Positions 1 through 64,000 of a DNA stretch of 64,000 nt are shown piece after piece (within the stretch, counting starts at the first letter, position 1; each line of letters begins with the position of its first letter). The notes below the pieces were generated by a model. That model saw only the letters and a program-made list of their open reading frames with translations. It searched no databases and was not told the origin of the DNA. The stretch comes from Obrimoposthia wandeli. Its lineage: Eukaryota. The stretch spans positions 1 to 64,000 of the forward strand of contig CDROCS010001622.1 in assembly GCA_977020255.1 (NCBI GenBank), read 5' to 3'. The translations under genes were made by a program, and so were the position numbers.

Positions 1-366
1 CATTAATTCTGAACTACCTTTAGTATTGTCATATAAATAAAATTTGTAAACAATTTCTAGATGTATTGGTTGCTCCTTTTTCTCTATAATACAATCAATT
101 TCACCTAAAGTTATTTTATTATTTTGAATTTGACAATTTTCTGAAAGAATTTTAATGCCTTCTTGTTGTTTTAACAAATGGCTTACAAATCGCTCTACGC
201 GTTTTCCTAAACGTAACTTTTTTTCTATTGATTCATTAAATGGAGAAGAATCAATATTGGGTAACTCAAATTGTTTCAACCCGAAAATTATATCAGATTT
301 CCAAAGTAAAGACGTGTTTAAAAAACCTTGATATTGTAACTGTATGTCTTTCGAGTTTAAATCCAT
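1..366 (-). CDS. DUF1853 family protein (PD-(D/E)XK-like), truncated by window edge
   Basis: Not in the ORF track. Manual translation from ATG at 366 is open to the edge: MDLNSKDIQLQYQGFLNTSLLW...RLGKRVERFV...TLGEIDCII...HLEIVYKFYLYD, matching the RLGxxxE / GEIDC / HLExxYKFYL motifs of DUF1853. Confidence 0.8.
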   Translation of the reverse strand, partial: MDLNSKDIQLQYQGFLNTSLLWKSDIIFGLKQFELPNIDSSPFNESIEKKLRLGKRVERFVSHLLKQQEGIKILSENCQIQNNKITLGEIDCIIEKKEQPIHLEIVYKFYLYDNTKGSSELM

Positions 367-523
367 GACTTGAGCTAAGTTACATTTTTTTAATTTCGAA
401 CGCGTATATTGATGAATATATTAGGAGTGACATTATTTTTTCTAAATTAATTAATTTGAACTGTAATTTCAGAAACTTTTTTCGTACTAACTAAAAATTA
501 AAATTGTAAAAAATCAAAACTAT

Positions 524-859
524 ATGTCAAAAACGTATTATGATCCAACTGATTTAAGAAAATTTGGAAAAATAACAGAATGGAGTGAAAAATTAGGAGA
601 GAAATTTTTTAGTTATTATAATAGTGTATTTGAAGAAGGCGCATTAACTGCTAGAGAAAAATCATTAATAGCATTAGCAGTTGCACATACAGAGCAGTGT
701 CCGTATTGCATAGATGCATATACAAAAGATGGTTTACAGCGAGGAGTTACAAAAGAAGAAATGATGGAAGCAATACATGTTGGTGCTGCAATTAAAAGTG
801 GTGCAACGTTAGTTCATGGAGTTCAAATGATGAATAAAGTGAATAAATTAGAGATGTAG
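524..859 (+). CDS. AhpD/CMD-like peroxidase-family protein, arsenosugar-cluster associated
   Basis: REKSLIALAVA...QCPYCID CxxC motif of the CMD/AhpD fold; 1 nt upstream of the ArsS-type radical SAM gene. Confidence 0.85.
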   Translation: MSKTYYDPTDLRKFGKITEWSEKLGEKFFSYYNSVFEEGALTAREKSLIALAVAHTEQCPYCIDAYTKDGLQRGVTKEEMMEAIHVGAAIKSGATLVHGVQMMNKVNKLEM

Positions 860-860
860 C

Positions 861-1916
861 ATGAGTTTAAAATCACTTAAAAAAACAGCCAATAAATTAG
901 CAGATAGTAGTAGGCAATTAGAAATTTTATCTAATGGAGTTTTTAAAAATGGAGAGTTACCAACTTTTAAAGAATCTTTGTCTTTAACAAATCAATTTCC
1001 TATAAAGGCTAAAAAGTTAGAAATTTTACAAATCAATTTAGGGTATATGTGCAATCAGGTTTGTGCACATTGCCATGTAGATGCTGGTCCAGACAGACAA
1101 GAAATTATGTCGAAGGAAACAATGCAGCAATGTTTAAACGTGATTGAAAATACAACTGCTCACACTTTAGATTTAACAGGTGGCGCTCCTGAGATGAACC
1201 CAAATTTTGAATGGTTTGTTGAGGAAGCATCAAAAATTGGAATTAATGATTTTATTGTAAGATCTAATTTAACAATTATTACTTCAAATAAAAAATATCA
1301 CCATTTACCTGAGTTTTTTAGAAAACACAATGTACATGTGGTTTCTTCAATGCCACATTGGACAAAAGGGAAAACCGATAAACAACGAGGTGATGGGGTT
1401 TTTAATAAATCCATAAAAGCTCTTGAAATGTTAAACGAAAAAGGATATGGTTTATCTAATTCTAATTTAAGATTAGATTTAGTGTACAATCCTTCAGGTG
1501 CATTTTTACCAGGAGATCAAAAGGGTTTAGAAATAAAATTTAAAAAAGCATTAAAAGAAGATTTTAATATTGAATTTCATAATTTGTTTGCAATTACAAA
1601 TTTGCCAATAAGCAGGTTTTTAGATTATTTATTAGCTTCAGATAATTATGAAGATTATATGACAGAGTTGGTTGATGCTTATAATTCGGAAGCTGTTAAA
1701 AATGTAATGTGTACTAATACAATTTCAATTAGCTGGGATGGTTGGTTGTACGATTGTGATTTTAATCAAATGTTAAATTTAAAAGTAGATAGTAAATCAA
1801 AACATATTAGTGAGTTTAATGAAGATTTATTAAATAATAGAACCATTATTACATCTCAACATTGCTATGGATGCACGGCGGGAACTGGAAGTAGTTGTCA
1901 AGGAACAGTAGTTTAA
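861..1916 (+). CDS. arsS: Arsenosugar biosynthesis radical SAM protein ArsS (TIGR04167-like, DUF3641 C-terminus)
   Basis: CNQVCAHC (CxxxCxxC), HVDAGP, LDLTGGAPE, DCDFNQM, C-terminal HCYGCTAGTGSSCQG. Confidence 0.9.
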   Translation: MSLKSLKKTANKLADSSRQLEILSNGVFKNGELPTFKESLSLTNQFPIKAKKLEILQINLGYMCNQVCAHCHVDAGPDRQEIMSKETMQQCLNVIENTTAHTLDLTGGAPEMNPNFEWFVEEASKIGINDFIVRSNLTIITSNKKYHHLPEFFRKHNVHVVSSMPHWTKGKTDKQRGDGVFNKSIKALEMLNEKGYGLSNSNLRLDLVYNPSGAFLPGDQKGLEIKFKKALKEDFNIEFHNLFAITNLPISRFLDYLLASDNYEDYMTELVDAYNSEAVKNVMCTNTISISWDGWLYDCDFNQMLNLKVDSKSKHISEFNEDLLNNRTIITSQHCYGCTAGTGSSCQGTVV

Positions 1917-1928
1917 TTTAAAAATTGT

Positions 1929-2429
1929 ATGAAGTTTTTTGTAATTTGTTTTTTTATAATAGCCAGTCAATTTTGTAGGGCTCAAGATTCCTTAAAAATA
2001 GTTTTAGACAACTATAATGATCATAGTGTACCTTATATTATGGTGGATAACTTAGCTAAAGAGAAAGGAAATGATATTGTTTTAATTGATGCTCGTGAAA
2101 TAAATGAATATGAAGTAAGCCATATAGATAAAGCAATTTTTGTAGGTTTTGAGAAGTTTAATATTAAAAGTGTATTAAGAAATATTAAAAATAAAAATAA
2201 AAAAATTGTAGTGTATTGTTCTTTAGGGATTAGATCTGAGATTGTTGCAAAAAAAATAATAGCAGCCGGATATAAAAATGTACACAATTTATACGGAGGT
2301 ATTTTTGAGTGGAGTAATTTCAATTTTCCTTTAATTAATTCAAAAGGAATTAAAACTAAAAGAGTACATACTTTTAATAAAGCTTGGAGTAAATGGTTGG
2401 TAAAGGGAAAAGGAGTATATGAAAAATAA
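1929..2429 (+). CDS. Rhodanese-like domain protein with N-terminal signal peptide
   Basis: LIDARE, YEVSHI, VVYCSLGIRS active loop, NLYGGIFEW; hydrophobic N-terminus ending CRA-QD. Confidence 0.85.
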   Translation: MKFFVICFFIIASQFCRAQDSLKIVLDNYNDHSVPYIMVDNLAKEKGNDIVLIDAREINEYEVSHIDKAIFVGFEKFNIKSVLRNIKNKNKKIVVYCSLGIRSEIVAKKIIAAGYKNVHNLYGGIFEWSNFNFPLINSKGIKTKRVHTFNKAWSKWLVKGKGVYEK

Positions 2430-3048
2430 AAATTTAGTAATAGTTTTTACTCGAAACCCAGAATTGGGTAAGGTAAAAAGTAGATTGGCCAGTGTTATTG
2501 GTAAAACAGCCGCTCTCAATATCTACAAAATATTATTGCTGCATACTGCTAAATCAATTAAAAATTTAACGTGTGATAAAGCAATTTATTATTCAGAAAA
2601 AATTAGAACAAATGATATTTGGAATGAAAGTTATTTAAAGTATAAACAAGAAGGTGAAGATTTAGGGATAAGAATGAAAAATGCTTTTAAAAAATCTTTT
2701 GAAAAAGGATATAAAAATGTTGTTATAATTGGTAGCGATTTAATTGATTTAACCCCAGAACATATAAATATTGCTTTTGAAAAATTAATGTATAATGATG
2801 TGGTTGTAGGTTCTGCAATGGATGGTGGTTATTATTTATTAGGCTTAAAAAAAGTACATAATCAAATTTTTGAAAATAAAAAATGGGGTACTTCGAGCGT
2901 TTTGAGAGAAACCTTGAGAAATTTAAATGGTTGTGAAATTGAATTTTTACAAGAATTAAATGATATTGATACTTACGAAGATTTAAAAAATAATAAGAAA
3001 TTAAAAGAATTAATAACAAATGATTACGAAATTAAAGGAGTCAGTTAA
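2419..3048 (+). CDS. TIGR04282/DUF2064 family transferase (CofC/MobA-like fold), arsenosugar-cluster associated
   Basis: FTRNPELGKVKSRL, QEGEDLGIRM, IIGSD, DGGYYLLG, LNDID motifs. Confidence 0.88.
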   Translation: MKNKNLVIVFTRNPELGKVKSRLASVIGKTAALNIYKILLLHTAKSIKNLTCDKAIYYSEKIRTNDIWNESYLKYKQEGEDLGIRMKNAFKKSFEKGYKNVVIIGSDLIDLTPEHINIAFEKLMYNDVVVGSAMDGGYYLLGLKKVHNQIFENKKWGTSSVLRETLRNLNGCEIEFLQELNDIDTYEDLKNNKKLKELITNDYEIKGVS

Positions 3049-3832
3049 ATTCATAGAAAATAAAGGTTTTTTAAATCCTGAAATTGGGATTGTTTTAGGT
3101 ACTGGATTAGGAAAATTAATTGATGAAATAGAAATACTTAAAGAGATAACTTACACAGAAATACCTCATTTTCCTGTGGCAACTGTAGAGTTTCATAAAG
3201 GAAAATTAATTTATGGAATTTTTGAAGGTAAAAAGGTTGTTGTAATGCAAGGTAGATTTCATTTGTATGAAGGCTATAATTTACAAGAAATTACCTATCC
3301 CATACGTGTTTTAGAAAAATTAGGGATTAAGAGTCTTTTAATATCAAATGCCGCTGGGGCAATTAATTTAAATTATAATAAAGGGGAATTAATGTTAATT
3401 GATGACCATATAAATTTACAAGGAGGTTCTCCTTTGGCATTTAAAGGTGTTGAAGTACTTGGAGAGCGATTTGTTGATATGTGCGAGCCTTATAATTTAG
3501 CCATGAACAATAAATTGCTAGCAATAGCTTCAGTAAATAATATAAAACTGCACAAAGGTGTTTATGCAAGTGTAATTGGCCCACATTTAGAAACAAAATC
3601 TGAATATAGGATGTTGAAAATTCTAGGAGCAGATGCTGTTGGTATGAGTACAGTTCCCGAAATTATTGTGGCAAATCAATTAAAACTTAATGTAATTGCG
3701 ATATCTGTATTGACTGATGAATGTGATCCCGACAATTTAAACCCTGTAAATATTCCTGAAATTATTAAAATGGCAGGAATGGCAGAACCCAACTTAATAA
3801 CACTATTTAAAGAATTAACTAAAAAATTATAA
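3020..3832 (+). CDS. Purine nucleoside phosphorylase (trimeric PNP-I family)
   Basis: GIVLGTGLG, HKGKL, MQGRFHLYEG, SNAAG, DHIN, GPHLET, DAVGMSTVPE. Confidence 0.93.
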   Translation: MITKLKESVKFIENKGFLNPEIGIVLGTGLGKLIDEIEILKEITYTEIPHFPVATVEFHKGKLIYGIFEGKKVVVMQGRFHLYEGYNLQEITYPIRVLEKLGIKSLLISNAAGAINLNYNKGELMLIDDHINLQGGSPLAFKGVEVLGERFVDMCEPYNLAMNNKLLAIASVNNIKLHKGVYASVIGPHLETKSEYRMLKILGADAVGMSTVPEIIVANQLKLNVIAISVLTDECDPDNLNPVNIPEIIKMAGMAEPNLITLFKELTKKL

Positions 3833-3836
3833 TGCA

Positions 3837-4805
3837 ATGGGATATTTAGAAACTACACATAACTTGTATAAAGAGGCCGCTTTAACACCAGATGTTGGTT
3901 TGTGTTGTACTACAAACCCTATATGGGAATTACCAGGATTAAAAATTCCTAAAATAATGCAGGAAATGAATTATGGTTGTGGTAGTACTGTGCATGCACG
4001 TGATTTAACAAATAATCCAAAAATGCTTTATGTTGGCGTTGGAGGAGGCATGGAATTATTACAATTTGCATACTTTAATCGTCAAAAAAATGGAGTTGTT
4101 GGACTTGATGTTGTAGATGAAATGTTAGACGCATCTCGTAAAAATTTTAAAGAGGCTGAAAAACAAAATTCTTGGTTTAAAAGCGAGTTTGTAGATCTTA
4201 AAAAGGGCGATGCTTTAAATTTACCAGTTGAAGATAATTCAATTGATGTGGCTGCTCAAAATTGCTTGTTCAATATATTTAAAGTGGATGATTTAAAGAA
4301 AGCGATTGCTGAAATGTATAGAGTGTTAAAACCACATGGTAAACTGGTAATGAGTGATCCAACTTGTGAACAACCAATGAGTGATGAATTAAGAAACGAT
4401 GAGCGTTTAAGAGCATTATGTTTAAGTGGCAGTATACCAATTTCAAAATATGTAAAAATGCTAACGGATGCTGGTTTTGGAACTATAGAAATTAGAGCCA
4501 GAAAACCATATAGAATTTTAGATCCTAAAAATTATGCTACAGATGAATTAATTTATATTGAATCTATTGAAGTGGCTGCAATTAAAGATCCAATGCCAAT
4601 TGATGGTCCTTGTATATTCACAGGTAAAGCAGCAATTTACTACGGGGATGAAGATTATTTTGATGATAAATTAGGACATGTTTTATATAAAAATCAACCT
4701 TTAGCTATATGTGATAAAACAGCGAAAGCATTAAATAACATTAATAAAAAGGAAATATTTATATCAGATTCAACGTATCATTATGATGGTGGTGGTTGCT
4801 GTTAA
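3837..4805 (+). CDS. arsM: Arsenite S-adenosylmethionine methyltransferase ArsM (arsenosugar-cluster type)
   Basis: GLCC, NYGCGS, YVGVGGG SAM motif I, GDALNLP, AQNCLFN, LRALCLSG, C-terminal GGGCC. Confidence 0.88.
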   Translation: MGYLETTHNLYKEAALTPDVGLCCTTNPIWELPGLKIPKIMQEMNYGCGSTVHARDLTNNPKMLYVGVGGGMELLQFAYFNRQKNGVVGLDVVDEMLDASRKNFKEAEKQNSWFKSEFVDLKKGDALNLPVEDNSIDVAAQNCLFNIFKVDDLKKAIAEMYRVLKPHGKLVMSDPTCEQPMSDELRNDERLRALCLSGSIPISKYVKMLTDAGFGTIEIRARKPYRILDPKNYATDELIYIESIEVAAIKDPMPIDGPCIFTGKAAIYYGDEDYFDDKLGHVLYKNQPLAICDKTAKALNNINKKEIFISDSTYHYDGGGCC

Positions 4806-4825
4806 TTATAGATTTTATTGCTAAA

Positions 4826-5713
4826 ATGAATATTGAAAAATATATTACACTTGTAGAAAATTCTTACAAAGGCTATTGGAATTATTTGTGGCAAGAAATT
4901 TTGTTTCAAAGTAATTGGAATAATTATTTTTATGGCTTAATATTAATCTCTTTGCTTGTTTGGGGCTTAGAAATTAAATTTCCTTGGAGAAAAAATCAAC
5001 CTATTTTTAGAGATGATTTTTGGATAGATTTATTTTATATGTTTTTCAATTTCTTTTTATTAAATCTAATAGTATTAATTGCATTGTCAAATGTAGCTAC
5101 TGCTTTTTTTAATGAGTTATTGGCAATTGGAGGATGGTCAATTGCTAATTTCCAATTGGTAGAATTAAACAATTTACCTGTAGTTTTAAGATTGCTATTG
5201 TTTTTTGTAATTACAGATTTTGTTCAATGGAATATTCATAAATTATTGCATACATTCCCTTTTTTATGGAGTTTTCATAAAGTCCACCATTCTATAAAAC
5301 AAATGGGTTTTGCTGGACATTTGAGGTATCATTGGTTAGAGCCTATAGTCTATAAATCATTATTATATATTCCTTTGGCAATTATAGGTGGATTTAATGT
5401 AAATGATGTGGCTTTTATTCATTTTTTCACTTTAATTATAGGTCATTTAAATCATGCTAATTTAGGTTGGGATTATGGATTGTTTAAATATATTTTTAAC
5501 AATCCTAAAATGCATATTTGGCATCATAGCAAAAAAATCCCCAATAAATATGGTGTTAATTTTGGAATTTCTTTAAGTATTTGGGATTATATTTTTAAAA
5601 CAAATTTTATACCTAAAAGTGGTAGAGATATAGTGTTAGGTTTTGATGGGGATGAAAGTTTTCCCAAAAGTTTTATTAGTCAAGAAATTATTCCATTTAA
5701 AAAAAAGTTTTAA
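4826..5713 (+). CDS. Sterol desaturase / fatty acid hydroxylase family membrane protein
   Basis: His boxes HKLLH, HKVHH, HLNH, HIWHH and several TM segments. ATG at 4826 preferred over the track's TTG at 4796, which lies inside arsM. Confidence 0.85.
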   Translation: MNIEKYITLVENSYKGYWNYLWQEILFQSNWNNYFYGLILISLLVWGLEIKFPWRKNQPIFRDDFWIDLFYMFFNFFLLNLIVLIALSNVATAFFNELLAIGGWSIANFQLVELNNLPVVLRLLLFFVITDFVQWNIHKLLHTFPFLWSFHKVHHSIKQMGFAGHLRYHWLEPIVYKSLLYIPLAIIGGFNVNDVAFIHFFTLIIGHLNHANLGWDYGLFKYIFNNPKMHIWHHSKKIPNKYGVNFGISLSIWDYIFKTNFIPKSGRDIVLGFDGDESFPKSFISQEIIPFKKKF

Positions 5714-6975
5714 AAATATTGACCAACGCCAAAAACAAAACCTCGTTTTGAATTATCTTTTAAACTTTGACCATAGTCAATTCTTAAAATTGCATTGAAT
5801 ATTTTTTTATGAATAAATCGTAAACCAACTCCTGAAAATAATTGAATGTTTTTATGGTTTACAAAATCATTTAATTTACCACCAGGATTTCTCCAAGAAC
5901 CAGCATCTATAAATGCATTACCTTGTAATGAAAACCATTTTTTTTCGAATATAGTAAGCCTATATTCACTGTTTAATACAATGCTACCAGTTCCACGGTC
6001 AACTAAAATACCAACACCTCTTAAATTTACATTATTATCTAACGAAAATGGAGCAAAGGGAGTTTCATTATTACTCGCTAATCCAGCTCTTATTCTATTT
6101 GCCCAATTTCCTTTTGTACCAACTCTTTTATAATAGAAAAAATCGTTCCAAGCGATATAAAAATTTTCTTGATTTTGCTGTTTAGATTTTACTATTTGAC
6201 CATAAAACTGACTTTTAAAGCCATTAATATATTGATAATGATATTTTAAGTTATCATGGGTGTAAATAAATTTAAGTAATATTTTATTTAAGTTTAAATT
6301 TAGAGGAATCTTAGAAGAGGTGATACCTTTTACATAGTTGTATTTCTCTTTAAAAAAATTAAAACCAAACTCAAAACTATTTTTTGAATCTGTTTCAAAT
6401 AAACCTAAAACTTCAAAAGAAACATTGTTATAGGTGTACTGCGCAACTCCTTTATTAAAATATAAAGGTTCTTCACTTTTCCAATTTTGATGATTTATTG
6501 CGAGACCTATTTTATTTGAGAATAAATGAGGTGCTCTAAAATTAAGGGCATAAGTATTATGGCCGTTATTTTGATAAAAACCACCAAAGCCAATGTTTTT
6601 ACCCAAAAAATTGTAATCATAAACACCAACTTTATAAGCAACTTTACTTTTGTTATTGGACCAAAAATTTACTACAGGTATAATTGTGAAGTTTTCTTCA
6701 AGATTAAACTGAAGTAAATAAGAATTATTTTTTAAATGTATTATTTGATAAGAGGCATGAGATATAGCAGGTAATCTTTTTAATTTTTTAAGATCTTTTT
6801 CAAATGCTAAACTATCTATTTTAACACCTGGCTTAGATTGCACCACCTTAATTAAATATTTTGTAGATGTTTTTTTGTTTCCACTAAAGGCTATTTTTAG
6901 TATTGTTTTTTCTTGAGAAAAAATAGATGAAGAAATACATAAAAAGATTAAAATAAAAAGAAATTTAAAATTCAT
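5710..6975 (-). CDS. Omp85/BamA-TamA-like outer membrane protein with one POTRA domain
   Basis: Signal peptide, FSGNKKTS POTRA start, NLRGVG, FIDAGS, LRIDYG, C-terminal Phe (GVGQYF). Confidence 0.75.
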   Translation of the reverse strand: MNFKFLFILIFLCISSSIFSQEKTILKIAFSGNKKTSTKYLIKVVQSKPGVKIDSLAFEKDLKKLKRLPAISHASYQIIHLKNNSYLLQFNLEENFTIIPVVNFWSNNKSKVAYKVGVYDYNFLGKNIGFGGFYQNNGHNTYALNFRAPHLFSNKIGLAINHQNWKSEEPLYFNKGVAQYTYNNVSFEVLGLFETDSKNSFEFGFNFFKEKYNYVKGITSSKIPLNLNLNKILLKFIYTHDNLKYHYQYINGFKSQFYGQIVKSKQQNQENFYIAWNDFFYYKRVGTKGNWANRIRAGLASNNETPFAPFSLDNNVNLRGVGILVDRGTGSIVLNSEYRLTIFEKKWFSLQGNAFIDAGSWRNPGGKLNDFVNHKNIQLFSGVGLRFIHKKIFNAILRIDYGQSLKDNSKRGFVFGVGQYF

Positions 6976-7004
6976 TAGAAATAAAAAAAAAGTTTATTAA
7001 ATAA

Positions 7005-7012
7005 CAAACTTA
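7005..7012 (-). promoter_or_regulatory. Bacteroidota sigma-A -7 element (TAAGTTTG) for the Omp85-like gene
   Basis: caaactta on the + strand, 30 nt upstream of the start codon. Confidence 0.55.
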
Positions 7013-7140
7013 ACCTAATTAAATTTATTTACAATGCTATAATAAAGTTTAAGCTTTAATATTAACTGGTTAAATTATAATGATAGTGAATGCTTTAAGG
7101 TAATAGTACGTGTTTTTACAGCAGAAATATGGGGTGCTCT

Positions 7141-7182
7141 AAAAAAAAACTTCACCAAACGATTCTATTCAATTTGATGAAG
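7141..7182 (-). terminator. Intrinsic terminator after the 7223-8119 gene
   Basis: Minus strand CTTCATCAAA-13 nt loop-TTTGGTGAAG followed by a T9 run. Confidence 0.75.
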
Positions 7183-7222
7183 TTGTATTAAATTATTAAA
7201 AATAATATGAGAATATTTTATC

Positions 7223-8119
7223 TTATTTTGTTAGTAAATATCTTAATCCTAAATTAAATGTTTGCCCTAATCCATTATCGCGACCTCTTACAAATTTGCC
7301 ATAAGAAACTTCTAAGTTTAGCGCATTGTTTAATTGATATTTACCCCCAAAACCAAGTAGTGAATAATTTTGTGAAAAATCATTTCCTAAATCAAGTAAT
7401 TCATAATGTTGTGCATTTACAAATACGGTAAAATTATTTGAAGGAAAATAACTTAAGAATACACTTAGCGGAACTGCTAAACTATTGTTTGCAAACCTTT
7501 CTGAGCTGTTTTCATTTGAATTTGCTTCTGTTTTTTTCTCTCCAAAGTTATAGGTGAAATCTAGTTCTGCAAAAAACTGATATTTACCGGCACCAAAAGT
7601 AGTATCGTAAAATAGTTTGTTTTCAAAAGCATAACTTCTTTTATCTAAATATAAATTAGGTTGATCTTTAAAAACCGGAATGTAAAAAGTATTTTGAATA
7701 GAAAAATTTGAAATATTTTTAAAAGGTTGTGTTTTAATACTTAACCCAATATTAGACAAGCCACTTCTAGAATCTATATTGTTATTTTTAAAAGAAAGTA
7801 CGCTAGTTGCACTTTGATCTTCAAAAGTATTGGACTTGTAATTTAAGATTAAACCTATATTTACTCTAGAGTTTTTAGATACGCCTGTATAGGTTTCTAA
7901 AGTAGTCGTAAAAAAACTACTTCTATCACCACTTATGGTTTTTCCATTATCATCGCGTTTTGTTTGGGTGTACAAATTATTAAATAATTTAAAATCCCAA
8001 TCCCCATTTTTTAATAATTTAGAAGGGGTATATTTTTGAATATTACTTTTAGTTGTTTCTTGTGAATAGGTTATTAATGAAAAAACGATGGCTACTAATG
8101 TTATTATTTTTTGTCTCAT
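7223..8119 (-). CDS. Putative outer-membrane beta-barrel protein, function unknown
   Basis: Signal peptide, alternating aromatic/hydrophobic beta-strand pattern, ends TFNLGLRYLLTK. Confidence 0.65.
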   Translation of the reverse strand: MRQKIITLVAIVFSLITYSQETTKSNIQKYTPSKLLKNGDWDFKLFNNLYTQTKRDDNGKTISGDRSSFFTTTLETYTGVSKNSRVNIGLILNYKSNTFEDQSATSVLSFKNNNIDSRSGLSNIGLSIKTQPFKNISNFSIQNTFYIPVFKDQPNLYLDKRSYAFENKLFYDTTFGAGKYQFFAELDFTYNFGEKKTEANSNENSSERFANNSLAVPLSVFLSYFPSNNFTVFVNAQHYELLDLGNDFSQNYSLLGFGGKYQLNNALNLEVSYGKFVRGRDNGLGQTFNLGLRYLLTK

Positions 8120-8147
8120 TCTGTTTATTTTTTGATTTTAGTATATA

Positions 8148-8867
8148 TTATTGTTTGTTTAATTTCCAGTTATAAGTGAAATAGGTTAATTTATAATTGT
8201 TGGGTATTTTTTCTATTCTATATTTATTTATAAAATCTATTTCTTTTGTACCATTTAGGGTGAAATCTTCTTTGTACCATTTTAATATTTCTGAACCAAT
8301 TATTCTCTTCTTTTTGATGTTAATTTTTATAAAATAATTACCATTTAAAGCAAGTTTAGTTTGTTCTTCTAGTTGAGTCTCAAGTGTGTTAGGTAAGTAT
8401 GCTTTATTTATTATTGGAGGGCAGCCAATAGCTCCGCAAACCAGTACAAAATGAAAACGTGGATCTTTAAAATTAGCTCTTAAAAAGGTGTTTTCAATAT
8501 TATTTAAGGTAGTTTTAGTTCCTCCTATATTATAAGTTATTTTATCAAAAAAACCTGATATATCTAAAGGAGAATTGGTGGGGTAATTATTTATAATACC
8601 TTTTATAACGCTTAAATTGTAAGAGTTAATCCAAAAAGCTTTGTATACAGCCATGTTGGTTTTATCAACTTTTATATTTTTTGAAAGTTCTAATAACTCA
8701 TTTAAAGAATGGGGATTCTTGTAAATTGATGCATAATCAATTTTTCCATTTGAAACATTTAAGCTGAAAAAGGTAGAAGTTTTTTCAAAAAAGGAATCTA
8801 TATTTTGAGCTTTAGATTGAGTTTGTATCGTATATATAACAAATAATGTTAAAAGGATTTTTTTCAT
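8148..8867 (-). CDS. DUF547 domain-containing exported protein
   Basis: KAFWINSYN, TLNNIE, DPRFHFVLVCGAIGCP motifs; signal peptide. Confidence 0.88.
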   Translation of the reverse strand: MKKILLTLFVIYTIQTQSKAQNIDSFFEKTSTFFSLNVSNGKIDYASIYKNPHSLNELLELSKNIKVDKTNMAVYKAFWINSYNLSVIKGIINNYPTNSPLDISGFFDKITYNIGGTKTTLNNIENTFLRANFKDPRFHFVLVCGAIGCPPIINKAYLPNTLETQLEEQTKLALNGNYFIKINIKKKRIIGSEILKWYKEDFTLNGTKEIDFINKYRIEKIPNNYKLTYFTYNWKLNKQ

Positions 8868-9027
8868 AATTTATATTAATTTGATAAATAATAATTTGAT
8901 TACTTCAATAATTGTCATTCTTTTTTAAGTATCCTTACATATTATTTTAATTTAGATTCATTCTAAACTAGCATTTATGTTTAAGTAATTTATTTTTTTT
9001 TCGACCTACTACACATATTTAAAAAAT

Positions 9028-10326
9028 ATGGAACATATTGTAATTATAGGTAATGGTATTTCTGGTGTAACAGTTGCGCGTCATATTCGTAAAAAATCGG
9101 ATAAACGAATTACTATTATTTCTGCTGAATCTAAATTCTTTTTTTCAAGAACCGCTTTAATGTATGTATATATGGGACATTTAAAGTTTGAGCATACTCA
9201 GCCCTATGAAAATTGGTTTTGGGAAAAAAATAATATAGCATTAAAAGAAGGTTTGATTATAAAAGTTGAAACTGATACTAAAAAATTACTTTTAGAAAAC
9301 GGAGAAGTGCTGAATTATGACAAGTTAATTATAGCAACTGGTAGCCAACCGAATAAATTTGGATGGCCTGGTCAAGATTTAAAAGGTGTACAAGGATTAT
9401 ATAGTAAACAAGATTTAGAAAATTTAGAAAATTACGCGCCAAACAATACTATATGTAAACATGCTGTAATTGTTGGAGGTGGTTTAATAGGTATTGAACT
9501 TGCAGAAATGCTTAGAAGTAGAGCTATCGCTGTAACTTTTTTAATTCGTGAAGCTGGTTTCTGGAGGGGTGTTTTACCCAAAGAAGAAAGCGATATGATT
9601 GGTAGACATATTGAAGAACATCATATTGATATGAAACTTAGTTCAAATTTAAAAGAAATAATTTCAGATGAAAATGGAAAGGTTAAGGCTGTTGTTGTTG
9701 TAGAAACTGGAGAAACTATTCCTTGTGATTTTGTAGGGCTAACTGCCGGTGTTTCACCAAATATAAATTTTTTAAAATCATCAAATATTAATACAAATAG
9801 AGGTGTATTGGTAAATAAATTTTTAGAAACCAATATTAAAGATGTATATGCAATTGGTGATTGTGCAGAGCAGCATGTGGCAATAGGAGAAAGACGACCT
9901 GTTGAAGCTGTGTGGTATACGGGAAGAATGATGGGAGAAACTTTAGCACAAACAGTTTGTGGTAATAAATTAGAGTACAAACCTGGTAATTGGTTTAATT
10001 CAGCTAAGTTTTTAGATATTGAGTATCAAACATACGGTTGGGTTTGGCCAAATCCAAAAGAAAATGAAGAGCATTTTTACTGGGAACACGCAAAAAATAA
10101 TATATGTTTAAGATTTAATTACAATAAAATATCTAGACAGTTTTTGGGTGTAAATACCTTTGGAATTAGAATGCGACATGATGTTATGGACAATTGGCTT
10201 ACAAACCATAAATCTATAGATTATGTAATTTCTCATCTTACAGAAGCAAATTTTGATCCAGAGTTTTATAAACGTTTTGAGAAGGAGATTTCAATTTTAT
10301 TTAAAAAACAATTAGCAACGGCTTAA
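9028..10326 (+). CDS. FAD/NAD(P)H-dependent pyridine nucleotide-disulfide oxidoreductase family protein
   Basis: IIGNGISG FAD motif, ATGS, IVGGGLIGIELAE NADH motif, VYAIGDCA. Confidence 0.88.
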   Translation: MEHIVIIGNGISGVTVARHIRKKSDKRITIISAESKFFFSRTALMYVYMGHLKFEHTQPYENWFWEKNNIALKEGLIIKVETDTKKLLLENGEVLNYDKLIIATGSQPNKFGWPGQDLKGVQGLYSKQDLENLENYAPNNTICKHAVIVGGGLIGIELAEMLRSRAIAVTFLIREAGFWRGVLPKEESDMIGRHIEEHHIDMKLSSNLKEIISDENGKVKAVVVVETGETIPCDFVGLTAGVSPNINFLKSSNINTNRGVLVNKFLETNIKDVYAIGDCAEQHVAIGERRPVEAVWYTGRMMGETLAQTVCGNKLEYKPGNWFNSAKFLDIEYQTYGWVWPNPKENEEHFYWEHAKNNICLRFNYNKISRQFLGVNTFGIRMRHDVMDNWLTNHKSIDYVISHLTEANFDPEFYKRFEKEISILFKKQLATA

Positions 10327-10335
10327 ATTATAATT

Positions 10336-11748
10336 ATGAATAAAAATTCAAGTTTCTCAATTTCAAATCCACAAAAATTAAAATTAGATGCTATCCAAAA
10401 AATAGGCTTAGTGTTAGTAATGATTGGGTTATCTGTATTGGTATTAGCTTTTTTTGGAATTACCTTTAAGTACCCAACAGTTTTTTTAACTATTGCAATA
10501 AGCTTAATTTTTGGAGGTACAGTAATTTACGCTCAACAAACTTATTTATTACAACCAAAAGGTATAAAAAACAATTTTGTTTGGTTTAACACTTTATCCA
10601 ATAGAGGTGTTTTTGGTTGGTTGTTAGGTATTGTACTAACGCTGTTTTATGTATTGTTATATTGGTTTCCTAAATATTTAGGCTTTGATTCAAATGGCAT
10701 TTCTAATAGTGGTTTAGTTGCATTGTTTGATCCTTTAAGTTTATTTTTTAAAGGGAAAATAGCGAGTCAATGGTTTGTGTATGGAACATTATACACGTTA
10801 CTTATTACTTCATTAGGAATAAAATTTATTTTTAAGTATAGGCATAACCGATATCAGATAATTAGAACAATAGTAGTTATAGTTTCACAGTTATTTTTAG
10901 CCTATTTAATTCCTGAAATTTTAGAAGGGTTAAATTCAGACTTACCTTATTTTTCAAAAGACATTAAAAATATGTGGCCTTTAAACTATTACTTTTTTGA
11001 GCCTTGGCATATCGATAATATGAAAAATGGAGGAACTTTAGGTATGTTTTATTTAGTTTCAGGTATATTTATGTTCTTAGTTTTTACACCCATTATAACT
11101 TATTACGTAGGAAAACGTTGGTATTGCTCATGGATTTGTGGATGTGGAGGTTTAGCAGAAACTGCAGGGGATTCATTTCGTCAGTTATCGTCTAAAACAT
11201 TGTCATCATGGAAAATTGAACGCTGGATGATTCATATAGTTATGGTATTAGTTTTTATTGTAACCGCAGTAGTTTTATATGGGTATTTTACAAATACCGG
11301 TGAGTTTTTAGGATTAAGTATTTATAATTATTTTAGTAAACCTTATGGTTTTGTTATTGGAGCAATGTTTTCTGGAGTTGTTGGTGTAGGGTTTTACCCA
11401 ATTTTAGGAAGTCGAATTTGGTGTAGATTTGGTTGCCCTTTGGCTGGGTATATGGGGTTATTTCAACGTTTTAAATCTCGATTTAGAATAACAACAAATG
11501 GAGGTCAGTGTATTTCTTGTGGAAATTGCTCAACTTATTGTGAACAAGGGATTGATGTTAGAGCTTATGCACAAAAAGGAGAAAATATTGTTAGAGCAAG
11601 TTGTGTTGGATGTGGAATTTGTTCAGCGGTATGTCCTAGAGGTGTATTAAAACTTGAAAACGGAGAAGAAAAAGGACGTATTAATCCAACCGATGTTTTA
11701 TTAGGTAATGATGTTGATTTAATGAATTATGTGAATAAAAATAAATAA
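10336..11748 (+). CDS. Polytopic membrane 4Fe-4S protein (NapH/MauN/NosR-like)
   Basis: Many TM helices, YCSWICGCG and WCRFGCP motifs, two ferredoxin motifs CISCGNCSTYC and CVGCGICSAVC. Confidence 0.88.
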   Translation: MNKNSSFSISNPQKLKLDAIQKIGLVLVMIGLSVLVLAFFGITFKYPTVFLTIAISLIFGGTVIYAQQTYLLQPKGIKNNFVWFNTLSNRGVFGWLLGIVLTLFYVLLYWFPKYLGFDSNGISNSGLVALFDPLSLFFKGKIASQWFVYGTLYTLLITSLGIKFIFKYRHNRYQIIRTIVVIVSQLFLAYLIPEILEGLNSDLPYFSKDIKNMWPLNYYFFEPWHIDNMKNGGTLGMFYLVSGIFMFLVFTPIITYYVGKRWYCSWICGCGGLAETAGDSFRQLSSKTLSSWKIERWMIHIVMVLVFIVTAVVLYGYFTNTGEFLGLSIYNYFSKPYGFVIGAMFSGVVGVGFYPILGSRIWCRFGCPLAGYMGLFQRFKSRFRITTNGGQCISCGNCSTYCEQGIDVRAYAQKGENIVRASCVGCGICSAVCPRGVLKLENGEEKGRINPTDVLLGNDVDLMNYVNKNK

Positions 11749-11761
11749 TAATATTTATATT

Positions 11762-12259
11762 TTGAAGAAAGGAATGATTAAACAGTTTTTAATTAGAGTT
11801 TTAGTTGTGATTGGATTCCAATTTTTAGGGCTAAATTCATTTGCTCAAGATATTGAATATAAAAAAAGTTATTATAACAATGGCGTTTTAAAATCGGAGG
11901 GATGGATTGAAAATAACTTGAAAAAAGGGTATTGGAAATTTTATTATTCTAACGGTAATAAAGAAAAAGAAGGAAGATTTAAAAAAGGTTTAGAGAATAA
12001 ATATTGGTTCTATTTTAAAGACAATAAAAATAAATTAAAAGAAGGACATTTTGTTAGCGGTCAAAAAAATGATTGGTGGATTATTTATGCGACCTCTAAT
12101 TCCATTGATGAAAAAATTCAATATAAAAACAATAAAAAAAATGGCTATTGTTTGTGTTATAAAAAAAACAAATTGGTTAAAATAGAACGATTTACAAATG
12201 ATATTAAGGAAGGCGAATGGACAGATTTAAAAAAATTTAAGAAAGAAAATAAATTTTAA
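11762..12259 (+). CDS. MORN-variant repeat (YwqK-like) exported protein
   Basis: Repeated KGxWxxYYxNGxxxxEG units; signal peptide; ATG at 11774 is a possible alternative start. Confidence 0.75.
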   Translation: MKKGMIKQFLIRVLVVIGFQFLGLNSFAQDIEYKKSYYNNGVLKSEGWIENNLKKGYWKFYYSNGNKEKEGRFKKGLENKYWFYFKDNKNKLKEGHFVSGQKNDWWIIYATSNSIDEKIQYKNNKKNGYCLCYKKNKLVKIERFTNDIKEGEWTDLKKFKKENKF

Positions 12260-12945
12260 TGATAATAAAAGTTATTATACCTGCTTTTAATGAGCAAGAT
12301 TCAATTACTAATGTAATTAGTGAAATACCAAATTTAGTTAATGAGATTATTGTAGTAAATAATAACTCAACGGATGCTACAGAAAATAAAGCAAAACAAG
12401 CTGGGGCAACAGTATTAAATGAAGTTAGAAAAGGTTATGGTTATGCATGTTTAAAAGGAATTCATTATATTAATGAACAAAAAATAAAACCAGATATTGT
12501 TGTGTTTTTAGATGGAGATTATAGTGATTATCCTGAAGATTTAACGGAAATTATTGATCCTATTTCAGCTGAAAATATAGATTTTGTTATTGGATCTAGA
12601 GTAGCTCGTTTAAGAGAAAGTGGCTCTATGACTCCTCAACAAATTTTTGGCAATTGGTTAGCAACTAGTTTAATGCGTGTTATGTTTAAAGCTAATTTTA
12701 CAGATTTAGGTCCTTTTAGAGCTATAAAATATAATAAGCTAATAGCTTTAAACATGGAAGATAAAACTTATGGATGGACCGTAGAAATGCAATTAAAAGT
12801 TCTAAAAAGTAAATTGTCCTATGTAGAAGTACCCGTGAGGTATAAAAAGCGAATTGGAGTGTCTAAAGTTTCTGGTACAATACAAGGATCTGTTATGGCA
12901 GGAATTAAAATTTTAGGTTGGATTTTTAAATACAGTTTTAAATAA
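12259..12945 (+). CDS. GT2 glycosyltransferase, polyprenol-phosphate sugar synthase (DPM1-like)
   Basis: VIIPAFNE, NNSTD, GYGYACLKG, FLDGD, FVIGSR, TDLGPFRA, YGWTVEMQ, RIGVSK. Confidence 0.85.
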   Translation: MIIKVIIPAFNEQDSITNVISEIPNLVNEIIVVNNNSTDATENKAKQAGATVLNEVRKGYGYACLKGIHYINEQKIKPDIVVFLDGDYSDYPEDLTEIIDPISAENIDFVIGSRVARLRESGSMTPQQIFGNWLATSLMRVMFKANFTDLGPFRAIKYNKLIALNMEDKTYGWTVEMQLKVLKSKLSYVEVPVRYKKRIGVSKVSGTIQGSVMAGIKILGWIFKYSFK

Positions 12946-14435
12946 TGATTATAGAAACTATACTAATTGTAATTTACTCAATTTCTTTGTTGCTAATATT
13001 TTTATATGCACTAGCACAATTAAATTTATTAATTAATTACATTTCGGCAAAAAAAAATAAGGATGAGAGTCCTAAATTTGATTTTTCAAATAAAAATGAA
13101 ATTCCTTTTGTAACTATTCAACTTCCGGTATATAATGAGTTATATGTTATGGAAAGACTTTTAGAGAACATATCTAAAATAGATTATCCTAAAGATAGGT
13201 TTGAAATTCAGGTTTTAGATGATTCTACAGATGAATCTGTTTCTTTAACTTTAAAACTTATAAAAAAATTAAAAGCTTTAGGTTTAAATGTATATCATAT
13301 TACTCGAAAAGATAGAGTAGGTTTTAAAGCAGGTGCACTTAAAGAGGGATTGAATACCGCTAAAGGTGAATTTATAGCAATTTTTGATGCAGATTTTCTT
13401 CCTAAGCCAGATTGGTTAAATTGTACAATTCCATATTTTAAGGATACAAAAATTGGTGTTGTGCAAACTCGCTGGGGACATATAAATAGAAATTATTCAA
13501 TTTTAACAAAAATTCAAGCTTTTGCGTTGGATGCTCATTTTACTTTAGAACAAGTTGGGCGAAATAGTAAAGGTCATTTTATAAATTTTAATGGTACGGC
13601 CGGTGTATGGAGAAAAACATGTATAATTGATGCCGGTAATTGGGAAGGAGATACTTTAACAGAAGATTTAGATTTAAGTTATAGAGCCCAACTTAAAAAT
13701 TGGAAATTTAAGTATTTAGAGCATGTTGAAACTCCAGCAGAATTGCCTGTTGTTATCAGCGCAGCAAAAACCCAACAATTTAGATGGAATAAAGGTGGGG
13801 CTGAAAATTTTAGAAAAATGTTGCTCAAAATAATAAAGAGTGATAATATACCTCTAAAAACAAAAGTACATGGTGTTTTACATTTGTTAAATAGTACCAT
13901 GTTTTTAAATATTTTTATAGTTGCTGTTTTAAGTATTCCAATGCTTTACTTGAAAAATGAATATGCACATTTAAAAATATATTTTTATGTCATGAGTTTC
14001 TTTGTAGTTAGTACCATAATATTTTTTATTTGCTATTGGTTTATGTATAAAAGTATTTATGGAAGTAGCTTTAAAAGTTTTATAAATTACATTACCATGT
14101 TTTTTACTTTTTTTTCAATAGCAATGGGATTTTCGCTACATAATTCAATAGCAGTTTTAGAAGGTCATTTAGGAAAAAGAAGTGAATTTGTTAGAACTCC
14201 AAAATTTAATATAAATAGTTTAAAAGATTCTTGGAAAGGAAATAAATACATAAAAAACAAACTGTCTCTAAATGTGTTTATTGAAGGTTTACTAACGTTA
14301 TATTTTGCATTTGGAATGTATAGTGCTTTTATTGTAGGAGATCAGGGTGGCGATTTTGGATTATTTCCCTTTCATTTTATGTTATTTTGTGGGTTTGGCT
14401 ATGTGTTTTTGAAATCAATTACTTCTAAAATTTAA
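12945..14435 (+). CDS. Processive GT2 (cellulose synthase-like, CslA/C type) membrane glycosyltransferase
   Basis: QLPVYNE, QVLDDSTD, GFKAGAL, IFDAD, TEDLDLS, QQFRW (D,D,D,QxxRW) and C-terminal TMs. Confidence 0.9.
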   Translation: MIIETILIVIYSISLLLIFLYALAQLNLLINYISAKKNKDESPKFDFSNKNEIPFVTIQLPVYNELYVMERLLENISKIDYPKDRFEIQVLDDSTDESVSLTLKLIKKLKALGLNVYHITRKDRVGFKAGALKEGLNTAKGEFIAIFDADFLPKPDWLNCTIPYFKDTKIGVVQTRWGHINRNYSILTKIQAFALDAHFTLEQVGRNSKGHFINFNGTAGVWRKTCIIDAGNWEGDTLTEDLDLSYRAQLKNWKFKYLEHVETPAELPVVISAAKTQQFRWNKGGAENFRKMLLKIIKSDNIPLKTKVHGVLHLLNSTMFLNIFIVAVLSIPMLYLKNEYAHLKIYFYVMSFFVVSTIIFFICYWFMYKSIYGSSFKSFINYITMFFTFFSIAMGFSLHNSIAVLEGHLGKRSEFVRTPKFNINSLKDSWKGNKYIKNKLSLNVFIEGLLTLYFAFGMYSAFIVGDQGGDFGLFPFHFMLFCGFGYVFLKSITSKI

Positions 14436-14459
14436 ATTGAGTATTTATATTCATTAATA

Positions 14460-15806
14460 ATGAAAGATAGTATAAAAAATAATTACATACCGTTAATTTT
14501 AGCAGCTATAATTGGTTTTTTGTATTTACAATTTGCCTATGATTTAGAAAGAACTTCCTACGGGAAATTATTGATATTATACACTGGTTTGTTTTTATTA
14601 ACGTATAAATTAATAGAACTATCAAAAGATAATTTTAAGTTATTAGTTGTCTTTTCAATTATAATAAGACTCTTATTTTTGTTCGCTATTCCAAATTTAT
14701 CACAAGATTTTTATCGTTTTATTTGGGATGGTAGAATGATTTTGGAAGGAGTAAATCCTTATTTGTTCACTCCAGAATCTTTTATGCAGAATAATGTTTT
14801 ACCTGTTGAGCAATCAATTGAGTTGTATAATGGTATGGGAACTTTAAACGGAAGTCATTTTACAAACTATCCTCCAGTAAATCAGTTTTGTTTTATGCTT
14901 GCAAGCTTATTTAATAATAGCAGTATCTTAGGGTCTGTAATTGTTTTGAGAGTTCTTATAATTTTAGCAGATTTAGGGATTTTGTATGTTGGTTTAAAAT
15001 TGCTAAAAAGTTTAAAATTATCTAAATATAATATTTTTTTATATGCATTAAATCCATTTGTTATAATTGAACTTACTGGAAATCTTCATTTCGAAGGAAT
15101 AATGATTTTCTTTTTAATTTGGAGCATGTATCTTCTTTATCAAAATAAGTGGAAATGGGCAGCAGTACTATTTGCATTATCTGTTTCAACAAAATTAATT
15201 CCTTTAATATTTTTGCCGTTATTATTTCAAAAATTAAGATTGAAAAAAAGTATAGGTTTTTATAGTATTGTTATATTTATAAACGTGATGCTTTTTTTAC
15301 CGTTTTTCACAATAGGTTTTGTTGATAATTATTTGAAAACTGTAGGTTTATGGTTTCAAAATTTTGAATTTAATGCAAGTCTATATTATATAGCCAGAGA
15401 AATTGGATATTTATTTCGTGGTTATAATGAAATCGCTATAATTGGTAAAGTTATACCACTAATTGTGGTAATTTTTGTTGTGATAATTACATTTTTAAGA
15501 AGAAATAAATCATTTATAGAATTATTTTCAGCAATGCTTTTGGTATTGTCTTTTTATTATTTTACTGCAACAACAGTGCATCCGTGGTATATAGCCTTAC
15601 TTTTAATAATAACAATTTTTACAAAATATAGATTTCCTGTAGTTTGGAGTTTTATTATTATAGTTAGCTATTTGGCTTATGCTAGTTCTAATAATAAAGA
15701 AAATTTGTGGTTAATTGCTATTGAATATTTAGTGGTCTATGGTTATTTTGTGTACGAATTATTTATAAAAAAACACAAACTTAAAAGTAGCTTTTACTAT
15801 ATTTAA
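14460..15806 (+). CDS. GT-C fold lipid-phosphosugar-dependent transferase (GT87/DUF2029, mannosyltransferase-like)
   Basis: SQDFYRFIWDG first-loop acidic motif, NYPP, NPFVIIELTGNLHFE, HPWY, many TM helices. Confidence 0.78.
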   Translation: MKDSIKNNYIPLILAAIIGFLYLQFAYDLERTSYGKLLILYTGLFLLTYKLIELSKDNFKLLVVFSIIIRLLFLFAIPNLSQDFYRFIWDGRMILEGVNPYLFTPESFMQNNVLPVEQSIELYNGMGTLNGSHFTNYPPVNQFCFMLASLFNNSSILGSVIVLRVLIILADLGILYVGLKLLKSLKLSKYNIFLYALNPFVIIELTGNLHFEGIMIFFLIWSMYLLYQNKWKWAAVLFALSVSTKLIPLIFLPLLFQKLRLKKSIGFYSIVIFINVMLFLPFFTIGFVDNYLKTVGLWFQNFEFNASLYYIAREIGYLFRGYNEIAIIGKVIPLIVVIFVVIITFLRRNKSFIELFSAMLLVLSFYYFTATTVHPWYIALLLIITIFTKYRFPVVWSFIIIVSYLAYASSNNKENLWLIAIEYLVVYGYFVYELFIKKHKLKSSFYYI

Positions 15807-15827
15807 ATACCGTTTTTTATTGGTAAA

Positions 15828-17573
15828 TTAAAATATTTTATAAATTGGTAATCTTAAATGAGCCTTTTCATAATAAGGTGATTTTTTATAAATAAAATCT
15901 AATTGAGCTCTTGGGTTTTTAGCAAAAACTTTATCAGATTTTAATTTAGTATCAAATTTATTTTTTATTGAAGGGTTCTCTTTTAGAAACTGCGCTGCAA
16001 TATCTTCAAACACATAACCAGAATATCCTTCTTTTTGTTGTAAAATAGCATCGAAAAAATTCCAGTTAAAAAAGGAGTCAGTTGCAGACGCTTCCAATGT
16101 TTCCATTATATAACGAGCACCTTTTTGATTTATTGGAATGTAAATATCACCTTTTTTAAATTTTATTTCTTTTGAAGTTGAAGTTATAGATGTGTTATAG
16201 TGTAAATAATGTCCTTCATAAGGACTATTTCTAGTTTTATAATCTTTAATATGTTGCTCTAAAGAAGTTATAGTAGTGTCGTTATTAAACAACGTAAATT
16301 TAATATTGTTGTCTTTTAATCTGTCTAATATTTTCCACCAACCTTGTTTTAAAACATATGCTTTTGGAATTTCAATTTGAGTTGTTTCCTTAAATTGATT
16401 GAAGTATTTAACAGGTTTGGAGAAGGGCTTTGATCTATCGTAGAATAAGCGTTTACCATTAGTTACTTTACTGTCAATAAAAGTTCCTTCAAAACCTTTA
16501 AAATTGAACATAGTAAAATTAGTTTTGTCTAGTTCGTATGCAATAGGATATGTTTTTTTATTTAAAATTTCAGCCAATGCATTTTTGCGTAATTCTTTTA
16601 TTTTTGAACCATTTTTAATTGTATAATCTATGGTTGTTTCTAACATTTTATAAGTTAGTTCAACACGTTGTTTGTACGGTTTTAGCATATGGGTTTCAAC
16701 CATTAAACCTAATGTATTAAACAATGTAGAATATCCACTAGAATATCTTGGAGAATCAAAAAACTGGCTAAAGCCATTGTCTGGTGTTTTACCCCAAACA
16801 TTTACATACGGTGTAATAATAATATCCTTTTTAAGAAGAGAAGCTTCAATTTTAGGACGCATTTCATTTTCAATAAAATCACCTAAATTATTACCCAATT
16901 TATTGTGTTGAGTAAATAAATGTGTAATTGCATATTGGTAGTCCGCACCATTGCTAACGTGGTTTTCAATAAATACATCTGGATCTACTAATTGAAATAT
17001 TTTAGCAAACGATCTAGCATTTTTAGTATCTGTTTTTATAAAGTCTCTATTTAAATCAAAATTTCTAGAATTCCCTCTAAATCCATATTCTTTAGGACCA
17101 TTTTGGTTAGCTCTGGAATGACTATTTCTATTTAACGCACCACCAATATTGTAGATTGGAATAAAAACGAGTACCACATTTTCGTACGCTTTTATGCTAT
17201 TTTTATCCTGAACAATATCTCGTAATAATAGCATTGAAGCATCCACACCATCAGATTCACCTGGATGAATGGCATTGTTTATTAAAATAACATTTTTAGA
17301 ACCCTGTTTAATTTTATCAAAATCAAATTCTTTTGAACTATTAAATACAACAATATGAAGAGGATATCCACTATCTGTATCACCCATTTCAATAAGTGAT
17401 ATTTCTGAAAAAGAATGCGCTAAATTCTCAAAATATTCAATGGTCTCTTTATAGGTTGTAGTTTCTGTACCCTTGGTTTTTTCAAATTTAGTTGTAAAAT
17501 CTATATTTTTAGTTGTTTGTGGTTCAGTGCAAGAAAATACAACTAGAAATATTAGAAAAACTGATTTTTTCAT
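15828..17573 (-). CDS. M14 family zinc carboxypeptidase, lipoprotein
   Basis: Lipobox VVFSC, IHPGESDG (HxxE), NFDLNRDF, ENH. Confidence 0.85.
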   Translation of the reverse strand: MKKSVFLIFLVVFSCTEPQTTKNIDFTTKFEKTKGTETTTYKETIEYFENLAHSFSEISLIEMGDTDSGYPLHIVVFNSSKEFDFDKIKQGSKNVILINNAIHPGESDGVDASMLLLRDIVQDKNSIKAYENVVLVFIPIYNIGGALNRNSHSRANQNGPKEYGFRGNSRNFDLNRDFIKTDTKNARSFAKIFQLVDPDVFIENHVSNGADYQYAITHLFTQHNKLGNNLGDFIENEMRPKIEASLLKKDIIITPYVNVWGKTPDNGFSQFFDSPRYSSGYSTLFNTLGLMVETHMLKPYKQRVELTYKMLETTIDYTIKNGSKIKELRKNALAEILNKKTYPIAYELDKTNFTMFNFKGFEGTFIDSKVTNGKRLFYDRSKPFSKPVKYFNQFKETTQIEIPKAYVLKQGWWKILDRLKDNNIKFTLFNNDTTITSLEQHIKDYKTRNSPYEGHYLHYNTSITSTSKEIKFKKGDIYIPINQKGARYIMETLEASATDSFFNWNFFDAILQQKEGYSGYVFEDIAAQFLKENPSIKNKFDTKLKSDKVFAKNPRAQLDFIYKKSPYYEKAHLRLPIYKIF

Positions 17574-17582
17574 AAAGGTTTG

Positions 17583-18038
17583 TTATTTGTTTAAAACACT
17601 TTTTGGAACAAAAATAGAAATATCACCACCGTGACTGTAAACATCTCTTACAATGCTAGAACTTATAAATGCAGTTTCAGCTGAAGTTAATAAGAAAACT
17701 GTTTCAATTCCAACCAATTTTCTATTGGTTTGAGCAATTGCTTTTTCAAATTCAAAATCTGCTGGATTTCTAAGTCCTCTCAAAATAAAATCTGCATCAA
17801 TTTTTTTGCAAAAATCAATAGTCAACCCTTCGTAAGTATCAACTTTTATTTTAGATTCAGTTTTATAATTTTCTTTTATAAAGTTTACACGTTCTTCAAG
17901 TGAAAACATATATTTTTTATCTGCATTAATACCAATGGCAATAATTATTTCATCAAACAGTGGTAAAGCTCTATTGATAATATCAACATGTCCTAATGTT
18001 ACTGGATCAAAAGATCCTGGAAAAATTGCTCTTCTCAT
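17583..18038 (-). CDS. coaD: Pantetheine-phosphate adenylyltransferase
   Basis: FPGSFDPVTLGH, ILRGLR, ISSSIVR. Confidence 0.97.
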   Translation of the reverse strand: MRRAIFPGSFDPVTLGHVDIINRALPLFDEIIIAIGINADKKYMFSLEERVNFIKENYKTESKIKVDTYEGLTIDFCKKIDADFILRGLRNPADFEFEKAIAQTNRKLVGIETVFLLTSAETAFISSSIVRDVYSHGGDISIFVPKSVLNK

Positions 18039-18041
18039 TTT

Positions 18042-19019
18042 TTAATTTTTTAAAGCCATTTCAATGGCATTGTGAAAAAGTTCTTCTAAAGTAATTCCGG
18101 CCGCTTCAGCTTGTTGAGGTACTAAACTTTTATTTGTTAATCCAGGTACTGTATTTACTTCTAAAAAGTAAGGTTCATCATTTACCAAAATATATTCAGA
18201 TCTGGTAAAACCACTCATATTTAATTTTTTATAAACTTGAGTTGCCACTTTTTCTAATTTTTGATGAATTTCTTTTGATATTCGTGCTGGAGTAATTTCT
18301 TCAGACTGGCCTAAGTATTTAGCTTCATAATCAAAAAAATCATTGTCAGTTACAATTTCTGTCATTGGTAAAACTTTAGTTTTTCCTTTGTAATTTAATA
18401 CTCCAATAGTAATTTCTGGGCCATCTAAAAATTCTTCAATTAAAATTTCTGAATCTTCTTTGTAAGCTTTTTCAATAGCGGGAAGCATTTCTGCTTTAGT
18501 TTTAACCTTTGTAATTCCAAAACTTGAACCAGCATTATTTGGTTTTACAAAACAAGGTAAGCCAACTTTTTTAATTATAGTTTCAATATTTAAGGTGTCT
18601 CCTTTATCTAAATAATAAGATGTTGCTGTTTTAACACCAAATTCTTTAACAACACTTAAACAGTCTCGTTTATTAAATGTTAGTGCCATTTGATAAAAAG
18701 GAGCAGATGTATGTTTAATGTTAAGTAATTCTAAATAGGCTAATATTGTTCCGTTTTCACCAGGATTTCCGTGAATTGCATTAAAAACACAATCAAAATT
18801 TATTTTTTGATTATTAATTGTTGCAGAAAAATCTTGTTTAATAATCGTATATTCTTTCTTGTCATTATCAACAACAACCCATTTGTTTTTTAGGATATGT
18901 ACGTTGTAAACATTGTATATTTCTTTGGAAATGTTTTCATAAACAACAGCACCACTCTTCAATGAAATTTCAACTTCCGAAGAATAACCACCCATTATTA
19001 TGGCAATATTTTTTTTCAT
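18042..19019 (-). CDS. ddl: D-alanine--D-alanine ligase
   Basis: GGYSSEVEISLKSG, HGNPGENG, VKPNNAGSSFG, YEAKY, LEVNTVPG. Confidence 0.95.
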   Translation of the reverse strand: MKKNIAIIMGGYSSEVEISLKSGAVVYENISKEIYNVYNVHILKNKWVVVDNDKKEYTIIKQDFSATINNQKINFDCVFNAIHGNPGENGTILAYLELLNIKHTSAPFYQMALTFNKRDCLSVVKEFGVKTATSYYLDKGDTLNIETIIKKVGLPCFVKPNNAGSSFGITKVKTKAEMLPAIEKAYKEDSEILIEEFLDGPEITIGVLNYKGKTKVLPMTEIVTDNDFFDYEAKYLGQSEEITPARISKEIHQKLEKVATQVYKKLNMSGFTRSEYILVNDEPYFLEVNTVPGLTNKSLVPQQAEAAGITLEELFHNAIEMALKN

Positions 19020-19041
19020 TTTTTGTTTAATCGTTTAACTA

Positions 19042-19049
19042 CAAACTTA
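19042..19049 (-). promoter_or_regulatory. Sigma-A -7 element (TAAGTTTG) for the ddl-coaD-M14 operon
   Basis: caaactta on the + strand, 22 nt upstream of the ddl ATG. Confidence 0.6.
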
Positions 19050-19211
19050 CATAAAATCTATAATTAAATTGATTGATTAAAGTTGAAATGAATAATTGTT
19101 GAAAATAACTTTAATCATTATAAAAAATTTAAAAATTTAATTATTGTAGAATGTTTCATTTTAATAATTGAAACAATAAATTGGTTATTTGTTAGTTGGT
19201 ATTTATAAAGT

Positions 19212-19219
19212 ATCTTTGT
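19212..19219 (+). promoter_or_regulatory. Sigma-A -7 element (TATCTTTG) for the PASTA-rluD operon
   Basis: Exact consensus match; lies inside the track ORF extension, supporting the true start at ATG 19241. Confidence 0.55.
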
Positions 19220-19240
19220 CAAAAATTAAAAAATTGGAGT

Positions 19241-19831
19241 ATGAGTCTTATAAAATTTGTTACATCTAAAACTTTTTTAAAACAACTAATTTTTGCAGTT
19301 GTTGGTCTTGTTATATTTGTATTTATAATTATGAAATGGCTTAATATTTCTACAAATCACAGTCAGAAAATTGAAGTGCCAAATATGCAAAAAATGAGTT
19401 TAGAAAATGTTGAAAAAACATTGAAGGAGCTTGACTTAAATTTTGTGATTTTGGATTCGGCAAGTTACAATCCAAATTATCCTAGTAAGGCAGTTATAGA
19501 ACAAACTCCTGAAGCTGGAGATTTTGTTAAAGAAGGTAGAAAGATTTATTTAACATTGAATCCTACAACATACGCAGATGTAATAATTCCAAATTTATTT
19601 GGAAGAACAAAAAGACAAGCTACCTCGCAATTAATTGCCATTGGATTTAGATTAAATTCTAAACCAGTTTATGTTTCAGACATTGCTAAAGATGTAGTGC
19701 GTGGTTTAAAGTTTAAAGGAAAAGAATTAAAAGAAGGAGATAAAATACCGAAAAACTCTATTATAACATTAAAATTAGGAGACGGAAGAGGTAGTGGTCA
19801 ATACAAACAAAATAAAGAAGAAGTAAACTAA
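19241..19831 (+). CDS. PASTA domain-containing membrane protein
   Basis: N-terminal TM helix, two PASTA-like units (EVPNM...EQTPEAG; IIPNLFG); start reassigned from TTG 19196. Confidence 0.85.
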   Translation: MSLIKFVTSKTFLKQLIFAVVGLVIFVFIIMKWLNISTNHSQKIEVPNMQKMSLENVEKTLKELDLNFVILDSASYNPNYPSKAVIEQTPEAGDFVKEGRKIYLTLNPTTYADVIIPNLFGRTKRQATSQLIAIGFRLNSKPVYVSDIAKDVVRGLKFKGKELKEGDKIPKNSIITLKLGDGRGSGQYKQNKEEVN

Positions 19832-20856
19832 TGAGTGTTGAAGAGATAGAGATAGAAAAAGAAGAGTTTTACGAACATTTTAGATATGTTGCTCATGATG
19901 GACAAGAACCATTGCGAGTTGATAAATTTTTAATGAATTTTGTTGAAAATACGACAAGAAACAAAGTGCAACAAGCAGCAAAAGCTGGCAATGTTTTGGT
20001 AAATGAGATTCCTGTAAAATCAAATTACAAGGTGAAACCAAAAGATATAGTACGTGTTGTTTTAGCACATCCACCTCATGAAAATTTATTGGTTGCAGAA
20101 GATATTCCTTTAGATATTTTATTTGAAGATGATGAAGTAATGGTTGTAAACAAACCAGCAGGTATGGTTGTACATCCAGGTCATGGTAATTATAGTGGTA
20201 CTTTGGTTAATGGTTTAATCCATCATATTGAAAACTTACCTACGAATTCAAACGAGCGCCCAGGATTGGTTCATCGTATAGATAAAGATACAAGTGGTTT
20301 ATTAGTTGTTGCGAAAAGTGAATTTGCAATGGCGCATTTGTCTAAGCAATTTTTTAATAGATCTACTGAACGTTTGTATTTTGCCCTTGTTTGGGGAAAT
20401 GTAGCTGAAGATGAAGGAACAATTGAAGGCCATATAGGAAGAAGTTTAAAAAACAGACTTCAAATGAGTGTTTTTCCAGAAGGAGATTTTGGAAAACCGG
20501 CAATTACACACTACAAAGTTTTAGAAAGATTTAGTTATGTAACCTTGGTTCAATGTAAATTAGAAACAGGAAGAACTCATCAAATTAGAGCGCATTTTAA
20601 ACATATTGGACATACTTTATTTAACGATGAAAGATATGGTGGAAATGATATTTTAAAAGGAACTACTTTTACAAAATATAAGCAATTTGTAGATAACTGT
20701 TTTAAGGTTTTACCAAGACAAGCTTTACACGCTAAAACATTAGGTTTTGAACATCCAACTACTAATGAGTTTAAGCAGTTTAATTCAGAAATGCCTCAGG
20801 ATATGGTAGATTGTATAGGGAAATGGAGATCCTATACCGTAAATCAAAAAGCTTAA
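19831..20856 (+). CDS. rluD: RluA/RluD family 23S rRNA pseudouridine synthase
   Basis: S4 domain RVDKFL, VNKPAGMVVHP, HRIDKDTSG, TGRTHQIR, QALHA. Confidence 0.92.
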   Translation: MSVEEIEIEKEEFYEHFRYVAHDGQEPLRVDKFLMNFVENTTRNKVQQAAKAGNVLVNEIPVKSNYKVKPKDIVRVVLAHPPHENLLVAEDIPLDILFEDDEVMVVNKPAGMVVHPGHGNYSGTLVNGLIHHIENLPTNSNERPGLVHRIDKDTSGLLVVAKSEFAMAHLSKQFFNRSTERLYFALVWGNVAEDEGTIEGHIGRSLKNRLQMSVFPEGDFGKPAITHYKVLERFSYVTLVQCKLETGRTHQIRAHFKHIGHTLFNDERYGGNDILKGTTFTKYKQFVDNCFKVLPRQALHAKTLGFEHPTTNEFKQFNSEMPQDMVDCIGKWRSYTVNQKA

Positions 20857-20989
20857 AGAACATATTTTTTAATTTCAAATTAATTTATTGTTATAAAATT
20901 TAGCGCATAGTTTTTAGTTATTTTTAAATCAAATGTTACTATTTAGCTTGGTAAGCTTTTAGATTTATTTGTAGTAAATTTACTATCAG

Positions 20990-21643
20990 ATGAAAATAAA
21001 AGAGCTTACACTATTTACAAGTAAATTAGATCAGCAAATAGATTTTTATACGACAATTTTAGAGCTTCCTATTGTAAATTCTACTCCTGAGAGTACGAGT
21101 ATAAAAATGGGGAACTCAATTTTAACTTTGGCGTATAAAAAAAACGCAGTTCCATTTCATTTTGCCATCAATATTCCATCAAATAAAGAAAAGGAAGCGT
21201 TGTATTGGTTAAAAGAACGAGTTGATATTTTAACTTTTGATAATCAGGAAATAATTGATTTTTCAAATTGGAATGCAAAAGCAATATACTTTTATGACTT
21301 GGATAATAATATTGTAGAGTTTATAGCTAGAAAAAATTTAAATATAGATTCTGATGAAAATTTTTCATCAAAATCAGTACTAAATATTAGTGAGGTTGGG
21401 TTTGTAACTAACCAAATTAAGGAAGATTTTAATAAATTAAATGCACTAAAAGCAATTGATGTTTATAGTGGTGATTTTGAACGATTTTGTGCAATAGGGG
21501 ATGAGGAAGGTTTATTTATTTTGGTAAACAATGAATTAAAAAAATGGTTTCCAACAGGCGATTTAATTCAGCAGTCCGACTTTATAATTAGAGGTGATTT
21601 TAATTTTAAATATTTCAATGGACAAATAATTGAAATAAGTTAA
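20990..21643 (+). CDS. VOC / glyoxalase family protein
   Basis: FYTTILEL, PFHFAINIP, YFYDLDNNIVEFIAR. Confidence 0.8.
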   Translation: MKIKELTLFTSKLDQQIDFYTTILELPIVNSTPESTSIKMGNSILTLAYKKNAVPFHFAINIPSNKEKEALYWLKERVDILTFDNQEIIDFSNWNAKAIYFYDLDNNIVEFIARKNLNIDSDENFSSKSVLNISEVGFVTNQIKEDFNKLNALKAIDVYSGDFERFCAIGDEEGLFILVNNELKKWFPTGDLIQQSDFIIRGDFNFKYFNGQIIEIS

Positions 21644-21671
21644 TTTTGTTTAAAAGTAGAATAAAGAATAT

Positions 21672-22430
21672 ATGAAAATAGTAATATCCCCGGCAAAATC
21701 ATTAGATTTTGAAACAGCAGTTCCTACAACTGAATTTACTCAAGGAAAGTTTTTATCAGAAGCAGAAAAATTGAACACTGTTTTAAAGAAAAAAACACCT
21801 AAAAAACTTTCAGCTTTAATGAGTATTTCCCCAAATTTAGGTGAATTAAATTGGGAACGTAATCAGGATTGGACTTTGCCATTTACTACTGAAAATTCAA
21901 AACAAGCAGTTTTTGCTTTTAAAGGAGAAGTTTACATTGGGTTGGATGCATATTCATTGTCTTCAGATAAAATTGAACAACTTCAAAATAAATTAAGAAT
22001 ACTATCAGGTCAGTATGGTTTATTAAAACCACTTGATTTAATGCAGCCGTATCGTTTAGAGATGGGAACAAAGTTAAAAATTGGTAGAAAGGATAACTTA
22101 TATCAATATTGGGATAAAAAAATTACTAATGAATTAAATGAAGAATTAGAAAGTGATGAGGTCTTTGTTAATTTAGCAAGTAACGAATATTTTAAAGTTG
22201 TAAAACCAAAATTATTAAATGTTCCAGTTATTACACCTGTATTTAAAGATTACAAGGATGGCAAGCTAAAAATGATTAGTTTTTTTGCAAAAAAGGCTAG
22301 AGGTTTAATGGTACGTTATATTATTGATAATAATATTGAACACTCTGAAGGTTTAAAAGGTTTTAATTATGAAGGTTATGCTTTTGATGCTAATCTTTCT
22401 AGTGAAAATGAATTCGTTTTTACTAGATAA
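21672..22430 (+). CDS. yaaA: Peroxide stress protein YaaA (DUF328)
   Basis: ISPAKSLD, ILSGQYGLLKPLDLMQPYRLEMG, NLASNEY, AKKARG. Confidence 0.95.
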   Translation: MKIVISPAKSLDFETAVPTTEFTQGKFLSEAEKLNTVLKKKTPKKLSALMSISPNLGELNWERNQDWTLPFTTENSKQAVFAFKGEVYIGLDAYSLSSDKIEQLQNKLRILSGQYGLLKPLDLMQPYRLEMGTKLKIGRKDNLYQYWDKKITNELNEELESDEVFVNLASNEYFKVVKPKLLNVPVITPVFKDYKDGKLKMISFFAKKARGLMVRYIIDNNIEHSEGLKGFNYEGYAFDANLSSENEFVFTR

Positions 22431-22441
22431 TTTTAAAATGA

Positions 22442-22496
22442 AATATAATTAACCAAAAACAACCGCAATTTGCGGTTGTTTTTGGTTAATTATATT
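22442..22496. terminator. Bidirectional terminator / 27-bp perfect inverted repeat with 1-nt spacer
   Basis: aatataattaaccaaaaacaaccgcaa-t-ttgcggttgtttttggttaattatatt between convergent genes. Confidence 0.85.
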
Positions 22497-22506
22497 GGTG
22501 ATTTTT

Positions 22507-22842
22507 TTAGTATTTAGATTCTTGTCCTAATTCTTTTACTAATAAATAATATACAATTGCTCTATATTTATTTCTGTTAGATTTTCCAACTTTTTCAATA
22601 ACAGCATCAATAGCGTTATCTAATTTAGGACCATCAGAAAGACCTAATTTTTTTAATAAGAAGTTTTTTCTAACTGTTTCAAGTTCTTTTTTATCAGAAC
22701 CAGATACTGTTTCAGCATCAGCTTTGTAAATAGAAGGACCCAATCCTTTTGTTACTTTAGTTAATAAATCAGTATCAAATTTAAGACCTAATTTTTTCAT
22801 TTCACCTTGATAAAGTGCTATTTTTTCATCGAATTTACTCAT
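22507..22842 (-). CDS. DUF2853 family protein
   Basis: VTKGLGPSIY, DAETVS, ELETVRKNFLLKKLGL, NKYRAIVYYLL. Confidence 0.88.
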   Translation of the reverse strand: MSKFDEKIALYQGEMKKLGLKFDTDLLTKVTKGLGPSIYKADAETVSGSDKKELETVRKNFLLKKLGLSDGPKLDNAIDAVIEKVGKSNRNKYRAIVYYLLVKELGQESKY

Positions 22843-22922
22843 GAGTAACGAATTTTTTATAATTATTAATTAGTATTCTTTAATCAAATATAAAAAATAA
22901 AAGTTGTTTAAACGACTTTATA

Positions 22923-24347
22923 TTAACAATCTGAAATATTTACACTCACAGCTAATCCACCTTCTGAAGTCTCTTTGTATTTGGAATTCATATCTTTAGC
23001 TGTTTCCCACATACTAGCGATAACTTTATCTAAAGGAACTTTGGTATCATGTGAGTCAGATTCTAAAGCTAATTCGGCAGCGTTTATTGCTTTAATTGCA
23101 CCCATTGCATTTCTTTCAATGCACGGTACTTGTACCAAGCCAGCAATAGGATCACAAGTCAAGCCTAAATGATGTTCCATGGCAATTTCACTTGCAATTA
23201 AAACTTGTTCAGGTGTTCCTCCTAATAGTTCTGTTAATGCGCCAGCAGCCATTGCAGATGATACTCCAATCTCTGCCTGGCATCCACCCATAGCAGCAGA
23301 TATTGTTGCTCCTTTTTTAAAGATACTTCCAATTTCACCAGCAACAAGTAAAAATTGTTTAATGTGATTAAAATTAGCTTTGTGATTTTCAATAACTAAA
23401 TAATACATTAACACTGCAGGTATAACACCCGCACTTCCATTTGTTGGGGCTGTAACAACTCTTCCTAATGAAGCGTTCACTTCGTTAACACTTAAAGCAA
23501 AACAACTAACCCATTTGAGTATTTGTCTAAATTTCACTTCAGTTTTTCTAATTGCTTGAAGCCAATCACAAGGAGCATTATAATTTGAAGTATCTAATAA
23601 GTTTTTATGAATATTGTAAGCTCTTCTTTTTACATTTAAGCCTCCCGGTAATATTCCTTCAGTATGGCAACCGGTATACATGCATTCTAACATGGTATCC
23701 CAAATTCTACCAATTTCAAAATCTATTTCAGTTTCTGTTCTAAGAGATTTTTCATTTTCAAAAACAAGTTCAGAGATTTTTAACTGTTCTCTATTACAGG
23801 CTTCTTCTAATTCTTTAGCTTTTTGAATTGGAAAAGGAAAGGTTTTATGAATTTCTATATTTTCTTTGGCATTTTTCAATTCTTCTCTAACAACAAAACC
23901 ACCACCAATAGAATAATAGGTGTCAGATGAAATTTCAACATCATTATTATAAGCGATAAATTTTATACCATTTGCATGAAAAGGTAAAAAATCCTTATTA
24001 AAAATAATATCTAGTTCTGGATTAAAAGATATCAAGTTACTTCCACCAAATTTTATTTTTTTAGTAGTTGTAATATTAGCCACTAAAGGTGTAATCTCAT
24101 TTGTAGGAATATATTCAGGGTCACTTCCAGCTAATCCTAAAATAACAGCCAAATCTGTTGCGTGTCCTTTTCCCGTTAATGATAAAGAACCATACAAATT
24201 AACTTTTATAGAAGTAACATTGTTAAATGTGTTTTCTTTTTTTAAATGGTTTATCCATCTTTCAGCTGCGCGCCAAGGTCCTAAGGTATGTGAACTTGAT
24301 GGTCCAATACCAATTTTTAGCATATCAAAAACAGAAATACATTCCAT
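22923..24347 (-). CDS. sdaA: L-serine ammonia-lyase, iron-sulfur dependent, single chain
   Basis: [54 protein letters not shown]. Confidence 0.95.
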
Positions 24348-24372
24348 ATTAGTTATCGTTTTTTTAAGGCTG

Positions 24373-24380
24373 CAAATGTA
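24373..24380 (-). promoter_or_regulatory. Sigma-A -7 element (TACATTTG) for sdaA
   Basis: caaatgta on the + strand, 25 nt upstream of ATG. Confidence 0.6.
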
Positions 24381-24487
24381 TGTTATTGTAGTTTATGAGT
24401 GACATTTTTAAAGAAATAATACGAAGTAAAATGACAATTCTACAAGAGTATAATATAAATTATGACAACTTGACATAATTTTTTTAA

Positions 24488-24503
24488 TGGCATAATCATT
24501 GAC
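24488..24503 (+). promoter_or_regulatory. Possible sigma-54-like -24/-12 promoter upstream of dnaK
   Basis: TGGCA-TAATCA-TTGAC has canonical spacing, but TTGA replaces TTGC. Confidence 0.35.
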
Positions 24504-24556
24504 TAATTCAAGTTGTAAGTTTAAAAATTAAGAACAAAAAAATAAATATTATAGTT

Positions 24557-26467
24557 ATGAGTAAAATTATAGGAATAGATTTAGGAACAACCAACTCATG
24601 TGTTTCTGTAATGGAAGGAAATGAGCCTGTTGTAATCCCTAATGCTGAAGGAAAAAGAACAACACCTTCTATTGTTGCATTTATTGAAGGAGGAGAAAGA
24701 AAAGTTGGTGATCCTGCAAAACGTCAAGCGGTTACTAACCCATTAAAAACGATTTATTCAATTAAACGTTTTATGGGTAATAAGTATTCTGAGTCTAAAA
24801 TGGAAGCAGAACGTGTACCATATAAAGTAGTAAAAGGAGATAACGACACACCACGTGTTGATATTGACGGAAGATTATATACTCCTCAAGAAATTTCTGC
24901 AATGATTCTTCAAAAAATGAAGAAAACTGCTGAAGATTATTTAGGAACTGAAGTTGCTGAAGCAGTTGTAACTGTACCAGCATATTTTAACGATGCACAA
25001 CGTCAAGCTACTAAAGAAGCTGGTGAAATTGCAGGTTTAAAAGTAAGCCGTATTATTAATGAGCCAACTGCGGCTGCATTAGCTTACGGAATGGATAAAA
25101 AAGGTATAGACCAAAAAATAGTTGTATTTGACTTTGGTGGTGGAACACATGATGTATCTATTCTTGAATTAGGAGATGGTGTATTTGAAGTACTTTCAAC
25201 TGATGGAGATACGCACTTAGGTGGTGATGATGTTGATCAAAAAATTATTGACTGGTTAGCTGAAGAATTTAAAGCTGAAGAATCAATGGATTTAAGAAAA
25301 GATCCAATGGCTTTACAACGTTTAAAAGAAGCTGCTGAAAAAGCGAAGATTGAATTATCATCTTCAGCTTCAACAGAAATTAATTTACCATATGTTACGG
25401 CTACAGCAAGTGGACCAAAACATTTAGTACGTACTTTATCAAAAGCTAAATTTGAGCAATTAATTGACGATTTAGTAAAAAGAACTATTGAGCCTTGTAA
25501 AACAGCTTTAAATGCAGCTGGTTTATCAACTGGAGATATTGATGAAATTATCTTAGTAGGTGGTTCAACTCGTATTCCTGCTGTTGTAGAAGCTGTTGAA
25601 AAATTCTTCGGAAAAACGCCTTCAAAAGGTGTTAACCCAGATGAGGTTGTTGCAATTGGAGCAGCTATTCAAGGTGGTGTATTAACAGGAGATGTTAAAG
25701 ATGTATTATTATTAGATGTTACTCCACTTTCATTAGGTATTGAAACTATGGGGAATGTAATGACTAAGTTGATTGATGCTAACACAACAATTCCAACTAA
25801 AAAGTCACAAGTATTCTCAACTGCAGCTGATAATCAGCCTTCAGTAGAAATTCACGTATTACAAGGTGAGCGTGCAATGGCTGCAGATAATAAAACTATT
25901 GGTCGTTTCCATTTAGATGGACTTCCACCAGCACAAAGAGGTACTCCACAAATTGAAGTAACTTTTGATATTGATGCGAATGGTATTATTAAAGTTTCTG
26001 CTACAGATAAAGCGACTAATAAAACACAAGATATTAGAATTGAAGCTTCTTCTGGTTTAACTGATGAAGATATTCAAAAAATGAAAGCTGATGCTGAAGC
26101 AAATGCTGATGCAGATAAAAATGCTAAAGAAACTGCTGAAAAAATTAATGGAGCTGACTCTATGATTTTTCAAACAGAAAAGCAATTAAAAGAATTTGGT
26201 GAAAAATTATCAGCTGATAAAAAAGATCCAATTGAAGCTGCATTAGTTGAATTAAAAGCTGCTCACGAATCTAAAGACCTTGCACAAATTGATGCTGCAA
26301 TGGAAAAGATTAATGAAGCTTGGAAAGTAGCAAGTGAAGAAATGTACAAAGCTGAACAAGAAGGTCAAGCACAAGGAGCTCCAACTGGAGATGCAGGTGA
26401 ACAACCTAAAGCTGAAAGTGATGATGTTGAAGACGTAGACTTTGAAGAAGTAAAAGAAGATAAATAA
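24557..26467 (+). CDS. dnaK: Molecular chaperone DnaK
   Basis: [38 protein letters not shown]-terminal VEDVDFEEV. Confidence 0.99.
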
Positions 26468-26492
26468 TCTCTTTTATAAATAAGATTAAAAT

Positions 26493-26522
26493 AGCCTCCT
26501 AATTATTTAGGAGGCTTTTTTT
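26493..26522 (+). terminator. Intrinsic terminator of dnaK
   Basis: AGCCTCCTAA-TTAT-TTAGGAGGCT followed by a T run. Confidence 0.9.
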
Positions 26523-26537
26523 ATTTTAAGTTTTTAC

Positions 26538-26565
26538 TATGCATGCATAATAATTATTATATTTG
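26538..26565 (+). promoter_or_regulatory. Palindromic operator TATGCATGCATA plus -7 element TATATTTG
   Basis: 12-bp perfect palindrome 26538-26549; consensus -7 box 26558-26565; ATG at 26580. Confidence 0.55.
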
Positions 26566-26579
26566 AGAAAATTAGAATT

Positions 26580-27530
26580 ATGCAAACCGAAAATTTATGT
26601 AAACTTTTAGAAATTGATTACCCAATAATTCAGGCACCAATGTTTTTAGTGTCAAATACTTCTATGGTTATTGAGGCTATGAAATGTGGAATTGCAGGTT
26701 GTATACCAGCATTAAACTATAGAACACTTGATGAACTTCGAGATGCTATTCTAGAACTTAAAAAAGGAAAAGTTGAAGGTGGTTCATTTGGATTTAATTT
26801 AATAGTGAATAAATCAAATATTAAATATAAAGACCAATTAAGAGTTATTTGTGAAGAAGGTGTTGATTTTATTATAACTTCTTTAGGAAGTCCAGAAGAG
26901 ACTATTAAACAAGCTCATAAAAAGGATATAAAGGTTTTTTGCGATGTAACAGATTTAAAATTTGCTAAAAAAGTTGAAAATCTTGGAGGAGATGCAATTA
27001 TTGCTGTAAATAATTTGGCTGGAGGACATAGAGGTGATTTATCTCCTGAAGATTTGATTTCATTATTGGTTAAAAACTGTAATATTCCTGTTATTTCAGC
27101 TGGCGGTGTTGGCTGCAAGGAAGATGTTGAAACAATGTTGAAATTTGGAGCAGCAGGTGTGTCAGTTGGAAGCCCATTTATTGCGTCATTGGAAGCTGGA
27201 GTTACAAATGAATACAAACAAGCTTGTGTTGATAATGGAGCCGACGATATAATTATGACAGAACGAATTTCTGGAACTCCTTGTACTGTTATTAATACCC
27301 CTTATGTTCAAAAAATTGGGACAAAACAAACTTGGATTGAATCTGTTTTAAATAAAAATAGAAGTTTGAAGAAATGGGTTAAAATGATTCGTTTTTTAAT
27401 TGGAACCAATGCCGTAACCAATGCAGCGACAAAAGCAACGTATAAAACAGTTTGGGTCGCAGGCCCAAGTATTGAACATACTACAGCGATTTTATCAGTA
27501 AGAGAAATAGTAAATAAGTTAGTTAAATAA
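26580..27530 (+). CDS. Nitronate monooxygenase / FabK-like flavin oxidoreductase
   Basis: YPIIQAPM, AGGHRG, PVISAGGVG, VGSPFIAS. Confidence 0.85.
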   Translation: MQTENLCKLLEIDYPIIQAPMFLVSNTSMVIEAMKCGIAGCIPALNYRTLDELRDAILELKKGKVEGGSFGFNLIVNKSNIKYKDQLRVICEEGVDFIITSLGSPEETIKQAHKKDIKVFCDVTDLKFAKKVENLGGDAIIAVNNLAGGHRGDLSPEDLISLLVKNCNIPVISAGGVGCKEDVETMLKFGAAGVSVGSPFIASLEAGVTNEYKQACVDNGADDIIMTERISGTPCTVINTPYVQKIGTKQTWIESVLNKNRSLKKWVKMIRFLIGTNAVTNAATKATYKTVWVAGPSIEHTTAILSVREIVNKLVK

Positions 27531-28406
27531 ATCTTTGAGTTCTTTAAATTTAAATCCAAAACTGGAATTCTTTATTTTTTTCGATGATATTCTACTACCT
27601 TGAAGTAAAATAACGGCCATTTTTCCGAATATTAATTGAATGATAAATTCAGGGATTTTGGGTAACCAAATATTTTTATTTAAGTGTTTTGCAATTGTGA
27701 TGGTAAGCTGTTTATTTGTGATTTCTTCAGGTGAAACAGCATTGTAAATACCATTGATTTGAGAATCTTCAATTGCTTTAATATAAATATTGCATAAATC
27801 TTCTAAATGAATCCAAGGCATATATTGTTTTCCAGTACCTAAAACTGCTCCAATTCCTTTTTTTATAGGAGTAGCAATTTTTTGAAATGCTCCTCCATTT
27901 TCATCAAATACAACTCCAGTTCTTAAAATTACAGTTCTTATGTTTATTGAATTGAATTGTAAGGAGGCTTTTTCCCAGAAATTACAGATATAACTTAAAA
28001 AATCTTTACCAGATTCATCTTGTTCTGTGAAAATTTTATTCGAAGTTATTGTTCCGTAATAACCAATTCCAGATGCAGCTATAAATCCTTTCAAGTTTGG
28101 ATTTAACTCTTTTACTTTATTGTATAATAAATTAGTAGAGTTCACCCTGCTATCAAATAAAAGTTGTTTTCTTTTTTTAGTCCATCTTTTATCTGCAATG
28201 CCTGCACCAGCTAAGTGAATTATATAATTTGCTTTTAGAATTGCTTCTTCTTCAATATGATTTTCATTAACATTCCAAAGAAAGTAATTGGGATTTTGAT
28301 TTATTTTTCTACTTAATATAATAACATTAAAACCTTTATCTGTTAATTTTCGGCAAAGTTGTTTCCCTATAAAACCTGTACCACCTGTTACTAAAACTGT
28401 ATCCAT
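27519..28406 (-). CDS. TIGR01777 (YfcH-like) NAD-dependent epimerase/oxidoreductase
   Basis: VTGGTGFIG, IHLAGAGI, RTGVV, MPWIHLED, YNAVSP. Confidence 0.9.
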   Translation of the reverse strand: MDTVLVTGGTGFIGKQLCRKLTDKGFNVIILSRKINQNPNYFLWNVNENHIEEEAILKANYIIHLAGAGIADKRWTKKRKQLLFDSRVNSTNLLYNKVKELNPNLKGFIAASGIGYYGTITSNKIFTEQDESGKDFLSYICNFWEKASLQFNSINIRTVILRTGVVFDENGGAFQKIATPIKKGIGAVLGTGKQYMPWIHLEDLCNIYIKAIEDSQINGIYNAVSPEEITNKQLTITIAKHLNKNIWLPKIPEFIIQLIFGKMAVILLQGSRISSKKIKNSSFGFKFKELKDLFN

Positions 28407-28477
28407 AAAAAAATCGATTACATTGTATTGATTTACAAAGTAATCGATTTTAGATTAACTAACAATTAAAAACTATA

Positions 28478-29041
28478 TTATGAAATAGTTTCTTCTATTT
28501 TTAATGTGTTTACATTGTTCATTCCCATTGTAATTGCTTCCTTGTTTAATGGGATTAAATGATGGTAACGTTCTGGTAAAGATTTTTTCAATCCTTCCAA
28601 TACATTATCTAATAGTACAATAGGTTTAACTTTAAGAAAAGCACCTAATATTACCATATTATATATTTTCTTGTTACCCATTTCAGTAGATAATCTGTTA
28701 CCTTCAATTTGATATATTTTTATATCAGTTCTTGTTGGATGAGTTGAAACTCCGTTTGGATCGTATAATAGTACACCTCCTGGTTTTACTGCTTCCTCAA
28801 ACTTATCCATTGATTGCTGATTTAAGATGATCGCAGTATCAAATATTTTTAAGTATGGAGAACTAATTTTGTCATCGCTTAAAATTACTGTTACGTTTGC
28901 AGTTCCTCCACGCATTTCTGGTCCATAAGAAGGCATCCAGCTAACTTCCTGGTCTTGCATTATTCCAGAATATGCTAAAATTTTACCCATTGATAGTACT
29001 CCTTGACCACCAAAACCTGCTATAATTATTTCTTCTGTCAT
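28478..29041 (-). CDS. 2-oxoacid:ferredoxin oxidoreductase gamma subunit
   Basis: IAGFGGQGVLSMG, PSYGPEMRGG, NMVILGA. Confidence 0.93.
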   Translation of the reverse strand: MTEEIIIAGFGGQGVLSMGKILAYSGIMQDQEVSWMPSYGPEMRGGTANVTVILSDDKISSPYLKIFDTAIILNQQSMDKFEEAVKPGGVLLYDPNGVSTHPTRTDIKIYQIEGNRLSTEMGNKKIYNMVILGAFLKVKPIVLLDNVLEGLKKSLPERYHHLIPLNKEAITMGMNNVNTLKIEETIS

Positions 29042-29047
29042 AATTTC

Positions 29048-29821
29048 TTATTTTAATTTACCGTCAACTTTAATATCACCTAGTGGGAAATATGGGAACA
29101 TATTTTCTTCCATCCAAATGTTTGATTCAAGTGGAGTCATTTTCCATCCTGAATTACAGTTAGAAACGATTTCAACAAATGAAAGTCCTTTACCATTTCT
29201 AGTATTTTGGAATGCTTTTTTAAGTGCTTTTTTTGCTTTACGAGCGTGTTTATGTGTATGAACAGCATGTCTAGTTACATATTGAACACCTGGAAGGTTT
29301 GCAATTAGCTCTGTCATTTTTAAAGGAGATCCCATTGTTTCAATTTCTCGACCATAAGGAGAAGTTGATGATCTCATTCCTTCTAATGTAGTTGGAGCCA
29401 TTTGACCACCTGTCATTCCATAAATACCGTTGTTAACAAAGATAATTACGATGTTTTCACCTCTGTTACAAGCGTGAATAGTTTCAGCAGTACCAATGGC
29501 AGCTAAATCTCCATCACCTTGATATGTAAAAACATATTTCTCTGGCCAAGTTCTAGCAATAGCAGTTGCTACAGCTGGAGCTCTACCGTGAGCAGCTTGA
29601 GTGATGTCAATATTCATAAAATCATAAGCTAAAACTGAACAGCCTACGGGAGCCACACCAATTGTATCTTCTGAAATTCCTAATTCGTCAAGAACTTCCA
29701 TTGTAAGGTTATGCGCAGTACCGTGACCGCAACCAGGACAGTACGATAATGGTGTATCTGTCATTAAACTTGTTTTGCAAAGTACTTGGTTCTCTGGTTT
29801 TATAATGTCTACTATATCCAT
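29048..29821 (-). CDS. 2-oxoacid:ferredoxin oxidoreductase beta (TPP-binding) subunit
   Basis: YCPGCGH, GCS, HGRA, YQGDGD...NNGIYGMTGGQ TPP motif. Confidence 0.93.
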   Translation of the reverse strand: MDIVDIIKPENQVLCKTSLMTDTPLSYCPGCGHGTAHNLTMEVLDELGISEDTIGVAPVGCSVLAYDFMNIDITQAAHGRAPAVATAIARTWPEKYVFTYQGDGDLAAIGTAETIHACNRGENIVIIFVNNGIYGMTGGQMAPTTLEGMRSSTSPYGREIETMGSPLKMTELIANLPGVQYVTRHAVHTHKHARKAKKALKKAFQNTRNGKGLSFVEIVSNCNSGWKMTPLESNIWMEENMFPYFPLGDIKVDGKLK

Positions 29822-30903
29822 TATTTTATAATTTTTTGTTCTAAAGCTTCTAAAATTTCTTCAGGTGTGTGAATAATTCCTCCAGTTCTACCAAAGTGTT
29901 CAACAGGGACTTTAAATTGAGCAGAAAGTCTAACGTCTTCTACCATTTGACCAGCGCTTAATTCAACACTTAATATTCCTTTAACTTGATCTGTTAATTC
30001 CAAAATTTGATCTTTAGGGAATGGGAATAAAGTGATAGGTCTTAATAAACCAACTTTTATTCCTTTTGCACGTCCAAGTTCCACTGCTTTTTGGCTAATA
30101 CGAGCACTTGATCCATAAGCTACTATTAAATATTCTGCATCATCACAGTTTATTTTTTCGTAACGTAAATCTTCTTGCTCCATTTGGTCGTATTTCTTCA
30201 TAAGATTACGAACTCTGATTTCCATTTTTTCAGAATCTAAATCAAGTGAAGTAATTATATTACGTTCACGTGTTTTAGGTTTTCCAGTAGTTGCCCAATC
30301 TCCATATTTTTCAATAAGCTCTTCATTGGTCAATCTTTCTTGCTGAGGTTTTAGATTTACTTTTTCCATCATTTGACCAATTAATCCATCAGAAAGGATT
30401 AAAACTGGTGCGCGATATTTAAAAGCAATATCAAAAGCATCCTCTACAAAATCAGCCATTTCTTGAACTGATGCTGGTGCTAAAACATATAATTTATAAT
30501 CTCCGTGACCACCACCTTTTACAGATTGAAAATAATCTGCTTGTGAAGGTTGGATAGTACCTAAACCAGGTCCACCTCTTACTACGTTAACAATTACGGC
30601 TGGTAATTCAGCACCTGCCATATAAGATACTCCTTCTAATTTTAAAGAGATACCAGGACTTGAAGATGATGTTAATACTTTTTTACCAGTACCAGCAGCA
30701 CCATATACCATATTAATTGCAGCTATTTCACTTTCTGCTTGTAATACAACCATTCCCGTTCTGTCTTCAGGACGTTCTGTCATTAAATATTCAATAACTT
30801 CTGATTGTGGCGTAATTGGGTAACCAAAATAAGCGTCAGTTCCGCATCTAATTGCAGCTTCAGCTAAGGCTTCGTTACCTTTCATTAATTTTAACTCTGA
30901 CAT
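29821..30903 (-). CDS. vorB: 2-oxoacid:ferredoxin oxidoreductase alpha subunit (VorB-like)
   Basis: GNEALAEAAI, YFGYPITPQSE, QAESEIAA, TSSSSPGISL, RGGPGLG. Confidence 0.92.
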   Translation of the reverse strand: MSELKLMKGNEALAEAAIRCGTDAYFGYPITPQSEVIEYLMTERPEDRTGMVVLQAESEIAAINMVYGAAGTGKKVLTSSSSPGISLKLEGVSYMAGAELPAVIVNVVRGGPGLGTIQPSQADYFQSVKGGGHGDYKLYVLAPASVQEMADFVEDAFDIAFKYRAPVLILSDGLIGQMMEKVNLKPQQERLTNEELIEKYGDWATTGKPKTRERNIITSLDLDSEKMEIRVRNLMKKYDQMEQEDLRYEKINCDDAEYLIVAYGSSARISQKAVELGRAKGIKVGLLRPITLFPFPKDQILELTDQVKGILSVELSAGQMVEDVRLSAQFKVPVEHFGRTGGIIHTPEEILEALEQKIIK

Positions 30904-30929
30904 TCTAATTCGTTTAATTAATTAGTTAA

Positions 30930-31160
30930 TTATGCTTGAACTTTAACCCTATACACTGAAATTGCTCTATCTGGACAAACAATTCCACAGTTTGTACAAC
31001 CTGTACAAGCTTCTGGATTCTCCATATAAGCGAAATTGTAACCTTTTCTATTAACTTCAGTAGTCATACTAATAACATTTTCTGGACATACAGGTATACA
31101 AACCTGACATCCTTTACATGTTTCCGTATCTACTACAATAGCTCCTTTAACTTTTGCCAT
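30930..31160 (-). CDS. 2-oxoacid:ferredoxin oxidoreductase delta subunit (2x[4Fe-4S] ferredoxin)
   Basis: CKGCQVCIPVCP and CTGCTNCGIVCP. Confidence 0.92.
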   Translation of the reverse strand: MAKVKGAIVVDTETCKGCQVCIPVCPENVISMTTEVNRKGYNFAYMENPEACTGCTNCGIVCPDRAISVYRVKVQA

Positions 31161-31206
31161 TTTAATAATTTTATAGGTGATTATTACGATCTAATTTTGT
31201 TATTCT

Positions 31207-31268
31207 CAAAGATATGGCTTATTTGATGTTAAAACTATGATAAATATCAATTTATGATGAGTGTCATA
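31207..31268 (-). promoter_or_regulatory. -7 element (TATCTTTG) with two upstream Crp/Fnr-like boxes
   Basis: caaagata 31207-31214; ATGAT-AAAT-ATCAA 31237-31250; TATGA-N6-TCATA 31253-31268. Confidence 0.6.
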
Positions 31269-31515
31269 TAGCGAAATGTTTTTGTTTAAGAAAAACAATA
31301 GTTTATTTAAGTTTTTTTAATATCAACCCCTTAATTTATAGTAGATTAAATAAAATTTTAATAGCGTATTTACTAAATTGTTAATTGATATTATTTTAGT
31401 TATTTTACAATAAAATTCAAACGTTTTCGTAAAAGTTTAAAAAGTAGAGAATTATGGCTGAGAATTTAATTCAATAATTAAATTAATTGATGATAATTTT
31501 AAAAATATTTTAAAG

Positions 31516-32364
31516 ATGGATATATATAAGGTGAAGGATGAAATTAAGTTACAAGAGATTAGTTCTAATGTTGTAACAGAAAATGCTAAAAAAAAATTAA
31601 AAAAAATTAGAAAAGAAATAAGTAAGTTGCAAAATGCCATGTATGCTGAAGGAAAATATGCCGTTTTAATTTGTTTGCAAGGAATGGATACTTCTGGAAA
31701 AGACAGTTTAATAAGGGAGGTTTTTAAGGATGTGAATGCCAGAGGTGTTGTAGTTCATAGTTTTAAAGTTCCAACGGAGCTTGAATTAAAACACGATTAT
31801 TTATGGAGACATTATATTGCATTGCCTACTCGTGGAAAAATTGGAGTTTTTAATAGAACACATTATGAAAATGTTTTAGTTACAAGAGTGCATCCTGAAT
31901 ATGTTTTTGGAGAAAATATACCAACTATTAAAAATATAGATGATTTAAATGATAAGTTCTATAATAATAGGATGGAAGAGATAAATAATTTTGAAAAACA
32001 TATTTCTAATAATGGTACCATTATATTAAAGTTCTTTTTAAACGTATCTAAAGAAGAACAAAGAAATAGACTTTTAAGAAGGTTAAATTTAAAAGATAAA
32101 AATTGGAAATTTTCACCGGGGGATTTAAAAGAGCGTAAATTATGGGATAAATATCAGTTCTGTTATCAAGAAATTTTGAATAGAACCTCAAAAAAGCATG
32201 CGCCTTGGTTTGTTATTCCAGCTGATGATAAACCAACTGCACGTTTATTAGTTGCAGAAACTATTTTACAAACTTTAAAAAAATACGATTTTAAAGAACC
32301 AGAATTACCACTAAAATATAAAAGCGAAGTTGAAAATTATAAAAAAGAACTTGAAAATGACTAG
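31516..32364 (+). CDS. ppk2: Polyphosphate kinase 2 family phosphotransferase (class III-like)
   Basis: QGMDTSGKDS Walker A, HDYLWRH, FNRTHYE, RNRLLRR, WKFSPGD. Confidence 0.93.
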   Translation: MDIYKVKDEIKLQEISSNVVTENAKKKLKKIRKEISKLQNAMYAEGKYAVLICLQGMDTSGKDSLIREVFKDVNARGVVVHSFKVPTELELKHDYLWRHYIALPTRGKIGVFNRTHYENVLVTRVHPEYVFGENIPTIKNIDDLNDKFYNNRMEEINNFEKHISNNGTIILKFFLNVSKEEQRNRLLRRLNLKDKNWKFSPGDLKERKLWDKYQFCYQEILNRTSKKHAPWFVIPADDKPTARLLVAETILQTLKKYDFKEPELPLKYKSEVENYKKELEND

Positions 32365-32462
32365 TTTAAAATTTTGTTAAAAATTGAGAAAAACTACTTG
32401 CATAAAAGCATAAATCGTAATTTACAAATTGTATATTTACATTATAATATTATTAATTAACT

Positions 32463-33281
32463 ATGGAATTAAAATTAGAAAAACCTATTATATTTTTCGA
32501 TTTAGAAACAACAGGAATCAATATAGCAAAAGATAGAATTGTAGAAATCTCAATATTAAAAGTCTTTCCAAACGGAAATAAAGAAAGTAAAACTTGGTTG
32601 GTAAATCCTGAAATGGAAATACCAAAAGAATCATCAGAAATACACGGAATCACAAATGAAAAAGTTGTGACAGAACCTACTTTTAATGAATTAGCACAGC
32701 AAGTTAGTGACATGATTGAAGGTTGTGATTTAGCAGGGTTTAATTCTAACAGGTTTGATATTCCTTTATTAGCTGAAGAAATGTTACGTGCTGATGTTAA
32801 TTTTGATATGAAGGACAGAGTTGCAATTGATGTGCAAGTTATTTTTCATAAAAAAGAAGAAAGAACATTAAGCGCTGGATATAAATTTTATTGTGGAGAA
32901 AGCTTAGAGAATGCGCATTCAGCAGAAGCAGATACTTTGGCAACCTATGAAATATTAAAAGCACAGTTAGATAAATATGACGACCTTGAAAATGATGTAA
33001 AATTCTTAAATGAATTTTCAACTCATAATAAAAGAGCAGATTTTGCAGGCTTTATAATGTTTAATGAAGAAGATGAAGAAATATTTTCTTTTGGAAAATA
33101 TAAAGGACATAAAGTAAAAGATGTTTTAAAGAAAGATAAAGGATATTTTTCTTGGATTCAAAATGCAGATTTCCCGCTTTACACTAAAAAAGTATTAGCC
33201 GAAATTAAAGAAAATTTAGTTCCTAAAAAGAAGGAAACTACTTTAAATGATTTAAAAAATAAATTCAACCAAAAATTATAA
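32463..33281 (+). CDS. DEDDh 3'-5' exonuclease (DnaQ-like)
   Basis: FFDLETTG, AGFNSNRFD, HSAEADT, FGKYKG. Confidence 0.92.
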   Translation: MELKLEKPIIFFDLETTGINIAKDRIVEISILKVFPNGNKESKTWLVNPEMEIPKESSEIHGITNEKVVTEPTFNELAQQVSDMIEGCDLAGFNSNRFDIPLLAEEMLRADVNFDMKDRVAIDVQVIFHKKEERTLSAGYKFYCGESLENAHSAEADTLATYEILKAQLDKYDDLENDVKFLNEFSTHNKRADFAGFIMFNEEDEEIFSFGKYKGHKVKDVLKKDKGYFSWIQNADFPLYTKKVLAEIKENLVPKKKETTLNDLKNKFNQKL

Positions 33282-33282
33282 T

Positions 33283-33771
33283 ATGTTAGTAAAATTTGAA
33301 AGTTTAGCTCCAAGTTCTAGAATTTGGGTCTACCAGGCAGATAGAGAATTTTTAGAAAGTGAATTAGAAATTGTAACTGCAAAAGTTGAAGATTTTGTAG
33401 CAGCTTGGAAACGTCATGGAGAAGGTTTAAAAGCATCATATCAAATTAAATACAATCAATTTATTGTATTGGCTGTTGATGAAGATTACAATGGTGTTTC
33501 AGGATGTTCTATAGATTCTTCTGTAAATTTAATGAAGCAGTTTGAACGTGCTTTTGATATGGATTTAACAAATAAATTAAACGTATCCTTTAAAGATAAT
33601 AATAATGTTAATGTTGTTAGTCTTGCCGATTTTCAAAAGTTTGTTAAGCTTGGTAAAATTAATTCAGAGACAATTGTTTTTAATAATATGATTACATCCA
33701 AAGAAGAATTGTCAACTAAGTGGGAAGTTGAAGTTAGTGAAAGCTGGCACCAAAAATATTTGGTATCTTAA
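33283..33771 (+). CDS. Conserved Bacteroidota protein of unknown function (often mislabelled ABC transporter ATPase)
   Basis: SRIWVYQ, WKRHG, SGCSIDSS; no Walker motifs. Confidence 0.7.
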   Translation: MLVKFESLAPSSRIWVYQADREFLESELEIVTAKVEDFVAAWKRHGEGLKASYQIKYNQFIVLAVDEDYNGVSGCSIDSSVNLMKQFERAFDMDLTNKLNVSFKDNNNVNVVSLADFQKFVKLGKINSETIVFNNMITSKEELSTKWEVEVSESWHQKYLVS

Positions 33772-33803
33772 ATAGGACAATTCTTACATAGAAACTTTAG
33801 TTT

Positions 33804-36725
33804 ATGATTAAAAAAAGACTCTTCATTGGGTTTGTTTTGATTAGTGTTTTTTTACAGGCACAAAGTGAATTACCTTTAAGAACAATTGATTCTTTAGCTC
33901 AAAATAAATGGGTGGATTCATTAATGAATTCAATGTCAATTGACGCTAAGATTGGTCAATTGTTTATGGTTCAGGCATACTCTAATAAGGATAAGAAACA
34001 TACCAATTTCATTGAAAATTTAATAGTAAAAAATGAAATAGGCGGACTTATTTTTATGCAAGGAACTCCTATAAAACAAGCTCAATTAAATAATAAATAT
34101 CAATCTATTTCTAAAATTCCACTTCTAATTGGTTTTGATGGAGAATGGGGATTAGATATGCGTTTAAAAAACAGCTATCGATTTCCTTGGAATATGACGC
34201 TTGGTGCAATTCAAAATAATAAGTTAATAGAAGATTTTGGTAAGCGCGTAGGAAAACATTGTAAAAGACTTGGAATTCATATCAACTTTGCACCTGTAGT
34301 AGATGTTAATACCAATCCCGAAAACCCTATTATTGGGAATAGATCATTTGGTGAAAGCAGAGAAAATGTTACGTTAAAAGCTGCCGCATTTATTAAAGGA
34401 ATGCAGAGTGAGCACGTATTGGCAAATGCCAAGCATTTTCCTGGTCATGGAGATACGGCATCGGATTCTCATAAAACATTGCCAATACTCGATTTTGATA
34501 TTGAAAGACTAGATTCTATTGAATTATATCCATACAAAGAACTTGTGAAAAGTAATTTAGCAAGTATTATGGTGGCTCATTTAAGTGTAAAAGCTTTAGA
34601 ACCAAATAGTGAGTTGCCAACATCTTTGTCGTACAAAGTAATCACAGGTTTATTAAAAGAACAATTGAATTTTAATGGATTGATTTTAACGGATGCTTTA
34701 AATATGAAAGGAGCTGCAAATTATGCAAAACCTGGAGATATTGATCTAGCAGCTTTGTTAGCTGGTAACGATATGCTTTTAATTCCAGAGGATGTTCCAG
34801 CTGCTATTACTACGATTAAAAATGCCTTAAATGAAAAAATTATTTCTGAAGATCGATTGGATTATTCTGTTAGAAAAATTTTAAAGTCTAAATATTGGGC
34901 AGGTTTAAATAAGTTTGAATTGGTTGAAATGGAAAATTTAAACGAAGATTTAAATTCTATTTCTGATGAATTATTACATAGAAAATTAGTTGAAAATTCT
35001 ATTACTTTATTAAAAAATGAATCACTTGTATTTCCTATTCAAAGTTTAGATAAAAGGAAAATTGCTTATGTGAAATTAGGAGATTCAAACAATGAAAATT
35101 TCTTAGATATTTTAAAAAAATACACCAATGTAGATGTGGTTTCATCCAATAATTTAGATGATTTAATTAGAAAACTAGATCCTTATAATTTGGTTATTGT
35201 TGGTTATCATAAATCTAATTTAAACCCTTGGAAAACGTATAAATTTAAGGACAAAGAACTTGTTTGGCTTCAAGAAATTGCAAGAACAAACACTGTTATT
35301 TTAGATGTCTTTGCAAGTCCTTATAGTTTATTACAATTAAAAACCTTTGAAAATATTGAAGGATTACTAGTGTCTTACCAAAATAGTCGATTGGCTCAGG
35401 AAATTTCGGCACAAATGATTTTTGGAGCTTTAGAAACTAAAGGTAAATTACCAGTATCTATTAAAAATAGTTATTCTGTGGGTCATGGTTTAATGTCAAC
35501 TTCATTAAAAAGATTGGGATATTCAATTCCTGAAGATGTAGGTTTGGATAGTCAAAAATTAAAAAGAATTGATTCTCTTGCAAAAGTTGTTGTCAAAGAA
35601 AAAATGGCTCCTGGGTTACAAGTATTGGTTGCTAGAAAAGGGAAAATTGTTTATCATAAAAACTTTGGATTTCACACTGGTGAAGAAAAAAATAAGGTTA
35701 AAGGAAATGATATTTACGATGTTGCATCTATGACCAAAATACTAGCTTCATTACCATTAATTATGGAACTGGAAGAAAAAGGTGTTTTAAATTTGGATAG
35801 TACTTTGGGGCAGATAATGCCTAAATTAAAAAATACAAATAAGGATACTTTAACTGTTAAGGAAGTATTATCTCATTATGGAAGGTTAAAAGCTTGGATT
35901 CCATTTTATATAAAAACATTGGATAGTGTTACAAAAGAGCCTTCGAAGGAGTATTATAGGAATCATAGAACAAGGAAATTTAATGTAAAAGTTGCGGATA
36001 GTTTATATTTAAGTGAAGCATATAAAAAATCGATGTTTGATACAATTGCAGTTGCAGATCAAAGAAGTAAAATAGGATATAAATACAGTGATTTATCTTT
36101 TTACATCTTTAAAGACTTTATTGAAGGTTACTATAAAAGTGATTTAAATAAATTAACTCAGAAGCATTTTTATAAATCACTTGGAGCTAATAATACGACC
36201 TACAATCCGCTTCAGAAATTTAAAAGAGAATATATTGTACCTACTGAAAAAGATGATTATTATCGTAATCAGTTAGTTCATGGATATGTTCATGATATGG
36301 GAGCTGCTATGCAAGGTGGAATTGGAGGACATGCAGGATTATTTTCAAATTCAAATGATGTAGCCAAAATAATGCAGTTGTTTTTACAGAAAGGATATTA
36401 TGGCGGGAAACGATATTTTCAACCAAAAACAATGGATAAGTTCAATCATCGATATTATGCAAATGAAAGTGTACGAAAAGGAATTGGGTTTGATAAGCCT
36501 CAATTAAAAAAGAGAGAAAAGGCTACTTGCGATTGTGTGTCTGATGAAAGTTTTGGTCATAGTGGATTTACAGGAACTTATACTTGGGCAGATCCTAAAA
36601 CTGAAATTGTTTATGTGTTTTTATCGAATAGAGTATATCCAACTGCAAAAAATAGAGGTTTAATAAAGCACAATATTAGAACAGATATACAACAGTTTAT
36701 TCAAGATGCTATTATTAGTGAATAA
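33804..36725 (+). CDS. GH3 beta-N-acetylglucosaminidase (NagZ-like) fused to a beta-lactamase-like serine hydrolase
   Basis: KHFPGHGDTASDSH, ILTDAL nucleophile; C-terminal ASMTK (SxxK), YSD, FGHSGFTG. Confidence 0.9.
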   Translation: MIKKRLFIGFVLISVFLQAQSELPLRTIDSLAQNKWVDSLMNSMSIDAKIGQLFMVQAYSNKDKKHTNFIENLIVKNEIGGLIFMQGTPIKQAQLNNKYQSISKIPLLIGFDGEWGLDMRLKNSYRFPWNMTLGAIQNNKLIEDFGKRVGKHCKRLGIHINFAPVVDVNTNPENPIIGNRSFGESRENVTLKAAAFIKGMQSEHVLANAKHFPGHGDTASDSHKTLPILDFDIERLDSIELYPYKELVKSNLASIMVAHLSVKALEPNSELPTSLSYKVITGLLKEQLNFNGLILTDALNMKGAANYAKPGDIDLAALLAGNDMLLIPEDVPAAITTIKNALNEKIISEDRLDYSVRKILKSKYWAGLNKFELVEMENLNEDLNSISDELLHRKLVENSITLLKNESLVFPIQSLDKRKIAYVKLGDSNNENFLDILKKYTNVDVVSSNNLDDLIRKLDPYNLVIVGYHKSNLNPWKTYKFKDKELVWLQEIARTNTVILDVFASPYSLLQLKTFENIEGLLVSYQNSRLAQEISAQMIFGALETKGKLPVSIKNSYSVGHGLMSTSLKRLGYSIPEDVGLDSQKLKRIDSLAKVVVKEKMAPGLQVLVARKGKIVYHKNFGFHTGEEKNKVKGNDIYDVASMTKILASLPLIMELEEKGVLNLDSTLGQIMPKLKNTNKDTLTVKEVLSHYGRLKAWIPFYIKTLDSVTKEPSKEYYRNHRTRKFNVKVADSLYLSEAYKKSMFDTIAVADQRSKIGYKYSDLSFYIFKDFIEGYYKSDLNKLTQKHFYKSLGANNTTYNPLQKFKREYIVPTEKDDYYRNQLVHGYVHDMGAAMQGGIGGHAGLFSNSNDVAKIMQLFLQKGYYGGKRYFQPKTMDKFNHRYYANESVRKGIGFDKPQLKKREKATCDCVSDESFGHSGFTGTYTWADPKTEIVYVFLSNRVYPTAKNRGLIKHNIRTDIQQFIQDAIISE

Positions 36726-37014
36726 AATGATTTAGAATGTGGTAAGTAGCGATTGGTATATCGTAATTTTCCGATGGTTGTTATTTAGTTTATATGTTTG
36801 TTAGATTTCTCTAATCATTTAATTTCCGCAATTTTTTTGTGATTGTTGGCTTTTAGTGTTTTTCTACTTTATTATTCTTTCATTCAATTTTTAATCCAGC
36901 AGTTTATGTTTTATATCAGTGATTAAATTCCACACGATTCATATCAAAAACTTGCTCAAATTCCGTAATATTATAATTTAGATTTCAACTTGGTAAACAA
37001 GTTTTTATATGATA

Positions 37015-37197
37015 TTAATTATTAATATCATATAAAAACTTTCCAATAACTTCTCCTCCATTATATATTTTTCCGATTATGAAAATAGCAAATAATACTC
37101 CTAAAGATAAATTGATAATTGATTTTTCTTTTTTTGATAAAGAATGATATTTCACAATAATTTTATCAATAAAAAATTGACTTTCTTGAGTTTTCAT
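37015..37197 (-). CDS. Small single-TM hypothetical protein
   Basis: 60 aa, one hydrophobic segment (IINLSLGVLFAIFIIG), A-rich pre-ATG region, 25 nt downstream of the PLDc_N gene. Confidence 0.5.
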   Translation of the reverse strand: MKTQESQFFIDKIIVKYHSLSKKEKSIINLSLGVLFAIFIIGKIYNGGEVIGKFLYDINN

Positions 37198-37222
37198 AAT
37201 TTTAATATTTTATATAAGTCTA

Positions 37223-37444
37223 TTAATTTATTATTTTCTGTTTTTCCCCAATTGTAAAATATAAAACAGCTCCAATCAGGTTGAGGAAAAGCACAACTAA
37301 TACCCAAACAATTTTATTGTTACCTTCAAATTTACTTTTTAAAATATCAATTAATGCAATGATTGTTGGTATTATTCCTAACATTAAAACTGCACCTAAA
37401 ATTAGCATAATTTGTCCAGGTCCAATCATTCCTAAATAGTTCAT
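37223..37444 (-). CDS. PLDc N-terminal (PLDc_N) small membrane protein
   Basis: ALIDIL...NNKIVWVLVVLFLNLIGAVLYF pattern. Confidence 0.8.
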   Translation of the reverse strand: MNYLGMIGPGQIMLILGAVLMLGIIPTIIALIDILKSKFEGNNKIVWVLVVLFLNLIGAVLYFTIGEKQKIIN

Positions 37445-37485
37445 CTTTTTCTTTTTTAAGTTATTTTTTTAATTTTTTGTACGCA

Positions 37486-38532
37486 TTAAATCCAACGAGT
37501 TTTAGTATATATAATACCTAAAATAATACTACTTCCTAAATAAATTAAAGCATATTGAATGTCAAATAAAAAATAGACTAACAAGGTTTGTATTAGATAA
37601 AAAATAGGGAATAACGTCGCAATCATGGCAAACCTAAAAGTGTTTGTGAAAATAATATCTGTGATCCCTTTTTTTAATTTTTTCCAGATTAAAATTGGAA
37701 TTATACTATTGATTTTTGCTAATAGATGAAAAGGTAAAAACCAATTTATTGACTTTTTTACGGATGTTTTAGGTTTAAGATTTTGTAAATCTAAAACCAT
37801 CTTATTTGCTTCAATAGGATTTAAATAATCGATTCCGCAATTGTTTAGTTTAGCAATAATTTCATCGTAATTTTCGGTATCTTCAATATGAAGTGTTAGT
37901 TTTTTTAATTCAGCCGAAACTTTTTTAATAATACTGGAAAAGGACACATCTGGATTAACAGTATTGAAATATGGATTGGCTAAAATGGGTTTACCGAAAT
38001 AAACAGAAACTTTACTTGGGAAATTCAATCGAGAGTCATAATTCAGTCCAACAGGGACTATTTGAATACTGGTTTCTGGATATTTTTGAAGTGTTGATAA
38101 AATGATTCTTGCAAAACCTTTTTTTAGAGGAATTATTCTTCTTTCTATATGATGTTCCCCTTCAGCAAATATTTCAATTGCTCCTTTATTTTTTAAAATT
38201 TCAACACATAAATTAAAAACATCATAGTTTTTATTCATATTTTCAACACCATCTCTAATTCTATATGCGGGTAACATATTTAAAGTGCTTAAAAACTTTT
38301 TGACAATATTTTTTTTGAAAACACCTGCACGCGCTAAAAAATGAATTTTTCTTTTTGTAATTGTTGGAATAATTAAAGCATCAACTAAAGCATTTTGATG
38401 ATTTCCTATAAATAATACGGCACCTTCTTTTGGAATATTTTCAAGTCCATAAACCTTTCTTTTTTTCAGAAGAAAAAATAAAATAATTTGAACATATATT
38501 CTAAAGGTATAATACCAAATGTGTTTAATCAT
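37486..38532 (-). CDS. Lysophospholipid/glycerol acyltransferase family protein
   Basis: GNHQNALVD (HX4D), FLARA, FAEG, IVPVG. Confidence 0.88.
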   Translation of the reverse strand: MIKHIWYYTFRIYVQIILFFLLKKRKVYGLENIPKEGAVLFIGNHQNALVDALIIPTITKRKIHFLARAGVFKKNIVKKFLSTLNMLPAYRIRDGVENMNKNYDVFNLCVEILKNKGAIEIFAEGEHHIERRIIPLKKGFARIILSTLQKYPETSIQIVPVGLNYDSRLNFPSKVSVYFGKPILANPYFNTVNPDVSFSSIIKKVSAELKKLTLHIEDTENYDEIIAKLNNCGIDYLNPIEANKMVLDLQNLKPKTSVKKSINWFLPFHLLAKINSIIPILIWKKLKKGITDIIFTNTFRFAMIATLFPIFYLIQTLLVYFLFDIQYALIYLGSSIILGIIYTKTRWI

Positions 38533-38535
38533 CTT

Positions 38536-39438
38536 TTAAACTGTTTTTCTTTTAGACCAATACGTTGCTAAAGCCAACCCAGAAAAAATATCCCATATAG
38601 CCCAAAAAGCAACCAATAATGCCATACCACCCAATCCTTCAAAAAAGCTAAAAATGAGGAGTAATCCTAATCCTGAATTTTGGATTCCAGTTTCAATAGA
38701 TAAAGTTTTTTGATTTTTATGAGAGAGTCGCATTGCCTTTGCAAAATAGAATCCTGTTGCCAATGCTAAAATATTGTGAGCAATTACTAGTATAAGTACA
38801 TAGTGTACATAATTTATAAAAATGTCGAAATTTTCATAAAAGGCAATAATTATAAAAAGCATAAAAATAAATAACGAAACTGGTTTTAATATTTTAGAAA
38901 GTTTGGCAGCTAAATTTGCGTTCTTTTTTCTAACCCACATTCCTAGAATTAACGGAATTCCTAATATTAGAGAAACTAATTTTACGAGTTCTAAAGGATT
39001 TAATTCAACTCGTTGTAATATTTCAGCTGTAGGTGCATATAAGTTTCCCCAAAAATGTAAATTAAAAGGAGTCATAACTAACGAAACGAGTGTTGCAAAA
39101 GCAGTTAAACTAACAGATAAAGCCGCATTTCCTTTTGCCATTTGAGTCATAAAATTGGAAATGTTACCACCAGGACAGGCTGCAACCATCATCATTCCCA
39201 ATGCAATGCTCGGCATTGGATTTACCAATTTAATAAAAATAAATGTTACTAACGGAAGCAATATAAATTGTGAAGTAATACCAGTTAAAAGAATTTTAGG
39301 ATTCTTAAATAAATTTTTAAAATCGTTTATAGTTATACCTAGAGCCACACCAAACATAATAAGTGCAAGCGTAATATTTAATACCCAAAGTCCGCCCGTA
39401 TCAAAATTTATTTTAAGTGAATCTAAGTTTTCTTGCAT
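38536..39438 (-). CDS. Bile acid:sodium symporter (BASS) family transporter
   Basis: MFGVAL, QFILLP, ACPGGNISN, ETGIQNSGLG. Confidence 0.92.
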   Translation of the reverse strand: MQENLDSLKINFDTGGLWVLNITLALIMFGVALGITINDFKNLFKNPKILLTGITSQFILLPLVTFIFIKLVNPMPSIALGMMMVAACPGGNISNFMTQMAKGNAALSVSLTAFATLVSLVMTPFNLHFWGNLYAPTAEILQRVELNPLELVKLVSLILGIPLILGMWVRKKNANLAAKLSKILKPVSLFIFMLFIIIAFYENFDIFINYVHYVLILVIAHNILALATGFYFAKAMRLSHKNQKTLSIETGIQNSGLGLLLIFSFFEGLGGMALLVAFWAIWDIFSGLALATYWSKRKTV

Positions 39439-39439
39439 A

Positions 39440-40126
39440 CTAATTTTTAAATGAATACTCTATAATATTAGCACCCATTTTTAGCGCTTGTTCTCTTATT
39501 TCAAAACTGTCATTGTGAATTTCTTCATCTTCCCAACCATCACTTATATCAGCTTCATAATCATAAAAACAAATTAATCTTCCTTGGTAAAATAATCCAA
39601 ATCCTTGTGAAGGTTTATTGTCGTGTTCATGAATTTTTGGCACTCCTTCTTCAAAGTTAAATGATTGATGAAATATAGGATGATTGTATGGTATTTCTTT
39701 AAACGCAAGTTTAGGAAAAACTTTTTTTAATTCTCTTCTAATATACTTATCCAAACCATAATTATCAGAAATATGTAAAAATCCCCCTGAAATAAGATAA
39801 TCTCTTAAGTTTTGAGTTTCATCATTTGAAAATAATACATTTCCGTGCCCCGTCATAAATACAATTGGGTAGTTGTAAATATCAATATTTCCAACTTCAA
39901 CTGTTTCTGGATTTGGTTTTATGGACGTGTTTATTTCACTGTTGGAAAACTTTATTAAGTTTGGTAATGCTGTTGGATTTGCATACCAATCTCCACCACC
40001 ATTATATTTTAAAATAGCAATTTGTTGTGCTTGTATAGAATTTGAAAATGAAAAAATAAAGATGAAGCCAAACATAATTATGTTTAGCTTTTGTTTAAAT
40101 AAATGTAAATACTGAATTTGGTTCAT
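39440..40126 (-). CDS. DUF4159 domain-containing exported protein
   Basis: YNGGGDWYANP, FMTGHG, GGFLHISDNYG, IHEHD, DISDGWE. Confidence 0.88.
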   Translation of the reverse strand: MNQIQYLHLFKQKLNIIMFGFIFIFSFSNSIQAQQIAILKYNGGGDWYANPTALPNLIKFSNSEINTSIKPNPETVEVGNIDIYNYPIVFMTGHGNVLFSNDETQNLRDYLISGGFLHISDNYGLDKYIRRELKKVFPKLAFKEIPYNHPIFHQSFNFEEGVPKIHEHDNKPSQGFGLFYQGRLICFYDYEADISDGWEDEEIHNDSFEIREQALKMGANIIEYSFKN

Positions 40127-40131
40127 TAAAA

Positions 40132-40839
40132 TTATTCATTTACAAAAGCCACACTATGAGCAGCTACAACACCTGCTGTTTCAGTTCTTAATCGGCTTGT
40201 TCCCAAAGATACAGGAATAAAGTTATGTTCCAAACTTTGCTCAATTTCTTTGGTTGAGAAGTCTCCTTCAGGTCCAATAAGAATAGTTGTGTTTTTAACT
40301 TGTTTTAATTCAGATTTTAAAGATTTTTTATCCGTTTCTTCACAATGAGCAATAAATAATTGTCCTTCAAAATTAGATTGTATAAATTCTTTAAAAGTTC
40401 TAGGTTCATTTAATTTTGGAAAATGATATTTTAAAGATTGCTTAGCTGCTGAATGGATTATTTTTTCCAATCGTTCCATTTTTATGGTTTTTCTTTCAGA
40501 ATGGTCACAAATTATGGGTGAAATTTCATCAACTCCAATTTCGGTAGCTTTTTCTAAAAACCATTCAAAACGATCGTTTAATTTTGTTGGCGCAATTGCA
40601 ATGTGTACATAATAATTCCAAGATTTTTTAAAAGTAGAAACTTCAATTATTTGCACTAAACATCTTTTGTCATTGGCATTAATAATTTCAGAAGTAAATA
40701 ATTCTCCATTACCATTTGTGATAAAAATTTTATCACTTTCACTTTTTCTTAGTACACGAACAATATGTCTACTTTCGGTTTTATCAAAAGTAACTTGTGT
40801 TGTAGTAGTTGTTATTTCAGGATTGTAAAATAATTGCAT
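40132..40839 (-). CDS. rsmE: 16S rRNA (uracil-1498-N3) methyltransferase
   Basis: HIVRVLR, EWFLEKATEIGV, LIGPEGDF, LGTSRLRTETA. Confidence 0.96.
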   Translation of the reverse strand: MQLFYNPEITTTTTQVTFDKTESRHIVRVLRKSESDKIFITNGNGELFTSEIINANDKRCLVQIIEVSTFKKSWNYYVHIAIAPTKLNDRFEWFLEKATEIGVDEISPIICDHSERKTIKMERLEKIIHSAAKQSLKYHFPKLNEPRTFKEFIQSNFEGQLFIAHCEETDKKSLKSELKQVKNTTILIGPEGDFSTKEIEQSLEHNFIPVSLGTSRLRTETAGVVAAHSVAFVNE

Positions 40840-41948
40840 TTAAATATCTTTTCTATAGGTACAACGTTTTTTATGATTTACTGGTGCAAAGTTTTTCCAA
40901 ACAGCTGCAATTTTTGTATTTGTTACAAGTTCTGGAGTTCTAATACAATCTTCAATTCCTCTTTTTGCAAGTGATTTTTGAAATTCTAAAAAGAGTAATG
41001 CATGTACTCCTTTACTTTGGTATTTGGGATCTACACCTATTAAATAAGTAATAACAACTTTACTTTCTTTTCTAGCTTTTAACAAATGAAATAATCCAAA
41101 TGGTAAAAGTTTCCCTTTGGCTTTTTGTAAAGCTTTTGAGAATGATGGCATTGTAATGGCAAAAGCAATCATATTATTATCTTTATCCATTACAAATTTG
41201 ATGTTCTGATCATTAAAAGAAATGCATTTTTCAAAATAATCCTCGTCATTGAAATAGGTACAAACGAAGGCAATTCAGCATAACTTGTATTAAACAAATC
41301 AAACATTTTGTCTACGTAAGGCATTATGTCTTTTGTCTTTGTAAAATTAAGCGATGTTAATTGGTAACGTTTTTTTAAAACGGTACTAATACGTTCTAAA
41401 GGTTCGCGGATTACATTTTTAAAAGGAAATTTATTTTCTAGGTATTCTTTCTCAACTTTAAAATTTAGTTTCTCAAAATGATCCTTATAATAAGGGTGGT
41501 TGTACCAAGTTATCATAGTTCCAATATGATTAAAACCAGAGGTTAAAACACCAACTTTGTCTAGGTTTGAAAAGCCAACAGGACCTTCCATAAATTCTAA
41601 ATTGTTTTGAGTTCCAATTTCTTCAACTTTTGCAAGAAGCATTTTTGAAACTTCTAGATCATCTATAAAATCAAACCACCCAAAACGCATTTTGTTTAGT
41701 TTTTGTTCATTGATTTCTGTAAAATTTATAATGGCTGCAACTCTACCAACAATTTTTTTGTTTTTAAGAGCTACAAAAAAACGCGCTTTTGCGTGTTTAA
41801 AAACAGGATTTATATTTTTATTAAATGATTCAATTTCATCATTAATAATAGGAGGAACCCAGTATTTGTTATTTTTATATAGTTGAAAAGGAAACTTTAC
41901 AAAAGCTTTCATTTCCTTTTTAGTTGTCATTTCTTGAAGTGTAATCAT
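40840..41948 (-). pseudogene. GNAT-like (YghO-type) protein split into 41190-41948 and 40840-41190 by a frameshift near 41250 (pseudogene or assembly error)
   Basis: Both halves carry consecutive parts of one family (WVPP, GRVAA, RFGWFD, GPVGFS; then AFAITMPS, LLPFG, LIGV). The downstream frame is open from about 41270 and reads NDEDYFEKCISFNDQNIKFV into MDKD. Confidence 0.7.
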
Positions 41949-41957
41949 ATACTTTTA

Positions 41958-42900
41958 TTATCCCTTTTTAAATATTCTTGAAAAGAAATTACCTCGTTTT
42001 CTTCTTTTACGTTTCTTTGATATTTGAGCTCTAGGTGAGCTTTTTTGAATTACTTCATCGGAATGTTTATCCAATCTCCAAGCAACTCCAACTGCTGTAT
42101 AAAGAAATGAATATTCATCAAAAAAGTTTGTTCTAACGGAAGCGTCAAACTGTAAATTGTTAGAATATAAATATGCCAATCCTGTTCCAAAATTAAATTT
42201 TGGAGCAAAACCTTTTTCAAAAATTCCTTGATTTTCAATAAAAAATGACCAATTGTAATTTATAGCATAGGTCATTGTTGCTATATAAGAATATTCATTT
42301 GAGTCGGATAAGATTTTATCAGCAATTAAATTTGTTAGTAAAACCAATCTGTTTGAAAACTATTTTTGAAGTGAATATTAAAGTCTTTTAAACTTAATTC
42401 ATCTTTTCATATTCCTTCCTTAAAGTCAGCTGCGGGCTCCAAACATAAACTCCTACAGATGGAATAAACCTTTTTTTATCAAAAGCCATTCTTCGTTTCC
42501 AACTTCTAATTTCTTTAGATTTATCAGTATATTTTTGTTCATAAACCAAATATTTAGCACCAATTGTAAGCGCACTAATTCCGCTTGTTCTGTAATTAGG
42601 TCCAAATGGGTTTCTAATTTCATCACTTTGATAGGCAACTTTCGCATTTACTTCTAGTTTTTCAAAAAACTTACCGTATCTAAAAAATAATTCTCCACCT
42701 ATTGTATTTGGTTTTGCTAAAAAAGATTCATTATTTGTAGACCTGTAAAACAAGCCAGATTCAAACTGAAAAACATCAGTACCAACACTATAAGGACTTT
42801 CAGAAAAACCAGGTCTCTTAGAATTAATAATTTCAGTGTATTGCGCATTTATAGTTTGCACAAAAACCAAAAGAATTAAAAGGTGAAAAATTCTTTTCAT
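41958..42900 (-). pseudogene. Outer-membrane transporter-like beta-barrel (MetA-pathway/CoxB-like) split into 42394-42900 and 41958-42347
   Basis: N-half INSKRPGFSESPYSVG...IPSVGVY; C-half LVLLTNLIADK...QFDAS...GVAWRLD. The junction contains stops in the relevant frames (ctt caa aaa tag ttt tca aac aga). Confidence 0.65.
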
Positions 42901-43001
42901 AGATTAATTAGATTATGGTTCAAATATAAGATTTTATATAATTAAACGTTTTAGTTACTACCAAATTGTTATTTTTGAAAATTATATAAAAACAATAGTA
43001 A

Positions 43002-43262
43002 ATGGGCTTGTTAAGAACAATAGCTATTTTGGTTATTATTTATTATGTTTTCAAGTTTTTTAGCAGATATATTGCTCCAATATTCTTAAAAAAAGTGATG
43101 AAGAATGTTGAAAAGAAAATGAGAGAACAACAACAATATCAACAACCAAAAAATAGTGGTGCTAAAGTAGGAGAAACGGTTATAGAAAAGAAACCAACAA
43201 ATACAAAGCAAGGAAAAAATGATGTGGGTGATTATGTCGATTATGAAGAAGTAAACGATTAA
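43002..43262 (+). CDS. DUF4834 family protein
   Basis: N-terminal TM, Q-rich linker, C-terminal VGDYVDYEEV; TATTTTTG -7 box at 42970-42977. Confidence 0.85.
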   Translation: MGLLRTIAILVIIYYVFKFFSRYIAPIFLKKVMKNVEKKMREQQQYQQPKNSGAKVGETVIEKKPTNTKQGKNDVGDYVDYEEVND

Positions 43263-43269
43263 ACTTTTT

Positions 43270-45699
43270 ATGAAAATTATAGTAGGCAAAATTGCGCCAT
43301 ATGCACTGGCAATTGTGGCATTTGTAATAATTTCTTTGGCATATTTTTCTCCGGTTTTGGAAGGGAAGAAAATATTTCAGAATGATATAAAGCATTTTAC
43401 CGGAATGGCTAAAGAAGTTAACGACTTTAGACAACAAAATGATGAAGCTGAACCATATTGGACCAACTCAGCATTTGGAGGAATGCCAACCTATACCCCT
43501 AAGTGCAAAATACAAATAACATTAAAAACAGATAGTTTGAGCTGGGTGGTTTCTTTGCCGAGATCAAAGAGATTATTTCATATTGTTTCTATATTTTTTA
43601 AGTTTCTTTATATTGCTTTCTGTTTTAAAGGTAGAGTATAAACTAGCAATATTAGGAGCACTCCTGCCTTGGGCTTTCTACTAATATATAATTATAGAAA
43701 GTGGGGGCACAATGCAAAAGTTAATAATTTTAATGTATTAATTTTGTTTGCAGGAATATTAATGGTATTACAACGAAAATATTTGTTGGGATTTGTACTT
43801 ACAGCAATTGCTATGGGGTTAGAAATAAATGCAGGGCACCCTCAAATGACGTACTATTTACTATTTACAGTACTTATTTTAGGTGTTGTATATTTAGTTG
43901 ATGCATTTAAAGAAAAGCAATTACCTTCTTTTATTAAAAGTATTGGGATTTTAGTTGTGGCTGTTATATTGGCTGTAGGTGTTAATGCAACAAGTTTATT
44001 GGCTACAAAAGAATATGTTAGTTATAGTACAAGAGGTAAAAGTGAATTAACCATAAATCCTGATGGAACTCCAAAAGAAGCTTCAAACGGATTATCAAAA
44101 GATTATATTACTACTTATAGTTACGGAATTCCTGAAACTTTTAATTTAATGATTCCACGCTTTATGGGTGGTGGAAATTATGAAAATGTTGGATATGATT
44201 CGAATATTTATAATTTTTTAAAGGATAAAACAGATCCAAGACAAGCAAAACAATTTGCTAAAAATGCACCAATGTATTGGGGTAAACAACCAATTGTTGA
44301 AGCACCGGCTTATGTTGGAGCTATTTTAGTGTTTTTATTTATGCTTGGAATTTTTCTGGTAAAAGGACGATTAAAAAAATGGTTGGTAGGTGCAGTAATA
44401 TTTTCTATTCTATTAAGTTGGGGGAAAAACTTAAGTTTTTTAACAAACTTTTTTATTGATTATGTACCAATGTATAATAAGTTTAGAGCAGTTTCATCTA
44501 TTCAGGTAATTGCAGAATTGGCGATTCCATTATTAGGAATATTAGCTTTAAAAGAATTGTTTTCAAAGGAAAACACTACAGAAAGTAAATTACATTCTTT
44601 AAAAATGTCTTTTTATATAATTGGTGGACTAGCTTTAATATTTACGTTATTTGGTTCAAGTCTTTTTGCTTTTGAAGGATTAAGAGATGCCAATTATGAT
44701 AAAATGTTACCTGGTTTTTTAGATGCTATTATTGCAGATAGAAAAGCTGTTTTCTTTGCAGATAGTTTAAAAGCATTTATTTTTATAAGTGTATCAGCCG
44801 GAGTTTTATGGTTATTTATAAAAGATAAGTTGAAACAAAATATTGTAATAGTAGCTTTAGGAGCTTTAATATTAATCGATTTAGTTTCTGTTGATAGACG
44901 TTATGTTAATAATGAAGATTTTTTAAGTGCTAAAAAAGTTGACAAACCTTTTGTTGCTTCTGAAGTTGATAAAGAAATTTTAAAAGATAATAGTTATTAT
45001 AGAGTTGCAAATTTTGTAGGTGATCCTATGAATGATGGAGGAACATCTTATTTTCATAAATCAATTGGTGGTTATCACGCAGCTAAATTGGGTAAATACC
45101 AAGAGCTATTCGATTTTCAAATTTCAAAAAATAACATAGAAGTATTAAATATGTTAAATACAAAGTATTTTGTATTTGAAGATGGAAGTCAAAGGGAAGC
45201 CGTACAACAAAATCCTGATGCAAATGGAAACGTTTGGTTTGTGAATACTGTTAAAGTAGTAGATAATGCTAATGAAGAATTGATGTCTTTAGATAGTTTA
45301 AAAACAAAAAGTGTTGCAGTAATTAAATCTAATCTTGTTTCAAGTGATTTTAAAACTCAGTATAGCCAAGATTCTTTAGCTTCTATTGAATTAATAAATT
45401 ATAAAACCAATGCCTTAACATATAAGTCGTCAACAGCTACAAACCAATTTGCAATTTTTTCTGAAATTTATTATAAAAATGGATGGAATGCTTATGTAGA
45501 TGGTGTTTTAAAACCGCACTACAATGTAAACTATGTGTTGAGAGGATTGGAAATTCCTAAGGGAAAACATACAATTGAATTTAAGTTTGAGCCAACTGTT
45601 ATAAAAACAGGAAACACTATTACGTTAATTTCGTACGTGTTTTTACTGCTTATTCCTTTTGGTTGGTTTTTCTATGAAAAAAAGAAAAAAACTAATTAA
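43270..45699 (+). pseudogene. YfhO family GT-C membrane protein broken by several indels at about 43495-43745 (fragments 43270-43641 and 43669-45699)
   Basis: WTNSAFGGMPTY, then YfhO-like text hopping between frames (SAKY; DYFILFLYFLSFFILLSVLKVEYKLAILGAL; GHNAK), then intact GHPQMTYY, YWGKQP, GGYHAAKL, YYKNGW. Confidence 0.75.
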
Positions 45700-46447
45700 T
45701 AGAATAATTCATCAATTTTAAAACTTTTAAAAAGCTAGATTTATTTCTAGTAGAAACTAATAATTTCTGATTGTTTGAAAGTTTTATTTCACCTGAATTA
45801 TTATAGTGTGTTATGTGTTTTAGATTTAATAAAATAGATCTATGAATTCTAAAAAAAGTAGTGTGTTGTAATATGTTTTCAACTTTTTTTAAATTGTTTG
45901 ATGTTATATAAGTTTTGTTATCTTTAGTAAAGAAGTGGGTGTAACTTCCATCAGCTTCACAGTACATTATATCATCAATATCTATAATATGAAAATCTCC
46001 ATTTTTCATTGGTAAAGAGATTTTTTTGTTCTGATTTTCTATTTGATTTTTAAATACAGAATACTTTTCATTATTAAATGCAGATTGCTTAGATAAAAAT
46101 TTATCAATAACTGTAATTAGTTGTTCTTCAATAATGGGTTTGTTTAAATAGTAAAAAGCAAAATAATCCATTGCTTTTTCCTTGTAATCTCTCAATCCTG
46201 TTGTGAAAATTACTTCAAAAGTTGATGAATTAGAAAAATAATCTAATATTTCAAAACCGTTACCATCGTTTAGTTCAATATCTAAAAATACGAGTTGAGG
46301 TTTAGACTCATTAATTAATTTAATACCGTGTTCTACACTAGTTTCGTGACCAATTATTTTAATTTTATCACTGTAATTACTTTGAATAATATTTTTTAAA
46401 TGAGTGAAGGCAGCTAATTCGTCTTCAATAATAATCGCGTTAATCAT
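45692..46447 (-). CDS. LytTR family response regulator
   Basis: IIIEDE, VFLDIEL phospho-Asp, FTTG, YLNKP; C-terminal EADGSYT, FFRIHRSILLN. Confidence 0.93.
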   Translation of the reverse strand: MINAIIIEDELAAFTHLKNIIQSNYSDKIKIIGHETSVEHGIKLINESKPQLVFLDIELNDGNGFEILDYFSNSSTFEVIFTTGLRDYKEKAMDYFAFYYLNKPIIEEQLITVIDKFLSKQSAFNNEKYSVFKNQIENQNKKISLPMKNGDFHIIDIDDIMYCEADGSYTHFFTKDNKTYITSNNLKKVENILQHTTFFRIHRSILLNLKHITHYNNSGEIKLSNNQKLLVSTRNKSSFLKVLKLMNYSIN

Positions 46448-46462
46448 ATTGGTTGGGCATTT

Positions 46463-49381
46463 TTAAAAACTAATCAATGGTATTTTTAAGGTTACTTTTA
46501 ATCCTATTAATGTATTAAAATCATCTACAATATTAGAAATAATAACAAGATCTTCATTTTTATTTGATTCATTAATCAGTTGCAGTCTTTCGTTAATATT
46601 GTCAAAAGAAATTCCAGAACTTGTTGGCTTAATTTCCTTAGTATTATTCAATCCAATTCCATTATCAGAAATTTCACAAATTAAATACTCGTCATTAGCA
46701 ATATTAAATTCAACATAAATATTATTTGGCTTATTGTCTTTTTTAAAGCCGTGTTTAAATGAATTTTCTATTATTGGCTGCAATATCATTGGTGGAACAT
46801 ATATTGAATCCAAATCATCTAAGGCAAGCTTTGAAGTGTTTATTTCAAATGATATATTTTGATTAAATCGTAATTTCTGTAATTCTAAATACAATTTAGC
46901 CATTTCAATTTCTTGGCTTAGATTTATTAAATTAGACTTGGTTGCATCTAATATTAGGTTTACCAAACCAGCAAATTTATCTAAGCTTCCTTTTACTTCA
47001 TTAATTTCTCCTTTTTCAACCAATCCATTTATATTTACGAGAAGATTGTTTATAAAATGAGGATTCATTTGAGCGTTTAAAGCTTTGTATTTAAGGTTTA
47101 AAATTTGTTCTTTAGTTTTTAACTTTCTATTTAATTTTATATTATGAGAATAGAATAAATAAGAGATAATTGTAATTAAAATTAATAAGCAAATAGCGGT
47201 AAACCACCATGTATTATAAAATGGAGGTTTTATGGTAAATGAAAACAATTTAGGAACACTTTCTAAATTGTTTTTTGAGATGGCTTTTAATTCAAAAGTA
47301 TAGCTGTTTGGTGGTAATGCAGAATACCTAACGGAATTTACTTTTGTAGATATCCAGTCGGTTTCTAAACCTTGTAATCGATAATTAAATGTGATATTTC
47401 CTAAACTTTTAAATGAAATTCCTGAAAAATTAAACTGTACATTATTTTTTCTATTATCAAATTTTTGACCATTTGTTAGCTCAATTATTGAATTGTTTAT
47501 AAGTACCTCATTTAGATGAATTGAAGGAGGTGAAATTGAGGTAACTTCATTTGAAAGGTTTATCATGTTTAAACCTTTTGAAGTAGCAACATACACCATG
47601 TTTTCTTGTACATAGCAAGCTCTTACATCATTACTATAAAGGCCATCAGAAATAGTATAACTTTTAATTTCCTCAATTTTATTTTCATCATTAATAGTTA
47701 AACAGTTTAAGCCAAAATTAGTTGAAAGCCATATTCTGTTTTTAGAATCAATATGAATAGATTTAATATAATTACTTAATAAACCATTAAGTTTTGAAAG
47801 AATAGTTAGTTTTTTTTTGTTTAAAATACCTAAGCCATAAGCATTAGAACCTATTAAAAGTCCTTTATTAAATGGTTTTAAGGAATAGATTATACTGTTG
47901 TTAAATTGCTCATTTAAATCAAATTTAATAATAGTATCTTTCTTATGAAGGTAAAGACCTGAAGTTGTACCAATCCATAAACTATCATTTGTATGTAATA
48001 TTGCCGAACTTCTTTTATTCCAAATTTTTTCTGCAATGTTTGTTTTTTTATTAATTTTCCCAATACCATTGGCATTCGCAGTAAAAATATAGTTGTTTGA
48101 AATAGAAAGGTCTTTAAAACTTTTTAAATCTGAATTAAATAATTCAGCTTTAAACATGTATTTTTGATTTTTAAGTTTTAAATTTGGAGTTAATTTATTG
48201 AGATTATAATCACTTAAAACATATAAGTCACCACCTTGTTTTTTTAATTGACGAATTCTTTTTGGATGTGGAAAAACTTTAAAAGTATTAGCAGGTTTTA
48301 GATTTTTTTTATTTAGAACAATAATTTCACTTTGTTCATTTCCTACAATTATTTTATTCTGAAAAATAGTTACAGTATATAAATCATTTTTTGTTTTATC
48401 ATCAAATTGAATTCCGTGAATGTGTTGATTAGGAAATAAAAATACCCCATCAGATTGACTTCCTATCCAAATATTTTTTTCTGAATCTATATATGCTCGT
48501 GTTGATCTAACACTTTTTAATGTTGCTTTAGGTGTACAATAATTATCGGATTTGTAAAAAATTAAAATTCCTTCATTAATATTGGTAATCCAGTAATTTT
48601 TATCCGTTTTATACGATTTTGCTATAAAATCATTTTTACTGCTTGAAAAATAATTGGATAAATTTTGATGATCAACATTTTTACTACGTAATAAAAAACT
48701 TAAATTTTTGTTTAATTTATTTACTGAAGATTCAAGATAGTTATTAGGCTCATAAGCTATCCAATCACTTAATGTTGTATTAGAGTCAATTGTTTTTGAA
48801 ACTATAGATACTTTATTATTACGTTTTTTATAAGTTAAAATACAAACTTCATTTTTTTTATTTTCAACGATAAAGGAAGCAAAATTAGATGTTGATTTTT
48901 CAAAACTATATGTATCTACTGTTCCATTTTTTCTAAGGACTTTAATATTCTTCAAATTTTGACAAAACCAAATATCTCCATTTGAATGCTCTAAAAAATC
49001 ACTAATATGTGATGAGAAATATAGCTTGGATAAAACAGGGCTATTTTTTCTATTAAATATTTCACCATCTTTTATATAGCCAATGTTTCCGTTAAAAGAA
49101 GTAACCCAAATTCGACCTTTAGAATCTTTATAAAAATTAAGAATTTCATTACCAGGAAGTCCGTCATTTACGGTGTAGTTTTTAAACGTAAGTCCATCAA
49201 ACTTACTAATACCATAATCTGTTGCAAACCACATAAAGCCATTTTCATCTTGAACAGAGTCATAAATGGTATTACTAGCCAAGCCATTATTTGTTGTAAA
49301 CTGAGTTACCCCAGGGATTTGGGCAAATAAACTAGTTTGAATTAGCAAACATATAATTAAAAAATGAACAATTTTATTCAT
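46463..49381 (-). CDS. LytS-type sensor histidine kinase with periplasmic beta-propeller (Reg_prop) and YYY domains
   Basis: GLASNTI/GLPGNEI/GLLSNYI/GLYSNDV propeller repeats, YRLQG...YTFEL, TM WWF, AQMNPHFINN, QPIIENSFKHG, DNGIG. Confidence 0.92.
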   Translation of the reverse strand: MNKIVHFLIICLLIQTSLFAQIPGVTQFTTNNGLASNTIYDSVQDENGFMWFATDYGISKFDGLTFKNYTVNDGLPGNEILNFYKDSKGRIWVTSFNGNIGYIKDGEIFNRKNSPVLSKLYFSSHISDFLEHSNGDIWFCQNLKNIKVLRKNGTVDTYSFEKSTSNFASFIVENKKNEVCILTYKKRNNKVSIVSKTIDSNTTLSDWIAYEPNNYLESSVNKLNKNLSFLLRSKNVDHQNLSNYFSSSKNDFIAKSYKTDKNYWITNINEGILIFYKSDNYCTPKATLKSVRSTRAYIDSEKNIWIGSQSDGVFLFPNQHIHGIQFDDKTKNDLYTVTIFQNKIIVGNEQSEIIVLNKKNLKPANTFKVFPHPKRIRQLKKQGGDLYVLSDYNLNKLTPNLKLKNQKYMFKAELFNSDLKSFKDLSISNNYIFTANANGIGKINKKTNIAEKIWNKRSSAILHTNDSLWIGTTSGLYLHKKDTIIKFDLNEQFNNSIIYSLKPFNKGLLIGSNAYGLGILNKKKLTILSKLNGLLSNYIKSIHIDSKNRIWLSTNFGLNCLTINDENKIEEIKSYTISDGLYSNDVRACYVQENMVYVATSKGLNMINLSNEVTSISPPSIHLNEVLINNSIIELTNGQKFDNRKNNVQFNFSGISFKSLGNITFNYRLQGLETDWISTKVNSVRYSALPPNSYTFELKAISKNNLESVPKLFSFTIKPPFYNTWWFTAICLLILITIISYLFYSHNIKLNRKLKTKEQILNLKYKALNAQMNPHFINNLLVNINGLVEKGEINEVKGSLDKFAGLVNLILDATKSNLINLSQEIEMAKLYLELQKLRFNQNISFEINTSKLALDDLDSIYVPPMILQPIIENSFKHGFKKDNKPNNIYVEFNIANDEYLICEISDNGIGLNNTKEIKPTSSGISFDNINERLQLINESNKNEDLVIISNIVDDFNTLIGLKVTLKIPLISF

Positions 49382-49410
49382 TAAAAATTAAAATATATCT
49401 ATCAAATATA

Positions 49411-49462
49411 ACGCTTATGAATTTAAAATCAGCGTTTATAAATGAAAGATGCACGCTTATAA
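49411..49462 (+). repeat. Three direct repeats at 21-bp period: probable LytTR binding site
   Basis: ACGCTTATGA (49411), GCGTTTATAA (49432), ACGCTTATAA (49453), adjacent to the kinase -7 box (49403-49410, minus strand). Confidence 0.75.
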
Positions 49463-49560
49463 ATAATAGGTTTTAAAAGAGGTTAGATGATTGTATATTC
49501 GCTTTAGTTAAAAAACTAGAGGAAAATTTTTTGGAAAGATAATAATACTATGGAAAAAGG

Positions 49561-49592
49561 AAAAAGGTGTTTGTTAAAAACGCCTTTTTTTT
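49561..49592 (+). terminator. Intrinsic terminator with no full gene upstream
   Basis: AAAAAGGTGTTT-loop-AAACGCCTTTTT plus extra T residues. Confidence 0.7.
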
Positions 49593-49690
49593 GTGCTCAA
49601 TTTTAGGGTTGAAATGAAACCTTATTAAGTTGATTTTATATAATTTAATCCATATCTTGCTACATTAAACATCATTTATTTAACTATCTA

Positions 49691-50209
49691 ATGTCAAGAA
49701 ATTTACATCAAAAAAGATACAACCATACCTTAGATTTTTTAAAACAAGTTTTACCTCCTCCTGCGAGAGTTTTGGATTTGGGTGTTAGAAATTCCTTTAC
49801 TGAAATAATGGAGCAAAATGGGTATACAGTATTTAATACTTCAGGTGAAGATTTAGATTTTGATCCAGAAATTGTTAAAAAATATAATGTAGATGCAGTT
49901 ACTTCTTTTGAAATATTTGAACATTTAATTTCTCCATTTGAAGTTTTAAGAGCAATTGAATGTGAGAAATTAATAACTACAATTCCACTAAATTTATGGT
50001 TTGCAAAAGCGTATCGAAGTAAAACAGATATGTGGGATAGACATTATCATGAATTTGAAGATTGGCAATTTGATTGGCTTTTAGAAAAATCGGGATGGAA
50101 TATTAAAACCACCAAAAAATGGACGAGCCCAATAAAAAAGATTGGTTTTAGACCTATTTTAAGAATGTTTACACCACGTTACTACGCTGTTTACGCTGAA
50201 AATTCTTGA
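49691..50209 (+). CDS. Class I SAM-dependent methyltransferase
   Basis: VLDLGV motif I, FEIFEHL. Confidence 0.8.
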   Translation: MSRNLHQKRYNHTLDFLKQVLPPPARVLDLGVRNSFTEIMEQNGYTVFNTSGEDLDFDPEIVKKYNVDAVTSFEIFEHLISPFEVLRAIECEKLITTIPLNLWFAKAYRSKTDMWDRHYHEFEDWQFDWLLEKSGWNIKTTKKWTSPIKKIGFRPILRMFTPRYYAVYAENS

Positions 50210-50210
50210 T

Positions 50211-51398
50211 ATGCGTATTGGAATGATTTTAGATAAAACTTTTCCACCTGATCCAAGGGTTGAAAATGAGGCAATTTCATTAATTGAAAAAGGTCATAAA
50301 GTATTTCTGTTTTGTTTGAAGTATGATGATAGTGATTCTGAGGTTGTTATAAATAAAATTGAAGTTAAAAGATACCAATCTAATAAATTGGAATATAAAT
50401 TATCTGCGCTGGTATATACTTTTCCGTTTTATACCTTTTTGATGAAACGTAAAATAATTCATTTTTTAAAGAAGTTTAAAATTGAAGCAATCCACATTCA
50501 CGATATTAGAATAGCAGATGCAGTTTTTAAAGCGAATAAAAATATTGGTTTGCCTACTGTGTTAGATTTGCACGATAATATGCCTGAAATTATTAAATTA
50601 TATCCACATCTTCAAAAATTCCCTGGGAAGCAATTGATTTCACCAAAAAAATGGAAAATAAAAGAAGAGCAGTTTATAAAAAAGGCAACTAAAGTAATTA
50701 CAGTATCACAAGAGTTTATTGAAGAGGTTATAGGTAGAACTAAAATTGACAGAGATAAAATTGTGCTTGTTCCCAATACAATTCATCAATCATTTTATAA
50801 ACAAGCAATACTAGAGAATTCAATTATTGAAAAATATAAAAATGACTTTGTAATTTTATATTTAGGAGATACCGGATTAAGAAGAGGATTGCAAACAGCC
50901 ATAAATGCGATACCAATATTGAAAAATATAATTCCTACTATTAAACTTGTAATTGTTGGGGTTAATACTACAGATGAGATTCTTAAAAAGGATGTAAAAC
51001 GTTTGAAAATTGAAGATTATGTAAATTTTGAAGGTTGGCAAAATGTAAGCTTATTTCCATCATATATAAAATCTAGCAATGTATGTATATCTCCATTGCA
51101 TAGAAATATTCAGCACGATGTGGCGTATGCAAATAAATTATTTCAATATATGAGCTTTAAAAAGCCTCTATTGGTTAGTAATGCCATTGCACAGAAAAAT
51201 TTGATTGAAAAAACAAATTCAGGATTGGTTCATTTGGAACGAGATTCTAACGATTTTGCTGAAAAAATAACAAAATTGTATGAAGATAATGAGATGTGTG
51301 ACCTTTTGGGTGAAAATGGAAAACGTTTTGTAGAAGAAGAGTTTTGTTGGGAGAAAACTTCAAAAAAGTTAATAGATTTATATTCAAATTTAAACTAA
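50211..51398 (+). CDS. GT4 glycosyltransferase
   Basis: FPPDPRVENEA, NKLFQYMSFKKP. Confidence 0.88.
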   Translation: MRIGMILDKTFPPDPRVENEAISLIEKGHKVFLFCLKYDDSDSEVVINKIEVKRYQSNKLEYKLSALVYTFPFYTFLMKRKIIHFLKKFKIEAIHIHDIRIADAVFKANKNIGLPTVLDLHDNMPEIIKLYPHLQKFPGKQLISPKKWKIKEEQFIKKATKVITVSQEFIEEVIGRTKIDRDKIVLVPNTIHQSFYKQAILENSIIEKYKNDFVILYLGDTGLRRGLQTAINAIPILKNIIPTIKLVIVGVNTTDEILKKDVKRLKIEDYVNFEGWQNVSLFPSYIKSSNVCISPLHRNIQHDVAYANKLFQYMSFKKPLLVSNAIAQKNLIEKTNSGLVHLERDSNDFAEKITKLYEDNEMCDLLGENGKRFVEEEFCWEKTSKKLIDLYSNLN

Positions 51399-52675
51399 TG
51401 AAAAAAGCGCTAATAATAACTTATTATTGGCCCCCTGCTGGAGGTTCAGGTGTTCAAAGATGGCTTAAGTTTGTAAAATATTTTAGAGATTTCAATATTG
51501 AACCTGTTGTTTATACTGTCGATAATCCTAGTTATCCAATTGAAGATTTATCTCTTGTAAATGAAATTCCAGATACTATTAAAATATTAAAGCAACCTAT
51601 TTGGGAGCCTAATGATATTTTTTCTTTTTTTGGTAAAAAGAAGTCTGAAAGTGCAGGTTTTTTAAATCCAAACCCATCTATTTTTGGAAAATTACTGCAG
51701 TATATAAGAGCTAATTATTTTATTCCAGACGCAAGAAAGTTTTGGATAAAACCATCCATAAATTTTTTAAAAGAGTATTTAAAAGAAAATTCTATTGATG
51801 TTGTAATTACCACAGGACCACCACATAGTATGCATTTAATTGGATTAGGTTTAAAACAAGATTTGAATGTAAAATGGATTGCAGATTTTAGAGATCCTTG
51901 GACTGAAATTGATTATTTTCATCAATTGCCTTTAAATAAAAAGGCTATTAAGAAACATCATTCTTTAGAGCAAGAAGTTTTAAAAAATGCAGATGCAGTT
52001 TTGGTTGTTGGAGATACAATGAAAGAGAAATACGATGCGTTTAATGATAATGTAATTACAGTTACTAATGGTTTTGATGGAGAGATTGTTAATGCAGAAG
52101 TTAAGTTAGATACTAAGTTTACATTAACGCATATTGGGTTAATGAATGCTGACAGGAACCCAGAAATGTTGTGGGAGATTTTAGCAGAAATCATTGAAGA
52201 AAATAAAGAATTTTCAAGAGATTTTAATTTAAATTTAGTTGGAAAAATTGATAATTCTATTTCACAAAAAATTTCAAGATATAAACTTTCAAATAATTCT
52301 ACAATTGTAAAGTACTTATCACATAAAGATGTAATTGATTATCAGAAAAAATCCCAAGTTTTGTTATTAATAGTTAATAATGTTCCTAGTTCAAAAGGGA
52401 TTATAACAGGTAAAATATTTGAATATTTAATGGCTAAAAGACCAATTTTAGCAATTGCACCCGAAAATGGAGATTTAGCTCATATAATAAATGAAACAAA
52501 TAGTGGAACAGTAATTGGCTTTGGTCAAAAAAGTCTACTTAAAAAAAGTATATTAGATTTGTATTTAAAATATAAGCAAGGTTTATTGCAGGTTGAATCT
52601 AAAAATATTGCTCAGTTTCATAGAAAAGAGTTAACAAAAAAAGTTGCAGGTATAATTAATAAAATTACGAAATGA
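51398..52675 (+). CDS. GT4 glycosyltransferase
   Basis: ITYYWPPAGGSGVQRWLK, TTGPPHS, ADFRDPW, GKIFEYL; ATG at 51398 (TAATG coupling) preferred over TTG 51344. Confidence 0.88.
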   Translation: MKKALIITYYWPPAGGSGVQRWLKFVKYFRDFNIEPVVYTVDNPSYPIEDLSLVNEIPDTIKILKQPIWEPNDIFSFFGKKKSESAGFLNPNPSIFGKLLQYIRANYFIPDARKFWIKPSINFLKEYLKENSIDVVITTGPPHSMHLIGLGLKQDLNVKWIADFRDPWTEIDYFHQLPLNKKAIKKHHSLEQEVLKNADAVLVVGDTMKEKYDAFNDNVITVTNGFDGEIVNAEVKLDTKFTLTHIGLMNADRNPEMLWEILAEIIEENKEFSRDFNLNLVGKIDNSISQKISRYKLSNNSTIVKYLSHKDVIDYQKKSQVLLLIVNNVPSSKGIITGKIFEYLMAKRPILAIAPENGDLAHIINETNSGTVIGFGQKSLLKKSILDLYLKYKQGLLQVESKNIAQFHRKELTKKVAGIINKITK

Positions 52676-53751
52676 AAAAAATTGTAACAGTTTTAGGAGC
52701 TAGACCTCAATTTGTTAAGGCTGCTGTTTTAAGTAGGGTTATTAATAAGTATAATGATATTGAAGAAGTAATTGTTCATACAGGTCAACATTATGATTCT
52801 AATATGAGTGCTATTTTCTTTGAAGAAATGAGCATTCCAAAACCAAAATATAATTTAGCAATTAATGGTTTAGGTCATGGTGCAATGACCGGTCAAATGT
52901 TGGAGAAAATTGAAGAGGTTTTAAAACTTGAGAAACCTGAAATTGTTGTAGTTTATGGAGATACAAATTCTACAATGGCAGGAGCACTTGCTGCAAAAAA
53001 GATGGATATTAAGGTCGTTCATATTGAAGCTGGTTTAAGATCTTTTAATATGAAAATGCCAGAAGAAATAAATAGAATTTTAACTGATAGAATTTCTGAT
53101 TTATTGATTTGCCCAACAGATTCTGCAATTGAGAACTTGAAGAAAGAGGGGTTTGATAACTTACCTAACAAGGTTGTGAAATCGGGTGATATTATGAAAG
53201 ATTCAGTTGAGTTTTATGGAAAAATTTCATCAAAAAAATCTACTATAATTTCAGATTTAAATCTTACCAAAAATGAATTTGTTTTGGCAACTATTCATAG
53301 ACAAGAAAATACGGATACTATTCAAAATTTGAAATCTATTTTTGATGGTTTAGAAAAAATTAATAATCAGAAAAGGGTTGTACTTCCGTTGCATCCTAGA
53401 ACAAAAGCCATTCTTAAAAAACACAATTTAAAATACAATATTGAAGTAATTGAGCCAATTGGTTATTTTGATATGTTAGAATTGTTAAAAAACTGTAATT
53501 TAGTAATAACTGATAGTGGAGGTCTTCAAAAGGAAGCTTTTTTTAATAAAAAACATTGTATAATTGCGCGTGAAGAAACTGAATGGATTGAATTAGTTTC
53601 TAATGGTTTTGCTAAAATAGTTGGAAGTAATACAAATAATATGATTGATGCATTTGAAAATTATCAAAATTCTAAATTAGATTTTAATATGGATCTTTAT
53701 GGTAACGAAATAGGGGAAAAGATATATTCTGAAATTATTAAATTAACTTAA
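52672..53751 (+). CDS. wecB: UDP-N-acetylglucosamine 2-epimerase (non-hydrolysing)
   Basis: GARPQFVK, HTGQHYD, YGDTNST, HIEAGLRS, PEEINR, TDSGGLQKEA. Confidence 0.95.
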   Translation: MKKIVTVLGARPQFVKAAVLSRVINKYNDIEEVIVHTGQHYDSNMSAIFFEEMSIPKPKYNLAINGLGHGAMTGQMLEKIEEVLKLEKPEIVVVYGDTNSTMAGALAAKKMDIKVVHIEAGLRSFNMKMPEEINRILTDRISDLLICPTDSAIENLKKEGFDNLPNKVVKSGDIMKDSVEFYGKISSKKSTIISDLNLTKNEFVLATIHRQENTDTIQNLKSIFDGLEKINNQKRVVLPLHPRTKAILKKHNLKYNIEVIEPIGYFDMLELLKNCNLVITDSGGLQKEAFFNKKHCIIAREETEWIELVSNGFAKIVGSNTNNMIDAFENYQNSKLDFNMDLYGNEIGEKIYSEIIKLT

Positions 53752-55205
53752 TGGGAATTGTTTTAAAACAATCTTTTAATAATACAGTAATTCTTTTCTT
53801 GGGATTTGCTGTTGGTGGTGTTAATACATTGTTTTTGTTTACACATTTTCTACATGAAGACTATTATGGATTAATTACATTTTTACTTTCAACGGCTGTT
53901 ATTATTTCACCATTATTGGTTTTTGGAATGCAACATACTATTATTAAGTATTATTCATCGTATAAAACAAAAACTGAAAAAGATGGTTTTTTAGTAGCTA
54001 CAATTATAATTCCTTTAGTAGTTATTATTCCTTTGGGGTTGATAGGAGTTTATTTATATGGAACTATTGCAAATTGGCTTTCTTCAGAAAATATTTTGAT
54101 TAAAAATTATACATGGTTAATTTTTGTTATAGCCATTTTTATGGGTTATTTTGAAGTGTTTTATGCTTGGACAAAAGTTCATTTTAATTCAGTTTTTGGT
54201 AATTTTATTAAAGAAGTATTTGGTCGAGTTTGTATTTCAATATTGTTGATTTCATTGTATTTAAATTGGTTAACAAATGAAGAGTTTATATATGCTGTAG
54301 TAATTGTTTATGGTTTAAAAGTGTTAGTTATGAGTGGCTATGCACTTTATGTTTGTAGCCCAAAATTTATTTTTAAAGTTCCACATAACATTAAAGAAAT
54401 AGTATCTTTTTCATTTTACATAATTGTTGCAGGTTCTGCTGCAGGTATTTTAACTGAAATTGATAAATTTATGATTCCTCAACTTGAACAAATTGCTCAA
54501 GTTGCATATTACTCTGTGGGTGTTTATATTGCAAATGTTGTTGGGATACCTTCAAGAGCAATGCAACAGATTACAACTCCAATTACAGCAAAAGATATGA
54601 ACGATAACAATATTGGTGATGTTGAAAAACTGTACAAACAAACATCAATAAATTTATTAATAATTGGAGGCTTATTATTTTTGCTAATTAACTTAAATAT
54701 TGTTGATTTATATGAAATTATTAATAAGCCCGAGTTTACAAAAGGATTAGGAATTGTAATTATTATGTCAATAGCAAAGTTAATGGAGTTAGCTTTAGGT
54801 ACCGGTAATGCTATCTTATTAAATTCTAAATATTATAAAATATTTTTCTACCTGTCGCTTGCAATGGCAATAAGTGTCATTATATTAAATAAATGGCTAA
54901 TAGATTTAGATGGAATAAATGGTGCTGCATTGGCAACATTAATAGTGGTTATTATTTATAGCAATATTAAAATATTGTATATAAATGCAAAATTAAAAAT
55001 TCAACCTTTTGGTATTGGAACTGTAAAAATTATTGGAATTATAAGTTTATTATTTTTAGCGTTTTATTTTTTGAATTTTTCGTTTCATCCAATTATAAAT
55101 ATACTTTTGAAGAGTGTATTAATTTCTTTGATATATTTATTTCTAATTAAAAAATTAAAAATATCAAAAGACATTAATGAATTAATAGAGAGGTATATAA
55201 GTTAG
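53751..55205 (+). CDS. Polysaccharide flippase (Wzx/MOP superfamily)
   Basis: MGIVLKQS start, many TM helices, EIDKFMI, YSVG. Confidence 0.85.
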   Translation: MGIVLKQSFNNTVILFLGFAVGGVNTLFLFTHFLHEDYYGLITFLLSTAVIISPLLVFGMQHTIIKYYSSYKTKTEKDGFLVATIIIPLVVIIPLGLIGVYLYGTIANWLSSENILIKNYTWLIFVIAIFMGYFEVFYAWTKVHFNSVFGNFIKEVFGRVCISILLISLYLNWLTNEEFIYAVVIVYGLKVLVMSGYALYVCSPKFIFKVPHNIKEIVSFSFYIIVAGSAAGILTEIDKFMIPQLEQIAQVAYYSVGVYIANVVGIPSRAMQQITTPITAKDMNDNNIGDVEKLYKQTSINLLIIGGLLFLLINLNIVDLYEIINKPEFTKGLGIVIIMSIAKLMELALGTGNAILLNSKYYKIFFYLSLAMAISVIILNKWLIDLDGINGAALATLIVVIIYSNIKILYINAKLKIQPFGIGTVKIIGIISLLFLAFYFLNFSFHPIINILLKSVLISLIYLFLIKKLKISKDINELIERYIS

Positions 55206-55209
55206 AAAT

Positions 55210-55245
55210 AAAAAGCCCCTAAAACACGAATTTAGAGGCTTTTTT
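55210..55245 (+). terminator. Intrinsic terminator of the polysaccharide operon
   Basis: AAAAAGCC-C-CTAAA / TTTAG-A-GGCTTTTT hairpin with T tail. Confidence 0.75.
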
Positions 55246-55399
55246 GGATAAATTAGAAAAATCTAAATTATCAACAGTTCAAATTTTAATCAAATCTTAG
55301 ATCAAAAATAAGCGTTTTTAAGCGGTTTTATTGTAATTATTGTTACGGAACTAAGTCGAAGTAAAATAATATATTCGAAAAAAAATTAAAAGTATTGTT

Positions 55400-56014
55400 A
55401 TGAGTTATGCACTTCATGTTTTTTATGGGTTGGTAATGGCATATTTGGGATTAATTTCTCCCGGAATGTTAAATATGACCGCTCTTAAAATTAGAATTAA
55501 TTCCAATAAAAAAGACAGTATTAAATTTTCCATAGGAGCTTCAATAATTGTTTTTTTTCAAGCTGGAATTGCATTGTTTTTTGCAGATTATTTTGCTGGA
55601 AACCCAAAGGTTATTGAAAATTTGAAGATAGCAGGAGTAGTTATGTTTTTTATATTATCAATTTTTTTCTTTTTCTTATCAAGAAAGAAGATGAACTTGA
55701 AAGTTAAAAAAGGGAGTAAAAATTACTTGTTGAGAGGTATGGGAATGTCTTTTATAAATATGTTGGCAATTCCATTTTATTTGGGTGTATCTCTATATTT
55801 GGTGTCAATAAATAAAATTATTACTGAGCAACCATTTATTTTGTTATTTGTAATTGGAGCTGTCATTGGCTCATTTTTATTGTTTTACACCTATATTATT
55901 TTTGCTAAAATAATTATGAAAAGACTCTCTTTTATCGCTACTAACATAAACATTGTGCTGAGTATATTATTTTTAATATTGGGAGTTGTACTTTTGATAA
56001 AAATATTGCCATAA
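55400..56014 (+). CDS. LysE family exporter
   Basis: GLISPGMLNMTA (LysE PGP-like motif), about 6 TM helices. Confidence 0.75.
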   Translation: MSYALHVFYGLVMAYLGLISPGMLNMTALKIRINSNKKDSIKFSIGASIIVFFQAGIALFFADYFAGNPKVIENLKIAGVVMFFILSIFFFFLSRKKMNLKVKKGSKNYLLRGMGMSFINMLAIPFYLGVSLYLVSINKIITEQPFILLFVIGAVIGSFLLFYTYIIFAKIIMKRLSFIATNINIVLSILFLILGVVLLIKILP

Positions 56015-56048
56015 AATTTTTATATTTGCTAAACCTAGAAGTTAAAAT

Positions 56049-56543
56049 ATGATTGAAGCTATTGAGAAAAACTTATTGAGAGGAATTAATTTATTAAAAT
56101 GTATTTCGGATAAAGAATATAGTAATACAACAATAGCTCCATATTATTCAAGTATTGGAGGTCATATGCGTCATGTTTTAGATGTTTTTGATTGTGTTTT
56201 TTACGGTTTGCCAAACGATGATATAAACTTAATTAACAGAAAGCGTAATGAACTTGCTGAACAATACACTAAAAATGGAATTGAATACTTTGAAAATGTT
56301 TTACGTAATCTTCAAAAATTAAAGAATGAAGATTTTGATAGAATAGTAAAAGTAACTGATGATTTAGGGATGGGTGTGGTTACAGCAAATTATACTTTGG
56401 CAGCAATTTTAATACAAGCGCATAGTCACTCAATACATCATTTTGCAAGTATTGGTTATGTTATTTCACAATTAGGAATAAAATTACCAGATGAAGATTT
56501 TGGATTTAATCCTACAACTCCTCGAACTAAAGTTAATAGCTAG
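56049..56543 (+). CDS. DinB family protein
   Basis: SSIGGHMRHVLD and HSIHH metal-binding His; TATATTTG at 56021-56028. Confidence 0.85.
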   Translation: MIEAIEKNLLRGINLLKCISDKEYSNTTIAPYYSSIGGHMRHVLDVFDCVFYGLPNDDINLINRKRNELAEQYTKNGIEYFENVLRNLQKLKNEDFDRIVKVTDDLGMGVVTANYTLAAILIQAHSHSIHHFASIGYVISQLGIKLPDEDFGFNPTTPRTKVNS

Positions 56544-57591
56544 AAGATAAATCACTAACTTTTTTTAAGTATTTTTTATAGTCAAAATATAAATTTATGA
56601 AGTATTTTAAATTTGTAAATGAACTATTGTTTAGCTTTTTATTCTGAATTCCAATTTGATAGATTATTTTCCAATGGTTTTTAATTGCTTTTAAAGCTTT
56701 AAAATAAGTTCCATTGTTTGCGTCATAAATATGAGTTGGCTCAGAAATAATTCCATTTATTTCAATAATTTTTAAATTTTCACCTCTTAGTAATTCATCA
56801 AAACTATTGTATTTTATATCTACTCGACCATAATACCAGCCGGGTATTTCGTTATTTAATGTATCGAAAAATTTATTTAATTCCTGACTAATTAACTGAT
56901 TTCCGTTTATAAATTGTGTTCCTTTAGAATGATTTCCAATCATACTAAGAATAACATTTTTATCTTTTGAAGGAATTGTATTAAGCTTGTCTTTATTTAA
57001 TTCAGAAATTAAATCAACATATTTACTGGCTCTTTCATCATTTAAAATTAATTCAAGTAGGGTAGAGGATCCATCCCCTGTGATAGTTAAATATTTTTTT
57101 AATGTAATTGATGTTATTTCGCCACATTTAGAATTTGGCAATCTATAATAAAATATGCCACATTCATTTTTATGTTCAATAAATTCTTGAATAATTAAAT
57201 TTATTGAATTGTATTTTTTTAAATAATCTTTGAGTTCATTCTCAGCGTTTATTTTTTTAACTAATAAACCTCTAAACCCTATATCTGGCTTAATTATTAG
57301 TGGATATGTTATATTTTCTTTTATTAGTTTTGGTGAAATTTGAGTTAAATTGGCTCCAATTTCTAAAATAATTGTTTTTGGTTTGTATTTTTCAGGTAAC
57401 AATTGAATTGTTTGATACTTTGATTCTAATCCGTTTCCTGATCCCTCAATTGCTGGATTTACAGCTGAGAAAAATCCAAAACTTCTAGATTTTATAGCTA
57501 AAATAAAGGCATAAGGCACTACAGGTATATAAAACATATAGGAAGGCCAATATTCCCAATTTGTAAACTTTTTTAAATTAAATATTCTCAT
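56533..57591 (-). CDS. ATP-grasp protein (D-Ala-D-Ala ligase-like, not the housekeeping Ddl)
   Basis: WEYWP, NPAI, IIKPDIGFRG, IIQEF, GNHSKG, YGRVDI, EING...EPTHIYD. Confidence 0.8.
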   Translation of the reverse strand: MRIFNLKKFTNWEYWPSYMFYIPVVPYAFILAIKSRSFGFFSAVNPAIEGSGNGLESKYQTIQLLPEKYKPKTIILEIGANLTQISPKLIKENITYPLIIKPDIGFRGLLVKKINAENELKDYLKKYNSINLIIQEFIEHKNECGIFYYRLPNSKCGEITSITLKKYLTITGDGSSTLLELILNDERASKYVDLISELNKDKLNTIPSKDKNVILSMIGNHSKGTQFINGNQLISQELNKFFDTLNNEIPGWYYGRVDIKYNSFDELLRGENLKIIEINGIISEPTHIYDANNGTYFKALKAIKNHWKIIYQIGIQNKKLNNSSFTNLKYFINLYFDYKKYLKKVSDLSSSY

Positions 57592-57815
57592 TAGTCTTTG
57601 TTAAAAAAAGCATTTAAAATTATTTTTAAACCTATAAAACCTAATATAATTGCTGTGAGAGCAATTATAATTCCTAAAAGGAGCCATAGATAGTTGTTTT
57701 GTTGTTTAACTGCTTTAAACCCTATTGTAATCAGTATAGGCCCCACAATTAATAATGGTAAAGCTGCAAGTTCATACTTAACACCTCTAAATAGTTCTTT
57801 TTTGTTTGTTCCCAT
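57591..57815 (-). CDS. DUF6095 family small membrane protein
   Basis: TNKKELFRGVKY...GPILITIGFK, two TM helices. Confidence 0.8.
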   Translation of the reverse strand: MGTNKKELFRGVKYELAALPLLIVGPILITIGFKAVKQQNNYLWLLLGIIIALTAIILGFIGLKIILNAFFNKD

Positions 57816-57949
57816 TTATAAATTATTTCTAACAGTCTGTCGTATAAATACGTAGTTTCTTTCTAAAACTATTAAATTTTTCAGGTATTATTCAAAAATA
57901 AGAAAATGTACTATTTATATGTAGTTTATTGTTGATTTATTTGAAAATA

Positions 57950-57981
57950 AAAAAAGCGAGAAGATATCTTCTCGCTTTTTT
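57950..57981. terminator. icd terminator, 32-bp perfect palindrome
   Basis: aaaaaagcgagaagat|atcttctcgctttttt. Confidence 0.88.
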
Positions 57982-58010
57982 AAAGGTTTGCTATGTATTT
58001 AATTTAAAAA

Positions 58011-60251
<2,241 letters not shown>

Positions 60252-60319
60252 TTATAGGACTATAAGTCACATTATTTAAGGTAATTATAGTGCTATCTAT
60301 TAATTTAATTTAAGCTTAA

Positions 60320-60327
60320 CAAATATA
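60320..60327 (-). promoter_or_regulatory. Sigma-A -7 element (TATATTTG) for icd
   Basis: caaatata on the + strand. Confidence 0.55.
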
Positions 60328-60432
60328 CTAAATATTGATGGAAAAATTGATTGTTAAAATGCGATAAATTGATGTAATATTTCATCATTTAAATAATAAA
60401 ATTGGCACATTTTATGATGTCAATAATTGGAA

Positions 60433-60478
60433 GAAAAAACAAAAGCCATCATATTGATTTCTCAGTATCATGGCTTTT
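60433..60478 (-). terminator. Intrinsic terminator with GAAA tetraloop
   Basis: Minus strand AAAAGCCAT-G-ATACTGA-GAAA-TCAATAT-G-ATGGCTTTT-GTTTTTT. Confidence 0.75.
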
Positions 60479-60543
60479 TGCTGAATTGAATTTTTATTAA
60501 GTTTTCAAACAACTTAATCACCTCAGGCTATTCTTAAAAAAGA

Positions 60544-60615
60544 TCACCAGTAACTAAGCATTTTTGAAACTTGTTGTTTCTTACGAACGAACTTCTTAAT
60601 AAATTTTCGTTTCAT
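60544..60615 (-). CDS. Candidate 23-aa basic small protein MKRKFIKKFVRKKQQVSKMLSYW
   Basis: Manual translation; T/A-rich pre-ATG context (ttttattttaa); lies between a promoter and a terminator. Confidence 0.35.
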   Translation of the reverse strand: MKRKFIKKFVRKKQQVSKMLSYW

Positions 60616-60950
60616 TTAAAATAAAACATAAAACTTTGTTGTAGTTTATTCAAACTCCTTGCTTTAACGAATTATTTTAAATCTGCTTTTAAAACTTTGT
60701 CTCCATTTATTCATGCTAAACACTTGGCTACATTACTATCTAAAGTTAAGTTTTAAAAACGATGTTCAAGAACATTTAGAATTTCACAACGATTATTTAG
60801 TAGTACTTCAAAATTTTCATTTTTAGGTTTTACCTATATCTCTCTGTTAATTCTTTTGTAAATTAAATACAGAAAAAACTAATTTGCAAATTTATAATAG
60901 GTTAGTTTTGAATAAGTTATGAACTTTGGTTATTAACAATTGTTAACAAC

Positions 60951-60985
60951 AAAAAACCCGTTTTGAATAACAAAACGGGTTTTTT
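60951..60985 (-). terminator. rplS terminator
   Basis: AAAAAACCCGTTTTG-AATAA-CAAAACGGGTTTTTT perfect 15-bp stem. Confidence 0.9.
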
Positions 60986-61004
60986 AATTTTATCTAAGAG
61001 TAGA

Positions 61005-61355
61005 TTAACGTCTTTTCTCTGAGATTCTAGCTTTTTTACCAGTTAAACCTCTAAAGTAGAAAATACGTGCTCTACGTACTCTACCGTGTTTGTTAACTTC
61101 AATTTTTTGAATTGCAGGTAAATTTACTGGGAAAATACGTTCAACACCAACAGTTCCAGATATTTTTCTAATTGTAAATGTTTCAGAAGCTCCTGCTCCT
61201 CTACGTTGAATTACAACACCTCTAAAAAACTGTGTACGTGTTTTTTCACCTTCTCTAATTTCGTAATAAACTGTAATAGTATCTCCAGATTGAAACTGAG
61301 GAAACTCATTTTTAGCTACATACTCGTCTTGTACAAATTTTACTAAATCTTCCAT
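61005..61355 (-). CDS. rplS: 50S ribosomal protein L19 (bL19)
   Basis: FQSGDTITVYYEIREG, TFTIRKISGTVGVERIFP, GRVRRARIFY; start reassigned to ATG 61355 (MEDLVKF). Confidence 0.98.
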   Translation of the reverse strand: MEDLVKFVQDEYVAKNEFPQFQSGDTITVYYEIREGEKTRTQFFRGVVIQRRGAGASETFTIRKISGTVGVERIFPVNLPAIQKIEVNKHGRVRRARIFYFRGLTGKKARISEKRR

Positions 61356-61380
61356 TTTTGATTTTATAATACATTTTTCA

Positions 61381-61433
61381 ATGACCAACATTCACGATTT
61401 TCGTCAGAGGTTAATTTTGAGGTTGCAAATTTA
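61381..61433 (-). promoter_or_regulatory. rplS promoter and probable L19-Flavobacteria ribosomal leader
   Basis: TAAATTTG at 61426-61433; GC-richer 5'UTR AACCTCTGACGAAAATCGTGAATGTTGG with an ACGA-AAA-TCGT hairpin, resembling my recollection of the described motif. Confidence 0.55.
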
Positions 61434-61443
61434 GTAAAAAATA

Positions 61444-62121
61444 TTAGTCTTCCAACAAGTCCGGTCTAATTTTTTTTGTACGTTCTAAAGCTTGGTCATT
61501 TCTCCATTCATCTATTTTAGGAAAGTTACCCGATAATAGAACTTCTGGAACCTTAAGTTCTTTATATTCAGAAGGTCTAGTGAAAACCGGTGGTGATAAT
61601 AAATCGTCTTGAAATGAGTCTGTAAGTGCTGAAGTTTCATCACCTAAAACACCTGGGATTAACCGGATAATAGCATCACATAAAACAGCAGCTCCAAGTT
61701 CACCACCACTCAAGACATAATCACCTATAGAAATTTCTTTTGTAACAAATAAATCGCGTACTCTTTGATCAACTCCTTTGTAATGTCCACAAAGAACAAT
61801 CATATTTTTATTTAGAGATAATGTATTTGCAGTTTGTTGGTTTAAAGTTGGTGCATCTGGTGTCATATAAATGACTTCATCATAATCTCTTTCAGATTTT
61901 AATTTTGAAATACATTTATCAATAGGTTCAATCATTAAAACCATTCCAGCTCCACCTCCAAACTGATAATCATCTATTTTACCATAATCGTTAAGCGCAT
62001 ATTTTCTTAAATCGTGAAAATGTACTTCAACTAATTCTTTATCAATAGCGCGTTTAATTATTGAAAATTCAAACGGGCTTTTAATTAATTCTGGTGAAAC
62101 GGTAATTATATCAATTCGCAT
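61444..62121 (-). CDS. trmD: tRNA (guanine-37-N1) methyltransferase
   Basis: [38 protein letters not shown]. Confidence 0.98.
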
Positions 62122-62125
62122 TTTG

Positions 62126-62133
62126 CAAAGATA
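62126..62133 (-). promoter_or_regulatory. -7 element (TATCTTTG) 4 nt before the trmD ATG (leaderless)
   Basis: Minus strand TATCTTTG-CAAA-ATG. Confidence 0.65.
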
Positions 62134-62192
62134 ATTGTTTTATATAAAAATGAAGAACAAATAATAAAGTTAAAAGTTATTTAGTTTTAGAC

Positions 62193-63038
62193 TTAGATTG
62201 AAGCTTTAATCATACGATCTGCTTTAAAAATATCTTTTTTAAGAATGATGTTTTTGAAATTATTTACTTCTAGAAGCTGTACAGTTTCATTTCCTAGATA
62301 TTGATTAATTTCAAAATATAATTTACCATCTGAATTTAAATGGGTTTTAGCTAAATTGGCAATCTTATTATAAAAAAGTAACGGATTTTCATCTTCAACA
62401 AAAAGTGCTAGGTGTGGTTCATTAGCAAGAACATTTTGTTGCATCATTTCTTTTTCTAATTCTCTTACATATGGCGGATTGCTAACTATTATATCAAAAT
62501 TAGATGGAAGATCTTTAGCTTGTAATATATCCAATTCTATAAAATGAATTGTTACATTATTTAATTTGGCATTTTCTTTAGCTGTTTTTATTGCTTCCGA
62601 AGAAATATCAATTGCATAAACTTCAGCATTTGAAATATTTTTAGCCAGTGAAATAGGTATGCATCCACTACCAGTACCAATATCTAATATTTTTATTTTT
62701 GAAGTATTTTTAGTGTCATTAATAATCCATTCCACTAATTCTTCAGTTTCTGGACGAGGAATTAACACATTTGAATTTACTTTTAATGGCAATCCGTAAA
62801 ATTCAGTTTCGCCAATTATGTATTGAATGGGAATTTGTTTTTTTAAGGAAGTCAATGTTCCTTGAAAAAATGATAATTCGTCGTTTTCAAATTCTTTAGA
62901 AGGGTTTAAAGCTAAATCTATTCTTGTAAAATTTAATTTAAATTCAATTAGCAAATTGAAAAAAGATTGAATTTCTGATTCAGGATAAAATTCAGAAAGT
63001 TCAGAAAAGAATATTTTTTTAAAATCTATTATAACCAT
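62193..63038 (-). CDS. prmC: Release factor glutamine methyltransferase
   Basis: PIQYIIG, LIPRPETEELV, LDIGTGSGCI, VSNPPY. Confidence 0.96.
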   Translation of the reverse strand: MVIIDFKKIFFSELSEFYPESEIQSFFNLLIEFKLNFTRIDLALNPSKEFENDELSFFQGTLTSLKKQIPIQYIIGETEFYGLPLKVNSNVLIPRPETEELVEWIINDTKNTSKIKILDIGTGSGCIPISLAKNISNAEVYAIDISSEAIKTAKENAKLNNVTIHFIELDILQAKDLPSNFDIIVSNPPYVRELEKEMMQQNVLANEPHLALFVEDENPLLFYNKIANLAKTHLNSDGKLYFEINQYLGNETVQLLEVNNFKNIILKKDIFKADRMIKASI

Positions 63039-63529
63039 TATAACTCTTTAAGCATCCATAAATTACACGAATAGTGACCTGTATCACCCATTGGAGCATC
63101 TAAATCTTTAAACCCAACGTTACGGTATAGTTTTCGAGCACCTTCCATATATGGCAGCGTTTCTAAATAACAATGTTCAAATCCATACTCTTTACCTTTG
63201 TTCAAACATAAATTCATCATTTTACTTCCCAATCCAATTCCTCTTGCTTCAGGTTTAAAATACATTTTTTGAAGTTCGCATACATTCCCTTCAAAATTAT
63301 CTAATTTTTTAATTCCTGCTCCTCCAAAAATTTCATTTTCTTTTTCAATAACATAATAAATGCAGTTTTCGCTATCGTAAGCTTCAAACAAAGTATCTAA
63401 AATTTTGTCAGCATAAGCAGTTCCAACTTTAGGAACGCCAAACTCGATGAGTATCTCTCTAATAGCCTTTGCTATTTTTGGATTGTCCTCAGGTTGAATT
63501 TCTCTGATTTTAAAGTTGTTGTGAATCAT
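63038..63529 (-). CDS. GNAT family N-acetyltransferase
   Basis: ELQKMY...ARGIGLG acetyl-CoA motif, YLET, LYRNVGF. Confidence 0.9.
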   Translation of the reverse strand: MIHNNFKIREIQPEDNPKIAKAIREILIEFGVPKVGTAYADKILDTLFEAYDSENCIYYVIEKENEIFGGAGIKKLDNFEGNVCELQKMYFKPEARGIGLGSKMMNLCLNKGKEYGFEHCYLETLPYMEGARKLYRNVGFKDLDAPMGDTGHYSCNLWMLKEL

Positions 63530-63539
63530 TTTAATATGT

Positions 63540-63547
63540 TATTTTTG
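63540..63547 (+). promoter_or_regulatory. -7 element (TATTTTTG) 4 nt before the ribD GTG (leaderless)
   Basis: TATTTTTG-CGAT-GTG. Confidence 0.6.
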
Positions 63548-63551
63548 CGAT

Positions 63552-64000
63552 GTGAATATACACGAAAAATACATAAAACGTTGCATTAAGCTTGCTAAAA
63601 ATGGTTTAGGTAAAACATATCCAAATCCTATGGTTGGAAGTGTAATTGTTTTGAATAATACTATTATTGGAGAAGGTTGGCATAAGAAAGCAGGAGAGCC
63701 TCATGCTGAAGTAAATGCAGTAAATTCAGTTAAAGATAAATCATTGCTAAGTAAGGCAACTATTTATGTGAGTTTAGAGCCTTGTTCTCATTTTGGAAAA
63801 ACGCCTCCTTGTGCTAATTTAATTGTAGAAAACGGAATTAAAAATGTTGTTATTGGTGTAATTGATTCTAATAGTGAAGTATGTGGAAGAGGTGTGAAGT
63901 TGTTAGAAGCCAATGGTTGTAATGTAACTGTTGGAGTTTTAGAAAATGAATGTAAAGAGTTGAACAAACGTTTTTTTACGTATCACGAATTAAAAAGACC
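63552..64000 (+). CDS. ribD: Riboflavin biosynthesis deaminase/reductase RibD, truncated by window edge
   Basis: Not in the ORF track. Manual translation from GTG 63552 gives TYPNPMVG, HAEVNA, YVSLEPCSHFGKTPPC zinc-deaminase motifs. Confidence 0.95.
   Translation, partial: MNIHEKYIKRCIKLAKNGLGKTYPNPMVGSVIVLNNTIIGEGWHKKAGEPHAEVNAVNSVKDKSLLSKATIYVSLEPCSHFGKTPPCANLIVENGIKNVVIGVIDSNSEVCGRGVKLLEANGCNVTVGVLENECKELNKRFFTYHELKR

Follow-up and report, generated by a model that had tools for sequence, protein, structure and literature searches.

The seven co-directional plus-strand genes packed into positions 524–5713 of the window, the 64,000-nt stretch of DNA analysed here, probably form one operon making a 5-deoxy-5-dimethylarsinoyl-ribose (arsenoribose) compound in a marine, heterotrophic Lutibacter-like flavobacterium. 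They encode, in this order, an AhpD-like CxxC protein, ArsS, a rhodanese, a TIGR04282 protein, a purine nucleoside phosphorylase (PNP), ArsM and a fatty-acid-hydroxylase-family protein (Table 1). All six named families in the operon exceeded curated cut-offs in a profile scan against Pfam and NCBIfam, which supports the preliminary description of an arsenosugar-type organoarsenical operon with ArsM and ArsS in a heterotrophic flavobacterium. Gene clusters around ArsS are of an already known kind and ArsS relatives are widespread (at least 598 species genomes), while four of the operon's seven proteins are already labelled as arsenosugar-biosynthesis proteins by NCBIfam. What appears new is a PNP clade located nearly always beside TIGR04282 and carrying Asp and Ile active-site replacements, the predicted CofC/FbiD-like fold of the TIGR04282 protein, the export and sulfurtransferase-type CX4R loop of the rhodanese, a second operon (9028–15806) that in many genomes is linked, and in some fused, to ArsS clusters, and the absence of both TIGR04283 and its linked DUF547 gene from the seven-gene operon. 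Our literature search found no paper covering a Bacteroidota cluster of such kind.

Table 1. Features of the operon and its surroundings in the 64-kb window
Feature	Position	Strand	Family match or other basis
Divergent intergenic region, presumed promoter	366–523		Between leftward DUF1853-like gene and operon
AhpD/CMD-like protein, CPYC (CxxC) motif	524–859	+	TIGR04169, 191.6 bits (cut-off 120)
ArsS, radical SAM enzyme	861–1916	+	TIGR04167, 436.9 bits (cut-off 300); DUF3641 domain
Exported single-domain rhodanese	1929–2429	+	NF045521, 189.4 bits (cut-off 145)
TIGR04282/DUF2064 protein	2419–3048	+	TIGR04282, 204.6 bits (cut-off 134)
Purine nucleoside phosphorylase, trimeric type	3020–3832	+	NF006054, 326 bits (cut-off 218)
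ArsM, arsenosugar-type As(III) S-adenosylmethionine methyltransferase	3837–4805	+	NF038099 (AsSugarArsM), 571.5 bits (cut-off 400)
Membrane di-iron fatty-acid-hydroxylase/sterol-desaturase-family protein, 295 aa	4826–5713	+	Pfam FA_hydroxylase, 1.2e-25
POTRA-domain outer-membrane protein, exported	5710–6975	−	Pfam POTRA, 1.5e-4; signal peptide
Exported 298-aa protein	7223–8119	−	Signal peptide
Exported DUF547 protein	8148–8867	−	Pfam DUF547, 4.1e-26
FAD/NAD(P)H pyridine-nucleotide-disulfide-family oxidoreductase	9028–10326	+	Pyr_redox_2, 1e-51
NapH/MauN-like membrane polyferredoxin	10336–11748	+	TIGR02163, 4.7e-16; Fer4 domains
Exported 165-aa protein	11762–12259	+	Signal-peptide-like N-terminus
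Small GT2 of AglJ/PpgS/Dpm1 kind (polyprenyl-phosphate glycosyltransferase-like)	12259–12945	+	Glycos_transf_2, 1.3e-21
Membrane processive-type GT2 (PgaC/CelA-like)	12945–14435	+	Glyco_tranf_2_3, 1.4e-22; PgaC, 9.1e-32; CelA, 1e-31
Polytopic GT-C-like glycosyltransferase (GT87/MptA/MptB-like), polyprenol-phosphate-sugar dependent	14460–15806	+	GT87, 6.8e-6; MptB, 1.3e-7

Organization and conservation of the operon

The spacing between the genes described earlier (1, 12, −11, −29, 4 and 20 nt) was confirmed, and is exact when the last gene starts at ATG 4826. This start was adopted instead of the listed TTG at 4796 because homologues of the 295-aa product measure 292–302 aa. Gaps of at most 20 nt, together with the lack of any internal terminator found within the operon, fit a single transcript; RNA runs were looked for and none was found. 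Upstream, the DUF1853-like gene starts at 366 and leaves the window leftward, minus-strand frame 0 being open from that position, and DUF1853 occupies the same place in Lutibacter relatives. In the intergenic region between them the exact TAnnTTTG motif was absent and a sigma-70 scan performed no better on it than on shuffled sequences.

Since Lutibacter citreus and L. oricola carry the same seven genes in identical order, most of which recurs across Flavobacteriaceae, the layout is neither a chance arrangement nor an assembly product. Of the four profiles proposed for a search in the preliminary description, TIGR04167, TIGR04169 and TIGR04282 scored above cut-off, and TIGR04283 was absent from the window. 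Among 80 Bacteroidota species loci, with flanks of up to 10 kb per locus, ArsS was accompanied by the AhpD-like gene in 75, TIGR04282 in 48, PNP in 42, ArsM in 35 and the rhodanese in 32. Only about half of the loci have an ArsM gene within 10 kb of ArsS, and three non-Bacteroidota ArsS contexts lack one. Most of the loci compared come from one family, and much of the synteny in Flavobacteriaceae could be inherited gene order instead of selected linkage.

All 64 non-overlapping window ORFs of at least 70 aa were scanned against Pfam and/or NCBIfam, and none corresponded to ArsR, ArsC, Acr3 or ArsB. The earlier claim that detoxification and regulatory ars genes are lacking holds for these ORFs, but carries little weight in a stretch of only 64 kb. 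The single SBF-family transporter (38536–39438, minus strand) was considered as Acr3 and rejected, as it matches BASS/PanS models.

Predicted route from arsenite to an activated arsenoribose

By homology to characterised enzymes, ArsM would methylate As(III) to dimethylarsenite, to which ArsS would add the SAM-derived 5'-deoxyadenosyl radical to form DDMAA, in line with the established ArsS chemistry (PMC13598754; bioRxiv 10.1101/2022.09.23.509062). This ArsM resembles those of solved structure only remotely (63 bits against CmArsM), its three As-binding cysteines line up with C72, C174 and C224 of CmArsM, and ArsS holds the invariant cysteines C64, C68 and C71 of the radical SAM motif and C284, C299, C335 and C338 of the C-terminal domain. 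The arsM-arsS genes of the phototroph Synechocystis sp. PCC 6803 are described as a co-transcribed pair (Xue et al. 2019; Cheng et al. 2021; cited in PMC12159101 and bioRxiv 10.1101/2022.09.23.509062). As in that system, ArsM and ArsS are encoded together here, ArsS combines a radical SAM motif with a Cys-rich C-terminal domain, and the expected first product is DDMAA. Unlike the Synechocystis pair, they belong to a seven-gene operon of a heterotroph, which adds genes for an AhpD-like protein, a rhodanese, TIGR04282, PNP and a hydroxylase, and to which a glycosyltransferase/reductase operon is linked. The AhpD-like protein, with its C59-P-Y-C62 motif, probably serves ArsM and ArsS as thiol-disulfide redox partner and would recycle their thiol/disulfide state; natural ArsS-CMD, ArsS-ArsM and ArsM-ArsS fusions are known, and NCBIfam holds an ArsM-AhpD fusion family (NF041537).

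In human PNP, the Asn243 and His257 positions select 6-oxopurines and bind the 5'-OH, respectively, and the Asn243Asp variant accepts adenosine. Alignments with PDB entries 4lna and 8swu place Asp233 and Ile245 of the operon PNP at these two positions. An acidic base-recognition residue and a hydrophobic residue at the 5'-OH ligand position, as in 5'-methylthioadenosine phosphorylase (MTAP) and Asn243Asp PNP, suit an adenine nucleoside whose 5' group is bulky and not a hydroxyl. By sequence the enzyme falls in the PNP (PunA) family and not in that of MTAP (81 bits to the MTAP model, cut-off 275). It is a candidate DDMAA phosphorylase, which would release adenine and arsenoribose-1-phosphate. 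Both the active-site residues and the synteny fit the deadenylation step suggested earlier: in 38 of 40 loci, reversed order included, no more than 400 nt separate PNP from TIGR04282, and PNP relatives of at least 56% identity are all cluster-linked wherever flanking DNA is available, those of 55% identity or less being unlinked with a single exception (L092). As the Asp/hydrophobic signature is common to unlinked relatives and to 4lna, it is not specific to arsenic.

The TIGR04282 protein would take the next step, the activation proposed for it in the preliminary description, with which its synteny and predicted fold agree. It matches PDB 3cgx by sequence (2.5e-28), and the closest characterised folds to its AF2 model (pLDDT 90.9) are CofC, 3-phospho-D-glycerate guanylyltransferase and FbiD (TM 0.62–0.69, at just 15–21% identity; HMM similarity to CofC is weak, 8e-9). 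This CofC/FbiD-like guanylyltransferase fold suggests sugar-phosphate activation, and the modelled protein is probably a nucleotidyltransferase that would convert arsenoribose-1-phosphate and a nucleotide into NDP-arsenoribose. The chemistry would resemble that of CofC/FbiD, in which an NTP and a phosphorylated small molecule yield a diphosphate-linked nucleotide conjugate, the putative substrate here being a sugar-1-phosphate.

Two other assignments made earlier fared worse. A cytoplasmic reductase role is unlikely for the rhodanese, judged from its sequence to be a periplasmic sulfurtransferase-type protein: essentially all full-length orthologues recovered keep a signal peptide and a CS[LIV]G[IV]RS loop, here C97-SLGI-R, which is of the sulfurtransferase CX4R type and not the CX5R of Acr2/Cdc25, so that an Acr2-like reductase was rejected. 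The hydroxylase-family protein has hydrophobic segments and the His boxes H138KLLH, H151KVHH, H207LNH and H230IWHH, reaches only 96 bits against the OlsE model (cut-off 475), and presumably acts on a lipid. Its proposed function as lipidation enzyme is unlikely, since it is of the oxidase/desaturase type, not a lipid transferase, and it occurs within the cluster in just 16 of 80 loci, at several different positions.

The missing glycosyltransferase and a linked second operon

The arsenosugar neighbourhood named by NCBIfam comprises TIGR04167, TIGR04169, TIGR04282, TIGR04283, NF038099 and NF045521; five of the six occur here side by side with scores above cut-off, and neither PNP nor the hydroxylase nor the second operon belongs to the named set. 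In most relatives the GT2 that would transfer the sugar is the operon-encoded TIGR04283, a gene that this genus lacks. As the profile scan detected none in the window, the final transfer step is left without an assigned enzyme in the operon; the cluster-type DUF547, which precedes TIGR04283 in 28 loci, was likewise absent from the window. Given these absences and the genomic linkage of the second operon, the seven genes are not the whole functional unit.

The second operon probably supplies both glycosyl transfer and reductant, and would offer a polyprenyl-phosphate-type GT2, a processive GT2, a GT-C protein, an NAD(P)H reductase and a polyferredoxin. It joins AhpD-ArsS-TIGR04282-PNP contiguously in L040 and L043, lies upstream of AhpD-ArsS in L077 and occurs as fusion proteins in the non-Bacteroidota locus L115. 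The oxidoreductase, a candidate electron source, has homologues near ArsS in 15 of 80 loci; they directly follow PNP in L040 and L043, and in L115 the oxidoreductase is fused to the Fer4 protein. The polyferredoxin, with seven predicted hydrophobic segments, is co-located with ArsS clusters, to which the processive-type GT2 is also linked, and the GT-C-like protein, with ten hydrophobic segments, closes the fused nine-gene array of L040. Family profile scans gave no confident match for the 165-aa protein. The small GT2 (AglJ, 2.1e-35; PpgS, 9.5e-20) has orthologues near ArsS in 10 of 80 loci and may replace the missing TIGR04283; membership of that family was rejected (32.6 bits, cut-off 182). 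Pairing of a small GT2 with a GT-C-like polytopic membrane protein, fused to each other in one non-Bacteroidota ArsS locus, recalls polyprenyl-phosphate sugar pathways that combine a Dpm1/GtrB/AglJ-type GT2 with a GT-C such as MptA/MptB or the decaprenyl-phospho-arabinose transferases, the GT-C match here being weak (1e-6 to 1e-8). We know of no lipid-linked arsenosugar, and what ties this polyprenyl-phosphate-type operon to arsenic is gene neighbourhood.

Between both operons lie three minus-strand genes. The POTRA protein, convergent with the operon, is a conserved neighbour (same position in L003, L015, L023, L031, L081, L082 and L121) of uncertain role in the pathway. The 298-aa protein, which gave no match in Pfam and NCBIfam searches, is possibly an outer-membrane beta-barrel, and its gene adjoins DUF547 in L003, L023, L031 and L039. 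The DUF547 protein (invariant His139 and C144-x4-C149; AF2 pLDDT 92.4, no meaningful PDB match) is a paralogue, at 34% identity, of the in-cluster DUF547 of other genera, and DUF547 was also found in one non-Bacteroidota ArsS locus. Together with the exported rhodanese and the membrane hydroxylase, it might be active on the envelope side or towards a lipid.

Physiological purpose and alternative explanations

The preliminary description held that organoarsenicals are made on purpose rather than as detoxification, an interpretation on which sequence cannot decide. Formation of organoarsenicals is generally presented as a means of detoxification (bioRxiv 10.1101/2024.02.01.577332; PMC12159101), and the operon could be such a branch only, turning As(III) into less toxic arsenosugar-type compounds of no physiological use. 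This explanation, which shares the chemistry and competes only with the purposeful reading, seems unlikely to us: Synechocystis arsS mutants are not arsenite-sensitive (bioRxiv 10.1101/2022.09.23.509062), and the cluster lacks an ArsR-type regulator, is conserved in hundreds of marine species, is linked to envelope glycosyltransferases and at six loci contains a PiT/PHO4 transporter.

It is quite improbable that arsenic chemistry is confined to ArsM, ArsS and the AhpD-like protein, and that the other operon genes (rhodanese, TIGR04282, PNP and hydroxylase) and the downstream operons are inherited neighbours that serve nucleoside salvage or envelope synthesis with no connection to arsenic. Besides the family bias of the compared loci and the PNP signature outside ArsS clusters, the rarity of the hydroxylase in the cluster and its separate location in Polaribacter sp. 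KT 15 (L119) speak for such inheritance. However, the TIGR04282-PNP pair persists where gene order is reversed (L058, L068) or the strand inverted (L053), the hydroxylase stays through rearrangements (after ArsM, after PNP or after PHO4), there are three distinct arrangements in which the second operon is fused to the ArsS genes, and TIGR04282, GT2, rhodanese and DUF547 accompany ArsS in loci outside Bacteroidota as well. Very improbable is a selenium, sulfur or other soft-centre substrate in Bacteroidota, with ArsS adenosylating methylated selenium or sulfur species towards a different 5-substituted ribose, because, despite selenoprotein members in the ArsS and AhpD-like families (per NCBIfam names), a sulfur/selenium-transfer-type rhodanese and many ArsS genes lacking a nearby ArsM, the operon's ArsM belongs to an arsenosugar-specific family and has As(III)-binding cysteines, its ArsS exceeds the equivalog cut-off by a wide margin and the sole tested ArsS uses dimethylarsenite (PMC13598754).

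The operon forms one part of a wider set of genes that is conserved throughout Bacteroidota and that, under the preferred reading of arsenoribose synthesis, provides testable candidates for the later steps of arsenosugar synthesis.

The seven-gene operon and its conservation

The operon consists of seven closely spaced, co-directional genes, as had been proposed in the preliminary description. The last gene has two candidate starts and, as its homologues measure 292-302 aa, the ATG at 4826 is favoured; with this start the gaps of 1, 12, -11, -29, 4 and 20 nt were reproduced exactly. In an HMM scan, six of the seven proteins scored above curated NCBIfam cut-offs, and the AhpD-like protein also carries the motif C59-P-Y-C62, in agreement with the CxxC or UxxC that accompanies the score in its family. 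The GC content of the operon (0.25-0.33) is the same as that of the surrounding DNA. Scanning for promoter-like sites returned 50 in the real and 46 in the shuffled sequence, with no exact Bacteroidota -7 motif upstream of the operon, and the single terminator-like site lies within the 3' end of the last gene; these scans carry no information on transcription. No RNA sequencing run covering the region was confirmed in a run search, the matches being the probable source DNA run and a relative.

Coordinates and assignments of the features discussed (bit scores are followed by the family cut-off in brackets; L-numbers are loci from other genomes or metagenomes)
Feature	Coordinates	Strand	Assignment
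AhpD-like protein	524-859	+	TIGR04169, arsenosugar-associated family, 191.6 bits (120)
ArsS	861-1916	+	TIGR04167, 436.9 bits (equivalog cut-off 300)
Rhodanese	1929-2429	+	NF045521, 189.4 bits (145)
TIGR04282 protein	2419-3048	+	TIGR04282/DUF2064, 204.6 bits (134)
PNP	3020-3832	+	NF006054, broad PNP family, 326 bits (218)
ArsM	3837-4805	+	NF038099, arsenosugar-type, 571.5 bits (400)
Hydroxylase-family protein	4796/4826-5713	+	Pfam FA_hydroxylase, 1.2e-25
Convergent block	5710-8867	-	POTRA outer-membrane protein, exported 298-aa protein, exported DUF547 paralogue
DUF547 paralogue of the block	8148-8867	-	DUF547
Second operon	9028-15806	+	Pyr_redox_2 reductase, NapH-like polyferredoxin, small exported protein, AglJ/PpgS-like GT2, PgaC/CelA-like GT2, GT87/MptB-like GT-C
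GT2 with the best TIGR04283 score	12259-12945		32.6 bits (182)
SBF-family transporter	38536-39438	-	BASS/PanS models
C-terminal half of Phenol_MetA_deg	41958-42347	-	Pfam Phenol_MetA_deg
N-terminal half of Phenol_MetA_deg	42394-42900	-	Pfam Phenol_MetA_deg
PiT/PHO4-family transporter	L121:7984-8988		also in L002, L042, L021, L065, L023
SusC/SusD-type insertion	L009:11897-18816		also in L006, L019, L029, L071, L018, L028, L120
Divergent TIGR04282-like gene	L009:11127-11807		226 aa, 108.8 bits (134)

The ArsS of the window shares 87-88% identity with its counterparts in Lutibacter citreus and Lutibacter oricola, and the DNA of the region about 77-78%; both species have the identical seven-gene order, and the same convergent POTRA gene comes next. 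The HMM and synteny comparison suggested in the preliminary description thus recovered the shared layout in Lutibacter, and the cluster genes recur across Flavobacteriaceae. Since NCBIfam already provides names for the families and ArsS relatives appeared in at least 598 species in a scan with one genome per species, the operon belongs to a known kind that is widespread and present by name in public annotation. It is real and conserved, and it differs in gene content from the one system that has been characterised as well as from the named NCBIfam arsenosugar set. We compared the best 80 of these ArsS loci, all from Bacteroidota, with flanks of up to 10 kb on each side. AhpD-like genes accompany ArsS in 75 of the 80 loci, followed by TIGR04282 (48/80), PNP (42/80), ArsM (35/80), rhodanese (32/80), the cluster-type DUF547 (28/80), the TIGR04283 GT2 (27/80) and the hydroxylase (16/80). 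In most Flavobacteriaceae the operon runs on into a DUF547 gene, whose product is a lipoprotein or exported, and the TIGR04283 GT2. Neither this cluster-type DUF547 nor the GT2 occurs in the Lutibacter layout or in the window, so that TIGR04283, one of the models named in the preliminary description, does not find a member here. The literature searched contained no paper dealing with the accessory genes or with a Bacteroidota producer of arsenosugars, and a 2025 review gives cyanobacteria as the only bacterial producers (PMC12159101).

Related loci display further genes. A PiT/PHO4-family phosphate (possibly arsenate) transporter lies within the cluster, directly 3' of ArsM, in six of them, with no such gene in the window. 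In other loci the rhodanese-TIGR04282-PNP genes are separated from ArsS by a SusC/SusD pair, a sodium:solute-symporter-like protein and a metallophosphoesterase, which in L018 lie upstream of AhpD-ArsS instead; uptake or phosphodiester cleavage may thus be connected with the pathway. A second, divergent TIGR04282-like gene, scoring below the family cut-off in L009, occurs there and in about 15 other loci, either 3' of ArsS or 5' of the AhpD-like gene, and is absent from the window.

Predicted route to an activated arsenoribose

In an alignment of 47 ArsS sequences, chosen as 50%-identity representatives, the CX3CX2C radical SAM motif (C64, C68 and C71) is invariant, as are C284, C299, C335 and C338 in the C-terminal part of the protein, where a Cys-rich DUF3641 domain was recognised (1.3e-54). 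Characterised ArsS adenosylates dimethylarsenite to 5'-deoxy-5'-dimethylarsinoyl-adenosine, DDMAA (PMC13598754), and by analogy with this enzyme the ArsS of the window is predicted to form DDMAA. Synechocystis co-transcribes arsS and arsM, and ArsS there accounts for the first committed step (bioRxiv 10.1101/2022.09.23.509062). The ArsM of the window is distant from the solved ArsMs (63 bits), with cysteines aligning to C72, C174 and C224 of CmArsM in the motifs YGCGST, QNCLFN and ALCLSG. CmArsM C44 finds no aligned counterpart; a candidate for its place is the CC pair at residues 23-24. Natural ArsS-ArsM, ArsM-ArsS and ArsS-CMD fusions were found, and NCBIfam includes an ArsM/AhpD fusion family, which supports a functional link among these three genes of the operon. 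Outside such clusters, a Nitrospirota contig (L116) encodes three ArsS-family paralogues, one of them fused to a CMD/AhpD domain, with both ArsM and glycosyltransferase absent nearby, so that the ArsS family may have a wider chemistry.

In our view the product of the operon is probably an arsenoribosyl compound derived from DDMAA, and we infer the mechanism of the steps beyond DDMAA as follows. PNP would phosphorolyse DDMAA to give the 1-phosphate of arsenoribose (5-deoxy-5-dimethylarsinoyl-ribose), the deadenylation step. The protein falls below the cut-offs for the 6-oxopurine-specific PNP-I (TIGR01700, 271.5 bits vs 293.35) and, by far, for MTAP (TIGR01694, 81.1 bits vs 274.85). In human PNP, Asn243 selects 6-oxopurines and His257 binds the 5'-OH; at these positions the protein of the window has Asp233 and Ile245. 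The same Asp/hydrophobic signature occurs in relatives unlinked to ArsS (at most 55% identity) and in PDB 4lna, and it is therefore no mark of arsenic clusters: it fits a 5'-substituted adenosine substrate without being arsenic-specific. Among genome and metagenome loci with enough flanking DNA, all PNP relatives of at least 56% identity reside in ArsS-type clusters, and those of 55% or less are unlinked to ArsS with the sole exception of L092. In 38 of 40 loci, those of reversed order among them, no more than 400 nt separate PNP from TIGR04282.

The TIGR04282 protein would then turn arsenoribose-1-phosphate into an NDP-sugar. Its predicted structure (pLDDT 90.9) adopts a nucleotide-diphospho-sugar-transferase-like fold, matching PDB 3cgx of its own family with a TM of 0.84, followed by CofC, 3-phospho-D-glycerate guanylyltransferase and FbiD (TM 0.62-0.69) and then by cytidylyltransferases. 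CofC/FbiD-type and related enzymes couple an NTP to a phosphorylated small molecule, which fits the activation of arsenoribose-1-phosphate. From an alpha-linked NDP-ribofuranose, an inverting GT2 would yield the beta-ribosides seen in natural arsenosugars.

Exported proteins and the second operon

The accessory genes had been assigned in the preliminary description to reduction and lipidation, among other steps. A reducing role of the rhodanese in the cytoplasm is unlikely, because essentially all full-length orthologues bear an N-terminal signal peptide and share a CX4R loop of the sulfurtransferase type, CS[LIV]G[IV]RS (C97-SLGI-R102 in the window). An Acr2/Cdc25-type arsenate reductase, with its HCX5R loop, could be discarded for the same reasons, the exported protein not being cytoplasmic. 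As for lipidation, the hydroxylase-family protein has hydrophobic segments as well as four His boxes. It is a membrane protein of the di-iron oxidase type rather than a lipid transferase, although action on a lipid is plausible. Its score against the OlsE ornithine-lipid hydroxylase model (NF052566, 96.3 bits vs 475) speaks against an OlsE orthologue and indicates superfamily membership only. The gene varies in position among clusters, being found 3' of ArsM, of PNP or of the PiT transporter, and despite its low frequency has been retained through several cluster rearrangements. In Polaribacter sp. KT 15 the orthologue adjoins a type I restriction-modification system, with the other cluster genes absent from 9 kb on either side, as if the cluster had been split by an insertion.

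The unit is larger than the seven genes originally delimited. Beyond the convergent block, and about 160 nt from it, a second operon starts in the opposite direction. Of the 80 species loci, 17 have genes of this operon within 10 kb of ArsS, as do L. oricola and a non-Bacteroidota metagenomic contig (L115), and Olleya and Aquimarina share the overall layout of the window. In two Salegentibacter loci (L040 and L043), AhpD-ArsS-TIGR04282-PNP and reductase-polyferredoxin-GT2-GT2-GT-C form one uninterrupted array of nine genes on the same strand; in Cesiribacter (L077) the block stands immediately upstream of AhpD-ArsS-TIGR04282, and in L053 it is inverted. The distant ArsS of L115 is found as CMD-ArsS, with a GT2/MptA_B fusion, DUF2064, a Pyr_redox/Fer4 fusion and DUF547 nearby, and in two further distant contexts ArsS is accompanied by rhodanese, DUF2064, GT2 and DedA/VTT membrane proteins; DUF547-VTT fusions were also found. 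Judged from gene neighbourhoods, the link between the ArsS cluster and the second operon is independent of any single gene order and is newly supported. The ArsS-linked glycosyltransferase blocks point to an envelope-directed, possibly lipid-linked fate of the sugar, and the second operon offers a possible substitute for the absent TIGR04283.

The DUF547 paralogue of the convergent block has an invariant His139 and C144-x4-C149 in the alignment and a confident model (pLDDT 92.4). Foldseek returned no structural relatives (best E-value 2.6), and the best match by VIA-align (Z 6.0) was to unrelated helical proteins. Elsewhere in the window, two adjacent ORFs matching the halves of Phenol_MetA_deg could represent a single outer-membrane channel gene interrupted by a frameshift or a stop.

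Physiological role and significance

Purposeful synthesis of organoarsenicals had been deduced from a lack of detoxifying and regulatory ars genes. The lack itself was borne out, as none of the 64 non-overlapping ORFs of at least 70 aa in the 64-kb window encodes ArsR, ArsC, Acr3 or ArsB, and within it the operon forms no part of a classical ars resistance operon. The SBF-family transporter, considered as an Acr3, matched other models instead. However, an absence limited to 64 kb gives weak footing to the claim of purpose. A physiological use is mildly favoured by Synechocystis arsS mutants, which are not arsenite-sensitive (bioRxiv 10.1101/2022.09.23.509062), by the presence of the cluster in hundreds of marine species, by the linkage to envelope glycosyltransferases and by the PiT/PHO4 genes of the six related loci, not of the window.

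We speculate that marine Bacteroidota go beyond the release of free arsenosugars and attach arsenoribose to the cell envelope, a proposal that we hold to be rather improbable. The small GT2 would move arsenoribose from the NDP-sugar onto polyprenyl phosphate, and the lipid-linked sugar would be flipped and attached by the GT-C to an envelope lipid or glycan. The exported rhodanese and DUF547 (His plus CX4C) would tailor the arsenic in the periplasm, for example from oxo to thio, and the membrane di-iron hydroxylase would prepare the lipid acceptor. If this were true, abundant heterotrophs would be an overlooked marine source of arsenosugars or arsenolipids.

To our knowledge, no enzymes have been assigned to the steps of arsenosugar and arsenolipid synthesis after DDMAA. 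The cluster and its many relatives provide an ordered set of candidates, comprising a phosphorylase, a nucleotidyltransferase, glycosyltransferases and redox and envelope proteins, that can be tested enzyme by enzyme. Algae and phytoplankton have been regarded as the origin of the marine organoarsenic pool, to which common algae-associated marine flavobacteria would also contribute if the cluster is active.

Follow-up and report, generated by a model that had tools for sequence, protein, structure and literature searches.

A purine nucleoside phosphorylase in a flavobacterial arsenosugar operon as a candidate phosphorylase for DDMAA

Background

In marine algae, arsenic occurs mainly as arsenosugars, which also account for a large share of dietary arsenic, and in the accessible literature only the ArsM and ArsS steps of the route leading to them have assigned enzymes. 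ArsS has been reported to join a 5'-deoxyadenosyl radical to dimethylarsenite, which yields DDMAA, and adenine is subsequently removed from this compound. A sequence-only reading of the locus analysed here knew of no enzyme assigned to the removal of adenine, which agrees with the accessible literature, where none is named, and had proposed that a purine nucleoside phosphorylase (PNP) encoded in the same operon as ArsS could carry it out. The locus thus raises the question of whether this PNP is a DDMAA phosphorylase or an enzyme of general purine metabolism that happens to lie among arsenic genes. If the former is true, an adenine-releasing phosphorylase giving an activated sugar-1-phosphate would fill the step after ArsS and would account for the conversion of the ribose into a glycosyl donor. 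Marine Flavobacteriaceae are likely arsenosugar producers.

Results and discussion

Location of the PNP gene in an arsenosugar operon

The window, which is the whole stretch of 64,000 nucleotides analysed, contains an operon of seven genes on the forward strand (positions 524–5713), of which the PNP gene is the fifth. Profile searches identified, in order, a gene for a TIGR04169 peroxidase-like protein of the CMD family (524–859), the radical SAM gene for the DDMAA-forming ArsS (861–1916; TIGR04167, 436.9 bits), a rhodanese-domain gene whose product has a hydrophobic N-terminus (1929–2429; NF045521), a gene for a CofC-like transferase of the TIGR04282/DUF2064 family (2419–3048), the PNP gene (3020–3832), an arsenosugar-type ArsM methyltransferase gene (3837–4805; NF038099, 571.5 bits) and, as the last gene of the operon, a member of the fatty-acid-hydroxylase family (4796–5713). 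Four of the seven genes therefore match curated arsenosugar families (TIGR04169, TIGR04167, TIGR04282 and NF038099), which confirms the earlier placement of the PNP in an arsenosugar operon, and none of these curated models covers the PNP itself. The TIGR04282 reading frame ends 29 nt inside the PNP reading frame and only 5 nt separate the PNP stop from the ArsM start, indicating that the PNP gene is translationally coupled within a marine flavobacterial arsenosugar operon. Genes encoding GT2 glycosyltransferases are located 7 kb downstream.

The profile searches revealed no gene for an arsenate reductase in the operon, and this bears on one alternative role, arsenolysis, in which arsenate would replace phosphate in the PNP reaction and the unstable ribose-1-arsenate would be reduced by thiols, which would provide ArsM with arsenite in the absence of an operon-encoded ArsC. 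Acr2-type arsenate reductases have a Cys-x5-Arg loop; the loop of the rhodanese protein, as translated, is a six-residue Cys-x4-Arg, which is counted against arsenolysis. Thiol-dependent arsenate reduction by mammalian PNP in vitro is described in references cited in a review, but according to the same review it is not known whether PNP reduces arsenate in vivo. Arsenolysis would also leave the base-site and 5'-pocket features described below, as well as the link to TIGR04282, without explanation, and we consider it very improbable.

Family assignment and predicted fold

The PNP reading frame (3020–3832, forward strand) begins with ATG and comprises 270 codons. The encoded protein matched PF01048 with 163.9 bits (cutoff 25.1) and the general purine-nucleoside phosphorylase model NF006054 with 326 bits (cutoff 218), but it fell below the cutoff of the inosine/guanosine-specific PNP I model TIGR01700 (271.5 versus 293.35 bits) and far below that of the MTAP model TIGR01694 (81.1 versus 274.85 bits). 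A 6-oxopurine-specific PNP I identity was rejected on the basis of the sub-cutoff score and of Asp233 and Ile245 at the positions of Asn243 and His257. Membership in the MTAP family was rejected as well, since in addition to the low score the MTAP chains in the PDB were matched with an E value of only 1e-12.

The AlphaFold2 model of the protein (pLDDT 97, pTM 0.94) superimposed on trimeric PNPs with TM scores of 0.95–0.97, including 0.96 for human PNP and 0.96–0.97 for the structures 4lna, 4m1e and 8swt, and the modelled fold is that of a low-molecular-mass trimeric PNP. The best matches in both sequence and structure were 4lna from Spirosoma linguale and 4m1e from Planctomyces limnophilus (E 3e-87), both of which are structural-genomics entries.

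Active-site residues

Active-site positions were compared with those of PNPs of known structure, using the numbering of human PNP, which is consistent with the mutant names H257G/F/D and F159Y in PDB titles. Gapless HMMER alignments to the PNPs of Clostridium perfringens (8swu) and Bacteroides fragilis (8swt) bore out all three residue assignments of the sequence-only reading, in which Glu191 had been equated with Glu201, Asp233 with Asn243 and Ile245 with His257. Asp233 (codon 3716–3718) is in the column occupied by Asn in 8swu (TN...NHEEV) and by Asp in 8swt (TD...SHEEV), and Ile245 (codon 3752–3754), rather than a histidine, is found in the column of the His of NHEEV and SHEEV; both codons are located exactly where they had been placed. 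A third change, Leu190 at the human Phe200 position, is absent from the earlier list; its codon and that of Glu191 (3590–3592) together span 3587–3592.

The remaining catalytic positions are canonical (T28, H59, R79, H81, Y83, A111, A112, G113, M209, S210 and T232). The phosphate and ribose site matches the human set Ser33, His64, Arg84, His86, Tyr88, Met219, Ser220 and Glu201, with Thr28 at the Ser33 position, the S210 column is invariant among the aligned PNPs, and Phe151 is the conserved residue at the human Phe159 column. The protein thus shares its fold, its phosphate and ribose residues and the Phe159 counterpart with the trimeric PNPs from human, B. fragilis and C. perfringens, but differs from canonical trimeric PNP in having Asp for Asn243, Ile for His257 and Leu for Phe200. 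The B. fragilis enzyme also has Asp at the Asn243 position, but it retains the His and the Phe.

With few exceptions, the 120 closest homologues kept the TDEC(D/N)P...Ile motif, and positions 190, 233, 236 and 245 read Leu-Asp-(Asp/Asn)-Ile in all 46 scorable metagenome copies. Judged from these alignments, the conservation of the active-site residues is not due to chance. With Asp at the Asn243 site, the base site should favour adenine, and the predicted 5' pocket for the ribose is without the histidine that binds the 5'-hydroxyl. Together with the loss of His257 and Phe200, the Asp is compatible with an adenosine that bears a group other than hydroxyl at its 5' position. The predicted 5' pocket is hydrophobic and the oxygen of the dimethylarsinoyl group is polar, an observation that counts against DDMAA as the substrate.

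The same residues may also be read in terms of by-product salvage, in which the PNP would dispose of 5'-deoxyadenosine released when ArsS turnover is uncoupled, or of methylthioadenosine and other adenosines modified at the 5' position, and not of DDMAA; this would protect the radical SAM enzyme and recycle adenine. In MTAP, the position that binds adenine is acidic, and aliphatic residues take the place of the PNP histidine that contacts the 5'-hydroxyl. The Asp at the base site and the aliphatic residue at the His257 position of the window PNP are MTAP-like, and a radical SAM gene is present in the same operon, both of which favour salvage. The likeness to MTAP is, however, one of working and of superfamily fold only, since the protein does not belong to that family, and in the productive ArsS reaction the deoxyadenosyl group ends up in the product instead of being set free. 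We regard salvage as improbable, also in view of the gene-order data presented below.

A PNP subfamily defined by Leu, Asp and an aliphatic residue

Covariation was assessed in 160 full-length relatives, consisting of the nearest representatives of 50-percent clusters and the proteins of the loci. Of the sequences with Leu at position 190, 67 have Ile, Leu, Val or Met at position 245 and 5 have His; of those with Tyr or Phe at position 190, 55 have His at position 245 and 4 have an aliphatic residue. This covariation places the window PNP in a large subfamily characterized by Leu, Asp or Asn, and an aliphatic residue at the three positions. The protein has the corresponding triad (L190, D233 and I245) and was placed among such sequences in the phylogenetic tree, and the solved structures 4lna and 4m1e carry the same Leu/Asp/aliphatic triad. 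Published kinetics for the subfamily, including 4lna and 4m1e, were not found in the literature, where 4m1e appeared only as a modelling template. The PNP modelled on it, from Aneurinibacillus, has been reported to have weak adenosine activity; it is of the Asn type and falls outside the subfamily, and it was rejected as a kinetic precedent.

In order to examine where such PNPs occur, genome contigs were scanned with the PNP. At 19 of the loci obtained, with 45–57 percent identity, none of ArsS, ArsM, TIGR04282 and TIGR04169 was found within 10 kb; these loci belong to Kapabacteria, Chlorobiota, Aerophobetes, Ignavibacteria, Latescibacterota, Lacihabitans, Omnitrophota and others. The triad Leu/Asp/(Ile or Leu) was nevertheless present in 17 of the 19. 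Genes for YggS, DivIVA and ribosomal protein L13 were located upstream of these arsenic-free PNPs, and those for IleRS and DksA downstream. Triad-bearing PNPs in YggS/DivIVA-PNP-IleRS contexts were found in Rhodothermales, Kapabacteria, Ignavibacteria and Latescibacterota. Since the triad is found in PNPs with housekeeping contexts, Ile at position 245 is what a housekeeping subfamily ordinarily has and does not mark arsenic chemistry. The sequence comparisons indicate that the Leu/Asp/aliphatic triad predates the operon and is not arsenic-specific, and the earlier claim that Ile245 is diagnostic is not upheld, as the triad is present in the 17 loci without arsenic genes and in 4lna and 4m1e.

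Two further candidates were set aside in this comparison. The CDPD motif that follows Asp233 was considered as an arsenic marker, but four proteins outside the operon-linked clade carry it on contigs without arsenic genes (some of them short), one in a DivIVA-PNP-IleRS context; a Rhodothermales PNP with this motif is found in the context YggS-DivIVA-PNP-IleRS-DksA-LspA. A tandem PNP paralogue in Ignavibacteria, considered as a canonical partner enzyme, proved to have diverged, with Arg in the column of Asn243, and was uninformative.

These results lend support to the main rival explanation, that the window PNP is a housekeeping enzyme that landed beside TIGR04282 in a flavobacterial ancestor and has since been inherited in synteny, with no arsenic-specific role. 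The same triad in the YggS-DivIVA-PNP-IleRS-DksA-LspA contexts of the four groups named above is expected on this explanation, and so is a score above the cutoff of the general PNP model. Against it, the gene is situated within the operon, where its start overlaps the end of the preceding gene. We consider this explanation somewhat unlikely, in the light also of the evidence on gene order and on a clade-specific loop that follows.

Association of the PNP clade with the operon

With the PNP as query, 14 Flavobacteriaceae genome loci with 66–76 percent identity were obtained, and TIGR04282 was directly upstream of the PNP in all of them. ArsM was present in all 12 genome loci with enough flank, downstream of the PNP (upstream in L014), and the order rhodanese-DUF2064-PNP-ArsM was also found around a cluster representative with 66 percent identity. 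The position of the PNP between TIGR04282 and ArsM, within a cluster of the families ArsS (TIGR04167), ArsM (NF038099), TIGR04169 and TIGR04282, is thus conserved across Flavobacteriaceae. The complete genome of Tamlana fucoidanivorans (CP074074; L004) is among those that carry the cluster. In 5 of the 14 loci ArsS was not found within 10 kb, and in one subclade (L006 and L008–L011) the order was rhodanese-TIGR04282-PNP-ArsM-DUF547, where neither ArsS nor TIGR04169 was present in the examined flanks.

The operon-linked PNPs formed one clade in the FastTree phylogeny (22 rows, 99 percent local support), and because all operon-linked copies belong to it, their co-occurrence with arsenic genes counts as one event. 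The genomic link between this PNP and arsenic genes is real and probably derives from one ancestral event in Flavobacteriaceae. The expectation that a clade with the TDECDP...NI residues would track arsS is therefore borne out in part. The clade follows the operon and co-occurs with TIGR04282 and ArsM, yet ArsS is absent from the flanks of the five loci mentioned, and the residues themselves occur without arsenic genes.

Metagenome contigs were scanned with an ArsS alignment, which yielded 80 loci, all of them relatives with 75–79 percent identity; in 47, the sequence on the downstream side of ArsS extended for 3.5 kb or more. The TIGR04282-PNP pair was present in 43 of these 47 loci, and TIGR04282 preceded the PNP in 52 of the 52 metagenome loci with both genes, six of which have a small gene tagged for type IX secretion inserted between the pair. 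The order of the pair was kept while other genes of the cluster moved: ArsM was found after either the PNP or ArsS, the rhodanese and hydroxylase genes came and went, and DUF547 switched sides. The PNP was absent from four metagenome ArsS loci; in two of them at least (L102 and L115), a second, divergent DUF2064 gene is located beside ArsS. As ArsS is not always nearby and the TIGR04282-PNP pair keeps its order, the PNP is tied most closely to TIGR04282 and not to ArsS.

The gene-order data bear on both of the remaining alternatives. By-product salvage leaves unexplained why the PNP is coupled tightly to TIGR04282 rather than to ArsS, and why a subclade keeps TIGR04282, PNP and ArsM together while ArsS is elsewhere. 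A housekeeping role is favoured by the origin of all operon-linked copies in a single clade, and also by the sole case found outside Flavobacteriaceae, in which a related PNP is located beside a truncated DUF2064 on a 14.5-kb contig without ArsS or ArsM; this suggests that, as the cluster decayed, the related PNP was kept because it is useful in itself. Counting against that role, the TIGR04282-PNP order has outlasted several rearrangements, as well as the insertion between the pair in six loci.

A clade-specific loop

The alignment columns of 136 clade members were compared with those of 48 canonical PNPs and of 30 Leu/Asp/aliphatic PNPs from outside the operon, and the nearest outgroups were also checked. 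The cleanest clade-specific change was Phe-Lys-Gly in place of Gly-x-Asn at positions 141–143, confined to the arsenosugar-operon clade. In the window, residues 140–144 (Ala-Phe-Lys-Gly-Val) are encoded at 3437–3451. Gly141 was found in 28 of the 30 non-operon Leu/Asp/aliphatic PNPs and in 45 of the 48 canonical PNPs, and Phe141 in 135 of the 136 clade members. This loop and the arsenosugar operon setting are what the window clade adds to the features of 4lna and 4m1e. The loop leads into Phe151, which corresponds to human Phe159, and Phe159 of trimeric PNPs reaches into the ribose pocket of the neighbouring subunit.

The replacement by Phe, fixed in the clade, of a Gly that is nearly invariant across the family argues against a purely housekeeping role. 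The comparison suggests a change beyond the housekeeping form, which is confounded with lineage. Phe58, which adjoins the histidine of the phosphate site, was also considered as clade-specific and was rejected, as it occurs in Lacihabitans and Latescibacterota PNPs without nearby arsenic genes.

Proposed role in arsenosugar synthesis

The reading that we prefer, with a probability of roughly 0.45, is that the window PNP acts as a DDMAA phosphorylase that arose by recruitment of a pre-adapted PNP. From the residues, fold, operon structure and operon conservation described above we infer the substrate preference, the turnover of DDMAA and the hand-over to TIGR04282. Support for this role comes from the operon structure and not from the residues that the sequence-only reading had stressed, and the protein may also be the general PNP of the cell.

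In this proposal, a widespread type of PNP with Leu200, Asp243 and an aliphatic residue at 257 (human numbering) would have joined the arsenosugar operon, directly after TIGR04282, in an ancestor of marine Flavobacteriaceae. Dimethylarsenite would be produced by ArsM and would receive the 5'-deoxyadenosyl group from ArsS, and the resulting DDMAA would be cleaved by the PNP with phosphate to adenine and 5-deoxy-5-dimethylarsinoyl-alpha-ribose-1-phosphate. TIGR04282, which has a nucleotidyltransferase fold, might then activate the sugar phosphate for transfer to an acceptor, as an alpha-ribose-1-phosphate is the kind of phosphorylated substrate that a CofC-like protein with this fold could activate.

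A complete route from DDMAA to arsenosugars can be drawn up, in which phosphorolysis by the PNP would be followed by conversion of the product to a nucleotide sugar by TIGR04282 and by the action of an inverting GT2 enzyme to give the natural beta-ribosides, with the Phe141-Lys142-Gly143 loop of the neighbouring subunit forming the pocket for the dimethylarsinoyl group. We consider it unlikely that this route is correct as a whole.

Long PNP homologues were also searched for fusions. None to DUF2064 or ArsM was found among them, and the only fusion partners were DeoC, DeoB and an MnmE-type domain, all on canonical Asn/His PNPs. Every PNP fused to DeoB (Metalloenzyme domain) or DeoC was of the canonical Tyr/Phe-Asn-His type, which provides supporting context for the proposed role because DeoB and DeoC require a sugar with a free 5'-hydroxyl.

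Cluster organization in Flavobacteriaceae and metagenome loci

Comparison of genome and metagenome loci showed that the cluster is split at some of these loci. In one flavobacterial subclade, represented by the genome loci L006 and L008–L011, the order rhodanese-TIGR04282-PNP-ArsM-DUF547 is kept with no ArsS nearby, and at some ArsS loci, namely the metagenome loci L091, L102, L112 and L115, the genes for PNP and ArsM are both missing. At L102 and L115, at least, ArsS is adjoined by a further DUF2064 gene, which is divergent (34 percent identity) and scores about 92 bits against TIGR04282. At L115, the gene two positions upstream of ArsS (7413–8573) encodes a protein that combines an HD domain with a Pycsar effector transmembrane domain (PF18967).

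The TIGR04282 and PNP genes are separated by an insert of 570–840 nt at six metagenome loci (L048, L061, L074, L078, L094 and L103). In L078 and L094 the insert encodes a small protein that ends in a sorting domain of the type IX secretion type, and the protein encoded in L094 also contains a DM13 domain.

Within the operon of the window, the translated rhodanese-domain protein (1929–2429) has a hydrophobic, signal-like N-terminal segment and a Cys-x4-Arg active-site loop, and because of these two features the protein may act outside the cytoplasm, unlike the other products of the operon.

Genes located downstream of the operon, within 9028–15806 of the window, include those encoding a pyridine-nucleotide-disulfide oxidoreductase, a NapH-like ferredoxin membrane protein, a polyprenyl-phosphate-sugar-synthase-like GT2 of 228 aa and a cellulose-synthase/MftF-like GT2 of 496 aa; no match to TIGR04283 was seen among the genes of this region. 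The GT2 proteins are candidate transferases for the proposed arsenosugar donor.

Genomic contexts of related PNP genes

At L035 (5770–6983) and L036 (2210–3423), a PNP gene (49 percent identical) overlaps by 4 nt a truncated DUF2064 gene, whose product of 137 aa matches the TIGR04282 model over its C-terminal half alone. The pair is flanked by genes for SerRS and glutamate dehydrogenase, there are no arsenic genes on its 14.5-kb contig, and it may represent a decayed cluster.

In Ignavibacteria, a second, divergent PNP-like gene lies immediately 3' of the Leu/Asp/Leu PNP gene (L027, 10690–11529; L028, 6149–6988; L031, 7391–8218). Its product has Arg in the Asn243 column and scores 178–184 bits, which is below the PNP cutoff, and in L031 the phosphate-site residues are altered from His-Arg-His to Ser-Phe-Asn.

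The string YggS-DivIVA-PNP-IleRS-DksA-LspA was found, complete or partial, at eight loci (L125–L127, L015, L017, L021, L027 and L031) spanning Rhodothermales, Kapabacteria, Latescibacterota and Ignavibacteria, and this recurrent neighbourhood ties the Leu/Asp/aliphatic PNP subfamily to a string of cell-division and housekeeping genes.
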